A DNA stretch of 64,000 nt from Squalus acanthias (lineage: Eukaryota). The first letter of the stretch is position 1, and the number at the start of each line of letters is the position of its first letter. Under the pieces are notes generated by a model, which was not told the DNA's origin, did no database searches, and was given only the letters and a program-made list of their open reading frames with translations. A program made the translations under genes and the position numbers. Location of the stretch: positions 19,904,001-19,968,000 of the forward strand of contig CM059432.1 in the NCBI GenBank assembly GCA_030390025.1, written 5' to 3'. Positions 1 through 64,000 of the stretch are shown here, piece after piece.

Positions 1-429
1 ACCTAAATTGTTGTATGCCAAATACAATAGACGACTGCGTGTTTAATTACAGCTTCATGTCACAAAAATGTTGTATCATTTGCGCGTCACATCATCTCGG
101 TGAAATCAAGGCCTCGGTGTTCCAGCTCTTCTCCCCCCCACCTTCCCCCGGTGACAAATACTGTATTTAACCACATCAGGAGCAGCCAGAGAATTGGCCG
201 AGAATGCTGTTTCTTCTCAACTGTTCCTGTGCCAAAAATAAAATGACCAGAAAAATCTGGAATAACCCATCCGCCAAAAATAGAATGTGCAGGAAGTGAA
301 GTAGACATAAAGGTGTCATGTGCGCCCCATAAATTTACCCCCTTCCATCTTCTCTGCTGAAGATGCTGATTCATGCTGAGGCATTGTTCCACGGGTTGCC
401 AGCACTTTGACTAAATGGACAATATCTCG

Positions 430-582
430 CATAAGCCTGGATTGTGACCGATGGCTGTGGAGAGCATGACCAAAGAACCCAATGATATCCTCACCTGATA
501 TTTGTGCATACCCAGCAGGAGTCTCTGGATGGTGTGCAGGAGTGGGAATACTGGCTGATTTTTTTTAATGGCTCATAAGCAT
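430..582 (-). mobile_element. Old tRNA-derived SINE (AmnSINE2-like), 3' part, split by a CR1
   Basis: Reverse complement contains AAAATCAGCCAG...TCCAGAGACTCCTGCTGG; similar to copies at 11340 and 55880; continues at 2455. Confidence 0.55.
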
Positions 583-588
583 TGAGGC

Positions 589-2448
589 TACTGTTACTGT
601 ACAAGATAAGAGCGCACGAGGTTGGGGGTAATATATTGGCATGGATAGGGAAGTGGCTAACTAACAGAAAACAGAGAGTTGGGATAAATGGGTTATTTTC
701 CGGTTGGCAACCAGTAACTAGTGGGGTGCCAAAGGGATCAGTGCTGGGGCCTCAACTATTTACAATCTATATTAATGACTTGGATGAAGGGACCGAGTGT
801 ACTGTAGCCAAATTTGCTGATGATACAAAGATAGGTGGGTTAGCAAGTTGTGAGGAGGACACAAAGGGCTCGATTTTCCAAGCCCCGTGGAGGTGGGTTT
901 GGAGGCGGGAGTGGTGGGAAAATTGCAGATTCAGGGGGCACGTACCCATCCCGCCCCCAACCCGCCTCCATGCCAATGTCCCAGGAGGCGGGTACCCGAC
1001 CTGTGCTGGGAGCCGCCTCCCCGAGGCGGGAAGGGGATTAGTGCCAATTAACTGCCTGTTAACAGGTAGTTAACAGGCAGTTTTTTGGCTAATCCCTATT
1101 TTTAGCCCTGAAGTGTGGGCTGCCCGACGGCTCCAAACCACGGCAAGTTATCGAGGCGGACCGTCGGTCTGCAAGGCTTGGAGGGGTTGAGATGTCCAGT
1201 GTACAGGTGAGTGATGGGTGCATGAGTGCAGAGGTAAGTGCGTTTGGTGTGTGTAAAGTGTTTTAATAAGTTTTACTTACCTTTACTTTCTCCTCCAGGC
1301 TTCCTCCCTTCAGGTCTCGGGAGTCCCTCAGCTCACCGGCACAGAAAGCAGAATGGCCGCTGAGCTGTCAAAAGCTGCAGCCTTTGCTTTCTGGTCTGGA
1401 CAGCTCTCTAACTGAGTCTGAGTAGAAGGACTCAAGTTAGAAGACAGATTGTCAGTGTTTGACAGCTTCACAGAGCTGGGTTGGCCACAAATCGATGGAG
1501 GCGGGACTACAACTCAAAAAGTGGGAGTCCCGCCTCCATCACGTCCCCATTGACAAAATCCAGCCCAAAGAGTCTGCAAAGGGATATAGATAGGTTAAGC
1601 GAGTGGGCAAAAATTTGGCAGATGGAGTATAATGTGGGAAAATGTGAGATTATCCACTTTGGAAGGAAGAATAAAAAAGCAAATTATTATTTAAATGGTG
1701 TGAGACTACAAAATGCTGCGGTACAAAGGGATCTGGGGGTCCTAGTACATGAAACACAAAAAGTTAGCATGCAGGTAAGCAAGTAATTAGGAAGGCTAAT
1801 GGAATGTTGGCCATTATTGCAAGGGGTATGGAGTATAAAAGTAGGGAAGTTTTGATGCAACTTTACAGGGCGCTGGTGAGACCGCACCTGGAGTACTGCG
1901 TACAGTTTTGGTCTCCATATTTAAGGAAGGATATACTTGCATTGGAGACAGTGCAGAGAAGGTTCACAAGGTTGATTCCTGGGATGAAGGGGTTGACGTA
2001 TGACGAAAGGTTGAGCAGGTTGGGCCTATACTCATTGGAGTTTAGAAGAATGAGAGGTGATCTTATTGAAACATATAAGATTCTGAGGGGGATTGACAGG
2101 GTGGATGCTGAGAGGATGTTTCCCCTCGTGGGGGAATCTAGAACTAGGGGGCATAGTTTCAGAATAAGGGGTCGCCCATTTAAGACGGAGATGAGGAGGA
2201 ATTTCTTCTCTCAGAGGGTCGTGAATCTTTGGAATTCTCTACCCCAGAGAGCTGTGGAGTCAGAGTCACTGAATATATTCAAGGCTGAGATAGACAGACA
2301 TTTGAACTACAAGGGAGTCAAGGGGTATGGGGAGAGAGCGGGAACGTGGTGTTGAGGCCAAGATTGGATCAGCCATGATCTTATTGAATGGCGGAGCAGG
2401 CTCGAGGGGCCGATCGGCCTACTCCTGCTCCTGTTTCTTATGTTCTTA
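589..2448 (+). mobile_element. 5'-truncated CR1 LINE (RT C-terminus and 3' UTR), interrupted by a MITE
   Basis: [26 protein letters not shown] and WNSLP motifs; TTCTTATG tail; TSD TGAGGC at 583-588 and 2449-2454. Confidence 0.93.
866..1566. mobile_element. PIF/Harbinger-type non-autonomous DNA transposon (701 bp)
   Basis: TIRs GGGCTCGATTTT / AAAATCCAGCCC; 3-bp TSD AAA; removing it restores CR1 EEDTKSLQRDIDRL; related copy at 59515-60290. Confidence 0.88.
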
Positions 2449-2454
2449 TGAGGC

Positions 2455-2610
2455 AAATTGAAGCACCCCAACTTGAGTGGCCCACCTCAACTGTTGGCCA
2501 GGCTGAGATCAGCTTAAGCTCAACACCTACCGCAAACGAAACCTGGGACCATCCTGATCTTTATGGTTCAGTATCACAATGAGTCGTCCCTTTAACCACT
2601 GGGTCACACT
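2455..2610 (-). mobile_element. Old tRNA-derived SINE (AmnSINE2-like), 5' part
   Basis: GGCTGAGATCAGCT motif (reverse complement AGCTGATCTCAGCC); joins 430-582 across the CR1 TSD TGAGGC. Confidence 0.55.
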
Positions 2611-2782
2611 TGGGCAGCCTGCCTCACATTTATACCAGGCAATTACACCAAGACCGTAGCATGCTGCAATATAACAAGAAATCAAGTACTAAAACAGGGG
2701 CAATTCAGACCCAGTATCTAAAACACTACAAACTAGCTATTAGCATTTGTTTCATTTAATATCAATACGCATTAGGTGAAAT

Positions 2783-2942
2783 CCAATCGCAAAATACTGC
2801 GGATGCTGGAAGTCTGAAATAACCACAGAAAATGCTGGCAACACTCAGCAGGTCAGGCAGCATCTGCGGAGAGAGAAGCAGTTCCTCTCTCCACGGATGC
2901 TGCCTGACCTGCTGAGTGTTTCCAGCATTTTCTGTGGTTATT
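2783..2942. mobile_element. Palindromic Penelope-like terminal-repeat insertion
   Basis: Inverted arms of ~60 bp (AATAACCACAGAAAATGCTGG... / ...CCAGCATTTTCTGTGGTTATT); TSD GCATTAG(G)TGAAAT; same repeat terminates the GIY-YIG element at 31776-35873. Confidence 0.8.
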
Positions 2943-3170
2943 GCATTAGTGAAATGATTGAACTGACAGGGCTCTGGAAACAAAGTGTCTCTCTTCAAAT
3001 CTGTTCAGTTACTTCTCCTCCCTCAATCAGATGGCAAACTGCTACATCTGATTCAGCCGATGGCCCTCATGCCCCTCTCCAATTATGCAGTCAGATTGCC
3101 ATCTCTATTAAAGTACCAGGAAATAAAAAAATTTTTAAATTTCAACTTCAAAAATGACTACAACAAAGCA

Positions 3171-3345
3171 TGATGTGGAGATGTAGGGAAAGATTTGAAT
3201 AGATTTTGTCTGTGTTTAAATTGTGAATTCTGGGAGATTCTCTCACTGCTAACTTACGTGAGGAAGGAGCGACAGCTCCGAAAGCTTGTAAAATTAAATA
3301 AATCTGTTGGACTATAACCTGGTGTTGTGCGACTTCTCATTTTTG
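3171..3345 (+). mobile_element. Penelope-like 3' fragment with a degenerate hammerhead motif
   Basis: 12-bp TSD TACAACAAAGCA (3159-3170, 3346-3357); near-identical to the 3' end of the GIY-YIG-bearing copy at 38727-39186. Confidence 0.85.
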
Positions 3346-3759
3346 TACAACAAAGCACACAGCAATATTCTGTGTCGCCAGTTGCTGTGGGCTCTCAGTG
3401 CTGTTGGCTAACGTGCTGCAATTGGGGTTTGAAGCTGGCAAGTCACTTGGTGACAGCTTGCATTACAGAGTGAGAGAGACTAGGCCTGTTACAAGGAACT
3501 TTTAAATGATTAAGCTAACCCGATATGAATGCAGAATGGGATGAATGCTCTCCTCTTTTAGCTTTCTGCAAGTCATAGACCGGAGAGACAGAATACAAAC
3601 AACAACTTGATAGATTGCATTTAAATGCCATGGATATAAAACCTCTCATCTCGTGGATGAGTTATTCCACATCTGTCTCCCCCTGTTACGATGTCAAGCA
3701 GTTTACAAAAATAAAATGTTAAATTTGTTATTTTATCATGCTGTACGCAGGAGTGTTGC

Positions 3760-4835
3760 ATAGGAACAGCAGTAGGCCATTCAGAACCCTTCTTCGCTGA
3801 TCTGTACCTCAACTCCATTTACCCACCTTCTCTCCACATCACCTTGATTACCCGTACCTGACACGAATCTATTGATCTCAGTCTGCAGCGTTTCAATTGA
3901 CCCAGCATTCACAGATCTTTTTGGGGAGCAAGTTCCAGATTTCCACTACCCTTTGTGTGAAAAAGTGCGTCCCTCAATCATTTTAACCATGTCAATTAGA
4001 TCACCCCTCAACCTTCGACAAACCACGTTCATGCGGCTTTCCTCATATTTTAACCCTTTTCATCCCCGGTACCATTCTGGAGAATCAGCGCTATACCCAC
4101 TCCAAGGTCAATCTATCTTTCCTGAGGTGCAGAGCCCAAAACTGAACATAGTAGTCCAGATGGGGTCTGACCAAGGCTATAGAACTGAAGCATCACTTCC
4201 TCATTTTTGTATCCCAGCCTCCTTGAGATCAAGGCCAACATTCCATTAGCCTTTTTGATTTCTTTTTGTACCTGTGCACTAGCTTTTCCTTATTTCTGTA
4301 CGTGGACACTTAAATCCCTTCACTCCTCCACAGCTCCTAGTCTCTCACCATTGAGAAAATGTTTTGATTTGTCTTTCTTGGATCCAGATTGAATGACCTT
4401 ACACTTACCCACTTTGAACTCCATCTGCCATAGTTTTCACACTCACTAAGGCTGTCTATATCCCTTTGTAACTTCCTGCTCCCATGTACACAACCTGGTG
4501 TGTCTCCCAACTTAGTGTCATCTACAAACTTGGATATACAACGCTCCACTCACACTTCCAAGTCATTAATATATGGTGAAAAGCTGAGGCCCCAGTACAA
4601 ATCCCTGGGGAACACCACTTGTGACATCCCTCCAATCATGGAACATTCTCTTTATCTGTACTCTCTGTCTCCTGCTTCACAATCCATTACCAACCCATGT
4701 CATAAACCTACCTCCAATTCTGTGCACTTTCATTTTTGCCAATAATCTCTTGTGCAGAAACTTACCAAATACCTAGAAAAGTCAATTAGTTTAGACAGAC
4801 ATGACCTACCCTTCACAAATGTATGCTGACACTCT
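3760..4835 (-). mobile_element. Degenerate CR1 LINE
   Basis: ISKFVDDTKLG and KLQRDIDSLSE remnants; CR1 3' UTR at the left end; many frameshifts. Confidence 0.8.
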
Positions 4836-5396
4836 TTGGTCAGATCATACTTGACCAAGTGCAGCAGTGTAAAACACAGCACATTGACATATAATATAGA
4901 CACTGGTATTTTAACTCAGTATGACAACCCAGTGAAAAACAGTACTATAAGTAGGATACCACACAGTGTACAGTATTACAGCCACGCAAATGACCTCCCT
5001 TGCCATTGCTCATACACAAAAGTAAAACTAAACCTTTTCTGTCTGCTTGTTTGTTTCATACTCTAATTCTTTCTGTCTATCTTTTTTGTCTTCTATTTCT
5101 CTGGAGTAAACTTCTGTTATGACTAGATTGAGCAGGCACTACTAACAAGCAGTGGTTAATCTGCTAGCATGGGTCCTGCACGTGGTATTTTTGAGGGCAT
5201 TCAGAGTAATAACTATAATGGATTGCTGAGAACTAGATGTGCAACTGCACTGAATAAATATAACATTTTTAACATTGTGCTAAATGTAACATATTTTTAA
5301 TGTTGTGGTAAATTATCTTCAGTTAGTATTAAAATCACCAGAAGGTATTTATAACATTCTTATCAGAAACACGCTAACAGGCAAGAAGGACACTAT

Positions 5397-6168
5397 GGGC
5401 TGGATTTTGATACTGGGGCGGGTTGGGGTCGTGTCATCCGCATTTCGTGTTATCCACCCGACTGCATTTGGATGTGGGAGATTGATGCAATTTTCACTTA
5501 ATTGGGCAATTGAGTTCCAGCATATGGGAACCCATGAACCAATTAGTGGTTTCAGTCTAAAAGTCGCCTCTGATGATGTCATCATTGCTGCTGCATTGCA
5601 GGTCAGGTCAGAGACTGCCTGGCTTTTGCTGTGAGAGGACCTGGATGCAAAATGAGCAGCAGCAGCGAGAGAGAGAGAGAGAGAGCAATAGAGAGAGAGA
5701 GAGAGAGAGCGAGCAATAGAGAGAGAGAATGAATTTTTTTTGCATCCAGGTCCTCTCACAGCAAAGGCCAGGCAGTCTCTGAAGACATTCAATGCAGCAG
5801 CATCAGAGGCGACTACTGCTACCTTCATCACATCTCCGTTGTAATAGTGGACCTGCAGCTGATAGTCAGCTATCCACTTGTGCTCCCACCAGGTTTCACT
5901 GGCGTGTTTCAGATCAGGCGTGCTTCACGTGGGAAAAGGGTTAAACTAGCTAAAACATTTCAAAATGGCATTACAGAGCCAATTCAGGGCTTGTTAAGGG
6001 CTTTAATGGCCTCTCTCGCCTCTTGGAGACGGGACCACCGCACACGATTTCATCAAAATTGCGTGGAGGCGGAATGGAGGCGGGATCGGGTCCGCCCGCC
6101 ACTTTTCGCAATTTTAACCCCCCACACACCTCCAAACCCGCCTCCACGGGTCTATGAAAATCCAGCCC
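5397..6168. mobile_element. Harbinger-type MITE (772 bp) with internal (GA)n
   Basis: Perfect TIRs GGGCTGGATTTT / AAAATCCAGCCC; TSD TAT/TAT; second copy at 62503-63208. Confidence 0.9.
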
Positions 6169-6171
6169 TAT

Positions 6172-6660
6172 ATGTCCAAGTCAGCATGATGTATAACTTG
6201 GAGGGGAACTTGGAGGTCATGGTGCTTCCAATCTACTGCTGCCCTTGTTCTTCTTGGTGGGAGAGGTTGTGGAGCTGGGAGGTGCTGCCCAAGTTTGTTT
6301 GGTGCGTTCCTTTAGTGCATCCTGTAGATGGTACCCGAGTACCAATTGCAGTCACTGTGTGCCAGTGACAGGAGCACTGATTGAGGTGTGAAGCTTCTGG
6401 AGTGTTTTTGCCATTACAGCCCTTCAGCCAAGTGATGAGTATTCCATCACATCCCTTCCATGAACTTTGTAGATGGTAGAGAAGCTTTGAGGAATCAGAG
6501 GTAAGCCGCCTGTCACAGAGTGTTCTCTGCCCTACTCTTGCAGCCGCAATGTTGATACGGTTGGCCAAGTTAAATTTCTGGTTAATGGTGACCCGCTGGA
6601 CATTGATGACATTGATGTTGGGGGTCTCAGTGCTTACTGTGCCATTCAAGGTTCAGGGGG
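6172..6660 (-). mobile_element. Old non-LTR retrotransposon fragment (same family as 20308-20620)
   Basis: ACTTGGAGGGGAACTTGGAGGT motif is the reverse complement of the family core at 20390-20410. Confidence 0.65.
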
Positions 6661-6785
6661 AGTGGGTTACTTATATATAGATCTATGCGTTTCCTATGCT
6701 TCCCTTTCAGTTTGGCACAGCTGGGAATATTCTCACCTCCAAGTCAAAAGGCTGTGGCTTTCCCACTCCAGAACCTGAGCACATT

Positions 6786-7543
6786 TGTCCAAAATTTGCT
6801 GTTAAAATAACAGTGAAGCTAATAGCCTTCACCATTATTTTTGTGAAAATGCCACAGCAACTTCAGATGAGAGCAGATGCGCGATTAAATGCAGAAATCG
6901 AGAAGCTGTTGTCGGAGATGTGCCGCTCCGCCATTAGCATCGCAAAAACGGCATCTTGCTGCCTGGCTCCCTATTCAAATGCATTGAGCAGCGTTAAGTT
7001 CCTGTACTTGCGTGGAAGATATGAAGCAAACTCGCCACGGAAAGTTAAGTCAAGTCATTTCAAATCTAAGTACTCTTTTAACAATGTGATAAGTGTTAAT
7101 TACTGCCAGTCAACCACTCTGCCACTGGAAATTAACTATTACAAGCGTGGAGTCTCATTCCTTCAGGTTTCAATGGTTGTTGGAGTTTTTTCTTAAATTA
7201 ATGTTTTTTAAAACTTTTTCTTTCTCTCTTTTTTCTCTCTCTCTTAATCCAATCTTTTTTTATTTCTCTTTCTGTACCTGATTTGACATTGAATTCACCA
7301 TTCTAACTTACACTTCCTTCTCAGTCCTTGTGCTGTTAATTTCACAGTGCTTTAATCTGATTGGTTAAGGAGAAACACAGTTGCTTGCCCTGCACTCAGA
7401 TCCCAGATGCCCTGTAGAGGGCGCCACACCATTTCCATCTCGCACTTCCAGCAACTTGCAGAGCAAATTATCGCTGACATTAAACGGGCAAGGGCAACTT
7501 TAACTAACAGCGTTAGTTGCCCTGCCACAGGAAATTTTGCGCC
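6786..7543. mobile_element. Harbinger-type MITE inserted into a tRNA/Deu SINE
   Basis: TIR-like ends TGTCCAAAATTTGCTG / CAGGAAATTTTGCGCC; flanks rejoin as SINE GAGCACA(T)...ATCTAGGCTGACAC. Confidence 0.72.
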
Positions 7544-8351
7544 AATATCTAGGCTGACACTCTAGCAAAGCACTGAGGGAATGTGGCAATGTTGGACAGG
7601 CCATCCTTTGGATTGGATATTAGGTAGATGCAAGTTACAAAATTGGGGATTTCCATTCAATGAAAACTGATTGTAATGCTCAGTTGCTAACCTGGCTTGT
7701 CTCTTTAAAGTAAGGATGTCATTGAGCAAATTGGTACCGACATAAGTATTGTGACGAATGGAGGGCTAAAGGCTAGACAGTTGTGAGTCCGAAAGTGTTG
7801 TTGTAAGTGACTTGGGGGAGAAGTTATTTTTTTGCTCACCCCTTTTTCAGATACATTGTACACCATCCAACTCCATTACAGAGACATTCGCTCCTCCTCC
7901 AACCTTTGCAATCCACACTGGCACTTTGTTCCCTTGTCCCTTCATTTTACCTTGACACTCTTCTTCCATCCATTGTTCAAGTTGACGCTATTCTCTCTCT
8001 CCCCTCACCTAATTCAACCTGGCTCTCAGACCTGAGGAGGGTCCCGGTACAAGCTCCCACACGGCTTTGCAGGTGGCTCATGTACAATGCAGCAGGGATA
8101 TTGCCTGCTTCATTATTTACATATGACCAATGAGCCTGCGTCTATTGCATGCTTGAGCCCAGCCCCATATTCCACATCTCCCTATGTAACAAGTCTCTGC
8201 TCCCTTTATCCAATCATTTTCACCCAGGGATTGGGCGTTCACTGGGAGCAAAGATTAGGAAAAATTAGGCCCTCTGTCTTGGGCTCAGTCCAAAGAGACA
8301 ATGGAGAACAAATGTGGCACAAATGTGGAGAGAGATTGACATGTTTCAAAT

Positions 8352-9590
8352 CATAGGATTACATTACATAGGATATATGACACAGAAACAGGCCATTTGG
8401 TCCAACCAGTCCATGCCGGTGTTTATGCTCCACTTGAGACCCCTCCCGTCTTGCCTCATCTAAATCTATCAGCATAACCCTCTATTCTCTTCTCCCTCAT
8501 ATGTTTGTCCAGCCTCCCCTTAAATGCATCCCTACTATTCGCTTCAACCACTCCCTGTGGTAGCGAGTTCCACATTCTCACCACTCTTTGGGTAAAGAAG
8601 TTTCTTCTGAATTCCCTATTGGATTTCTTGGTGACTATCTTATATTGATGGCCTCTAGTTATGCTCTTCCCCACAAGTGGAAACATTCTCTCTGTATCCA
8701 CTCAATCAAAATCTTTTATAATTTTAAAGACCTCTATTAGGTCACCCCTCAGCCTTCTTTTTTCAAGAGAAAGGAGACCCAGCCTGTTCATCCTTTCCTG
8801 ATATGTATACCCTCGCATTTCTGGTATCATCCTTGCAAATCTTCTCTACACCCTCTCCAGTGCCTCTATATTCTTTTTATAATATGGCGACCAGAACTGT
8901 ACACAGTACTCCAAGTGTGGTCTAACCAAGGTTCGATACAGGTTTAGCATAACCTCCCTACTTTCCAATAATATCCCTCTAGAAATAAACCCTAGTGCTT
9001 GGTTTGCATTTTTAATGGTCTTGCTAACCTGCGTCACAACTTTTAGTGATTTGTGTATTTGTACTCCGAGATCCCTTTGTTCCTCTACCCCACCTAGACT
9101 CGCACCCTCCAAGTAATAAGTGACCTCCGTATTCTTCCTACCAAAATATAATACCTCACATTTGTCTGTGTTGAACTTCATTTTGCCAATTATATGCCCA
9201 TTCTGCAAATTTATTAATGTCCTTCTGTAATTTGTTGCAGTCCTCCTCAGTATTGACTATCCCCCCCAATTTGGTATCATCCGCAAATTTAGAAATTGTG
9301 TTTTTGATTCCAAAGTCTAAATCGTTAATATAAATTGTGAACAGCAGTGGTCCCCAGCACTGATCCTTGTGGAACACCACTACCCACCTTCTGCCACTGT
9401 GAATAGCTACCCTTTACTCCCACTCTCTGCTTTCTGTCTTGAACCCAGCTAGCTATCCATTCTGCTACTTGTCCCCTGACTCTGCATTCTCTGACCTTAT
9501 TCATTAGTCTATTATGGGGTACCTTATCGAAGGCCTTTTGAAAATCTAGATAAATTACATCTACTGCATTATGATTGTCTACTCTCTGAC
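8352..9590 (-). mobile_element. 5'-truncated CR1 LINE
   Basis: [31 protein letters not shown] and WNSLP in several frames; same subfamily as 36616, 46790 and 56144. Confidence 0.92.
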
Positions 9591-10128
9591 CCATATACTG
9601 AAGTGAGGTACAATCATTTTAAATCATTTGCTTTTAACAAGCAAAATTGTTGCGTAGACCATGAAGTAAGAGAGCGGGTAAACTCTGGGACTATGAATGC
9701 GTAAACCAAGATGAATGCTTGTTAATTACAGTATTATTATTCTTGGGAATTCAGTTTTGAGATAATCCTACTTTAAAGGTATGCCCCAGAACACAATAAT
9801 TACTTGCCTCGTAGTGCAGATGAAGGGTTGAGGGGATCCCCTTCCAGTGCAGTCGTGTAGTTCACTTTCAGGTCAATTGGTAGAACTCTTGCCTCGGAGT
9901 CAAAAGTCCACAGGTTATAACCCCACACCAGGACTTGATCATGTAAACCTGGCTGACACTTCAGCGCAGTACTGGGCAAATGCCGCATTGCTGAATGAAT
10001 CATCCTTCATTTGAGACATTAAACAAGGCCCAGTAGTTCAGGTGGTCGCTAAAGATCCCATGGCACTATTCAAAGAAAAGCAGACGTTCTCCTGGCCAAT
10101 AGTGCGCCCTCAACCAACTCCATCAGAA

Positions 10129-10216
10129 GTGAGAAGTCGCACAACACCAGGTTATAGTCCAACAGCTTTATTTGAAATCACAAGCTTTCGGAGCGCTGCT
10201 CCTTCATCAGGTGAAG
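10129..10216 (-). mobile_element. 88-bp Penelope-like mini-insertion
   Basis: 10-bp TSD TCCATCAGAA (10119-10128, 10217-10226); tail TGTTGGACTATAACCTGGTGTTGTGCGACTTCTCA shared with the 3171 and 38727 copies. Confidence 0.88.
10178..10214 (-). ncRNA. Minimal type-I hammerhead ribozyme motif (intact core)
   Basis: Minus strand TCAC-CTGATGA-A-GGAGC-AGC-GCTCC-GAAA-GCTT-GTGA: stem I TCAC/GTGA, CUGANGA, 5-bp stem II, GAAA, palindromic AGCU stem III, predicted cleavage triplet CUU. Confidence 0.78.
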
Positions 10217-11339
10217 TCCATCAGAAACAGATTAACTGGCCATTTGTCTCATTACTGTTTGTGGGATTTTGCAGTGCGCACATCAAAGCAATTCACTGTA
10301 TGTGAAGTGGCGAGAGATGTGATAAGGCCATATAAATGAGGTGTTTCCTTTTTCTCTTTCTAGTTAGTGTTGAATAGTTTAGTCAGGTTGCATACAATTT
10401 TGAAAAAAAAATTCAAGTCACCGTTTGATAAAGTATTCCAAATTCTGAGTGAAGACTAAAAGAAAGCAGAAGATAATCTGCAATCAGTCTTCAAACAGAC
10501 TAAAGCTACTGAAACTAGACTTGAAGCTCCTCTGAAATGGATGAACATAAGGCTGCACGGGGGAGCTCTGTAACTAGGATTACGTGGGATTATGTCAACA
10601 ATTAATTACTTTAAAAGATGGAGCTGCCATCTGTCTTAAGGTAAATATTTATCAATCGTATCACTCACTTCCATCCTTCTTTAAAGAGTTAAGCTGTACA
10701 TCCAAGAGCTGACAGCACAAGAGTGGAGCCACACCGCGAGTTTTGTTTATTTTGATATCCAGCTAATTTCACGGCAAATCTTTCTCTTCTGACATGAATC
10801 ATATCCTTTCACATGTGGCAGTAAATCAGTGAATCGGAAGCGGGTGGCGGTAGCAGTTGTGTTGTGACACGGAGCTGTAATGTGTTTTAAGAATAATGGT
10901 TCCTATTACTACTGTCAGGGACTAAAACGCCACTCTTCAATCTCCGCCTTCACAACCAGCCAGGTACAAACATAAGCTCGGTTGATGAAGGAAATAGTGT
11001 TCCACATGTTGCAGTGGGTCGTTTGTTAGTAGTGAGGTGTGAGATGAACTTTTTTTTTCAATGCATTCCTTTTCTGCGGATGCGCGCTGGTCACAATGAG
11101 GAATAACCCTGCTGGGCAAGGAACACAATTTCTCCACTTTGTAGCCAGTCAGAGCAGCCAAGCAAGACCCACGTCACATGCGAGACGGGCCAGAAAATAT
11201 ATAGGCCGTCTGCCATGATCCTACTCCCAGGTCAGCACCGCCAACTGTATTAAGGCCACACTTCCATTCCCCACTATTTAGCATTCTAAATTTAATAACA
11301 CACGCATCAATTGCTAGCATTAACAGTTGGCAAGTATAC

Positions 11340-11460
11340 TTCCTGGTGTGGCACTGATAAAAACAAGCCAGGAACGTCGCAGATTCAATTCCCAGTCTGT
11401 GCCGAGTTAGCTGACCTCACCTGGGGAGACAGTAGGGGCGCTTTATTTAGCCTCAGGTTA
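11340..11460 (+). mobile_element. AmnSINE2-like SINE fragment
   Basis: GTCTGTGCCGAGTTAGCTGACCTCA...AGTAGGGGCGCT motif. Confidence 0.55.
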
Positions 11461-12059
11461 AGGAGATGACTAGATGCTTTTCCAGTGAGAGAAGAGATGA
11501 AGGAATATGGTACGAAGGCAGGTAGTTAGGGCTGAGATCAATCAAAAAACGGCAGACTTGTTAAGCCTCTTCCTAAAAATTGTTAGGTTCTTATTAATTG
11601 TCTTCCTAATATAGTGAAATTCTAGCTATGGTGAGCTGTTTTCATGGCAAATATGAATTCACTACAAAAGGTTCTGAATAGTTCAATACAACACTGAAAT
11701 GTGTGATTATTTGAATTAGTTTCTGGTTTGCAACTGCTCAGATTGCTTTCACTTGCATGGCAGAGGAGGGGAGTTCTTCTTTATGCGCTATTTCTGTCCT
11801 TTTTAAATCTTCTCCCATAATTCTAAGAGACCCATCAAAAAGAGAAGACGGCTTGAACAACAGGAATGAGTAAGGTGGGCCGAATGTCCTCTTCTCAAAC
11901 TTTCAATTAATTAATGGTCAAAATCCATGAGAAATGCTTTCTTTTCAAAATATGACTATACCCCTAGCATCTGCCTGAAATAAATATAGTCCTAAATATA
12001 TACAGCATCTGTTAGAAAATATTATCTATGTAGCAGTCTCTCAGAGAGCCACAATTTTT

Positions 12060-12385
12060 GTCTTAATCCCTTCTCTGCTCTGAACTCTCCCTCTTTGTAA
12101 CATCCCCCTAGCTCTGCACACCACCATCTCTCTGTTCACTGTCCCTCTCTCTCCCCAAATGCTCTCAGCTCTCTATTTATCGGCAGTCTCTCTATGTGTT
12201 GTTAACTCTATCCCTTTCTGTCTGTACTGTCCCTCAGCTCTGTAGTGTGCTGTCAGCTCTCTCTGCCTACAGTGTGTCTCTCTCTTCCACGCACGCTGTC
12301 CGTTTTCTATCTAGCCGCAGTATCGCTCTCTTCCTGTTTGCTGTCGGTTCTCCTTTCGACCTCTGGAGTGATCCTCTCCTTTTGC
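12060..12385. repeat. CT-rich low-complexity tract
   Basis: Dense CTCT/TCTC repeats. Confidence 0.6.
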
Positions 12386-12665
12386 CAGAAATACATACAA
12401 TAGTCTGAGTATGTCATTGGCAGTGTTGTTTCCTGGAATGGGGGTGGAGGGGGGCGGTGTCAAAGGTCAAAGGTTAGTCATGAGGTGCTCTTTGTTTAGT
12501 TGAGAAGCCTTGGTTGAATGAGGAGTTGAAGGCCCAGAGAGCAGGAGAGAACCAAGGATTAGAAGGGCAGGGGAAAAGACCAAGTATATATCACTGCCAT
12601 AATATTGTTCTCCAGCTATAAAGGTTGTAACATCGTGTGCCACCCAATCCCTTTGCAGAAAAATT

Positions 12666-13777
12666 GGCCCCGATATTAATGTAAAGGCGGCTTCCGAGCG
12701 AGGGGGGTGTGAAACCCGGAAGTCAAGTCAGCGGGTTTGATTCTCCGATTTCAGCTTGTTGCGGCAATACATTTTGACTTCGGGTTTCGCCTCTCCAAGC
12801 TGTGCAGTGGGTGTGATGCGTACCCACTATTTAAAAGGCCAATGCAGAAATGGAATCTGGAGGAGCCAGGCGGTGTTTAGCATGGATTCGCAAAGAGTAA
12901 GGCCAGCACCCAGATACAATGATGCTTCCCTAGAATTTCTGCTGGGTGCAGTCAGGAGCGGGGGTGGGGGGGGAAGGGGGGAATACTCTTCCTCAGCAAC
13001 ATCTGTCACTAAGAACGTGTGGTTGGAGGTGGCTGAGGTGGTGAGCAGCAGGAGCATTATGCCCCCGGGTCTTGGATGCCGTGCAGGAAGCAGTTTAATG
13101 ACCGAAGCAGGTCAGAAAAAGTGAGTACATTTGCTGGTTCACCTACATCCTGTGATTTAACCACCCTCCCCGCCCCTGCTCTCACTCCGTCTTGCCAAGC
13201 GTACTCCATCACATCACTCCTCACACCCAATTAAGTTTCAGCAGCACCCTGCCTTCACTTTCTATGCACTTCCTCATCTCCCCATGTACCCATCCGCCGC
13301 TGCCACTCACCCCAATCCTTACGTAATGAGATGCATCTGTCTGATAGTCACCCTCACCGAATTCACTGCTTCCATCGGGTGAATACGTGACCTTCAGTCA
13401 CTTACAGGTCTGCTTTTCCACCCCTTGTAGGAAAAGACAGCGCAAAATGCAAGGGAGAGGGAGAGGACTGAAGGTGGGCGGCCACAAATTGAGCAGCTAA
13501 CAGATGCAGAGGAGGCGGCCCTGGAGATAAGTGGCACATTTGCATCCCTCTCAATCGGAGATGGAGAGACAGAGAACGCGCAGATGGCTGGTGACAGAAT
13601 TACAAATATCTCTGACACACATGCTGACTTTATTTCATCAATGACTGAACTATGAGATGACTGAGTATGGAGATTGTCAAGATCATTACTTTGCCACCTA
13701 GTTCAATATTCTTCTATTTTTACTTCCCACCCGACTCCAATCCGTCCGTTCTTGGGTGTTAAAACTCCCCCCCCCCC
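12666..13777 (+). mobile_element. Harbinger transposon derivative carrying a spliced Myb/SANT-like gene relic
   Basis: Left end GGCCCCGATATT; right end GTTAAAACTCCCC; internal Myb-like exons. Confidence 0.72.
12882..13590 (+). pseudogene. Harbinger Myb/SANT-like (NAIF1/MSANTD-type) DNA-binding protein, two exons, frameshifted
   Basis: Exon 12882-13120 reads MDSQRVRPAPRYNDASLEFLLGAV...VWLEVAEVVSSRS...CRKQFND then |gtgagt; exon 13431-13590 follows ttgtag| and reads EKTAQNARERERTEGGRPQIEQLTDAEEAALEI...|gtgaca. Confidence 0.75.
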
Positions 13778-14353
13778 GCCATTATCTTTCTAATTGCCAC
13801 ACGCAAGAGGAAAGACAACACAGATGGCATGGCACGACCATTTTTTGCTCCTCTTAGTAGAAACATATTAGCTATTTTAAAAATAACATAACAGTAATAG
13901 AAGGAGATTTGCAACCCAGGGCACAATCCCATCTCATCTCACAATACACAGTGGATGAGACACGGCTCACAGTAAGATCTATCTTTCATTTCACAAGTGA
14001 GTTGTTCAGCTTCTTCTCATGAGTAAAATAAAAGTCAGGTTACAGTACTTTGCTGACACCACATTCTTTGTTTTTATTGCGTGTTAACTAAAGGAAACTG
14101 AAGAGAAAATGTTTCAGGAGAAAGTAAAGCAAGCACAGATGCTGATGGCATATCTGGAAAAAAATCCCCACTTGCCCACAAACTCCTTTAAACTTCCTCT
14201 CTTGCTCCTTTAAAGCTCTTCTTCCTCCCTCCATCTGCACTGTGTGGAAATCAAGACTTACTGCATCGTCTTACTCTAGCTGACTCGAGATAGACAGCTC
14301 AGTATAAGCTGTTTTTATCACTGGAGTAAATATTGTTCTTTCATAGAATCAAA

Positions 14354-15253
14354 GAAGTAGAAATTCGGCTCCGCAGCACCCGGTTTTTCGGCGCTACGGG
14401 TGCCATTTTATATCTAAAATGGCGTCCGCACCGCGCACGCACACTCCTGGTGCCACACCGGATGCCATCTTGGTCAAGGCCAAACAAGAGGCGTCCTTTA
14501 CCCACGTCGGAAGCAGGCACTGGGCCATTAACATATGCAAATAAGGGGCTTAGCGCCTGCTTCTGCTCCCTCTTGCAACTTTGGTTTGTGCCTGAGGCAG
14601 CCAGCACCAGTGCAGATTGCCGCTGGGAAAACCAACGCTAAACAGCAAGGAATTTTAAAAAAGGTAGTTATTACCATAATCACCGCCGCTCCCGGTCCCG
14701 AGATCTCTGACCTCACCCCACCGACTCTAACCTCCAGGCCACGCCCCCCACTCCCCCAACCAATCTCCCCCGCGGCCCCGACTTCCTACTAACCCCTGAC
14801 AGCACACCCGACCCCCCCCAACAATACTCCAGACCGCCGCGACCTTCCTACCTGACCCCCGACAGCCCTCCAATCGGATTCCGAGGCCGAGCCGTTCCTC
14901 CTCCAGACCCCCGCGATCTCCCTATCCGACCCCGGACTGCCCTCCGATCGGATTCCAAGGCCGAGCCGTTCCTCCTCCAGACCCCCCGCGATCTCCCTAT
15001 CCGACCCCGGACTGCCCTCCGATCGGATTCCAAGGCCGAGCCGTTCCTCCTCCAGACCCCCGCGATCTAAACCACTCAATTACCTGAAAATTGCCACACG
15101 AACCTGTCCAGGCTCCTACAGCTGCGCCCTCGACATGATAATGAGGTCAAAGGCCCAAACTCCAGAGCTACTCGGACCTCCCCATTTGACCGCAGGCTGT
15201 TATACCTCTGCGGGTAAGGTGCCCAAAAATGGATGCTACCGAATTTCTAGGTC
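14354..15253. mobile_element. Harbinger-type MITE (900 bp) inserted in a CR1 ATAGAATC tail
   Basis: TIRs GAAGTAGAAATTCGG / CCGAATTTCTAGGTC; flanks AAA/ATA. Confidence 0.8.
14867..15068. repeat. Tandem repeat, 74-75 bp unit, about 2.7 copies
   Basis: Unit CCTCCGATCGGATTCCAAGGCCGAGCCGTTCCTCCTCCAGACCCCCGCGATCTCCCTATCCGACCCCGGACTGC, nearly identical copies. Confidence 0.92.
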
Positions 15254-15785
15254 ATAGAATCTTACAGAAGGAAACCATTCGGCCCATCATGCCTGTGCTG
15301 GCTCCCAGCTCTTTCCCAATAGCCGTGCGATTTTCTCCCCTTCAAGTATTTATCCAATTCCCTTTTGAAAGTTACTCCTGAATTTGCTTCCACTAGCCTT
15401 TCAGGCAGTGCATTGCAGATCATAATAACTTGTTGCGTAAAAAAAATTCTCTTCAACTCACCTTTATTATCTTAAATCTGTGTCCTCTGGTTACCGACCC
15501 TTCTGCCGGTGCAAACAGTTTCTCCTTATTTACCCTGTCAAGATCCTTCATGATTTTGAATGCCTCTGTTAAATCTCCCCTCAACCAATGTTCCCTCTAT
15601 TTTTTGGGGGGCTGTGCGGCCCCTTTAACGGGCTGCGCGGCCCATTCAAAATTCCGCGCATGCGTGTTTTTTCCATTTAATTCGGGACCTCCAGACGCCG
15701 CGCGGCCGCGCAGCTTAAAGAGAACATTGCCCTCGACCTTCTCTGCTCTGAGGAGAACAATGCCAGCTTCTCCAGCCTCTCCATT
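15254..15785 (-). mobile_element. CR1 3' fragment
   Basis: FFTQQVIMICNALPERLVEA; CATAGAAT tail. Confidence 0.85.
15586..15729. mobile_element. 144-bp hAT-type MITE
   Basis: TIRs CAATGTTCCCT / AGAGAACATTG; 8-bp TSD CCCTCAAC/CCCTCGAC. Confidence 0.85.
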
Positions 15786-16713
15786 TTTTGAACAAGATTC
15801 AATATAAATTTTGAAAAAAGGGAAAATCTGAAACAAATGACAGAAAAATTATAGACATGCCATCAACAATGGTTCACATGAAAACGCTGGCAGTTCTTTT
15901 GGACGAGGGATTGGCGACCCAGACCATGATCCAGCTGGGTCCCTCGTTATGCCCAGGCTGGGAATTCCCTCGCCTGACCCAGTCTCCCCTGACATTTGGG
16001 GCAATGTTTGGGACAGACAGCGGGTCCACCTCAAATAAGTCCCGGGAAAGCTGCCAGCTAAAGCTGGGACGAGCATATCCAGGTCCTAGACCAAATTCTG
16101 GCCAGTTCACTGCACTTTTTGGCAGACGTACACTGGGAGTGCGGCCCAAAGTCCCGTGGATTTTTGGGTCCATTAAATCTGAGCAAATGAGGTGAAAGCA
16201 TGACAGAAATGCACATATAGTTTGCTCAATAGTGAAGCATGATGGACGGAACACATACTGTTTTTATTATATTATTAGTAGTAAACTTCCAGTGATGCCA
16301 CGGGTGATCTCCTAGCAAAATAATAGAAATGATGGGGCGGGGGGGGGGGGGGTGGGGGGGTGCGGTGTGAGAGGAAGAGAGCTGCCTATTTCTAATGAAA
16401 GAATTTGGACAGAAGTGTCCCTAAAATCAGTGAAGCAAGTGGGTTTTTTTTTTGATTGGCTCCTTAGCGCTTTCCTTACCCACTGCAGCTAGATAAAATA
16501 AAGAGCTACCACAGCTGCGTTAATTAAATCTGTTCCAGGAACAATTAAAAAAAAAAAAATTATTATTTTTATTTGTTTATGGGATGTGGGCGTCGCTGGC
16601 AAGGCCAGCATTTATTGCCCATCCCTAATTGCACTTGCTGATTTGATAGTCTCCGTACAAAGAAAACAAAAGGGAGGTGGCTATAATTACCCCTAAATGT
16701 GCTAAATGGACCT

Positions 16714-16873
16714 GGTCCTGAAATTTTCTCTGTGGGTGCAACCCGGTAGACTCAAAAATGCACCCATTCTGCCAATGTCAAGTTACACTCAAATTTCCTG
16801 CGAATCTCATTAGAATACGCCCGACTGTGAACCGGGCATAAATCAGCAGGAATCAGCGTAAACAATCAGGGCC
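16714..16873. mobile_element. Short Harbinger-like MITE
   Basis: Ends GGTCCTGAAAT / AATCAGGGCC. Confidence 0.5.
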
Positions 16874-17442
16874 TAAGGAAAGTGCTGAGCTCACCCCATA
16901 TATTTCTTCTTTAAATATGAACGTTAAAGTTTCAACTCATTCAACCATCATTGATGCACGTTAGGCACCAATGTTCAAGAACCTGCAACCGGGGAAGCTT
17001 TCCCATTTTTAACATGCGACTTATACTGATGCCATAAAAATCCATTCAAAGAGAGAGAGAGAATACAGAACACGTGTCAGTGAAGGTAAACCATGAAAAC
17101 AAACGCTCAAAACATTGCATCGAAACACCAGAAAAAAGACCTTCTTTCCTGCTGCACCTGAAAATCTGGTCGAAATTTGAAGAGAGGGCAACTGCAGGAA
17201 ACTTGTGTCTAGGGCTCTGTAACTTGGGGGAGGGGCTGGTATTATGATGCGGCGATGTGCTCGGGTGGAAGGCTCAATAGATTGAGGAGATTTGGGCGTT
17301 TTGTATGTAAATCGCACCCAAAATTCCGTGATCTTTTAGGCCGCGTGTTTGACTTGCGTCCAGATTACACCCAAGAAATTCCAGGCACTGGTAACACTGT
17401 ATTTTATTTATTCAGGACTAACTTCCGGTGGTTGAAGGCCAA

Positions 17443-17635
17443 AACCACCAAAGCAGATTATCTGGTCATTATCACATTGCTGTTTGTGGGAGCTTGCTGT
17501 GCGCAAATTGACTGCTGCGTTTCCTACATTACAACAGTGACTACACTTCAAAAGTACTTCACTGGCTGTAAAGCTTTTTGAGACGTCCTGAGGTGGTGAA
17601 AGACACTGTATAAAAGCAAATCTTTCTCTCTTTCT
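17443..17635 (+). mobile_element. DeuSINE 3' half
   Basis: CAGATTATCTGGTCATTATCACATTGCTGTTTGTGGGAGCTTGCTGTGCGCAAATTG and an L2-like tail. Confidence 0.8.
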
Positions 17636-17740
17636 AAATCCCACTTGCCAAACAGTGAAGACCTTTTCAAAAAAAACAATCCATGTATTTATGGATTCAA
17701 TTGATTATTTGATGGTTGTGGTATTATTTTTGCATTGACC

Positions 17741-19672
17741 ATAGAAACATAGAAACATAGAAAATAGGTACAGGAGTAGACCATTCGGTCCTTCGAGCCT
17801 GCACCGCCATTCAATGCGTTCATGGCTGAACATGCTACCTCAGTACCCCATTCCTGCTTTCTCGCCATACCCCTTGATCCCCTTAGTTGTGAGTGTTATA
17901 TCTAACTCCCTTTTGAATATATTTAGCGAACTGGCCTCAACAACCTTCTGTGGAAGAGAATTCCATAGATTCACCACTCTCTGGGTGAAGAAGTTCCTCC
18001 TCAGCTCAGTCCTAAATGGCTTCCCCTTAATCCTTAGACTGTGACCCTGGTTCTAGTTTTCCCTACCATTGGGAACATTCTGCCCGCATCTAATTTGTCT
18101 AAACCAGTCAGGATTTTAAATGTCTCTATAAGATCCCCCTCATTCTTCTGAACTCAGAGGATACAAGTTCAGTTGACCCAATCTTTCTTGATATGTCAGT
18201 CCGGCATCCCAGGAATCAATCTAGTGAACCTTCGCTGCACTCCCTCAATAGCAAGAATGTCCTTCCTTAAGTTAGGAGACCAAAAACTGCGCACAATACT
18301 CCAGTGTGGCCTCACCAAGGCCCTGTACAACTGTAGCATCACCTCCCTACTCCTGTACTCAAATCCCCTTGCTATGAAGGCCATCATTCCGTTTGCTTTC
18401 TTGACTGCCTGCTGCACTTGCATTCCCACCTTCAGTGACTGATGTACCATGACGCCCAGGTCTCGTTGCACGTCCCCTTTCCCTAATCTGCCACCATTCA
18501 GGTAATAGTCCGCCTCTCTATTTTTACCACCAAAGTGGATAACCTCACATTTATCCACATTGTACTTCATCTGCCATACATTTGCCCATTCACCCAACCT
18601 GTCCAAGTCACTCTGTAGCCTCCTAGCATCCTCCTCATTGTTCACACTGCCTCCCAATTTAGTGTCATCCGCAAATTTGGAGATATTACATTTAATCCTT
18701 CGTCCAAATCATTAATATATAATGTAAACAGCTGGGTCCCAGCACCGAACCCTGCGGTACCCCGCTGGTCACTGCCTGCCATTTGAAAAGTACCATTTAC
18801 TCCTACTCTTTGTTTCCTGTGTGCCAACCAGTTCTCAATCCACGTCAACACATTACCCCCAATCCCATGTGCTTTAACTTTGCTCACCAATCTCTTGTGT
18901 GGGACCTTGTCGAAGGCCTTCTGAAAGTCCAAATACACCACATCTACTGGTTCCCCCCTGTCCACCCTATTGGAAACATCCTCAAAAAATTCCAGAAGAT
19001 TTGTCAAGCATGATTTCCCTTTCACAAATCCATGCTGACTTGGACCTATCATGTCGCCACTTTCCAAATGGTCTGTTATGACATCTTTAATAATTGCTTC
19101 CATCATTTTACCACGACTGATGTCAGGCTGACCGGTCTATAATTCCCTGCTTTCTCCTCCCTCCTTTTTTAAAAAGGGGGTTACATTGGCCACCCTCCAC
19201 TCCATCGGAACTGATCCAGAGTCTAAGGAATGTTGGAAAATGATCGTCAATGCATCCACTATTTCCAAGGCCACCTCCTTAAGTACTCTGGGATGCAGAC
19301 CATCAGGCCCCGGGGATTTTTCAGCTTCAGTCCCATCAATTTCCCCAATACCTTTTCCCGACTAATAAGGATTTCCCTCAGCTCCTCCCTCTTACCAGAT
19401 CCTCTGACCCTTTTATTTCCGGCAGGTTGTGTGTGTCCTCCACAGTAAACACCGAACCAAAGTACTTGTTCAATTGATCTGCAATTTCCTTGTTCCCCAT
19501 TACGACTTCCCTGTTTCCGACTGCAGGGGACCTACGTTTGTTTTTACTAACCTTTTCTTTTTACATATTTATAGAAGCTTTTGCAGTCCATTTTAATGTT
19601 CTCTGCAAGCTTCCTTTCATATTTTATTTTCCCTGCCCTAATCAAACCCTTCGTCCTCCTCTGCTGAGTTTT
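17741..19672 (-). mobile_element. 5'-truncated CR1 LINE with many small indels
   Basis: SQHGFVKGKSCLTNLLEFF and YLDFQKAFDKVPH; (ATAGAAAC)n tail at 17741-17762. Confidence 0.93.
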
Positions 19673-20307
19673 GAAATAAGATGTAGCCATTAACTCCCTC
19701 CACCCACTGTTGCAATTAATAAGTATTTTCCAGATCTGAATGTTTGTTCTGTCCTATTTCATAATATTAAAACCACACAGAATTTTTATTTACTCAAGAA
19801 CTGACAATGCTCTTCTCAAGTCATCATTTTTGCTTTGAGATTTAAACTCACCATTGGAAACTCAACATTTAAGGGTTTGTGCAATGATATAATAAGTCTG
19901 GTGTCATGGGTTTATATAACTAGTTTAGTAGTGTTTATCAACTCGGGATTGGGGTGCTTTGTTCGTAGAAACCCTGGGGAGGCGGAATAGAGCTATCCTA
20001 TCTTGTTTGGTTTTACTCCTAATGAGCACCTTGCTATGTTGAGCTCCTACTTCCTACATTCCCATAAATATGTGGGACTACTGTTAGTTAGAGGGACGGA
20101 TATCTGATCACCACCTAAGGCTGGAAAAGTTCCAAGAGTCTGAGTGACTTGCCTGTCAGCCGAAACAAGAGCCACCTATTACTGTTTGGGTTTTCGCCCA
20201 ACATTTTTGTGTTCACAGCAAAAAGGATGTTTCCATCAACTGAAACCTGTGTCCTTATTTGTGCCATGTCTGGGATAACATGCTAGCATTAAAATGATCT
20301 ACAATTC

Positions 20308-20620
20308 GGCTTCTTCGGCAACACCTCCCAAACCCACAACCTCTTCCACCTAGAAGGACAATGGCAGCAGGCGCATGGGAACACCACCAGCTCCAAGTTC
20401 CCCTCCAAGTCACACACCATCCTGACTTAGAAGTATATCGCCGATCCTTCATCGTCGCTGGGTCAAAATCCTGGAACTCCCTCCCTAACAGCACAGTGGG
20501 AGTACCTTCACCACACGGACTGCAGCGGTTCAAGAAGGCGGCTCACCACCACCTTCTCAAGGGCAACTAGGGATGGGCAATAAATGCTGGCCTTGCCAGC
20601 AACGCCCACATCCCATAAAC
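20308..20620 (+). mobile_element. Non-LTR retrotransposon 3' end (clade unassigned)
   Basis: C-terminal RRSFIVAGSKSWNSLP...FKKAAHHHLL; further copies at 6172, 16565, 42725, 49580 and 62350. Confidence 0.75.
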
Positions 20621-22279
20621 AAATAAAAACATTTTTTTAATGGTATTGATCGCTGGATATCACATGGGATATGAATCAGGTTCCTCAGACTCTTCTGACC
20701 TATCAGACCAATGTGCACAGGCTAAAATATATTTGGTTAGATTTATTTGGAGGTTAAATAATACAGAAGCAGCAAGAAACAGGAGAGCAAGTTGCTAGAG
20801 GTATTCCTGAGTGGCTGCAGGTTTCTTTATTTGTTGTGATTGGAGATTGCATATTTAGGTGGCTGGATGGGAAGGGCTTGATAGACTTTTCCCATTCTTG
20901 TTTTCATATATGCGTATGTAATAAACATAGAATTAGTTTAAGTATCCTTTATAAACATGCTTCTTACACCCTTTGGTGGAGCAGCATGGATTTTGGATAA
21001 GTGTCTGTTATAGACCTTCATGTAGCAATGTTGTACCTAAATGATGCAAATCTCAGTTCATCTTTGGAGTTCACATGTTTACCCAGAACTAAAGATTATG
21101 GATGGATTTTCCTGTACTTAATCAGTCCAAAAGACTTTGAAGTCAGAGCTGTCAATCATCCATTATTAAAGACACAATGATGCTTAATTATTGCACAGAG
21201 CACTGATGAGTAGGTCCTCACACAACTGTTGATGCTTTGATCATGTACAGTTTAGTTCGTGCCGAGATCAAAGCCCTACACCCTGAATACTTCCTAGATC
21301 AACAAGCCTGCTTCTGTAGACAATTTGGCCTCGAAAATCGATCGTGCTGTGCCCATGAAATGGATGCCTTAGGGTCTTATTTGGCAGGCAGCATGCACAC
21401 GCTCATTCCGCGCTGCCATGGAACCCAGACCAAGGAGATGGTGGCAGTTTTGATTGGCAGTGTGATGAGCTAATCCTCAATACAAAGAAATGGAAAAGGG
21501 TCCAAAGTCGCCTTTATCTCTGGAAGACTGAGTCTGCAGTAAGCTGCAGTTTTGAAACAGTCAGAGAATCCAATTTTTCTATAGTTAACGTCAGTCAGTT
21601 CAGCAAACGTCTATTAATAAAGTGAAGCTAAGCCCATATCAAGGGCTACGTTTGTGCAATATATTATTTTAGATGTTAAGAGGAGTGATAGGTAACAGAT
21701 TAAAGATAAGTGAAAACTGTGTTATTGTCTTTTAAAAGATGTCTTTTATATAAAATAAACCAGTTTATTGGATTACAATTGGTCTTATGTCATCAGAGTG
21801 ATTATCAGGCTGCCTTCCAGAAGGTAGGAAAAATGCACATGCAGCACGTGCAAGATCACAGAAACTAGTACACACAATAAAGGGTTTTAAAAGACTCCCG
21901 GCTTCTGATATTGTATAACTAGATATTGGGTAGTGAGAGTATACTCCTGATCGAAGGGACATGAAGTCCATTTATGGAAATTAATTGTGGTGCTGAACCT
22001 GAGAATATCGAATACAAGCCTGCAATCTTTTAACACACCGTCATGGCGCAGAAGACAGGCCGAGTCTTTGTTGGCATTGTTGAGAGATGCTTTGAAAGGA
22101 ACAGTGGATGCCTGATGTGGCCAAGCTGTACTGAAGTCTCATTAAACCTGTTCTGATAATTAATAGTTAATTGAAGGCTATGCCAGAAGTAGCTCCCTGA
22201 GGGCTCATTCGGCAAATGCAATGTGGCACCGAGCCATAGTGAAAAGGATGCTCCGAAGCCTGTTCCCCTGCCTGTGATG

Positions 22280-22485
22280 AAAGAAAAGAAAGACAGATGT
22301 GCATTTATATTGCGCCTTTCATGACCTTGGGATGTCCTAAAGTGCTTTGAAGCCAATGAAGTACTATTGCAGTGTAGTCGCTGTTGTAATGTAGGAAACG
22401 CGGCAGCCAATTTGTGCACAGCAAGCTCCCACAAATAGCAATGGGATAATGACCAGATAATCTGTTTTAGCGATGCTGGTTGAGC
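22280..22485 (-). mobile_element. DeuSINE 3' half
   Basis: Reverse complement of the 17443-17635 sequence. Confidence 0.8.
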
Positions 22486-22782
22486 TAGCTGATCTCAACT
22501 GAGGTGGTGGTGATAGGAGTGTCAAATTATGCCCATTCCGCTGAGCGAGGAAGGTGGAAATTTGCAAGGGTCCTGTACTTCTGATTGCTGACTCCTAATG
22601 GAACAAGTGCAATTCCGGGTGAGGACAAGATTGAGCTCAGGTGTGACTCACCCCATGGTAGAGAATCCTGCCAATATTCATTCCTGAAGTATGGCTGCTT
22701 GGGGTGGGCAGGCCACACTGAACTGTACCAGTTAAGTCAATGCTATCATGGGAGGAGGGGAGAAAAGTTGAGACAAAATATC

Positions 22783-22897
22783 GGGGGTGAATTTCCCCAG
22801 GGGGCTCTCCCACACGGCTGTTTTTCCGGAGCTTCTGCAGCTCTTCTGCCGAAACGACAGCGAACTAGTGGGAAAATCCCTGAGGAAATTTAGCCCC
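22783..22897. mobile_element. Whole-element hairpin MITE (115 bp)
   Basis: GGGGGTGAATTTCCCCAGGG ... CCCTGAGGAAATTTAGCCCC, imperfect palindrome throughout. Confidence 0.7.
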
Positions 22898-23622
22898 AAT
22901 ACTTTCTAAAGAGTAATTCCAGGAGCAAGGTTACACCACTGGTGGGAACACAATCACTGCTGAAAATAGCGCAGTATCAGACTGCAGCATCCAACCAGTG
23001 CTATCACGCATCGACATCAACCTTGCTGAAATAGGCTTAAGGTCCACACTAAATGGCAGGTTCAAATACTCATTTCAGCAATAAGAGAGGTAAACTTTGA
23101 AAATGACCTCCGTCTAATGACCAAATACTTTCAAGCCCATTGACATTAAAGTCAATTCTGGCCTGGATTTGTATTCTTTCCTATTTTGTTGGATTGCATG
23201 TACCAAGATAATGAAGGAAAAGCCAGTCAATATATAGGGACTTGTAAGCCACTAACTAATTTCTAATCTTAATTAAAAATATAAAACACTGCCAGGAAAC
23301 TTTGTAGCACACTGCCAGGAAAGTTTATTAACCTATCAGGAAAGTGTGCAGTGGAGGTCCATTTTATTAAACCCATGTATTTCAAAATTAATTAACCCCA
23401 ATTGATCTTTTACATCAACATAAATATTATGGTCTAAGTATCTGCTGAAGTTGAGCAGCGTCAGCATTTTGGAAACATGTAGGATGAAGGGATAAAACAT
23501 TTGCTTCCTTCTTCATTCATCGTACGTCAGGGCTTTGATTCCTAGAGCTGAGGAAACGTTTGGTCACTGCTCTGTTGCATTCATTCATTTCTCTGTTAAT
23601 TCTGCTTCATTTGTGAAGGCGT

Positions 23623-23826
23623 GGGGGGGGGGGGGCAATTTTAACTCAACTCGCCTGGCAGGCAACCGCTGGGATTGGGTGGAACGCTGGATTTACACCC
23701 CCGCCCGATATTACTCGCCGTTGATTTAAATAGGGAGCAAACTCGGGCGGGGTGTAAAACAAGCATTGCACCCGATCCCGTCAGTTTCCTGCCAAGCCAG
23801 TTAGGTTAAAATTCCCCCCCCCCCCC
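23623..23826. mobile_element. Whole-element hairpin MITE (~200 bp)
   Basis: G-run-CAATTTTAAC ... GTTAAAATT-C-run; inner TTTACACCCCCGCCCGA / TCGGGCGGGGTGTAAA. Confidence 0.82.
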
Positions 23827-24508
23827 GCCCAACCCCTAACGTCAAGGCAATGTTCAGTCACTTATTGCAAACTCTACAAATAATACAGTTTAAAGAACAA
23901 GGCAAGTCCGATAATAACAAAATGGAGCTGGGGTTCCAGAACCTCAAGAGAACACCATCTCTTGTGTTTGTGCCTTTTTGTGGATCTCAAAGTGAGAAAG
24001 TCCTTACTTCCCTTAGTCTTCCCTTCTTGATGCAATCTATAGGCTTTTAAGACCCCAAATTTGACATCACTGAATCACAGCTTCTTGAACTATCTCACTA
24101 TCTCTTCCATTCTTTTCAACTATGGTGGTATCCTGCACTACCACCCTTCGTCCTTCACCTAGGTTTCACACGAAAAAATGGGCAGTATTTATGTCTACAT
24201 TTATGGTCTGTGCCTGAATAGTATCTATGTTTGGTCGTATCATGTTAATAAGTCACTCAACATTAAAAAGCCTTGCATTTATGTAGCACAACCTAGCAAA
24301 GCAAATGAGAGCTATTTATGAAAAAAATAAATGTGGCAGCAACTCTCCTCCTCTGTTTTTCAAATGTTTCATTAAAGGGGACTGGATCGTGAAGTGAAAA
24401 TATCTCGCAAGAAAATTTAGTCTCTGTACAAACAGAGGGTCACACTATTACATTGTAGGGAACACAACTGAATTATTTCAACGCCTGTGGTCAACTTTTT
24501 ATTTTTGT

Positions 24509-24570
24509 CTTTCTCTCTCCACGGATGCTGCCTGGCCTGCTGAGTTTTTCCAGCGTTTTCTGTTGTTATT
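24509..24570 (+). mobile_element. Tiny Penelope-like terminal-repeat fragment
   Basis: CTCTCCACGGATGCTGCCTGGCCTGCTGAGTTTTTCCAGC; apparent TSD TTTTATTTTTGT. Confidence 0.7.
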
Positions 24571-25011
24571 TTTTATTTTTGTGCTACTTTGACTGAAAGA
24601 TTTGGTTCGGAATGTAAAAATAAAACACCGTAAAAGAGTGTGCTGCAGCAACTGGCTGGGAACCTCCATCTCGCAGTCTGCGATTTTTATATCCTTTAAA
24701 ATTAATGATCAGCAAACCAGGGCTTGGAAGGAGCAGTTTCCTGATATGTGCTCGCAGCATGTGCCAGGAGCGCTGAAGTGCAAAATCTTTAATGTCTTCA
24801 AATACATCTTGTTTTATTAATCATGTGTCAAGAAAAAAGAGAAGTAAGTGGCGTGCTTGCACGCAACAGATCTGTGGAGTACACTACGGGGAGCTTAATA
24901 TGCATTTTAAAAATTATTTAGACCTTTAAAATTCTAGAGGATGTAAACAGAATGTTGATAATAGCCAAAAAATTAGTTACCAAATACATGAACTTATTTT
25001 TTCAACACTGT

Positions 25012-25443
25012 GGAGGCAACTTTCACGATCACTGCCTGGGTGATAATCTAGCGGAGTGGATCACCCACCTCTTGTAAAATCCAAAATAACAACAGAAAAC
25101 GCTGGAAAAACTCAGCAGGCCAGGCAGCATCCGTGGAGAGAGAAACAGAGTTAACGTTCAGGTCGAAGACCTTTCGTCAGAACTGGAAAAAAGCAGGAAA
25201 TGAAATAGATTTAAAGCAAGGATAAAGCTGGGAACAAGGTTGAAGAGACAAACGGAGGTCCCATCGAAGAGAAGAGCAGAACTTCTTCAAGGTAGGCATT
25301 CCTAGAAGAGAGATGGCAGTGGACCAAACACTAATTAAAATCCATCCTGTTTTCATCACATAGATTTCAATGGGATGAAAAGCTGGCAGGCAATTCAATC
25401 TACCAGATTACCACCCAGACGGTGAAGGTGAAAATTTACCCTC
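25012..25443. mobile_element. Hairpin MITE split by a Penelope-like insertion
   Basis: CTGGGTGATAATCTAG / CCAGATTACCACCCAG inverted arms; same family at 42832-42983. Confidence 0.65.
25084..25335 (-). mobile_element. 252-bp Penelope-like mini-element with a hammerhead motif
   Basis: 9-bp TSD TAAAATCCA (25075-25083, 25336-25344); minus strand AGTT-CTGACGA-A-AGGTC-TTC-GACCT-GAA-CGTT-AACT. Confidence 0.8.
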
Positions 25444-25724
25444 GATACATGTGCCATGAAAGAGATTACGGTGAGCAGGTACCGTCCAAATGCTTTGGGA
25501 GTGGGAGAATACTGTTGCAGGCTGGGGAAAAATAACTGTCACTCCAATACATACAGGATGGCATGTGTGGGTGATGCTGCCCGACGCTACTCAATGTCGC
25601 AATGCACTAACGGTGTAAACATGGTAAAGAGTCGTTGCTCCCTCGTGATCTCTCAGAACACGATCCAGGCCCAGCTCAATTCCAAGAATGAAGACCATAC
25701 ACCAGGAGTAGTCTTTTTTTATAA

Positions 25725-26092
25725 ATTCAGTGCAGTACTTAGGAGTGCTGCATGGTTAAAGGTGCCGTCTTTCGGACGAGGCATTAAACAGAGGTCCGAT
25801 TTGACCTTTGACCATGGGATGCAAAAGATCCCATGATCCTGTTCGAAGAAGAGCAAGGGGATTCAACTGGTGAACTAGCCAATAATTATCCCTCGACCAT
25901 CACTACCAAATTAGATTAGCTGGGCATTTATCTCATTGCTGCTTGTAGGACCTTCCTGTGTGCAAATTGGCTGCCATGCTCACCTGCATAACAATGGCGA
26001 ACACACTTCAAAAATACTCCTTTGGCTGTGAAGCACTTTGGGAAGTCCTGAGAATGTTAAAGGTACCATATGCATGGAAGTTATTTCTTTCT
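25725..26092 (+). mobile_element. DeuSINE, 5'-truncated and diverged
   Basis: GGTGCCGTCTTTCGGA...AAAAGATCCCATG...GAAGAAGAGCA. Confidence 0.75.
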
Positions 26093-26155
26093 TCAATCAA
26101 GGGAGATGCACATACAGATTGATCGTTAGTACACCAATAATTATTCTGACATTGT

Positions 26156-26325
26156 GGGCGTAAAATTTGGTTGGCGGTAGCGCAAAGCTGCCGATAGTTC
26201 ATAGGCAGCCCGTTTTAAACTGCTTCCGATTTTCTTTTCCATGGAAAAGTTCGATCGGAGTGTAAAACAGGCCGCCTATGCGCAACGGCCGTTTCACACT
26301 CGTGCCCGAGACAAATTTCACCCCC
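26156..26325. mobile_element. Whole-element hairpin MITE (170 bp)
   Basis: GGGCGTAAAATTTG / CAAATTTCACCCCC; centre CTTTTCCATGGAAAAG is a perfect palindrome. Confidence 0.75.
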
Positions 26326-26332
26326 ATATTCA

Positions 26333-27060
26333 ATCATACAATCATACAGCACAGAAAGAGGCCATTCGGCCCATCGTGTCTGTGAAAGAAAGACTTGCAT
26401 TTATATAGCGCCTTTCACGACCACCGGACGTCCCACAGTGCTTTACAGCCAATACTTGTAGGAAACACGGCAGCCAATTTAATCTGATTGAGTGATGTTG
26501 ATTGAGGGATAAATATTGGCCAGGACACCAGGGATAACTTCCCTGCTCTTCTTCGAAATAGTGCTATGGGATCTTTTATGTCTACTTGAGAGAGCAGACG
26601 GGGCCTTGGTATAATTCTCATCCGAAAGACGGCATCTCCAACAGTGCAGCGCTCCCCTCAGTACTACACTGGAGTGTTAGCCTAGATTTTTGTGCTCAAG
26701 TCTCTGGAGTGGGACTTAAACCCACTACCTTCTGACTCAGAGGCGAGGGTGCTACCCACTGAGCCACAGCTGACACTATTGTGACACTGTGTCAGCTCTT
26801 TGGAAGAGCTATCCAATTAGTCCCACTCCCCTGCTCTTTCCCTATAGCCCTGTTATATAAAAGCAAATTTTTCATTTTCAAGGAATTCCCTTTTGAAAGT
26901 TACAATTGAATCTGCTTCCACCACCCTTTCAGGCTGTGCATTCCAGATCATAACAACTCGCTACTTAAAAAAAATTCTCCTCACCTCCCCCTGGTTCTTT
27001 TGCCAATTATCTTAAATCTGTGTCCTCTGGTTACTGACGCTCCTGCCAGTAGAAACAGTT
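26333..27060 (-). mobile_element. CR1 3' fragment interrupted by a SINE
   Basis: CR1 3' UTR resumes after the SINE; matches the 30214 and 52966 subfamily. Confidence 0.8.
26385..26776 (-). mobile_element. Near-complete tRNA-derived DeuSINE
   Basis: Pol III A box TGGCTCAGTGG, B box GGTTTAAGTCCC, Deu core, CTTT-repeat tail. Confidence 0.88.
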
Positions 27061-27235
27061 TGTAACATATGTAATTCTCTTTATTTATCAAAATACTTCA
27101 TACCTATAATACATTAAAATCTTAGGTCTGTATCCAATCTATAAAACGTTACTTCCCATTATCATGGCTTTGGCACACATCCTTCAACTTTTTACCAGTA
27201 CAAATTCCTGTAACCACAGTTATAATGGAAACTGC

Positions 27236-28999
27236 GGCCGCGATTTTCCCTACCTCGGCAGGTCCGTGGCGGGTGACATCGGTGGCGGTCGCAGCCTTGC
27301 TGCTGGCTCCATCCCAGCCACTGACATGACTTTCCCCTGATTAGGCTTGTTAAGCCCACCCAGCGCGTTTCCCGGCCAATTAGAGGAAGCGGGTCTGATG
27401 ACGTCATTTGATGACACGTCATCAGCTGGTTTCCTTAAAGGGACCATGCGCAAATTTACTTTGACATTAGTGCCGTCAGTGTTCTACAGCATTGAGGTGC
27501 TGCAAACACTGACAAGCACTGCACAGAGGTGCAGGGCTGCACCCAGGCTCTCCCATGACTCCCTCCATATGCCTATGGAGGGAGTCACAGCACGCAGGGA
27601 GGTCCTCTTCTGTTCCAATGGGTGGAAGAGACCTCCCCAGGAGACCAACGCAGCCTGGTTGCACATTGCACAGGAGGGACACAAGCAGGGATGTGGTAAG
27701 GCGGACCAGGCTGCAGAGGCGCAAACCTTTCAATGATCTCAGTAGATCAGGAAACATTACTGCAAAGCCACACTCAACCTCATCCTGCTGTGCCACTGCT
27801 CACATCCCCATCACTCTGCCTTCCCTACCCTACTCCTGCACATCCTTACTCACACCAACTTACCTTGCACCTCCACCCATCCCTCTCTATCTACATTATC
27901 ACTTCCCCATCTCACTAGCCACCCCTCACACTCACCCACATCCTAGTGCAATCATACCAACTAACAACACACTTGGGTAGGCACTTGTGTGTTTTAGCCA
28001 ATGTTCATGTGAAGTTTCTGTTATCGTGCTATCAAACATTGAAATCTTTATTTTCAACACTTCGTGTTCTTGGACACATTTGTGTGCACCTTTGGAAGTG
28101 GCTTAGTGAGTTGCAGTGAATGGTGAGACATAACGGTACCCCCCCCCAATGCTGATGAGTATGAAAGGAATGGCTTGGGCATTGTAGGGATGCTTTATGG
28201 TGTTGGTGTGGGGTGATACCAATCTGGCGCATCATGTGGCAGCCAGGGTGTACAGCGTCAAATGAAGTAAATGTGGCCATGGTGAGGCCATCCCTGGCGT
28301 CCCGGGCAGCAATGTACTCGGGTGCTGATGCCCTGTGTCCTGTGCAGCATCAAATGATTGAGAGAAGGTTGGCGTGGTTATTGGGGCTGCTGGTGTGCCT
28401 GGTGCTGCTGGTGTTGGGGCTGATCATGGTCAGATTCTGAGGACCAAGGTGAGAGAGTATAAAGTATTCCACGCTGATGGAATAGATGGCAGGTGAAGTA
28501 GAGATGACAGAAGCGATCTGTCATTGGTGGGAGAGGTAATGAGGTCAGACTGAATGGAGACTTGTGTAAAGACTTGCAGCATCCTGAATCTGTAGTGGAA
28601 ATGCAGTTTAGAGAAGCTAGTGCCTAAGGGAACATTTCTCAGTTAGCTGGGAGCTTTGACTTGACATATGAAGCTGACAACTCATCAGCTGATTCAATGG
28701 CCAATGACCTCCCGCCTCAGCTTCACAGACGAGGTCTAGGCACAGCGGGAAACCGGTGGGCGACCTGCCAAATTCAAAAAGCTGGGGAAAGAAAGCATTG
28801 CTGTAAACAAGCCACTAATGATTTGAAATGGGTCCCCTGCCACTGCCCGTCATGTCTGCTCACCGCTGGCAGACCCGACATCATGAAATGCAGGTGTGCG
28901 TGTTTTGACAGCGGGTTCCCGACCTGCTGTCAATCATTTTAAATTTCACAGCTGACCCGCCACCCATCCCGTCCGCTGAGCGCCGGCAAAATCGCGGCC
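27236..28999 (+). mobile_element. Harbinger non-autonomous transposon (1764 bp) with a frameshifted Myb/SANT-like relic at ~27520-27752
   Basis: Perfect 12-bp TIRs GGCCGCGATTTT / AAAATCGCGGCC; RAAPRLSHDSL...RREVLF...AWLHIAQE / TSRDVVRRT...RKPFNDLSRSG. Confidence 0.82.
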
Positions 29000-29442
29000 T
29001 CCCTGTGTAAACTTGTCATGCTAATTACACTCTCCTGCCAGAGGTGGCAATGTAACGCCTCAGTTTTGCCTCACAGCCTGTACTGCAAAGAAAATTATGC
29101 TCCAACCATTTCTTTGCTTCCCAAATTGTTATAAGTTTTCCTATTTAACTGTAAACAATAACAATTCAAAGTATGAATGATCATTAAATGTGGCCTTGCC
29201 AGCTTTGCCCACATTCCCGAAGAGAGAAATAAAAATAATGAAGTGTGTATGTGAGTGAGTGAGCGAATGAGTGAGACACCACACATTCTTGAGCTAATAT
29301 GAGCAACTGCTTCACATTATGTGAAAGGCATTCTCCCCTGTGGTACAATGCACTGATCCAGTCCTTCATGTTCCTATCAGTTGGCAATGAGACACCTCTG
29401 TAATTATTTGATGATGTTGCCAGTCAGAAGTTTGAAGTACCT

Positions 29443-29602
29443 GGGGCGTGAAATTCACCCTGGGCTGCAAAGCTGATGATAGCGAATCAACAGCTCGTTT
29501 TACATTCTGCCAAATGTTATTTTCTGGTATGGAGAGTGCAAAGCAGGCTGCCAATTCGCAATCGCCCATTTTGCACTCCTGCCCAAGATTAAGTTTATCC
29601 CC
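29443..29602. mobile_element. Old hairpin MITE
   Basis: GGGGCGTGAAATTCACCCTGGGC / GCCCAAGATTAAGTTTATCCCC. Confidence 0.55.
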
Positions 29603-30213
29603 ATGATCTCTGTTGATTTCTGCATTTCAAACAATTACCAGCCTTTCCTTTGAACAGAATGGAGAAAATCATTCCGATAATTCAGCTTTTAAGGCATGGT
29701 AATAACAGAGAGCTTTTCTACCCCATTGTCAGAAGACACAGCTAGAATTGCTCTTCCAGAAACACACAAAACATCCCTTCAACACTTGAAGAACAATGTA
29801 TAGTTAAATGTGGAGAAAGCCTAAACCAATTACTGTATTTCCAAAAAGTAAAATCACCTGCAATCAAAAAAGGTGTAGCTGTTTGAATAGTGTTCATTTG
29901 ATGTACAGCACAGTTCACAAGCAGCAAGAGAATTAACGTTTTTAAAAGAGGTTTACATCTACCAAGTGATTAATGATGGAACAGCACTAATTTGTACGCC
30001 ACAGTAGGACTGCTTTGTTTGTTATATGCAGTGAATAATAAGCATGTAAGTGCATTTAAAATTTGCTATATGTAGTGACCAGAACAATTCTTTCTCCCCA
30101 TATTTCTAATGGTATGGTATATATCTCCAACTTAATTCACCTTCAATCCCATCATATTTAGTATTTCCTATGTTTCACTTTTTATAGGATACTCATTATG
30201 GATGGTCCTTCAG

Positions 30214-31760
30214 TAGAATCATAGAATGGTTACAGTACAGAAGGAGGCCATTCAGCCCGTCGAGCCCGTGCCGGCTCGCTGCAAGAGCACTTCAGCTAGT
30301 CCCACTCCCCCGCCCTTTCCCTGTAGCCTTGCAATTTTTTTTCCTTCAGGTACTTATCCAATTGCCTTTTGAAAGCCATGATTGAGACTGCCTCCACCAC
30401 CCTTTCAGGCAGTGCATTCCAGATCCTAACCCCTTGCTGCGTAAAAAAGTTTTCCCTCATGTCACCTTCGGTTCTTTTGCCAATCACCTTAAATCTGTAT
30501 CCTCTGGTTCTTGACCTTTTTCCAATGGGAACAGTTTCTCTCTATCTACTCTGTCTAGGCCCCACATGATTTTGAACATCTCTATCAAATCTCCTCTCAA
30601 CCTTCTCTGCTCTAGCTTCTCCAGTCTATCCACGTAACTGAAGTCCCTCATCCTGGAATCATTCTCGAAAATCTTTTCTGCACCCTCTCTAAGGCCTTCA
30701 CATCCTTCCTAAAGTGCGGTGCCCAGAATTGGATGCAATACTCCAGTTGAGGCCAAATCAGTGTTTTATACAGGTTCATCATAACTTCCTTGCTTTTGTA
30801 CTCTATGCCTCTATTTATGAAGCCAAGGATCCCGTATGCTTTTTTAACTGCTGTCTCAACCTGCCCTGCCACCTTCAACGATTTGTGCACATATATCCCC
30901 AGGTCTCTCTGTTCATGCACCCGTCTTTAGGATTGTACCCTTTATTTTATATTGCCTCTCCTTGTTCTTCCTACCAAAATGTATCACTGTGCACTTTTCT
31001 GCTTTAAATTTCATCTGCCACGTGTCTGCCCATTTCACCAGCCTGTCTATGTCTTCTTGAAGTCCATCACTAAACTCCTCACTATACTTCCAGGTTTTGT
31101 GTTCATCTGCAAATTTTGAAATTGTGCCCTGTACACCCAAGTCCAAGTCATTAATATATATCAAGAAAAGCAGTGGTCCTAGTAACGACCCCTGGGAAAC
31201 ACCACTGTATACCTTCCTCCAGTCCGAAAAACAACTGTTCACCACTACTCTCTGTTTCCTGTCACTTAACCAGTTTCATATCCATGCTGCCACTGTCCCT
31301 TTTATTCCATGGGCTTCAGCTTTTCTGGTAAGCCTATTATGTGGCACTTTATCAAACGCCTTTTGGAAGCCCATGTACACCATGTTAACCGCATTGCCCT
31401 CATCAAAACTCTCTGTTACCTCATCAAGAAAACCGATCTGCCTTTTACAAATCCGTGCTGGATTTCCTTAATTAATCCACACTTGTACAAGGGACAGTTA
31501 ACTTTGTCCCTGATTATCGTTTCCAGAAGTTTCCCCACTACTGAAGTTAAACTGACTGGCCTGTAGTTGCTGGATTTATCCTTGCACCCTTTTTTGAACA
31601 ACGGTGTAACATTTGCAATTGTCCAGTCCTCTGGCACCGCCCCCCCGTATCTAAGGAGGATTGGAAGATTATGGCCAGTCCCTCAGCGATTTCCTCCTTA
31701 ACTTCCCTCAGCATCCCATCCGGTCCTGGTGATTTATCAACTTTAAGTACAGACAGCCAG
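30214..31760 (-). mobile_element. 5'-truncated CR1 LINE
   Basis: NVTPLFKKG, NYRPVSLTS, GVSQGSLLGP and WNALP; TAGAATCA tail. Confidence 0.92.
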
Positions 31761-31939
31761 TCGGGACATTGTGGAATAACAACAGAAAATGCTGGAAACA
31801 CGCAGCAGATCAGGCAGCATCGTGGAGAGAGAAACAGAGTTAATGTTTCAGGGCAATGATCCTTCGTCAGAACTGGAAAGAGTAACAGATTTTTAATCAA
31901 GTGTAGGGGCAGGGAAAGGGAGGAGGGGAGGAAAGAACA

Positions 31940-34900
31940 TATGTAGTGAAATAGAGGAAAGTGAAAGGCAGACAGAAATAAATGGTAAAAGGGTGAGGAA
32001 CAAAAAACAAAGGGCCAAACCAATTCATAAAAAATGTGAGCATAAAAAAAGCCTGAGGGTTTTATACCTTAATGCGAGAAGCATCAGGAACAAGGTAGAT
32101 GAATTAGCTGTGGAAATAGAGGTTAATAATTATGATCTAATTGGGATTACGGAAACATGGTTGCAGGGTGAGCAGGGCTGGGAGCTTAACATACAGGGGT
32201 ATTCAGTATTTAGGAAGGATCGACAAAAAAGAAAGGGAGGAGGGGTAGCATTGCTGGTAAAAGAAGGGATAAATGCAATTGAAAGGAAGGATATTAACTC
32301 AGTTAATACAGAATCTATATGGGTGGAGCTAAGAAATAGCGAGGGGCGAAAAACATTAATAGGAGTGGTATATAGGCCTCCAAATAGTAAAATAGAGGTT
32401 GGGGAGGGCATCACGAGGGAAATTAGAGAAGCGTGCAATAAGAGCACAGCTGTCATCATAGGTGACTTTAACTTACATATAGATTGGAATAGCCTAATCA
32501 GTAAAAATAATGAGGAGGAGGAATTCCTTGAGTGTTTAAGGGATGGTTATCTGGATCAATATGTCGAGGAACCAACTCGGGAACAGGCTATATTGGACTG
32601 GGTACTGTGCAATGAGAAGGGACTAATTAGTAATCTTGTTGTACGGGGACCCTTGGGTCAGAGCGATCATAACATGATCGATTTCTCACTCGAAATGGAG
32701 AGCGAAGAAATTGACTCAGATACTAAGGTCCTGAATTTAAACAAGGGGAATTATGATGCCATTAGACGGGAACTGAGTAGGTCTGATTGGACAACGTTCC
32801 TGGGAGGACTGGAGGTAGATAAACAATGGCAAGCATTTAAAGATAGAATGACAAAATTGCAAAAATTGTTTATACCAATCTGGCATAAAAGGAAATCTAA
32901 AAAGGTGACTCAACCGTGGATAACAGGGGAAATTAGAGACAGCATAAAATCCAAAGATAGGGCGTATAAAATAGCCAAAAAAAGCGCCAGACCGGAAGAT
33001 TGGGAACAGTTTAAGATAGAGCAAAGGAGGACAAAGGGCTTAATCAAGAGGGGCAAAATAGCTTACGAAAGCAAGCTGGCGGAAAATATAAAAACTAACT
33101 CCAAAAGCTTTTATAAGTATATCAAGAGGAAAAGACTGGTGAAAACCAAAGTTGGCCCATTGCAGTCAGATACGGGGGAATATATAACGGGAAATAAAGA
33201 AATGGCAGACCAACTAAATGCATACTTTGGGTCAGTCTTTACGAAGGAAGACACAAAAAACCTCCCTGGGATGTCGGGAAAAATAGGGACATTTGCAAAG
33301 GAGGAACTGACGCAAGTCAATATCTCTAAGGATATGGTGTTAAGGAAGCTAAAGGGATTGAAGGCGGACAAATCCCCAGGGCCTGATAACATGCATCCTA
33401 GGGTGCTGAAGGAGGTGGCCCTAGAGATAGCGGATGCACTAAGAATGATTTTTCAGAATTCATTAGACTCGGGAACAGTGCCCATGGATTGGAGGGTAGC
33501 TAACGTTACCCCACTATTCAAAAAGGGGGGTAGGGAAAAAGCAGGTAATTACAGACCTGTAAGCCTTACATCAGTTGTGGGCAAAATGCTGGAGTCCATC
33601 ATTAAGGATGAAATAGCGGAGCACTTAGCAAATGGGGACAGGATAGGACAGAGTCAACATGGATTTACAAAGGGTAAATCGTGCTTGACTAATCTATTGG
33701 AATTTTTTGAGGGAGTAACTGGTAAAATAGATGGGGGAGAGCCAGTAGATGTGGTGTACCTGGACTTCCAAAAGGCCTTCGATAAGGTCCCACATAAAAG
33801 ATTAGCAGGGAAAATTGAAGCTCATGGGATAAAGGGGAAAGTATTGACGTGGATAGAGAACTGGCTGTCAGATAGAAAACAGAGAGTTGGAATAAACGGC
33901 TCATTTTCTGAATGGCAGGCAGTAACAAGTGGGGTACCACAGGGATCTGTCCTGGGTCCCCAGCTGTTCACAATTTACATTAATGACCTGGATCAGGGAG
34001 TCGGATGCAGCATTTCCAAATTTGCAGACGACACTAAACTAGGAGGGGGGGTGGGCTCAGAGGAGGAGACCAGGAAGCTCCAGAGCGATTTGGACAGACT
34101 GGGTGATTGGGCGGATAAATGGCAGATGCACTATAATGTGGACAAGTGCGAAGTTATCCACCTTGGGTGCAGGAACGGGAGGGCAAATTATTATTTAAAT
34201 GGCAATAAATTGGGAGAGGGGGAAGTACAGAGAGACCTGGGTGTTCTTGTACACCAGTCACTGAAGGCGAGCATGCAGGTGCAACAGGCGGTCAAGAAGG
34301 CAAACGGTATGCTGGCCTTCATAGCAAAAGGGTTGGAATACAGGAACAGGGATACCTTGCTGCAGCTGTACAGGGCACTGGTGAGACCACACCTCGAGTA
34401 CTGTGTACAGCTTTGGTCGCCTCATCTGAGGAAAGATGTTCTTGCCATGGAGGGGGTGCAGCGGCGATTCACCAGGCTGATACCAGGAATGGCGGGATTG
34501 ACCTATGAGGAGAGACTATGTAGTTTAGGGATGTACACACTGGAGTTTAGAAGATTGAGAGGGGACCTCATAGAAGTGTATAAAATTCTGACAGGTCTAG
34601 ACAGACTAGATGCAGAAGGAATGTTTCCCTTGGCGGGTGAGAACAGAACTAGAGGACATAATTTAAGGATAAGGGCTAAACCATTTAGGACAGAAATGAG
34701 GGGGAATTTCTTCACTCAGAGGGTGGTGAACCTGTGGAACTCATTGCCACAGAGGGCAGTGTACGCCAGCTCATTAAATATATTTAAGAGGGAATTAGAT
34801 ATATTTCTACAGGCAAAAGGGGTTAAGGGTTACGGAGAGAAGGCGGGGACGGGATACTGAATTGGAGGATCAGCCATGATCTCATTAAATGGCGGAGCAG

Positions 34901-34960
34901 GCTCGAAGGGCCGGATGGCCTACTCCTGCTCCTATCTTCTATGTATCTATGTATCTATGT
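31940..34960 (+). mobile_element. Young CR1 LINE with complete ORF2, lacking ORF1
   Basis: TSD AACA (31936-31939, 34961-34964); 3' UTR with AGGCTCGAAGGGCCGGATGGCCT; (ATCTATGT)n tail. Confidence 0.95.
31993..34860 (+). CDS. CR1 ORF2: APE endonuclease plus reverse transcriptase (955 codons, no stops)
   Basis: YLNARS, GITETW, GGGVAL, VYRPP, GDFN and SDH (APE); [25 protein letters not shown] and FADD (RT). The track start is GTG and the frame is open back to the 5' junction. Confidence 0.95.
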   Translation: MRNKKQRAKPIHKKCEHKKSLRVLYLNARSIRNKVDELAVEIEVNNYDLIGITETWLQGEQGWELNIQGYSVFRKDRQKRKGGGVALLVKEGINAIERKDINSVNTESIWVELRNSEGRKTLIGVVYRPPNSKIEVGEGITREIREACNKSTAVIIGDFNLHIDWNSLISKNNEEEEFLECLRDGYLDQYVEEPTREQAILDWVLCNEKGLISNLVVRGPLGQSDHNMIDFSLEMESEEIDSDTKVLNLNKGNYDAIRRELSRSDWTTFLGGLEVDKQWQAFKDRMTKLQKLFIPIWHKRKSKKVTQPWITGEIRDSIKSKDRAYKIAKKSARPEDWEQFKIEQRRTKGLIKRGKIAYESKLAENIKTNSKSFYKYIKRKRLVKTKVGPLQSDTGEYITGNKEMADQLNAYFGSVFTKEDTKNLPGMSGKIGTFAKEELTQVNISKDMVLRKLKGLKADKSPGPDNMHPRVLKEVALEIADALRMIFQNSLDSGTVPMDWRVANVTPLFKKGGREKAGNYRPVSLTSVVGKMLESIIKDEIAEHLANGDRIGQSQHGFTKGKSCLTNLLEFFEGVTGKIDGGEPVDVVYLDFQKAFDKVPHKRLAGKIEAHGIKGKVLTWIENWLSDRKQRVGINGSFSEWQAVTSGVPQGSVLGPQLFTIYINDLDQGVGCSISKFADDTKLGGGVGSEEETRKLQSDLDRLGDWADKWQMHYNVDKCEVIHLGCRNGRANYYLNGNKLGEGEVQRDLGVLVHQSLKASMQVQQAVKKANGMLAFIAKGLEYRNRDTLLQLYRALVRPHLEYCVQLWSPHLRKDVLAMEGVQRRFTRLIPGMAGLTYEERLCSLGMYTLEFRRLRGDLIEVYKILTGLDRLDAEGMFPLAGENRTRGHNLRIRAKPFRTEMRGNFFTQRVVNLWNSLPQRAVYASSLNIFKRELDIFLQAKGVKGYGEKAGTGY

Positions 34961-35175
34961 AACAAAGGGAAGGTCTGTGATGGGCTGGAAGGCAGGAGAG
35001 ATTAAAAGACAAAGGGGATGATGGTGCGAGGCAAAAGGAGATGGTAATGGGACAAGTTGGAAACAAAAGATGACTCTAGATGAGGTGTAAATGGCAATGG
35101 CAGAATCATCAACAGCTGCCATATGAGAGGAAAAAACAGAAAAAAGATAAAATATAAAAAAAATAGGGGTCGAGG

Positions 35176-35850
35176 TTATAGTCTGAAATTGTTGAACTCG
35201 ATGTTAAGTTCAGAAGGCTGTAAAGTGCCTATTCGAAAGTTGAGGTGCTGTTCCTCGAGCTTACATTGAGCTTCATTGGAACAGTGTAAGAGGCCAAGGA
35301 TGGAGAGGCCAGAGTGGGAGTGGAGTGGAGAATTAAAGTGACAGGCTACCGGAAGCTCGGGGTCACGCTTATGGACTGAACGGAGGTGTTCCGCAAAGCG
35401 GTCACCCAATCTCCGTTTGGTCTCCCCAATGTAGAGGAGACCGCATCGTGAGCAGCGAATACAGTATACTAAATTGCAAGTAGTACAAGTAAATCGCTGT
35501 TTCACCTGGAAGGAGTGTTTGGGGCCCTGGACAGTGGGAAGGGTGGAGGTAAAAGGGCAGGTGTTGCATCTCCTGCACTTGCACGGGAAGGTGCCAGGCG
35601 AAGGGGAAGGGGTGTTGGATGTGATAGAGGAGTGGACCAGCGTGTCGGGGAGGGAGCGGTCCCTTCGGAATGCTGAAAGGGGAGGGGAGGGGAAGATGTG
35701 TTTGGTAGTGGGATCATGCTGGAGGTGGCAGAAATGGCGGAGGATGATCTGTTGAATGTGGAGGCTGGTGGGGTGAAAGGTGAGGACAAGGGGAACCCTA
35801 TCGTGGTTCCGGGAGGGAGGGGAAAGGGTGAGAGCAGAAGTGTGGGAAAT
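35176..35850 (-). pseudogene. Penelope GIY-YIG endonuclease domain (5'-truncated ORF)
   Basis: RVPLVLTFHP, PCKCRRCNTC, NLVYCIRCSRCGLLYIGETKRRLGDRFAEH, HFN, LNIEF. Confidence 0.88.
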
Positions 35851-36615
35851 GGAAGGGATACTGTGTGGACGCAGACACAGATTCCTGTCAATCTGCTTTA
35901 GACTGTCTGACAATTGATATAGTTCAATCTCACATATGGAATCACATGGATGATGCAGCAGGTTAAGGTATGACTGTTTAACGATTACCTCTCAAACATA
36001 AAACCTTCTCATCAGGGAAGTTCAATCACTGCGTTGCCCTCCTTCTCCTTTGTCCTTTTTTCACTTTACTAGTTCTAATAATGTGTCACATTCTGACCCA
36101 AACAACTTTTGAAATGGAGCAGAAAACAACTCACTGTATTCCGCAGGCACAATAGAATCAGACTTGAGTGCTTTGAAAATGCCTCTTAACTAAAAGCTTA
36201 TCTTCAGTACGACTATGGGCTTTGGTAGTAAATGGAGTCCTAGTCCAGTTTCAAACTATAGCTTCATTGTGCTTGAGAACTGCACAATTTCTAAATGTTG
36301 AACAAACAGTTCTAACGTGCCAGTTTCAAAGAAGCACTTGGAATAATCCCAGGCTCTGCTTGGAAAGGTTTTTGTTTGTTCCATCTTGTAAGTAAAAGCA
36401 ACTTCAGTGTGACTGGGTGGCACATGGGGTTAAGGCACCAAGGGCAGGATATTCTCTTGAGTTGCGTTCTAGTATTACTCCGACAGGTGTGGCAGAACAT
36501 TGGGTGGGACCCCATACCGCTGGGCCCCCAACCATTTCTACGCCTGTAGCAATCGTCCAACAACACTTCTGCTGGACGCCAGAAGCATTTGGATGGGCGT
36601 TTTCAAATAAGACAC

Positions 36616-37345
36616 AGGATTACATAGGATATACGGCGCAGAAACAGGCCATTCGGCCCAACCAGTCCATGCCGGCATTTATGCTCCACACGAGCCTCCT
36701 CCTGTCTTTCCTCATCTAAATCTATCAGCATAACCCTCTATTCCCTTCTCCCTCATATGCTTGTCCAGCCTTTCCTTAAATGCATCCATACTATTCACTT
36801 CAACCACTCCCTGTGGTAGCGAGTTCCACATTCTCACCACTCTTTGGGTAAAGAGGTTTCTTCTGAATTCCCTATTGGATTCCTGGGTGACTATCTTATA
36901 TTGATGGTCTCTAGTTATGCTCTTCGCCACAAGTGGAAACATTCTCTCTGTATCCACTCTATCAAAATTTTTCATAATTTTAAAGACCTCTATCAAGAGA
37001 AAAGAGACCCAGCCTGTTCATCCTTTCCTGATATGTAGACCGTCGCATTTCTGGTATCATCCTTGTAAACCTTCTCTGCACCCTCTCCAGTGCCTCGATA
37101 TCCTTTTTATAATATGGCGACCAGAACTGTACGCAGTACTCTAAGGGTGGTCTAACCAAGGTTCGATACAAGTTTAGCATAACTTCCCTACTTTTCAATT
37201 CTATCCCTCCAGAAATAAACCCTAGTGCTTGGTTTGATTTTTTTTATGGCCTTGCTAACCTGTGTCGCAACTTTTAGTGATTTGTGTATTTGTACTCTGA
37301 GATCCCTTTGTTCCTCTACCCAACCTAGACTCCCACCCTCCAACT
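36616..37345 (-). mobile_element. CR1 3' fragment
   Basis: LVRPPLEYCVQFWSP and WNSLP; same subfamily as 8352 and 46790. Confidence 0.9.
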
Positions 37346-37429
37346 GATAAGTGACCTCCCTCCAAAAGTTGCACTGTTCCACCTTCATGACCAAGGAAGA
37401 TAGCATGGATGACCCTCCCTCCAAGGCCT

Positions 37430-37785
37430 TGCCCATCCCTATCTCTGTAACCTCCTCATGCCCTACAACTCTCCAATAAATGTCTTCAATAACTGTGTGT
37501 TCCTCCAATTCTGGTCTCTTGTGCATCCCCAATATCCTTCAGCCCACCAGTGGTGGCCGTGCCTTCATCGGTCTAGACCCCAAGCTCTGGAATTCCCGCC
37601 CTAAACGTCTCCGCCTCTCTACCTCGCTCTCCTCCTTTAAGACGATCCTTAAAAACCTACCTTACCTGTCCTAATATCTCATGTGCATCAGTTTCAAATT
37701 TTAGCTGATAACGCTCCTGTGAAACGCCCTGGGAAGTTTTATTATGTTAAAGGCGCTATATATATATATGCAAGTTGTTGTTGTT
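37430..37785 (+). mobile_element. L2-type LINE 3' end
   Basis: GGRAF...PKLWNSRP; tail GGCGCTATATA...GCAAGTTGTTGTTG. Confidence 0.75.
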
Positions 37786-38367
37786 CTTGAGTGGAGGCAA
37801 AGAATTTGAAATATTTCAGTAAAGATCATACCACGTATTAATGATGTCCTCATAGTGAAGTGGTATACCAGTGTTCCAACGTGCTCGAGCGCAGAATGAA
37901 AGGAAGGGTTCTATTCTGAAGATTTCCTCATCACTGAAGTGCTACACAGTTCAGTGTACACATTGCCTACTATGCCATAAATACACAAAGCCCGAAAAAA
38001 ATGTCTTCTGTATTTTCAGTATCAGTTTTCCCATTCTATAATTGTCATAACACACAGAACACTGGAATACATATTTGAAAATAGACACATACATCAACGT
38101 TTTTCATTTTATACAAACTATTTGCAAAATGTAAAAAAAAAATTACATTTATAATTTTTAAGGGATTTACTGATGAGTGACTGAGAAAAAAAGAGGATGT
38201 ACACATTCTCGTAACGCAGACGACAAATGGGTCCTTCCACTGAATTCTTAAGCTTATTTGCAAACTCAAGGAAATAATTTATTACAACCAGTTCTGATAG
38301 AAGTGAATAAAGGATACATAAAACAACAAAGAATGCAGGAATGGAAAAGTTAGAACACAGATATCAT

Positions 38368-38544
38368 GGGGATATTTTAACTTTGGGCATTAGGGTAAAA
38401 TGGGTGATATTGAATTGGCCACTGATTATACTTGATTTCCTTGCTCACTGAAGTCAATGGGAGGGAAAGTCAGGCAGATGTATAATGAGAGGTCAATTCG
38501 ATATCACCCATTTTACAACTTTATTCAAAGTTAAAATTACCCCC
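38368..38544. mobile_element. Whole-element hairpin MITE (177 bp)
   Basis: GGGGATATTTTAACTTTG / CAAAGTTAAAATTACCCC; GTAAAATGGGTGATATTGAATTG / CAATTCGATATCACCCATTTTAC. Confidence 0.82.
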
Positions 38545-38726
38545 AAGAGTGCAATACGATTGCTAGGATTACCTCGGTTCTGAAGAATCCTAGTTTTACT
38601 AACAGTTACTGGTACACGAGCCACCGCTTGTATTATTGCCATTAGTATCATTGGTAATATTTAGATGAACTTTGACATAGGCGTCGCTGCCATAAGCTTG
38701 AACATGTCAAGGTTCAGTTGTGTTCA

Positions 38727-39186
38727 TGATGTGGATATGCGGGTAAGCGTTCTCCAAGGCGGCCTTCGAAATACACGACAGCGCAAAATCATAGAGCAGA
38801 AACTGATAGCCAAGTTCCGAACTCATGAGGAGGGCCTCAATCGCGATATCGGGTTCATGTCACGATACAGAACGTGACTTGACATCATGGCCGGTCTTCC
38901 CAGGTGTTTTTTTTTAAAAAAGGCTAACACAAGAACCTACACAGATTGACAGGATATGCAGCCAGCAGGTGGTTTGACACGTTGGACCCCCTGGGACACA
39001 TCTCATTGTCTTGGCTATGCTCTTTGATGTGGGAAAGATTTGAATATATTTTGTCTGTGTTTAAATTGTGAATTCTGGGAGATTCTCTCACTGCTAAACT
39101 TAAATGACGAAGGAGCGAACTGCTCCGAAAGCTTGTAAAATTAAATAAATCTGTTGGACTATAACCTGGTGTTGTGCGACTTCTCA
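38727..39186 (+). mobile_element. Penelope-like 3' fragment (GIY-YIG C-terminus plus hammerhead-bearing terminal repeat)
   Basis: 12-bp TSD CAGTTGTGTTCA (38715-38726, 39187-39198); RKIIEQKLIAKFRTHEEGLNRDIGF. Confidence 0.88.
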
Positions 39187-39368
39187 CAGTTGTGTTCAGA
39201 CATAGGATTCACATTTAATTTCTCTTTGCCTATTTAAGGCCACAGCTGAATTACAATTCTTTCTCCAATTTTCTACAATAACTTTTCGGGCCTCAATACG
39301 CTTATGCTTAAGAAACCTGAAGCGGGCCTACCCTCAGGACCCAGGTCTGAGCCGATCCAAAGGGGATG

Positions 39369-40280
39369 TGTTAGAACTTGCTTCTGTATCAGGTGTCCCA
39401 TCATATCTCTAGGCTATTGTCCGATTAGGATCTGCTAATATTGGAGATTAGTCGGGACAATGGAAGTAGCAACTAGCAGACATGGCAACTACATCCCATG
39501 TGAGGTGCGAGTATCAGGTATTGGCCAGAACAATGGAAGCACCCAAGCAGTGTCACATTAACTATCTGGGATAGTTATCGAACTATCTGGGATTGTCTAG
39601 GTCGTCCCGTTCCTTTTGTAATGTTAAGGCAGGATGTCAGGTTACGATAGCAAAATACTGCAGATGCTGGAAATCCGAAATAACAACTGAAAAAGCTGGA
39701 AAAACTCAGCAGGCGAGGCAGCATCCGTGGAGAGAGAAACAGAGTTAACGTTTCAGGTCGAGACCTGAAACGTTAACTCTGTTTCTCTCTCCACGGATGC
39801 TGCCTCGCCTGCTGAGTTTTTCCAGCGTTTTCTGTTGTTATTTAGGATGTCAGGTTAAACTGATTAACAGTTAACCCATCGAGATGGCTATTATGTCAAG
39901 TCTGGAGGTTTGGCAAGAAGGAACCTTGCTTCAATATACATTTTGGGCATCATGTGATACGACTCACATTTAAGGGAGAGGGTACTTTAAGGATGCCTGG
40001 AAGGTTTTTGAACATGCGACAGATGACAAAAGAAAGATATAAAAGAACAGGTAGCATCCTTCTTGTTGTTAGAGCTCACGGGACGGTCGGAAGTCCAACA
40101 CCTACGGAGGCCAAGCTTGATAACCTTGGGTCTGCAGGAAATCAGGTTGGATTGAGTCTATTGTATAACCGTAATAGTTATTATACTATTTGTGTCTGAG
40201 TAATAAACTTGCATTTGGACAATACGCTCGAGCCTGAATCACGAGGAATCATTTAATTGAGTTTAAGAGATTTCCTTCCA
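39369..40280 (+). mobile_element. Candidate solo LTR
   Basis: TG...CA ends; 5-bp flanks GGATG/GGAAG; TATAAAA at ~40038; AATAAA at 40202; short U3-like direct repeats (AACTATCTGGGAT x2). Confidence 0.55.
39645..39843. mobile_element. Fold-back Penelope terminal-repeat insertion (82-bp arms)
   Basis: Arms 39678-39759 and 39762-39843 with 2 mismatches; 14-bp TSD AGGATGTCAGGTTA. Confidence 0.9.
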
Positions 40281-40368
40281 GGAAGTAGTTGAGGAAATTG
40301 AGAGGAGTCCAGGTCAGTCCAATTCAGAGTCAGGAATGTCTTTCAGCAAGATTTAAACGCAGGCTTAC

Positions 40369-40451
40369 CTGGTGCTGACTTGCTTTCGCTAGCTGCTCAT
40401 TAGCTGCATCAACATTTGAAGCTGCCCTCTCGATGTTGGCTTCAATGCTAT
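40369..40451 (-). CDS. TSNARE1: Internal coding exon (83 bp), second half of the SNARE motif
   Basis: Minus strand ...ctttaacttacag|ATAGCATTGAAGCC...CAGCACCAG|gtaagc; phase 1 joins the previous exon to give DSIEANIERAASNVDAANEQLAKASQHQ. Confidence 0.9.
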
Positions 40452-40694
40452 CTGTAAGTTAAAGATTAAGATGGTACAAAAATATGGTGTGATGTACAAT
40501 GCTTCAGAAAAAAGACAGACAACAAGTTGTATAATGACATTGCCTCAAGTTGGAAGATTGCAATCCCAATAAGAAAGCGATGCAGTAAACGAGAGTGATG
40601 AGTGATGGAGGCATGGTTGTTGAGAGTCAGGAATTTCTTCACCTGGTGCTTTTATTTATCGTGAGTAAATAAGATGTTCCATGATACAACCACA

Positions 40695-40960
40695 AAGAAG
40701 GTACAGAAAAGATTCACGAAGGTGATACCAGGGATGAAAAGCTTTCATTATGAGGAGAGACTAAAGAAATTGGGGCTCGTTTCAGTAGAGCCGAGAAGGT
40801 TAAATTAAGATCTGATAGAGGTGTTCAAAATAATGAAGGATTTTGATGAGGTAAATAGGGGAGATTATTTCCACTAGTTAATGAATCAGTCACGGGAACA
40901 TAACTTTTAGAGCAAAGGGAGAGGTCAAGAGATTTTTTTATGCAGATCGTTATCAGAAAG
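40695..40960 (+). mobile_element. Degenerate CR1 RT fragment
   Basis: VQKRFTKVIPGMK...YEERLKKLGL. Confidence 0.75.
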
Positions 40961-42247
40961 GCAGGCAGGCTACTCGCTCAATTACAGGCCTGCCTGAATA
41001 TTGCATCAAGTGGGCCTTGGCCATCAATGGAGTAACCAATGTGCCTCCACCCCACCCAATTTTCGATTCCAGGCCGTACATTTTCTGGCTCAAAATAGAT
41101 GTCCGTGAGCTGAATAACTATTCTTTCTAATAGGGGTGGCAAACGCATCCTGTTTGGTAGGGTACAAAACACTTTGTTGTGCAGCTAACCTATGCTATGC
41201 CTGACCTTGGACTACTTGAGCTCACACTGATTTCTCAGACTGGAAATCTCCAGTCTGCCTCCCCTTGTTAATGACAACAAATATATATTTTTAAAAATCT
41301 CTCTTCATCGGTCTCCTCCTCAGTGGTCTGTATTTATCCTGTTGAATAAGCAAAGGATGGGGCAAACAGACTGTCCCTTGATGACCATCTTCTCCTGTTC
41401 ATTGATGTCACTGTGCTGAGTCTCAGTATTTTCTGTGATTTGGCAAAGACTGAAGAAACACAGACTGTTCTCAATAATATGAGTCAGAAGGAGTGGATAC
41501 ACTTCAAGCAGATACCTCTTGGCTTATGTCATCCTAATATGTCCTCTTATGCTTGTTTACTGAACTGAAGGGATTCTGCATTCCATAAAATAACCATGTA
41601 AATGGAATTATTCGAAAGGAAAAGCTTTTAAAAAATAAAATCCCTAACTGGATGGGAATAAATCTGTGCGTAATTACCATGGATAGCATTTGTCCTCAGA
41701 ATTATACTTTCCTTCAAGCATGAGATAAACAGAATTAGCTGGTTGCTCTTTATCTTGTCTTCTCTAGTTAAATGTCATCTTTGAAGAACAGTGTATGCAG
41801 TTAACTTTGGGTCTTCACTGTTAGTTCAGACTGCGAGTGGAACATATGGACACGAATAGGCCATTCAGTACCTCGAGCTTGTTCCACCATTCAATTAGCT
41901 GATCAATACCTCAACTCCATAGAACCTTTGCTGCATGTCTGTTGCTACCAATGTCCCCACCAAGGTGCGTGGCCATGCGGTAATCTGCAAGGATCTGCGC
42001 AAGCCGCTCACTGGCTTTTCCATTGTAGATACCACGCCTGCGCAGAAATTTAAAGGGACCGTGCATTGAAAGAAACAGGCCGCGCAGATCAAAGTGCAGC
42101 TCGCTCGGTAGCTACCCTTGGCTAACAAAAAATCTATCGATCTTATTTTGTTTCAGGAGAAAAATAACTGATGCCACATCACTTTGTCATAGTGTTGCGC
42201 CTGTCTACCTTTTTTGTTCTTTCATTGACCAATCAGCAAACATTAAT

Positions 42248-42390
42248 ACAAAAACAAAATACTGCGGATGCTAGAAATCTGCAATAAAAACAGATGAAAA
42301 ATCATCGATCTGAAACGTTAACTCTGTTTCTCTCTCCACAGATGCTGCCTGACCTGCTGAGTATTTCCAGCATTTTCTAGTTTTGTTTTA
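42248..42390. mobile_element. Penelope terminal-repeat insertion with an inverted 5' part
   Basis: Degenerate TSD CAGCAAACATTAAT / CAACAAAGATTAAT; GAAACGTTAACT hammerhead 3' half. Confidence 0.75.
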
Positions 42391-42831
42391 CAACAAAGAT
42401 TAATCTTTGTTTCGAAATACTAATTTTACTTCTTTTGAAGTGATTTAGCTGCAAAGCTTAATCAATGTTTAAAATCAAGAAAATCAATGCAGATTTAGGC
42501 CATGCTGTTAAGTGACCAACTTGTGTTTTAAAAATTTTTTTTCAGCCCAATACCAATTTTGCAAGGGAGGGATAGATAATAAATGATTTAACTCCCAAAA
42601 AGTCATATTAATAGCAACCAAACAAAGCGATGTGATCCAGAGATAAAACCCACTCTACTGCACACTGAAATCTAACTCTCTTGCAAACAAGTACATTTGA
42701 TTTTTGATTTAATTTTATGTTCTCAGGATGGTTGCCATAAGGTGGTGGTGGTTGGCCTTTTCCTTGAATTGATGCAGTCCTTGTGGTGATGGTGCTCCCA
42801 CAGCGGTCCTGAAGATGCAAGAGAACATTGT

Positions 42832-42983
42832 AGGTCATTTTTCACCTTCAGCACCTGGACACTAATCTGGTGGAGCAGATCGCCCAACCTTTGTAGAACC
42901 CAAAGGATGAAAATCAAGCAGGTTGTACAACAGGTGGGTGATCCAGATTACCACCCAGGTGGTGAAGGTGAATATTTACCCTC
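42832..42983. mobile_element. Hairpin MITE
   Basis: TTCACCTTCAGCACCTGG / CCAGGTGGTGAAGGTGAA. Confidence 0.65.
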
Positions 42984-43009
42984 ATGTAAATGATTTCTAT
43001 TATTTTTAA

Positions 43010-43230
43010 GATAATTGGCAAAAGAACCAAAGGGGAGATGAGGAGATTTTTTTTTTTTTTACACAGCGAGTTGTTATGATCTGGAATACATTGCCTGAAA
43101 GGGTGGTGGAAGCAGATTCAACCATAACTTTCAAAAGGCATTTGGATATGTACATGAAAAGGAAATTGCAGGGCAATGGGAAAAAAGCAGGGGAGTGGGA
43201 CTAATTGGATAGCTCTTTCAAAGAGCCAGT
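43010..43230 (+). mobile_element. CR1 3' fragment
   Basis: QRVVMIWNTLPERVVEA followed by 3' UTR. Confidence 0.8.
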
Positions 43231-43363
43231 CTGAAGCACAACCAGTGTGTTGGAACATTGGGGTGAGAGAAAACATGCTTCTACTTAAATTAAAATGAAT
43301 TAAAATAAAGCCAGTGGGGGAAGGAAGAGTAATAATTTATTCAAACAGTAGTTTAATACTCAC

Positions 43364-43436
43364 CAATGTTATCCCCCTGTTCATGCACCAGTAATGCTAG
43401 ATCCTTGATAATCTGATTCACATCAAGCATATCTGC
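43364..43436 (-). CDS. TSNARE1: Internal coding exon (73 bp), first half of a Qa-SNARE motif, t-SNARE domain-containing protein 1-like
   Basis: Minus strand ...ttttcttcattttgtccaacag|GCAGATATG...AACATTG|gtgagt; translates ADMLDVNQIIKDLALLVHEQGDNI(D) with the 0-layer Q in HEQG. DVNQIIKDLA fits TSNARE1 better than STX12 (NQIFKDLA) or STX7 (NEIFKDLG), from recalled sequences. Confidence 0.9.
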
Positions 43437-44445
43437 CTGTTGGACAAAATGAAGAAAATCATTAACAGGCAGATTGGGCCAAGTGGGCGGAAACCTACTA
43501 AAAAAAATTAAAAAGCGTCCTGTGGTTAAATCCTGCAGGACGTCCAGGAAACCCATTTGGATATCCTCCCCCTCCGCTCGCTTCACGGCACCAAGCAAAT
43601 ATCGGAGCCCCTGTGTCTTAGCCTTTTGCATTTTGCCACTTTGTTTTCTTGTTGCTTTGAAGCGTTCACCAACCCATTTGCTCATGGTGTAACTCTGCCT
43701 ATTCATTCTTGTGAAGAGCGAATACATATCATGACAAAATTCACATAAATTGAATGTTGCTCACACACTTCAATACACACAAAGTGATGATGCAAGACCT
43801 ACATTCAGAGGCTGCTTGAAAGATTGGCCACCTGCCTACTCATGAATGTCAATCTAAATAGCTTTAATGGCAGGGGACTGATAATGCACTCATTTGGAAG
43901 ACTTGACATTTGGAAATACCAACATCCAACCTTTAGGTATGAGAACAAGCCCAAATTTCAAGGCCTAACAGATGTTAACACTACTAAAATAGTTGTCAAA
44001 CCTTTTAAAGCACTTTTGATAAAGTGCCACAATGCACCGTGCGAGTGAAGTGCTGGAAGAGCCTTGCCATATTTAGGAGAGGTTTCTGAATCTTTGGCAG
44101 ACCTGGGCCTTATAGAAAGTTAAGGGTTGTTGAGGGGAATATAAGCTGCCATTTTAATTCACTAAATTCAACCTGAGCAACAGTAAGGCTGAAACCTGTG
44201 TGCATTTTAGTCCATCAAGAAGCTAGCAGTACTCTGAGTGTGCCGATAATGACACAAGATGGTTGTATTGATTTGTATCCTCATAAAAATGATCCGACCT
44301 ATTATAATTATGCTTCATAGTTACTTCTGCTTAATTTCTAATTCAAAGACAGAGCAATAAATAGCTAATAGCTATAGTTAAAAAGTAGATTTTCTTTCAA
44401 TACTTATGAAAAGTTCATCACTGATTAGAATAGCTCATAATAAGA

Positions 44446-45169
44446 GGGCTAGAAATTCGGGTCTCCACGGGTGAGTACGTGCTGTGTACTCACCCGTAGA
44501 CCCAACAAAAGTGCCGGTTTCGCGCATGCACTGCGCATGCGCTGGAAACCGGAACTTCCGTTCCCCTGAAGGAAGGGGTTCAGAGGTCGAACACGTGCGC
44601 CGGAGAGGCAGCGCGCACGCAGTGAACTTCGGGTTTTTTTCAGGTTTCTCCATGAGGATAAGTACGGAGAAGCTGCGCAGGAAAAAAGGAGGCGCAAGGC
44701 CTGTTTTTAACAAGGTAAGTGGTGAATTAAGTACAATTTAAATATTTTTTCAACAGGTTTATCTTTTTTACACACTTTAAAGAAAGGTAAGTTTATTTTT
44801 AGCACAGTTAAAAAGTGTAATTAATTTTTTCAAAAATTTAAATTTTTGTTTAAAGTAGTTAATTTATGTAATTTATAGTTATTTTAAAAATGTGATTTTT
44901 TAAAAATTTATTTGAAGTTTTAGTGAGGTTTTGGGGCCGATCTCTATTCATAGAATGGAGATTCCCTGCTCCGATTGGCTCTCCATGGCCCACGTGATCC
45001 ATGGGGACGCTTCGAACTAACTGCGTCCCTGGGATACGCAAGCACTGCGCACCGGCAGCTGCAGGAGGCCCAGGAGCCGAATTTCACGCGGGCCCAAAGC
45101 ACAACGGTAGGCGCGTTAGGTAAGTACGCGCGCGATCCTTGCACCCGCGGGAAGCCGAATTTCTGGCCC
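44446..45169. mobile_element. Harbinger-type MITE (724 bp)
   Basis: TIRs GGGCTAGAAATTCGG / CCGAATTTCTGGCCC; TSD AGA/AGA; CpG-rich arms. Confidence 0.9.
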
Positions 45170-45705
45170 AGAGATTCTTTTTCCACAGAAGCATATTAAA
45201 TTGAATCCACTGCTATGATGAAAGGACATCTGAATGGTGAATACCATTCCTGAAGTAACAGAACAAAGTATTTTCCATCATGTTAATAAAGATAATTTCC
45301 ATGATTTTTTCATAACATTAAGCTAATAATTACATTATTTATTTTTCTCCCAACAGAATTCAAAGGAAACATATCCTTCCATGCTTTTTCAGTTGAAGTC
45401 TTACAGGATTACTGTATGCAAATAATTTACACTTATATAGTGCTTTTCATATAGTGATCATCCCAAGGAGACATTTAGAGGATGTTGGAGACGTTGAGTA
45501 GGAAGTGGGACAGATGCAATAGAAAGTGACTGACAACATAGTTGAAGGAGTTGACTTTGAGGAGGTTGTTCAAGGTAGAGACAGAGGTGGCAAGGGAAGA
45601 GGGCTTTGGAAGAGAGCTCCAGAGTGCAGAGGCATTGCTCCACAGTAAATTGAAAATCTTACTCCTTCGTCTTCCCACCCATCCATTAATTATCCAGATA
45701 TCTTA

Positions 45706-46652
45706 AAAACAAAAGAACAAGGAGCAGGAGTAGGTCATACGGCCCCTAGAGCCTGCTCCGCCATTCAATAAGATCATGGTTGATCTTCAACCTCTTCCAC
45801 TTTCCAGCCCGATCTCCATATCCCTCGATTTCCCTAGAGTCCAAAAATCTATCTAGCTCAGCCTTATATATACTCAACGACTCAGCATCCACAGCCATTT
45901 GGGGTAGCGAATTCCAAATATTCACAACCCGCTGAGTGAAGAAATTCCTCCTCATCTCAGTCCTAAATGGCCGACCCCTTATCCTAAGACAATGCCCCCT
46001 CTGGATTCAATTGAATATGCTTCTGTGGAAAAAGAATCTCTGTTATTATGAGCTATTCTAATCAGTGATGAACTTTTCATATGTATTGATCAGTTCTAGA
46101 CTCTCCAGCCAGGAGAAACAACTCCTCAGTATATACCCTGTCAAGCCCACTCAGAATCTTACATGTTTCACTGAGATCACCCCTCATTCTTCTAAACTCT
46201 AGAGAGTATAGGCCCAATCTACTCAATCTCTCCTCATAGGACAACCCTCTCATCCTAGGGATCAATCTAGTGAACCTTCATTGTACCGCATCTACGGCAA
46301 GTATATCCTTCCTCAGATAAGGAGACCAAAACTGTGCACAGTACTCCAGGTGTGATCTCTCAGAAGCCCTGTACAATTGTAGCAAAACTTCCTTACTCTT
46401 GTACTCCAATAAAGGCCCTTGCAATAAAGGCAAAAATGCTATTTGCCTTCCTAATTGCTTGTTGTACCTGCATGCTATCTCTCTGTTTCCTGTACGAGAA
46501 CACCTAAATCTCTCTGAACACCAAAATTTAATAGTTTCTCACTATTTAAAAAATATTTTGCTTTCCTATCCTTCCTACCAAAGTGAATAACCTCACATTT
46601 CCCCACTTTATACTCCATCTGCCACCTTATTGCCCACTCACTTAACATGTCT
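45706..46652 (-). mobile_element. CR1 LINE 3' part (upstream part at 48017-49065)
   Basis: LSEWAIRWQMEY, LGLYSLEFRRMRGDL and WNSLP. Confidence 0.9.
46001..46091 (-). repeat. Inverted templated copy of the unique sequence 44397-44445 plus 45170-45209 (MITE empty site)
   Basis: Direct manual alignment: 2 substitutions and a 2-bp indel; interrupts CR1 CCCCCT|AGTTCT. Confidence 0.92.
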
Positions 46653-46789
46653 GATGTAAGAAAACTACTAGGCACTTGGTCTAAGCGTTAAACAAAGCTT
46701 TAATCAACTGTTTTACAACATGGAGGTCCAGTTGTGTCCTTGACTAGTTCCTGTTAAGAATGTCCCACGCAAGCTGGGCCCGTGCCCGA

Positions 46790-48016
46790 GTATTTTTGAA
46801 GAGGTAACAGGGGGAGTAGACAAGGGTAATGCAGTAGATGTAATTTATCTAGATTTTCAAAAGGCCTTTGATAAGGTACCACATAATAGACTAATGAATA
46901 AGGTCAGAGAATGCGGAGTCAGGGGACAAGTAGCAGAATGGATAGCTAGCTGGGCACAAGACAGAAAGCAGAGAGTAGGGGTAAAGGGTAGCTATTTACA
47001 GTGGTAGAGGGTGGGAAGTGATGTTCCACAAGGATCAGTGCTGGGATCACTGTTGTTCACAATTTATATTAACGATTTAGACTTTGGAATCAAAAACACA
47101 ATTTCTAAATTTGCGGATGTCACCAAATTTGGGGGGGATAGTCAATACTGAGGAGGACTGCATCAAATTACAAGAAGACATTGCAGAATGGGCATATAAT
47201 TGGTAAATGAAATTCAACACACCAAAATGTAATGCCTCACATTTATCTAAGAAAAATAGGAGGTCACTTATTACTTGGAAAATAAGAATCTAAATGGGAT
47301 AGAGGAGCAAAGGAATCTCAGAGTACAAATATACAAATCACTAAAAGTAGCGACACAGGTTAACAAGGCCATAAAAAAGCAAACCAAGCACTAGGGTTTA
47401 TTTCTAGAGGGATAGAATTGAAAAGTAGAGAAGTTATGCTAAACTTGTATCAAACCTTGGTTAGACCACACTTGGAATACTGTGTACTAATTCTGGTCGC
47501 CATATTATAAAAAGGATATAGAGGCACTGGAGAGGGTGCAGCGAAAATTTACAAGGATGATACCAGAAATGCTAGGGTGTACCTATCAGGAAAGAATTAA
47601 CAGGCTGGGTCTCTTTTCTCTTGAAAAGAGAAGGCTGAGGGGTGACCTAATAGAGGTCTTTAAAATCATGAAAGGTTTGGATAGAGTAGATACAGAGAGA
47701 GCGTTTCCACTTGTTGGGAACAGCAAAACTAGAGGCCATCAATATAAGATAGTCACCAAGAAATTAAATAGGGAATTCAGAAGAAATTTCTTTACCCAGA
47801 GAGTGGTGAGAATGTGGAACTCACTACCACAGGAAGTGGTTGAAGCAAATAGTATAGATGCTTTTAAGGGACGGTTAGATAAGCATATGAGAGAGAAGGG
47901 ATAGAGAGTTACGCTGATAGAGTTAGATGAAGAAAGACAGGAGGAGGCTTGAGTGGAGCATAAACGCTGGCATGGACTGGTTGGGCTGACTGGCCTGTTT
48001 CTGTGCTGGATATCCT
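46790..48016 (+). mobile_element. 5'-truncated CR1 inserted head-on into another CR1
   Basis: FEEVT, YLDFQKAFD and WNSLP; same subfamily as 8352-9590. Confidence 0.92.
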
Positions 48017-49065
48017 ACATAAAACCATGTTGACTCTGCCTAACCATATTATGATTTTCTAAATGCCCTGTTACCACTTCCTTAATAATGGATTGCAGCA
48101 TTTTGCCAACATCTGATATCAGGTTAACTGGCCTGTAGTTCCCTGTTTTCTTTCTCCCGCCTTTCTTGAATAGAGGGGTTACATTTGCTACCTTGCAATC
48201 CACTGGGACTTGCTAGAATCTAGGGAATTTTGGAAGATCACAACCAATGCATCCACTGTCTCTGCAGCCACCTCTTTTAGACCCCTAGGATGTAGGGCAT
48301 CAGGTCCTGGGGATTTTTTAGCTTTTATTCTCAAACTTAGTTTCTCAAGTAGTTTTTCTCCACTGATCTTAATTACTTTAAGTTCTTCATTCTCAATAGC
48401 CCCTTGGTTCCCCACTTTTGTTTTGCTGTTTGTGTCTTCTACTGTGAAGACAGATACAAAATATTTGTTTAAAGTCTCTGCCATTTCCTTATTCCCCATT
48501 ATAATTTCAGCCTCGAAGGGACCAATGCTTCCTTTTGCTACACTCTTTTTTACGTACTTGTAGAAGCTCTTACAATCTGTTTTTATATTTCTTGCTAGTT
48601 TACTCTCATTCTATTTTCTCCCTTTTTATCAATTTTGTGGTCATCCTTTGCTGGTTTCTAAAGCTCTCCCAATCCTCAGGCTTACTACTATTCTTCACAG
48701 CATTATAAGCCACTTCTTTCAATCGAATACTATCCTTAATATCTTTAGTTAGCCACGGATGAATCACTTTTCCCGTGGAGTTTTTATTTCTCAATGGAAT
48801 GTATATTCATTGAGAAATGTGGAATATTTCTTTAAATGTTTGCTACTGTCATACCTTTTAATCTAATTTACCAATCTACCTTAGCCAACTTGCCCCTCAT
48901 ACCAATGTAATTGGTTTATTTAAGTTTAAGATTCTGGTTTTGGACTTAATTATTTCACTCGCAAACTCAATGTGAAATTCTATCATATTATGATCACTCT
49001 TCACCAGAGGATCCTTTATTATGAGATTACTAATTAGCCCTGTCTCATTACACAATACAAGATCT
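48017..49065 (-). mobile_element. CR1 ORF2 middle fragment
   Basis: SDHNMIEF, PWLTKDIK, KSPGPD, NYRPVNL and SQHGFM. Confidence 0.9.
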
Positions 49066-50959
49066 TTGGTTGCTATCTCTTTCTCTCTATTATACTGGTC
49101 ATTTACCCACACGACTTTGAATCATCATCAAATGTTATATTCTCTCCTCCCTATTATTAAAAGAAAAAGAACTTGCATTTATATAGCACCATTCACGACC
49201 TCAGGGCGTCCCAAATCACTTTACAGCCAATTTATGCACATCAAAGTCCCACAAACAGCAATGTGGTAAGGACCAGATAATCTGTTTGCATGGTGTTTGA
49301 AGGCTTTGGTACTGACAGCGGAGCATAGACAGAAGGGAGGAGGATGCATGTTGGCACACAGGATTGGAGTAATTTTCTGAGATGGCATGGTGTGAGATTG
49401 TAGAAGGATTTGAAAAGGAGGACCAGGATTTTAAAAGCAATCATTCTGCAAAGAACCTTTTGGGTAAGACAGATGAATACAAAATTTGCAACAAGAAAAT
49501 AGCAGAATTGGAGTATTTTGATCTTAATGGCAAAAATAATTAAATTGGCCGTGTTTAATCTTCTTTCAAGTCAGGACATGCTTTTTTTAAAAATATTCAC
49601 TCTCAGGATCTGGCAATACTACATTTATTGCCAATCCTTAGTTGCCCTGAGATGGTGGTGGTGGGCCACCTTCTTGAAACGCTGTAGTCCGGTGGAGTGG
49701 TTTGATACAACTGAATGGCTTGCTCGGTCACTTCAGAAGGCAGTTGAGAGGCAACCATGTTGGTCAGGGACTGAAGTCACATATTGGACATTCGTGAACC
49801 AGTTACGTTTTCATGACAGTCCGACAGCTTCGCGGTCACTTTTACCGATACCACCATGTTTTTTAAACCGAATCCAAATTCTCAAACTGCCATGGTGGGA
49901 TTTGAACTCACATTATCTGGATTATTAGTCCAGGCCTCTGGATTACTAGTTCAGTAACATAACCACTACACTATCATAGCTGATATTCTGTTTAAAATAA
50001 TAGGACTCCCATACTGTCCTATCCTTGGATACCCACTGTAGAGGTGGGAAACATTTGGGGGGGGGGGGGGGGGGGGAATTTTCCTCTTCCTTCACATGGG
50101 AATGCTCAGTTTCCAGATGCAGTGAAGAGGAAGAATTAGCTGAGTCTCATTATGTCAGATCTAACAGCAGATTAAAAATGTTGTTGATATAGGATATTCA
50201 ATAATTAGGGAAATAGAGGAATGTCAAGGCCTTGGAGAGGTGGCAGAGGAGATTTACTTGAATGGTACATGGGATGGGGGACTTCAGTTATGTGGAGAGA
50301 TTAGAGAAGCTGGGAGTTTTCTCTTTAGAGCAGAGAAGGTTAAGGGGAGAATTAATAGAGGTGTTAAAAATTTTAAGGGGTTTTGATATGTTGGAGAATA
50401 AAGGTTAAGGTTTTGTAGGTCCACCTCTGACTCGTGCTCCCTTCAAGCACATTGCAGAATTAACCCTTATAAGCAGCTCCATTTGTCCAAGGTATCAACT
50501 GCAAGTTGCGATCTGGAATACATGCCTGAAAGGGTGGTGGAAGCAGATTCAATCGTAACTTCCAAAAGGGAACTGGATATATATTTGTAAAGGAGACATT
50601 TGCAGGGCTATGAGGAAAGAGCAGGGGAGTGGGACTAATTGGATAGTTCAACCTTATAGCACCTTTAACATAGTAAAACATCCTAAGGTGCTTCACAGGA
50701 GCATTATAAAACAAAATTAGACGCCAACTCATATAAGGAGGTATTAGGGCAGATGACCAAAAGCTTGGTCAAAAAGGTAGGTTTTAAGGAGCGTTTTAAA
50801 GGAGGAACGAGAGGTAGAGAGGCAAAGAGGTTTAGCGAGTTTTTAGAGTTCTTTCAAAGAATCGTCACAGACACGATGGGCCAAATGGCCCTCTTTTGTG
50901 CTGTATGATTCTATGAGGATATCCTCTGCAGTCACGATCGAGAGTCCAGGAGGTTGGAT

Positions 50960-51460
50960 TGCCTATGCCTTGCAAGGATAAGGCACATCTTGAAGTGGCT
51001 GGAAAGGAACTTGGAAAGGGAGGTGGAAGAATCAGCTGTTGTGATCCATGTCGGAACATAGGAAAGAGGAGGAAGGAGGTCCTGCTGAGGGAATATCATG
51101 AGCTAGCAGCTAAATTAAAAAGCAGGACCTCAAGAATGGTAATCCCTTGATCACAACCCGGGCCACGTGTTAATTACCACAGAGATATTAAATTGCCGGT
51201 ACAGCAATGTACAGAGCATCAGCAACCAAAAATGTGATAGGTCAGAAATACACCATCAGGGCATATGGACAGGGTAGGGATAGTTACCCAAATAAAAGTT
51301 ATGTTCACAAATTCATGTAGTGTAAGGACTAAAACAAAAGAGTTAGAAGCAGAAATTCAGTTTAAAGGGTATGATGCAGTAGCTATTATAGAGACCAGGC
51401 CACAAGCTGGGTGTGATTGAGAGCTAAATATTCCAGGCTATGGGATCTTAAAAAAGGACA
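50960..51460 (+). mobile_element. Degenerate CR1 ORF1 (esterase-like) and start of the ORF2 APE domain
   Basis: EVLLREYHELAAKLKSRTS; MFTNSCSVRTKTKELEAEI...YDAVAIIET...LNIPGY. Confidence 0.6.
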
Positions 51461-51775
51461 AGGAAATTGGTTAAACTTCACTATTGCAAGAAGCATCAAC
51501 GAGATTTTAGAAATAGGCCTACAATTTTACACATTGTAGAGCTAATTAATTATTTTCTAAAGAAGATTTCTGATAACAGGAAAACAGGACTCTATCACAA
51601 AACATGCTTGAAGATGAAACAGGAAGATTACATACCAAAAAAAATGTGGTTTTACTCAATGTTAAGTCACATCTTTCACCACAATCGTAGTCGAAAATTG
51701 GCATATTGATATGATCTGTAAATAGGGCATTGTACCATTGGCTACATAATCCCTTCTCTTTAGAAGGGAAACTAA

Positions 51776-52459
51776 GGGGGAAACATTGGGTTGGTTTGCA
51801 CCTCTCGTTAGCACCGAGAAGCGCTAATGGGGCGCAAATCCCCCAGCGCCCGGGCGCGGCGCCACTAACGCCTCCCGCAAAATTCAGCAGGAGGTTAGCG
51901 GCGGTGGTAGCCGATAGCACCCTGCGCTGCTGGCGATGACGTCATCGCCGTGCACAGCGGCCCGGCCGCAAACTCCCCTTGCCCCCCCTGACCTATCGCT
52001 GGACGATATGTCCGATAGGATCAGGGGGCGTTTTTGCAGCGGTGGCGGCGCTCCTTAAAGGGCAGGTGTCGGGTGGCCATTTTTATTTTGGCTGACTGCC
52101 AGCACCTGCCCCCGTTCACTTTTTTACGCGGGGCGCAGGCCACGATCGCTCAGTCCGGCACTCCTCGAGTGCCGGGCTGTTTTCACGGCACCCCGCTCCC
52201 CGGTGGCCCAGTAGGGCCCCGGGTGCGCGCAGCGCTAGGCCCCTCCCCTTTAATCAGGGGAGGAAGCCTGCAATGACACAGCACCGTGAAGTTCAGTAGC
52301 AGCAGCCCCAAGCAGGAGGTGGAGTGCTTTCCAGTAGCGCCTCACCTCCTGCTTGGGGCGCTGCTACTGAATTTACGGCGGGGGGGGGGGGGGCACTAAC
52401 TTTTTCGGGGCGCTGGCGATGTTGGCATCCCAAAATGGGTGCTACCCAATTTTTCCACC
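51776..52459. mobile_element. Harbinger-type MITE (684 bp)
   Basis: TIRs GGGGGAAACATTGGG / CCCAATTTTTCCACC; canonical TSD TAA/TAA. Confidence 0.87.
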
Positions 52460-52818
52460 TAAGTCCCAAGACCAAGTACCTTCTTTGAATGTCAAAATAA
52501 AGGGCGCGTCATCTGAGTCACATTGGAAAAGACTTCTGAAAACTGTCACGGTTGTGCTCTTCAGTGCACACCTCCTGTGATTGATCAGGGAAGGAGAATG
52601 TGAAAAAGAGAGAATGAAAATGGATGGGAACTCAGGTCTTTACTGAAAATAGAAATTAGGCACACAGGAAACTGAAGACTGACACACAAGTACCAAGGTA
52701 TAACAACAGGAAACGCTAGAAACACTCAGCAGGTCAAGCAGCATCTGTGGAGAGAAAAAAAAGTTAACATTTCAGGTCGATGACCAGTTCTGACAAAAGG
52801 TCATCGACCTGAAACATT

Positions 52819-54039
52819 GGGGGTATTTTTAACCCCCAAAAACGGGTGAGCTGGGGTTGGGCAAGATGTAAACATTTTGAAAATCTCAAACCCAAACCAC
52901 CTCCTTCCAGGTTTAACAGAGGCGGGGCAGGGTGCGGACAACCAACCCACTCCCAGGAGGTAGGTTAGAATCATAGAATGGTTACAGCACAGAAGGAGGC
53001 CATTCGGCCCATCAAGCCCGTGTCGGCTCTCTGCAAGAGCACTTCAGCTAGTCCCACTCCCCCACCCTTTCCCCGTAGCCCTGCAAATTTTTTCTTTCAG
53101 GTACTTGTCCAATTCTCTTTTGAAAGCCACGATTGAATCTGCCTCCACCACCCTATCAGGCAGTGTGTTCCAGATCCTAAACACTCGCTGCGTACAAAGG
53201 TTTTTCCTCATGTCGCCTTTGGTTCTTCTGCCAATCACCTTAAATCTGTCCCCTCTGGTTTTCAACCCTTCCGCCAATGGGAACAGTTTCTCTCTATCTA
53301 CTCTGTCTAGACCCATGGTTTTGAACACCTCTATCAAATCTCCTCTCAACCTTCTCTGCTCTAAGGAGAACAACCCCAGCTTCTCCAGTCTATCCACGTA
53401 ACTGAAGTCCCTCATCTCTGGAACCATTCTCGTAAATCTTTTCTGCACCCTCTCTAAGGCCTTCACATCTTTCCTAAAGTGTGGTGCCCAGAATTGATCA
53501 CAATACTCCATACATACCCCCAGGTCTCTCTGTTCATGCACCCCCTTTAGAATTGTACCCTTTAGTTTATATTGCCTTCCTCATTCTTCCTACAAAAATG
53601 TATTACTTCACACTTTTCTGCATTAAATTTCATCTGCCACGTGCCCGTCAATGGGTTGGCCATTTAAATATTATAATGAGGCTGCGTGCCTCAGATTTAA
53701 CCTGTCTTGCAGCTTTAACCCTGGCTGGCCAGGTTTCCCAGGCCTCGGGATAGCTTTGGGGAAAAGGTAATTGCCTTTACAGCACTGCTTGTGGGTCAGG
53801 AGGAGCAGGAGTGCTTCTCCCCAGCCCCCCAAGCTTAACTTCTCCCTGCTCCTGCGGCAGTGGCCTCCTCCAGAGCGTTCACTACCCAACAGGGAGCCAA
53901 GCCCGTCAATCAGGCTGGCTTCCTGGTGGGGCTGCTGTTTAAAAAAAAAAGGTTCACTAAAACTCCACAGCATTATGGCTTTCTTGACCAAAATTCCTCC
54001 CCACCGCCTACGCAACCTACCCCAGTCAATGTCAGGGCC
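52819..54039. mobile_element. Harbinger-type MITE split by a CR1
   Basis: TSD ATT/ATT; degenerate TIRs. Confidence 0.7.
52966..53646 (-). mobile_element. CR1 3' fragment
   Basis: FWAPHFRKDVKALERVQKRF and WNTLP; TAGAATCA tail. Confidence 0.9.
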
Positions 54040-54339
54040 ATTAACTCTGTTTCTCGCTCCACAGATGCTGCCTGACCTGCTGATTATTTCCAGCATTTTC
54101 TGGTTTTATTTCAGATTTTCAGCATCCCCAAGATTTTGCTTTTGTACCAAATAGAATGCTCAGCATGCAGGATAAATATATATTAAAAACCACAAGCTTG
54201 GACTAAACATATGTGACTCTAAATGAATTGATAAGCAACTTAACGGTGAGCTAAGGAGGAAATATGGCCTCTATAAATACTGCAGAAAGATAGAGGAACT
54301 TGTTCACTGAGGTGAATATAAGAAAATCCAGAAACACGT

Positions 54340-55470
54340 TAAAAGTGTGATTGGAGCAACAGAGAACGGACTAGGAAAAAGAACATTGCTGCTGAGGCTA
54401 AACATAACACTTAAAAATTCTTTCGGTACCACAACAGAAAGTGGACAGTCAGAGAAGAGGTGAAAATCACAAAAGATGCAAATCGGTTCAAAATCAAAGA
54501 TGAGCGCAAAATGGTAAACATTCTGAATGATTCCCTCTGCCAAGTATTCACAAGGGAAGGCATAAGCAACTTGTTCTCCTCAGACAAAGGTATCCCAAGT
54601 AAAATCAATCTCTTTTTATAGAAATAAGATGGAAGTCCAGGAAAGGCCAACAAGGCTCAGAATGAATAAATTCACAAGATAGACAGAATTAATTCCAGAG
54701 TGCTGAGAGAGACTAGGGAAGAGATTTGTGAGGTACTGGCAATCATTACAAGGGGATCAATAGAAATTAGGGAGGTACTGGTAAATTGGAAACAGGCTAA
54801 TGTGGTGCTCATATTCAAAAAGGGTGACAAAATAGACAAAGGCAACTACAGACCCATTAGTCTTACTTCCATTCCTTGTAAAATAATGGAATCAATTATC
54901 ATGAGTAAACCGGAGGATTAACTGTACAATAATTGCCTTGTAAATGACAATCAACACAGGTTCTGAGAAGGGAAATCCTGTCTGACCAACCGCCTCGACT
55001 TCTTCAGAGAAGTGAAAACCCAAGTGGACTGTAATAAGCCCTATGACATGGTGCACTTCAACTTCCAAAAGGCTTTTGACAAAGTTCCACATGAGAAGTT
55101 ATTGGTTAAAATCAAAACTGTGTGGATTCAGGGTAAACCTTAGGAATGGCTGAAGAGTAGGAGACCACATATACTCGATAAAGCAGTTATGTTGGAGTTG
55201 TGGTGGTGGGGGGTGTTGGAGTGGGGCTCCGCAGGCCTTGGTGTTGGGACCACTACTGGTTTCAATTTGCATAAATTATCTGGGTTCAGAAACTCAATCA
55301 AAAGTGGTCACATTTGAAGATGGTGCCAAACTCGGAGGGGCAGAATTTACAGAAAGCATTGAGTAAAATATGTAGGTGAGCGAAAACAACGGCAAATTAA
55401 ATGGTATATAGAGAAATGCAAAGTGCTACACAGAGGAAGGAAGAATAGGTAATACGCATATTTCATGACT
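54340..55470 (+). mobile_element. Old degenerate CR1 RT fragment
   Basis: ANVVLIFKKG, NYRPISLTS and NFQKAFDKVPH. Confidence 0.8.
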
Positions 55471-55879
55471 GGTGCCAGTTCGCTGTTCCTTGTTGACCCA
55501 TGTGACACACACAGCTTGTCACTTTTAACCATGTTTACGTTATTGGCGCGAGGTCATCCCTCAGGTATATGTCTCGTAACTGAAAATCTCACATCTTGGA
55601 CTTGTATGATGTTGACAGCGGTGTTTAGATCATAGCATATTTTGATTTCATACCTTGCGTAAATGACGCAAATTGCCACTTCCACAGGTACTGATTCACT
55701 CAGATCCGGGAGACTCCCGGGCAATCCAGGAGGGTCGGACACCCGAATGGCCATCATCGTTACGCTTCAATGTGAAACTTTCCAGTTGTACTTTGAGGTG
55801 TTAGGAACAACAAAATGATCGAATATCAACAATGAAAAACACTGAGTAACATTGTTAAAATTATAATCAATATTGCAGA

Positions 55880-56130
55880 TTGTGATACTAAACCATACCA
55901 AGCAGGAACATCCCTGGCCTGTGCTCTGTCAGCTCTCTGCTGAGATAGTGGTAGGAGCAGTACAACCTGCCTCAGCACCCCTGGACGGAGAAAAGAAAAT
56001 CAGCAGTTTTCCTGCTCCTTATTGTTAACCAGTTTTTCCTAATGGAAATTGTGTCTGAGTGGACAAGATCAGGGTCAGCTTTGCTGAAGCCCTTTCCCCT
56101 TCAGGGAATTGCATGCTGGCTCACACCTAC
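55880..56130 (+). mobile_element. AmnSINE2-like SINE, diverged
   Basis: TACAACCTGCCTCAGCACCCCTGG...AAAATCAGC...CCTGCTCCT. Confidence 0.55.
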
Positions 56131-56143
56131 AGAAATGTCGTTT

Positions 56144-57585
56144 ACATAGGATATATGGCACAGAAACATGCCATTCGGCCCAACTAGTCCATGCTCCACT
56201 CAAGCCTCCTCCAGTCTTTCCTCATCTAACTCTATCAACATAACCCTCGATTCCCTTCTCCCTCATATGTTTGTCGAGCCTCCACTTAAATGCATCTATA
56301 CTATTTGCCTGAACTACTCCCTGTGGTAGCGAGTTACACATTCTCACCGCTCTCTTGGTAAAGAAGTTTCTTCTGAATTCCCTATTGGATTTCTTGGTGA
56401 CTATCTTATATTGATAGCCTCTAGTTTTGCCCTTCTCCACAAGTGGTAACACTCTCCCTGTATCTACTCTATCAAAATCTTTCATAATTTTAAAGACCTC
56501 AATTAGGTCACCCCTCAGTTTTTTCAAGCGAAAAGAGACCCAGCCTGTTCATCCATTCCTGATATGTATACACTCGCACTTCTGGTATCATCCTTGTAAA
56601 TCTTCTCTGCACCCTATCCAGTGCCTCTATATACTTTTGAACTGTATGCTGTACTCAAAGTATAGTCTAACCAAAGTTCGATACAAGTTTAGCATAATTT
56701 CACTATTTTTCAATTCTATATCTCGAGAAATAAACCCTAGTGCCTGGTTTGCTTTTTTTATGACCTTGTTAACCTGTGTCACTACTTTTAGTGATTTGTG
56801 TATTTGTAATCCGAGATCCCTTTACTCCTCTACCCACCCAGACTTGCACCCTCCAAGTAATAAGTGACCTCCCTATTCTTCCTACCAAAATGTAATAACT
56901 CACATTTACCTGTGTTGAATTTCATTTGCCCATTCTGCAAGTTTATTGATGTCTTCCTGTAATTTGTTGCAGTCCTCCTCAGTATTAACTATCCCCCCCA
57001 ATTTGGTGGCATCCGCAAATTTAGAAATTGTGTTTTTGAATCCAAAGTATAAATCGTTAATATAAATTGGGAACAACAGTGGTCCCAGCACTGATCCTTG
57101 TGGAACACCACTACCCACCTTCTGCCACTGTGAATAGCTACCCTTTACCCCTACTCTCTGCTTTCTGTCTTGTAGCCAGATAGCTATCCATTCAGCTACT
57201 TGTCCCGACTCCACATTCTCTGACCTTATCAAAGACCTTTTAAAAATCTAGATAAATTACATCTACTGCATTACCCTCGTCTATTTTCGCCGTTACCTCT
57301 TCAAAAAATTCAATGAGGTTGGCCAAGCAAGACTTTCCCTTCTGAACTTCATGCTGACTATTTATTATTATATTTTTGGCTTCTAGGTGTTTTCTATTTT
57401 CTCCTTTAGTAGGGATTCCATTATTTTTCCGACCACCGAGGATTCCTGGATATGTTCTATCTCCCTTCTTAAATATATGTATTATGTTAGCTATCCACCA
57501 GTCCTCTGGCACTACACCTTTTTCTAATGAATTATTACATTTGTGTAGTAAATCTGCTATCTCTTCCCTAGATTCTTTTAAATAA
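56144..57585 (-). mobile_element. 5'-truncated CR1 LINE
   Basis: [19 protein letters not shown] and KGKSCLANL. Confidence 0.9.
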
Positions 57586-58453
57586 ATAGCAGCTGACACA
57601 CCACGGGGCTATATTGCAGGGTCAGTCTCTATCTTCAAGGGGAAAGAGGACAGAAAATAAGAAGGGAATGCATTTTCTTTTGAATATTGTTCATCAACTC
57701 GTTGATAAGTTATATAGAAAAATTACACCTACAGGCACGCATGGACAAGACCTTACGGGTCTGAGCACAAACGAAAAGCAGCTCATTTGCCAGCCACAAT
57801 CTATAATTTAGCACAAGGCATTCTTCTCAGGCATCAGCTTCCCATAAGTCCTGTCCCTTTATTGCACTTGCTGTCAACAAGGAAGTCACCTTAATAAAAT
57901 CTCTTTACAGCACTGAGCACATTTGTGAAGAGCTTTCCCCTTTCTTGGCTTGGATGTCAATGGCATTTATTCTGCAGGTACTTTAATGTAGCATTTCATC
58001 ACACTTTCCTGTAGCCTGCTAACAGCTATTGATTACTGCTACAACAACACAAACTGCGGATGCTGGAAATCTGGAAAAAAAAACACCAATGTATTGATTA
58101 CTACTGCTGCACACCAAGCCAATTTCTGGCTGTGCTGATTCTCATTCTCAGCAACAAGGCCTCCATTTTTTTTTTTGCCCCACTGAAGAGCCCCCAGATT
58201 TTGCAGTTTAATAGCAGGAGGAACTTTGAAACAATGTGCACTGCGTACGATCAATTCGCTGGTTACTTCCAGCAACAAGAATGGAATCGCAGGCTCACAA
58301 ATTGACCTGAGCATTGGAACACTGGCTGAAAGACACAACTCGGACCAGGTAACACCCATTCATTGAAAAAAATATTCCACCACCTTCCAAGGATACTGGT
58401 CTTGAACCTAATAGCACACATGTCTTGGCCACCAGAATTCTCAAACCGCAACA

Positions 58454-58895
58454 TTACATAGAACTTACAGCACAGAAACAGGTTATTCAGCCCAACTGAT
58501 CTATGCCACATGAGCCTCCCCCCACCCTACTTCATCTAACCCTATCAGCATATTCTTCTATTCCTATTTCTCTCCTGTACTTATTCAGTTTCCCCTTAAA
58601 TGCATCTATGCTATTCGCTTCAACTGCTCCACGTGGTAGCAAGTTCGACATTCTAACCACTCTCTGGGTAAAGAAGTTTCTCCTGAATTTCTCACTGGAT
58701 TTATTAGTGACTATCTTATATTTATGACCCCTAGTTTTGGAGACCCCCACAAGTGGAAACATTTTCTCTACGTCTACCATATCAAATCCCTTCATAATTT
58801 TAAAGACTTCTATTACTTCACCCCTCAGCCTTCTCTTTTCTAGAGGAAAACAGCCCCAGCCTGTTCAGTCTTTTTTGACAGATATAACCTCTCAT
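58454..58895 (-). mobile_element. CR1 3' fragment
   Basis: TRGHKYKI...RRNFFTQRVV. Confidence 0.87.
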
Positions 58896-59514
58896 GCTAT
58901 AATATATATCATAATATATTACCATAATATCCCCTGTAACATGCTGCTACTACCTGCATGGTGTTCTCTTTTCTTATTCTATCATTGGTAACTCTGATCA
59001 CCCAAGTTCCTTCTTGGACAGTGCATGTCAAGTCACCCAGCTTCTGTTTCTACATCTTCACCAGGGATCCAGTTCTCAGCATCATAAAGAAGTGCGAAAT
59101 ATATAAAAAGTGCATTTCTCTTCAAAGTGGCTTCCATAGTGCACAGATATAATCAGAGCAATGTGCAGCTTGTTTTCTCATCTCCTACTATCTGACGTGC
59201 ACATTTGGCAAGTGACGGGATGGTACCAGGTGGAAAAGGCCACATGGAAGGGTAAATCTGAAACACAAAATAGAGAGACCCCTAATTGGAGAATGACAAT
59301 GGCCACACAGCTGAGGGGACTGGCATAGAAGGGGGGGGGGTTCAATGTCAAGTTCTTCGGGCAGTCAGTTTATGGTCAATTTTAAGGGAAAACCATTAAG
59401 AGAAATCGTACAGTGATAGTGAAGTGCAGTTGAAATGCATTGTGCAGCCGAATTTTGGGACACCTGAATTTCTTAATATAGCTATTTCCAGTAAAGACTG
59501 GCCTCAAACTCTTA

Positions 59515-60290
59515 GGGGGGCGATTTTGCCAGCCCTGGGGAGGCGGGACTGCCGGGAAAATGGCAGAATCTGGGGGCGGGTACCCATCCCACCCCCAACC
59601 CGCCTCCGTGCCATCTTCCCAGGAGGCGGGTACCCGACCCGCGCTGGGAGCCGCCTCCTCGAGGCGGGAAGGGGATTAGTTTTTTTTGAGAATCCCGATT
59701 TTGAGCCCTAAAGTGTGGGCTTCCCGATGGCTCCGAACCTCGCCAGGGTCAGCGAGGCGAGCCATCGGTCTGCAGGGGTCGGAGGGGCCGAGATGTCTGG
59801 TGTGCAGGTGAGTGATGGGTGCATGTGTGCAGAGCTAAGTGTGTGAGGTGAGTCTTAAGTGTTTTAAAAACTTTACTAATCTTTGCTTCTTCCTCCAGGC
59901 TTCAACCCTTCAGGTCTCGGGAGTCCCTTATCTCGGCAGAGAAAGCAGAATGGCCGCTGCATTCTCAAATGCATCAGCCTTCTGCTTTCTGCTCAGGAGT
60001 GATCTCCAAGTGAGCCTGTGTCCCAGGTCTCAACTTAGAAGACAGACTGTCACAGAGCTCTCAAACAATGACAATTCATCTGTCAAAAGCTCTTGACAGA
60101 TGAAACGTCACTCGCTGACGTCACCAGTAACCGGCTTTCCCTTAATTGGCCTGCTAAGCCTGCTCGGTGGCTTAACAAGGTCAATCAAGGGAAAATAGCG
60201 TGGGTTGGCTGGACGTCGATGGAGGCGGGACGAAAACCCGACAAGCAGCAATCCCGCCTCCAATACATCCCCATTGGCAAAATCACCCCC
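59515..60290. mobile_element. Harbinger-type MITE (776 bp), relative of 866-1566
   Basis: TIRs GGGGGGCGATTTTGCCA / TGGCAAAATCACCCCC; flanks TTA/TAA. Confidence 0.87.
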
Positions 60291-60427
60291 TAAGTCACTG
60301 CAGTGCTGTAATCACCATTGTTGGCTGGACAGATATTCTTTGCAACACCCATTAGCACGAATAAAAAACCTCACTTCAACCATTCCTACCCCCACGTCAC
60401 TCCATTCCAGCAAACACCAGCACGTGT

Positions 60428-61385
60428 TAACAACAACAACTTGTATTTTCTATTACCTTTAACGTAGTAAAAAATCCTAAGGCACTTCACAGGAGCGTTA
60501 TCAAACAAAATTTGATACCGAGCCACATAAGGAGATATTAGGGCAGATGACCAAAAGCTTAGTCAAGGAGGTAGGTTTTAAGGAGCATCTTAAAGTTGGA
60601 AAGAGAGGCGGAGAGGTTTAGGGAGGGAATTCCAGAGGTTGGGGCCTCGGCAGCTGAAGGCACGGCCGCCAATGGTGGAGCGATTAAAATCGGGGATGCT
60701 CAAGAGGCCAGAATTGGAGGACCGCAGATATCCCGGAGGGTTGTAGGGCTGGAGGAGATTACAGAGATAGGAAGGGACGAGGTCAAGGAGGGATTTAAAA
60801 GCAAGGATGAAAATTTTAAAATTGAGGCGCTGCCAGAAATGGAGCCAATGTAAGCACTGGGGTGATGGGTGAACGGGACTTGGTGCGGGTTAGGACACAG
60901 GCAGCCGAGTTTTGGATGTTTACGTAGGGTAGAAGGTGGGAGACTGGCCAGGAGTGCGTTGGAATAGTCAAGTCTAGAGGTAACAAAGGCATGGATGAGG
61001 GTTTCAGCAGCAGATGAGCCGAGGCAGGGCAGAGTCGGGCGATATTACGGAGGTAGAAATAGGCGGTCTTAGTGATGGCGCAGAGATGTGGTCGGAAGCT
61101 CAACCCGGGGTCAAATATGACACCAAGGTTGTGAACAGTCTGGTTCAGCCTCAGACAGTTGCCAGGGAGAGGGATAGAATCGGTGGGTAGGGAACAGAGC
61201 TTGTGGCGGGGACCGAAAACACTGGCTTTGGTCTTCCCAGTATGTAGTTGGAGGAAATTTCTGCTCATCCAGGACTGGAGTTTGGAGAAGCAGTCTGACA
61301 ATTCAGAGACAGTGGAGGGGTCTAGATAGTGGTGAGGTAGAGCTAGGTGACATCAGCGTATTTGTGGAAACTGACGCTATGTTTT
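60428..61385 (-). mobile_element. L2-type LINE 3' part
   Basis: FHKYADVT, SWMSRNFLQL..GKTK, NLGVIFDP and QNSAA; (AAC)n tail. Confidence 0.85.
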
Positions 61386-61997
61386 CACTGTGTTAATACT
61401 GCCGGGACTTAAAGGAGAAGTTTTCATATTCCATCCTGAGACAAGATGACGTTTCTGCCTGCTTAGCATCTGATCTTTCTTTATATGTTGGCTCAGATCA
61501 ACATCCTAGGGTAAAGGCGCCTTCAAAAGTCTAGGGTCATTTTGAGATACATGTTTCAACGCTTTAAAAGAAAGAGTCAGACTCATGAAACATAACCAGG
61601 GTAACTGGTAAACACTGCTCCCAAACGAATGACGATGTTTAAAGGGCAAAAAATATTCTTCGAACACAAACACCCAAAATGGCCACGGAGACAGGAACAT
61701 TTGGCTAGAAATAGATTAAAATGAGTGTTAAATCTTATTTTCATTCATGGCTGAACTACTCTGGTGCCTGGGAGTAGCGTTGGTCAGAAAATGGATGTGA
61801 CAGGCTGCTGATGCCTCCTGCAACCCACCTCGGGCAGCCAAAAAGTGGAGGTTTTATCCCCCCAAATCTTAGGTTTTATTTGGTCACCCTACTATCTATT
61901 CAACTCCCTTCAGGGAATTTAAAATTTAACTCTTCTTTGTGTCGCCCATCAGAAATGAATCGAGTAGTGAAGGAGTTAGCCCTGCCAAGCAACTCAC

Positions 61998-62215
61998 CCG
62001 TAAACCTCCATTACGCACCAGTTCATTGATGCTTGTGAAATGTGGAACATGCTGTTGCTTGAAATAGAACCATTCACATCAAAGTTCAAGGCAGTGGTCA
62101 GCCTCATAGCCACTGGCAGAGCCATGCCTATCCTGGACCTTGTCTGAAGGACTGCCTCCAGGAGATGCCATATTTCTGCAAATACCTCCCTAGTGAATTG
62201 CACAACTCCTAAGGC
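61998..62215 (-). pseudogene. HARBI1-like Harbinger transposase N-terminal fragment
   Basis: QFTREVFAEIWHLL...ALPVAMRLTTALNF..NGS...HISQ...CVMEV, followed by a gtgagt donor. Confidence 0.65.
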
Positions 62216-62502
62216 ATGTCTAGGTAGTTATGCCTTGGTCTGTGCACATGGGTGATTTGGTAAAGGCAGGTACAAGACTGCCTCTAAAGCCTCCTCAGAT
62301 CCTCATCCATAACCAGCAAAGAGGGAGGTTTACCCAGCAGGAAGCATTCATTCCCTCCACCACCGGTGCAATGTGGTTGCAGTGTGTACGATCTACAAGA
62401 TGCAATGCAACAACTCGCCAAGGCTTCTTCGACGGCACCTCCTAAACCCGCAACTTCTACCACCTAGAAGGACAAGGGCACCAGGCGCATGAGAACAACA
62501 CT

Positions 62503-63208
62503 GGGCTGGATTTTGTCTTGGGGTCGGGTTGGGGTCGTGTAATCCGCATTTCGTGTTTCCCCCCCCGACTCCAGATTAATGTGGATGAATGATGCAATTT
62601 TCACTTAATTGGGCAATTGAGTTCCAGCATGTGGGAACCCATGAACCAATTAGTGGTTTCAGTCTGTGAGTGGACCTGGATGCAAAATATGGGGGGGGAG
62701 GGAGAAGGAGAGAGAGAGAGAGAGAGAGACAGAGACAGAGAGAGAGAGAGAGAATTTTTTTGCATCCAAGTCCTCTCACAGCAAAGGCCAGGCAGTCTCT
62801 GAACACATTCAATGCAGCAGCGGCGACTTTCAGACCTAATACTACTACTACCTTCATCACATCTCCGTTGTAATAGTGGACCTGCAGCTGATAGTCAGCT
62901 GTCCACTTGTGCTCCCGCCAGGTTTCACTGGAGTGTTTCACACCAGGCGTACTTCACGTCAGAAAAGGGTTAAACTAGCTAAAACGTTTCAAAATGGCAT
63001 TACAGAGCCAATTTAGAGCTTGTTAAGGGCTTTAATGGCCTCTCCCGCCTCTTGGAGGCGGGACGGAGTCTGGAACCCCGCGACTGATTTTGTCAAAATT
63101 GCGTGGAGGCGGGATGGAGTCGGGATGGGGTCGGAAACCCCGACCCCGCAAATTTAACCCCCCACACGCCTCCAAACCCGACTCCATGGGTCATTCAAAA
63201 TCCAGCCC
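62503..63208. mobile_element. Harbinger-type MITE (706 bp), relative of 5397-6168
   Basis: Perfect TIRs GGGCTGGATTTT / AAAATCCAGCCC; TSD ACT/ACT. Confidence 0.9.
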
Positions 63209-63261
63209 ACTGTCTCCAAGTTCCCCTCCAAGTCACACACCATCCTGACTTGGAACTATAT

Positions 63262-63750
63262 TGCAGGTTCACCAGACTGATTCCTGGGATGGTAGGACTG
63301 TCGTATGAGGAGAGATTGGGTCGACTAGGCCTGTATTCACTAGAGTTTAGAAGAATGAGAGGGGATCTTGAAACGTATAAAATTCTGACAGGGCTAGACA
63401 GACTGATGCAGGGAGGATGTTTCCCCTGGCTGGGGGGTCTAGAACCAGGGGTCACAGGCTCAGGATACGGGGTAGGACATTTAGGACTGAGATGAGGAGA
63501 AATTTCTTCACTCAGAGGGTGGTGAACCTGTGGAATTCTCTACCACGGAAAGCTGTGGAGGCCAAGTCACTGAATATATTTAAGAAGGAGATAGAAAGAT
63601 TTCTAGACACAAAAGGCATCAAGGGGTATGGGGAGAGAGCGGGAATACGGTATTGAGATAGAGGATCAGCCATGATCATATTGAATGGTGGAGCAGGCTC
63701 GAAGGGACGAATGGCCTACTCCTGCTCCTATTTTTCTATGTTTCTAAGTT
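63262..63750 (+). mobile_element. CR1 3' fragment
   Basis: RFTRLIPGM...LYSLEFRRMRGDL and WNSLP; TTTCTATG tail. Confidence 0.9.
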
Positions 63751-64000
63751 TCCTTCATCATTGCCGGGTCAAAATCCTAGAACTCCCTCCCTAACAGCGC
63801 TGTGGGACTGCAGCGGTTCAAGGCGGCGGCTCACCACCACCTTCTCAAGGGCAATTAGGGATGGGGAATAGATGCTGGCCAACGCCCACATCCCATTAAT
63901 GAATTTTAAAAAAAGGACGTCCACCTTCAGAATTGTGGCTGTGGCAACATAAAGTACAACTGGCAACAAGCCACAAATGGAAAATAGGGAGTTGAAAATT

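What the first reader, a model, noticed from the sequence alone, without database searches (positions are those of the whole stretch)
10129..10216. 88-bp TSD-flanked mini-retroelement that is essentially an intact hammerhead ribozyme plus tail
Seen: a perfect 10-bp TSD brackets 88 bp whose minus strand reads TCAC-CUGAUGA-A-GGAGC-AGC-GCUCC-GAAA-GCUU-GUGA, with all catalytic core bases and both stems intact and a palindromic AGCU in place of a closed stem III. Established: Penelope-like elements carry minimal type-I hammerheads that need to dimerise through such a palindrome. Inference: it is on the same strand as the TSNARE1-like exons, so if the transcript extends this far the pre-mRNA would carry a potentially cleavable ribozyme. 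It could be a heavily 5'-truncated Penelope copy or a stand-alone ~90-nt mobile RNA.
Basis: partly seen in the sequence, partly recalled or inferred. Interest (0 to 1): 0.7.

Follow-up and report, generated by a model that had tools for sequence, protein, structure and literature searches.

The report
Penelope start-site run-off hammerhead stub
This 88-base insertion is a short copy of the non-coding front end of a very abundant Penelope-type jumping gene, including its tiny hammerhead-ribozyme motif, and was likely made when the element's copying enzyme started inside its own RNA and ran off the RNA's start, so it is probably a dead-end by-product and not a self-spreading ribozyme element.

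Summary
88 bp sit between a 10-bp duplication, inside an older SINE whose paralogues show one site. The minus strand carries a textbook minimal PLE hammerhead.

It is not a stand-alone element. It matches the 5' UTR (positions -4 to +84) of a full-length, 891-aa Neptune/Nematis-type Penelope-like element at 86 of 89 bases. Its 3' 37-mer occurs 30,147 times in this genome.

Family 5' ends are not scattered: 58 of 124 lie at -8 to +4, at an Inr-like motif 30 nt behind a conserved TATA-like box, often after an extra G. They do not pile up at the ribozyme cut site. 77 of 78 short doublets pair one +84 arm with one +123 'tail' arm.

Best reading: internal priming, then run-off at the capped RNA start, with this copy a rare single-arm outcome (0 of 265 sampled arms looked the same). 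The start site, the cap and ribozyme activity are inferred, not shown. Whether the copy lies in the syntaxin-like gene's transcript is unresolved. The scan reported the same run-off reading before in other genomes.

The parts
10119..10128 (+). Target-site duplication, copy at the element's 3' end (10 bp; 11 of 12 bases match if extended to the family's usual 12)
   Evidence: empty sites in paralogous SINEs
10129..10216 (-). 88-bp insert = positions +84 to -3 of a Penelope-like element's 5' UTR/pLTR end (position 0 = 10213; position -4 = 10217 is shared with the duplication)
   Evidence: 86 of 89 identical to full-length copy L196; 88 of 89 to L061
10178..10214 (-). Minimal type I hammerhead motif: stem I 10214-10211 with 10181-10178; core 10210-10204; bulged A 10203; stem II 10202-10190; GAAA 10189-10186; AGCU palindrome 10186-10183; predicted cut between 10182 and 10181
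   Evidence: sequence; matches the min-HHR features in PMC4209133; 143 of 143 cells paired across 16 picked variants
10129..10177 (-). Rest of the 5' UTR up to the first of the family's two 3' end points (+84), the inferred first internal reverse-transcription start
   Evidence: 3' ends cluster at +82 to +93 and +117 to +129; 30,147 exact matches of the last 37 nt
10217..10226 (+). Target-site duplication, copy at the element's 5' end; its first two bases read on the minus strand as the Inr-like A (-4) preceded by a G not templated by the parent
9880..10328 (+). Older host SINE (about 72% identical to its paralogues) interrupted by the insert; resemblance to shark Deu-domain SINEs is recalled, not tested

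Best explanation
The insert is a copy of the first 88-89 non-coding bases of a Penelope-like retrotransposon, likely made by target-primed reverse transcription that started at the element's first internal start site (+84) and ran off the inferred capped 5' end of the element's RNA just before the hammerhead. Shown: parentage, the position 5' of the ORF (ATG at +123), two fixed 3' end points, a sharp 5' boundary near -4, a TATA-like box at -34 and an Inr-like motif with its A at -4. Inferred: the endonuclease makes a staggered cut of about 12 nt, and each cut strand primes on the element's RNA, one at +84 and one at +123. Both cDNAs run to the RNA start and are joined head to head, giving the usual short+tail doublet. 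Here only the +84 arm was kept, and its 3' end annealed to the target by 2-4 nt of microhomology, leaving a 10-bp duplication. Without the upstream box, the tail or a partner hammerhead, the copy is probably a dead end and its ribozyme probably silent.
For: Parent L196 has pLTR-ORF-pLTR anatomy, an open 891-aa ORF and 86/89 identity to the insert. The ATG lies at +123/+124 in all 4 of 15 loci that retained the pLTR-ORF junction. 5' ends: 58 of 124 arms of the 3'-anchored sample lie at -8 to +4 against 6 at -34 to -9 (p 1.5e-21); counted as distinct junction types over both samples, 73 against 15 (p 1.2e-21). One TATAWAWR match (-34) and an Inr match (A at -4) lie in the 220 nt scanned, with one other Inr match at -126; the TATA-like box is kept across subfamilies whose spacer differs. 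The same box / 20 bp / TCACT layout was noted as a putative promoter in rotifer PLE pLTRs (PMC3846280, passage). A G precedes -4 in 18 of 24 arms (p 3e-4 against 0.38) and in 11 of 17 distinct junction types (p 0.023); such G's are attributed to cap copying for L1/SVA (PMC3287187, passages). 77 of 78 doublets have exactly one short and one tail arm, and 69 of 78 have a duplication of 8 bp or more, mostly 12-13. An anole PLE protein cuts both strands and starts reverse transcription at two internal sites that bracket the tail (PMC11167929, main text).
Against: No direct start-site data: only contigs were available and they cannot show RNA ends. The extra G is confounded, because in most junctions it can also be read as the last base of the partner arm, and G is also common before -5 and -6 (3 of 4 and 5 of 7). 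Some junctions recur at different sites, so arms are not fully independent. Drosophila Penelope uses a TATA-less internal promoter (PMC2377424, passages), so the TATA reading does not hold for all PLEs. The in vitro work is on a Poseidon-clade element and found no difference in start site between strands. The samples come from contig C1 only, and set B was selected for an intact hammerhead 36-mer.
Confidence: 0.72

Rival explanations
1. Ordinary 5' truncation of the 3' end of a long read-through transcript, with a hotspot caused by the polymerase stalling or by microhomology at the hammerhead's upstream edge.
For: The same 88 nt also form the 3' end of every long copy. 82 of 183 hammerhead-bearing arms continue past -34. 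Junctions often use short microhomologies. 5' truncation, inverted copies and the tail are standard PLE features (PMC8557442, passages).
Against: A stall would be expected where the enzyme meets a helix (+35 or +23), not after leaving it at -4 (inference). The edge coincides with the Inr-like A, 30 nt behind a conserved TATA-like box.
Confidence: 0.17
2. The copy derives from a secondarily mobilised non-autonomous doublet (a read-through hairpin RNA) and was cut short at the hairpin apex.
For: Three pairs of doublets share one junction but have different target duplications (L046/L048, with the tail on opposite arms; L055/L059; two in L083), so some doublets appear to be re-copied as units. 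The commonest junction recurs at 12 sampled loci.
Against: 73 distinct junction types at -8 to +4 show that most are made separately. The window copy has no trace of a second arm. This route also leaves open why the original doublets end at -4.
Confidence: 0.07
3. A stand-alone, retrozyme-like ~90-nt RNA that is processed by its own hammerhead and spread by PLE proteins.
For: The catalytic core is intact, the stems hold across variants with one compensatory change, and the 5' boundary is discrete.
Against: The 5' boundary lies 36 nt upstream of the predicted cut. Only 4 of 18 ends between +18 and +48 fall at +31 to +33 (p 0.09). There is no tandem array at this site. 0 of 265 sampled arms were single short arms with a clean duplication. 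The stems are not predicted in the 89-nt RNA.
Confidence: 0.04

Closest known systems
Endonuclease-positive Penelope-like elements, Neptune/Nematis type (PMC8557442; PMC3846280)
   Same: RT plus C-terminal GIY-YIG ORF with a CX2-5CxxC linker in the parent; pLTR with hammerhead; inverted adjacent copy; one-sided 30-40-bp tail; target duplication; TATA / 20 bp / TCACT motif
   Different: This copy is only the promoter-less 88-nt UTR piece, with one arm and no tail. In this family the 5' ends pile up at one point instead of being randomly truncated.
Minimal PLE hammerheads (min-HHR; Cervera and De la Pena 2014, PMC4209133)
   Same: [quoted passage not shown]
   Different: Stem II is 5 bp, against 7-8 bp in the Schistosoma examples. 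Activity was not tested here; the paper found no cleavage for a single motif and low cleavage for dimers.
Anolis PAc (Poseidon) internal initiation of reverse transcription (PMC11167929)
   Same: Two fixed 3' end points about 39 nt apart, downstream of the hammerhead, bracketing the tail
   Different: Different clade. Here the hammerhead and both end points lie in the 5' UTR and the tail ends at the ATG, whereas in PAc they lie inside the ORF start. The sections I read do not describe run-off stubs or strict short+tail pairing.
Non-LTR retrozymes (bioRxiv 10.64898/2026.07.22.740005; PMC7229834 seen as listing only)
   Same: Non-coding, type I hammerhead, derived from PLE pLTRs
   Different: Retrozymes are defined as head-to-tail tandems with a hammerhead in each unit. 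This is a single unit, and the family's pairs are head to head.

Membership tests
EN+ Penelope-like element (parent family) | Single ORF with RT domain | tested here: met
   891-aa open ORF in L196, YIDD at 532, Pfam RVT_1 E 1.1e-8
EN+ Penelope-like element (parent family) | C-terminal GIY-YIG endonuclease with cysteines between the two motifs | tested here: met
   Motif visible near the C-terminus. Pfam GIY-YIG E 2.4e-4 in L064, just under the curated cut-off; no hit for the matching L061 piece or for the full-length protein
EN+ Penelope-like element (parent family) | pLTRs, adjacent inverted copy, one-sided 30-40-bp tail, target duplication | tested here: met
   L196 and L061-L064 anatomy; 77 of 78 doublets short+tail
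Neptune or Nematis clade | CX2-5CxxC linker between RT and EN | tested here: met
   CX4CxxC at residue 753; definition from PMC8557442
Neptune or Nematis clade | RT phylogeny placing it in Neptune | not tested
   No named PLE reference proteins were fetched; Neptune is preferred because the preprint found Neptune and Poseidon to be the widespread vertebrate groups
Minimal PLE hammerhead | Core boxes, stems I and II, bulge after A9, G10.1-C11.1, palindromic stem III | tested here: met
   the 16 aligned rows were picked by me from 50 variants found with a pattern that requires the core
Minimal PLE hammerhead | Self-cleavage as a dimer | not testable with these tools
   Needs an in vitro assay; genomic ends at the cut site are not significantly enriched
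Rfam hammerhead families | Covariance-model match | tested here: not met
   No hammerhead family among the 3 matches at E<=10 in 9500-11000
Non-LTR retrozyme | At least two consecutive head-to-tail units, each with a hammerhead | tested here: not met
   Single unit; no tandem repeat here
Non-LTR retrozyme | Circular RNA from hammerhead processing | not testable with these tools
   Only contigs were available
Discrete non-autonomous mini-element (SINE-like) | Many copies with the same two ends, each flanked by a duplication | tested here: not met
   0 of 265 sampled arms were cleanly flanked single short arms; the sample is from contig C1 only

The most novel reading that the evidence does not exclude
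The genome is a mass record of the Penelope integration step. A dimeric enzyme primes both cut target strands on the same capped 5' UTR, one at +84 and one at +123, and both copies run off the RNA start. This would explain the head-to-head inverted repeats and the one-sided tail without an antisense template. It also places the hammerhead 3 nt behind the cap, where cleavage would remove the cap from the element's own mRNA. Some of the resulting doublets are then re-copied as non-autonomous palindromic units.
Probability: 0.45. Interest if true: 0.55.

Novelty: new member of a known kind. Interest (0 to 1): 0.3.

Why it matters
The single insertion is ordinary debris from a family with tens of thousands of copies. 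The family pattern matters more. The origin of inverted pLTRs and of the one-sided tail in Penelope-like elements is unsettled; PMC3846280 proposed self-priming on an antisense template. The strict short+tail pairing and the sharp boundary at a predicted start site make a sense-strand, double-priming model directly testable with an intact 891-aa ORF (L196). I did not find this run-off model in the paper searches. That library lacks most subscription journals, and I read no supplements (Fig. S2 of PMC11167929 may bear on it). The scan's own earlier notes report the run-off reading from other genomes, so it is not first seen here.

Tried and rejected
Rfam: no hammerhead hit. Run search: no RNA holder listed on record. 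Laying four probable-RNA contig sets on the pLTR-ORF junction and on window 1-20000 gave only repeat pile-up, with no start sites and no spliced joints; these say nothing for or against expression. Cleavage-site footprint: 4 of 18, p 0.09, not significant. A first ungapped end-calling was dropped because stem II loop variants stopped it at +18/+19; it was replaced by gapped alignment to 9 natural references. L081 looked like a twin of the window copy but is an internal junction of a partial tandem. Four arms at -4 and nine at -8 belonged to other subfamilies that keep the promoter and were reclassified before counting. Pfam scan of 126 of the window's 237 long frames found no syntaxin exon; PF14523 gave no hit in the window, while PF05739 did. 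The last, transmembrane exon of that gene was not found in window 1-40380 or the next 20 kb; two weak candidates near 27609 and 5778 were not accepted. Look-up of earlier findings by sequence returned nothing.

Full report
Observation. The window is G000:C8:19904001-19968000 of a 3.7-Gb genome; a shark-like host is my inference from recalled repeat families and was not tested. The 10-bp direct repeats at 10119-10128 and 10217-10226 and the 88 bp between them are as described. The minus strand has every min-hammerhead feature listed in PMC4209133 (I read parts 1-2 of 4): core boxes, a bulged A after position 9, a G10.1-C11.1 pair and a palindrome in place of stem III. A 10-bp repeat alone is weak evidence, since the window has 20 at 60-129 bp spacing. 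The host SINE gives a real test. Of 11 paralogues, 8 align with a 76-110-nt gap at this point, 2 more lack the insert on inspection, and L114 has an independent insertion of a sister subfamily at the same SINE position. Rfam finds no hammerhead, and the fold is not stronger than shuffles.

What it belongs to. An exact 36-mer across the hammerhead occurs 1,568 times and the last 37 nt occur 30,147 times; the reversed controls gave 0 in both. Long copies carry RT and GIY-YIG coding sequence upstream. L196 is a full-length copy with pLTR-ORF-pLTR anatomy, an open 891-aa ORF, a CX4CxxC linker at residue 753, an inverted arm and a target duplication. That linker marks the Neptune and Nematis clades (PMC8557442, passages); I built no tree. 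With position 0 at window 10213, the ATG is at +123 (4 of 15 loci kept this junction). The insert equals positions -4 to +84, with 86 of 89 bases identical to L196's 5' copy. It is therefore the 5' UTR piece of the element, which also forms the end of each pLTR.

Family anatomy. I called ends for 268 arms: 124 from loci anchored on the 3' 37-mer (first 11.4 Mb of C1; set A), 141 from loci anchored on the hammerhead 36-mer (90 of the 100 listed places; set B, biased towards intact hammerheads) and 3 in the window. The 3' ends fall in two groups, about +84 and about +123; the interval is the known 30-40-bp PLE tail. Of 78 short head-to-head doublets, 77 have one arm of each kind (p 2.6e-22 against 0.5), and 69 have a duplication of 8 bp or more, mostly 12-13. 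In set A, 58 of 124 5' ends lie at -8 to +4 and 6 at -34 to -9 (4.5 against 0.2 per base). Counting distinct junction types over both sets gives 73 against 15. Ends at the predicted cut site (+31 to +33) are 4 of 18 in the surrounding interval (p 0.09). None of the 265 sampled arms was a single short arm with a clean duplication like the window copy. One single tail arm (L086, +33 to +123) had a 12-bp duplication, and two single short arms (L091, L103) had none that was clean.

Why -4. The reference has one TATAWAWR match at -34 and an Inr match with its A at -4; the box is kept across subfamilies whose spacer differs. Arkhipova et al. noted the same box / 20 bp / TCACT layout as a putative promoter in rotifer pLTRs (PMC3846280, passages and Discussion). 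A G not present in the parent precedes -4 in 18 of 24 arms, in 11 of 17 distinct junction types (p 0.023) and in the window copy. For L1 and SVA such G's are attributed to copying of the cap (PMC3287187, two passages). Against this, the G can usually also be read as the partner arm's last base, it is common before -5 and -6 too, and Drosophila Penelope has a TATA-less internal promoter (PMC2377424, passages). No RNA data could map the start.

Mechanism. Frangieh et al. (PMC11167929; I read parts 1-2 of 4) showed that an anole PLE protein cuts both DNA strands and starts reverse transcription at two internal RNA sites that define the tail. They also found that its hammerhead cleaves only with protein and is not needed for insertion in vitro. 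Applied here, as inference: on an RNA that starts at -4, priming at +84 or +123 can copy only 88 or 127 nt before running off. Priming from both target strands gives the short+tail doublet. Long copies need a read-through RNA that reaches the downstream pLTR. The window copy kept only the +84 arm. Its flanks match at 11 of 12 bases if extended, which fits a 12-nt stagger closed by microhomology to leave 10 bp.

Ribozyme and host gene. The stems are predicted for the isolated core (about 0.9-1.0) and for the parent's -4 to +125 RNA (0.6-0.9). They are not predicted for the 89-nt insert (0.00) and only weakly in 300-nt flanking context (0.04-0.08; 0.4-0.5 with 100-nt flanks). Across 16 variants that I picked from 50, all 143 cells pair, with one compensatory change in stem I that is probably a single event. 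The motif thus looks maintained in the parent family, but a lone copy needs a partner, and single min-HHRs did not cleave in PMC4209133. SNARE-domain exons lie on the minus strand near 43403 and at 40452-40369, the latter ending in a splice donor.

A result against the simple picture. Three pairs of doublets share a junction but have different duplications. L046 and L048 share an asymmetric junction with the tail on opposite arms. Some doublets are therefore probably re-copied as units, which several earlier notes did not expect. This does not apply visibly to the window copy.

Verdict. The feature is real and its parts are known: a short insertion of an endonuclease-positive Penelope-like element with a minimal hammerhead. 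The run-off reading was in my notes before I saw that the scan had reached it in other genomes; those notes are unchecked and are not independent support. The bioRxiv retrozyme preprint was read as part 1 of 5 plus passages; no supplements were read. Interest 0.3.

Noticed in passing
L046, L048, L055, L059, L083 (G000:C1 2.9-7.6 Mb): Doublets with the same junction at different target duplications; in L046/L048 the tail is on opposite arms. Suggests that palindromic PLE stubs can be re-mobilised as non-autonomous units.
   Followed up: partly
L114 (G000:C3:177056303-177059551); L079, L091, L108, L046: An independent insertion of a sister subfamily at the same position of a paralogous SINE, and near-identical target duplications at four other loci, point to insertion hot spots inside other repeats.
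   Followed up: partly
L196:1563-4238 minus (G000:C28): Full-length element with an open 891-aa ORF; its 5' hammerhead has a core change in the GAAA box while the 3' copy is intact.
   Followed up: partly
window 43365-43442 (approximate) and 40369-40452, minus strand: Two SNARE-domain exons of a syntaxin-like gene; the final transmembrane exon was not located.
   Followed up: partly
window 3210-3350 and 38730-39195, plus strand: Two older copies of a sister PLE subfamily sharing about 150 nt, both with damaged hammerhead 5' boxes; the second has endonuclease-coding remnants upstream.
   Followed up: partly
window 31830-31880, minus strand: A second hammerhead-like motif from a different repeat family, at the edge of a 987-aa LINE ORF (31897-34860, plus strand, endonuclease and RT domains).
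   Followed up: no
window 35176-35991, minus strand: 271-aa frame with a weak GIY-YIG match (E 4e-4), probably another PLE remnant.
   Followed up: no
window 14827-15068: Tandem repeat of a 74-bp GC-rich unit, 3.3 copies.
   Followed up: no
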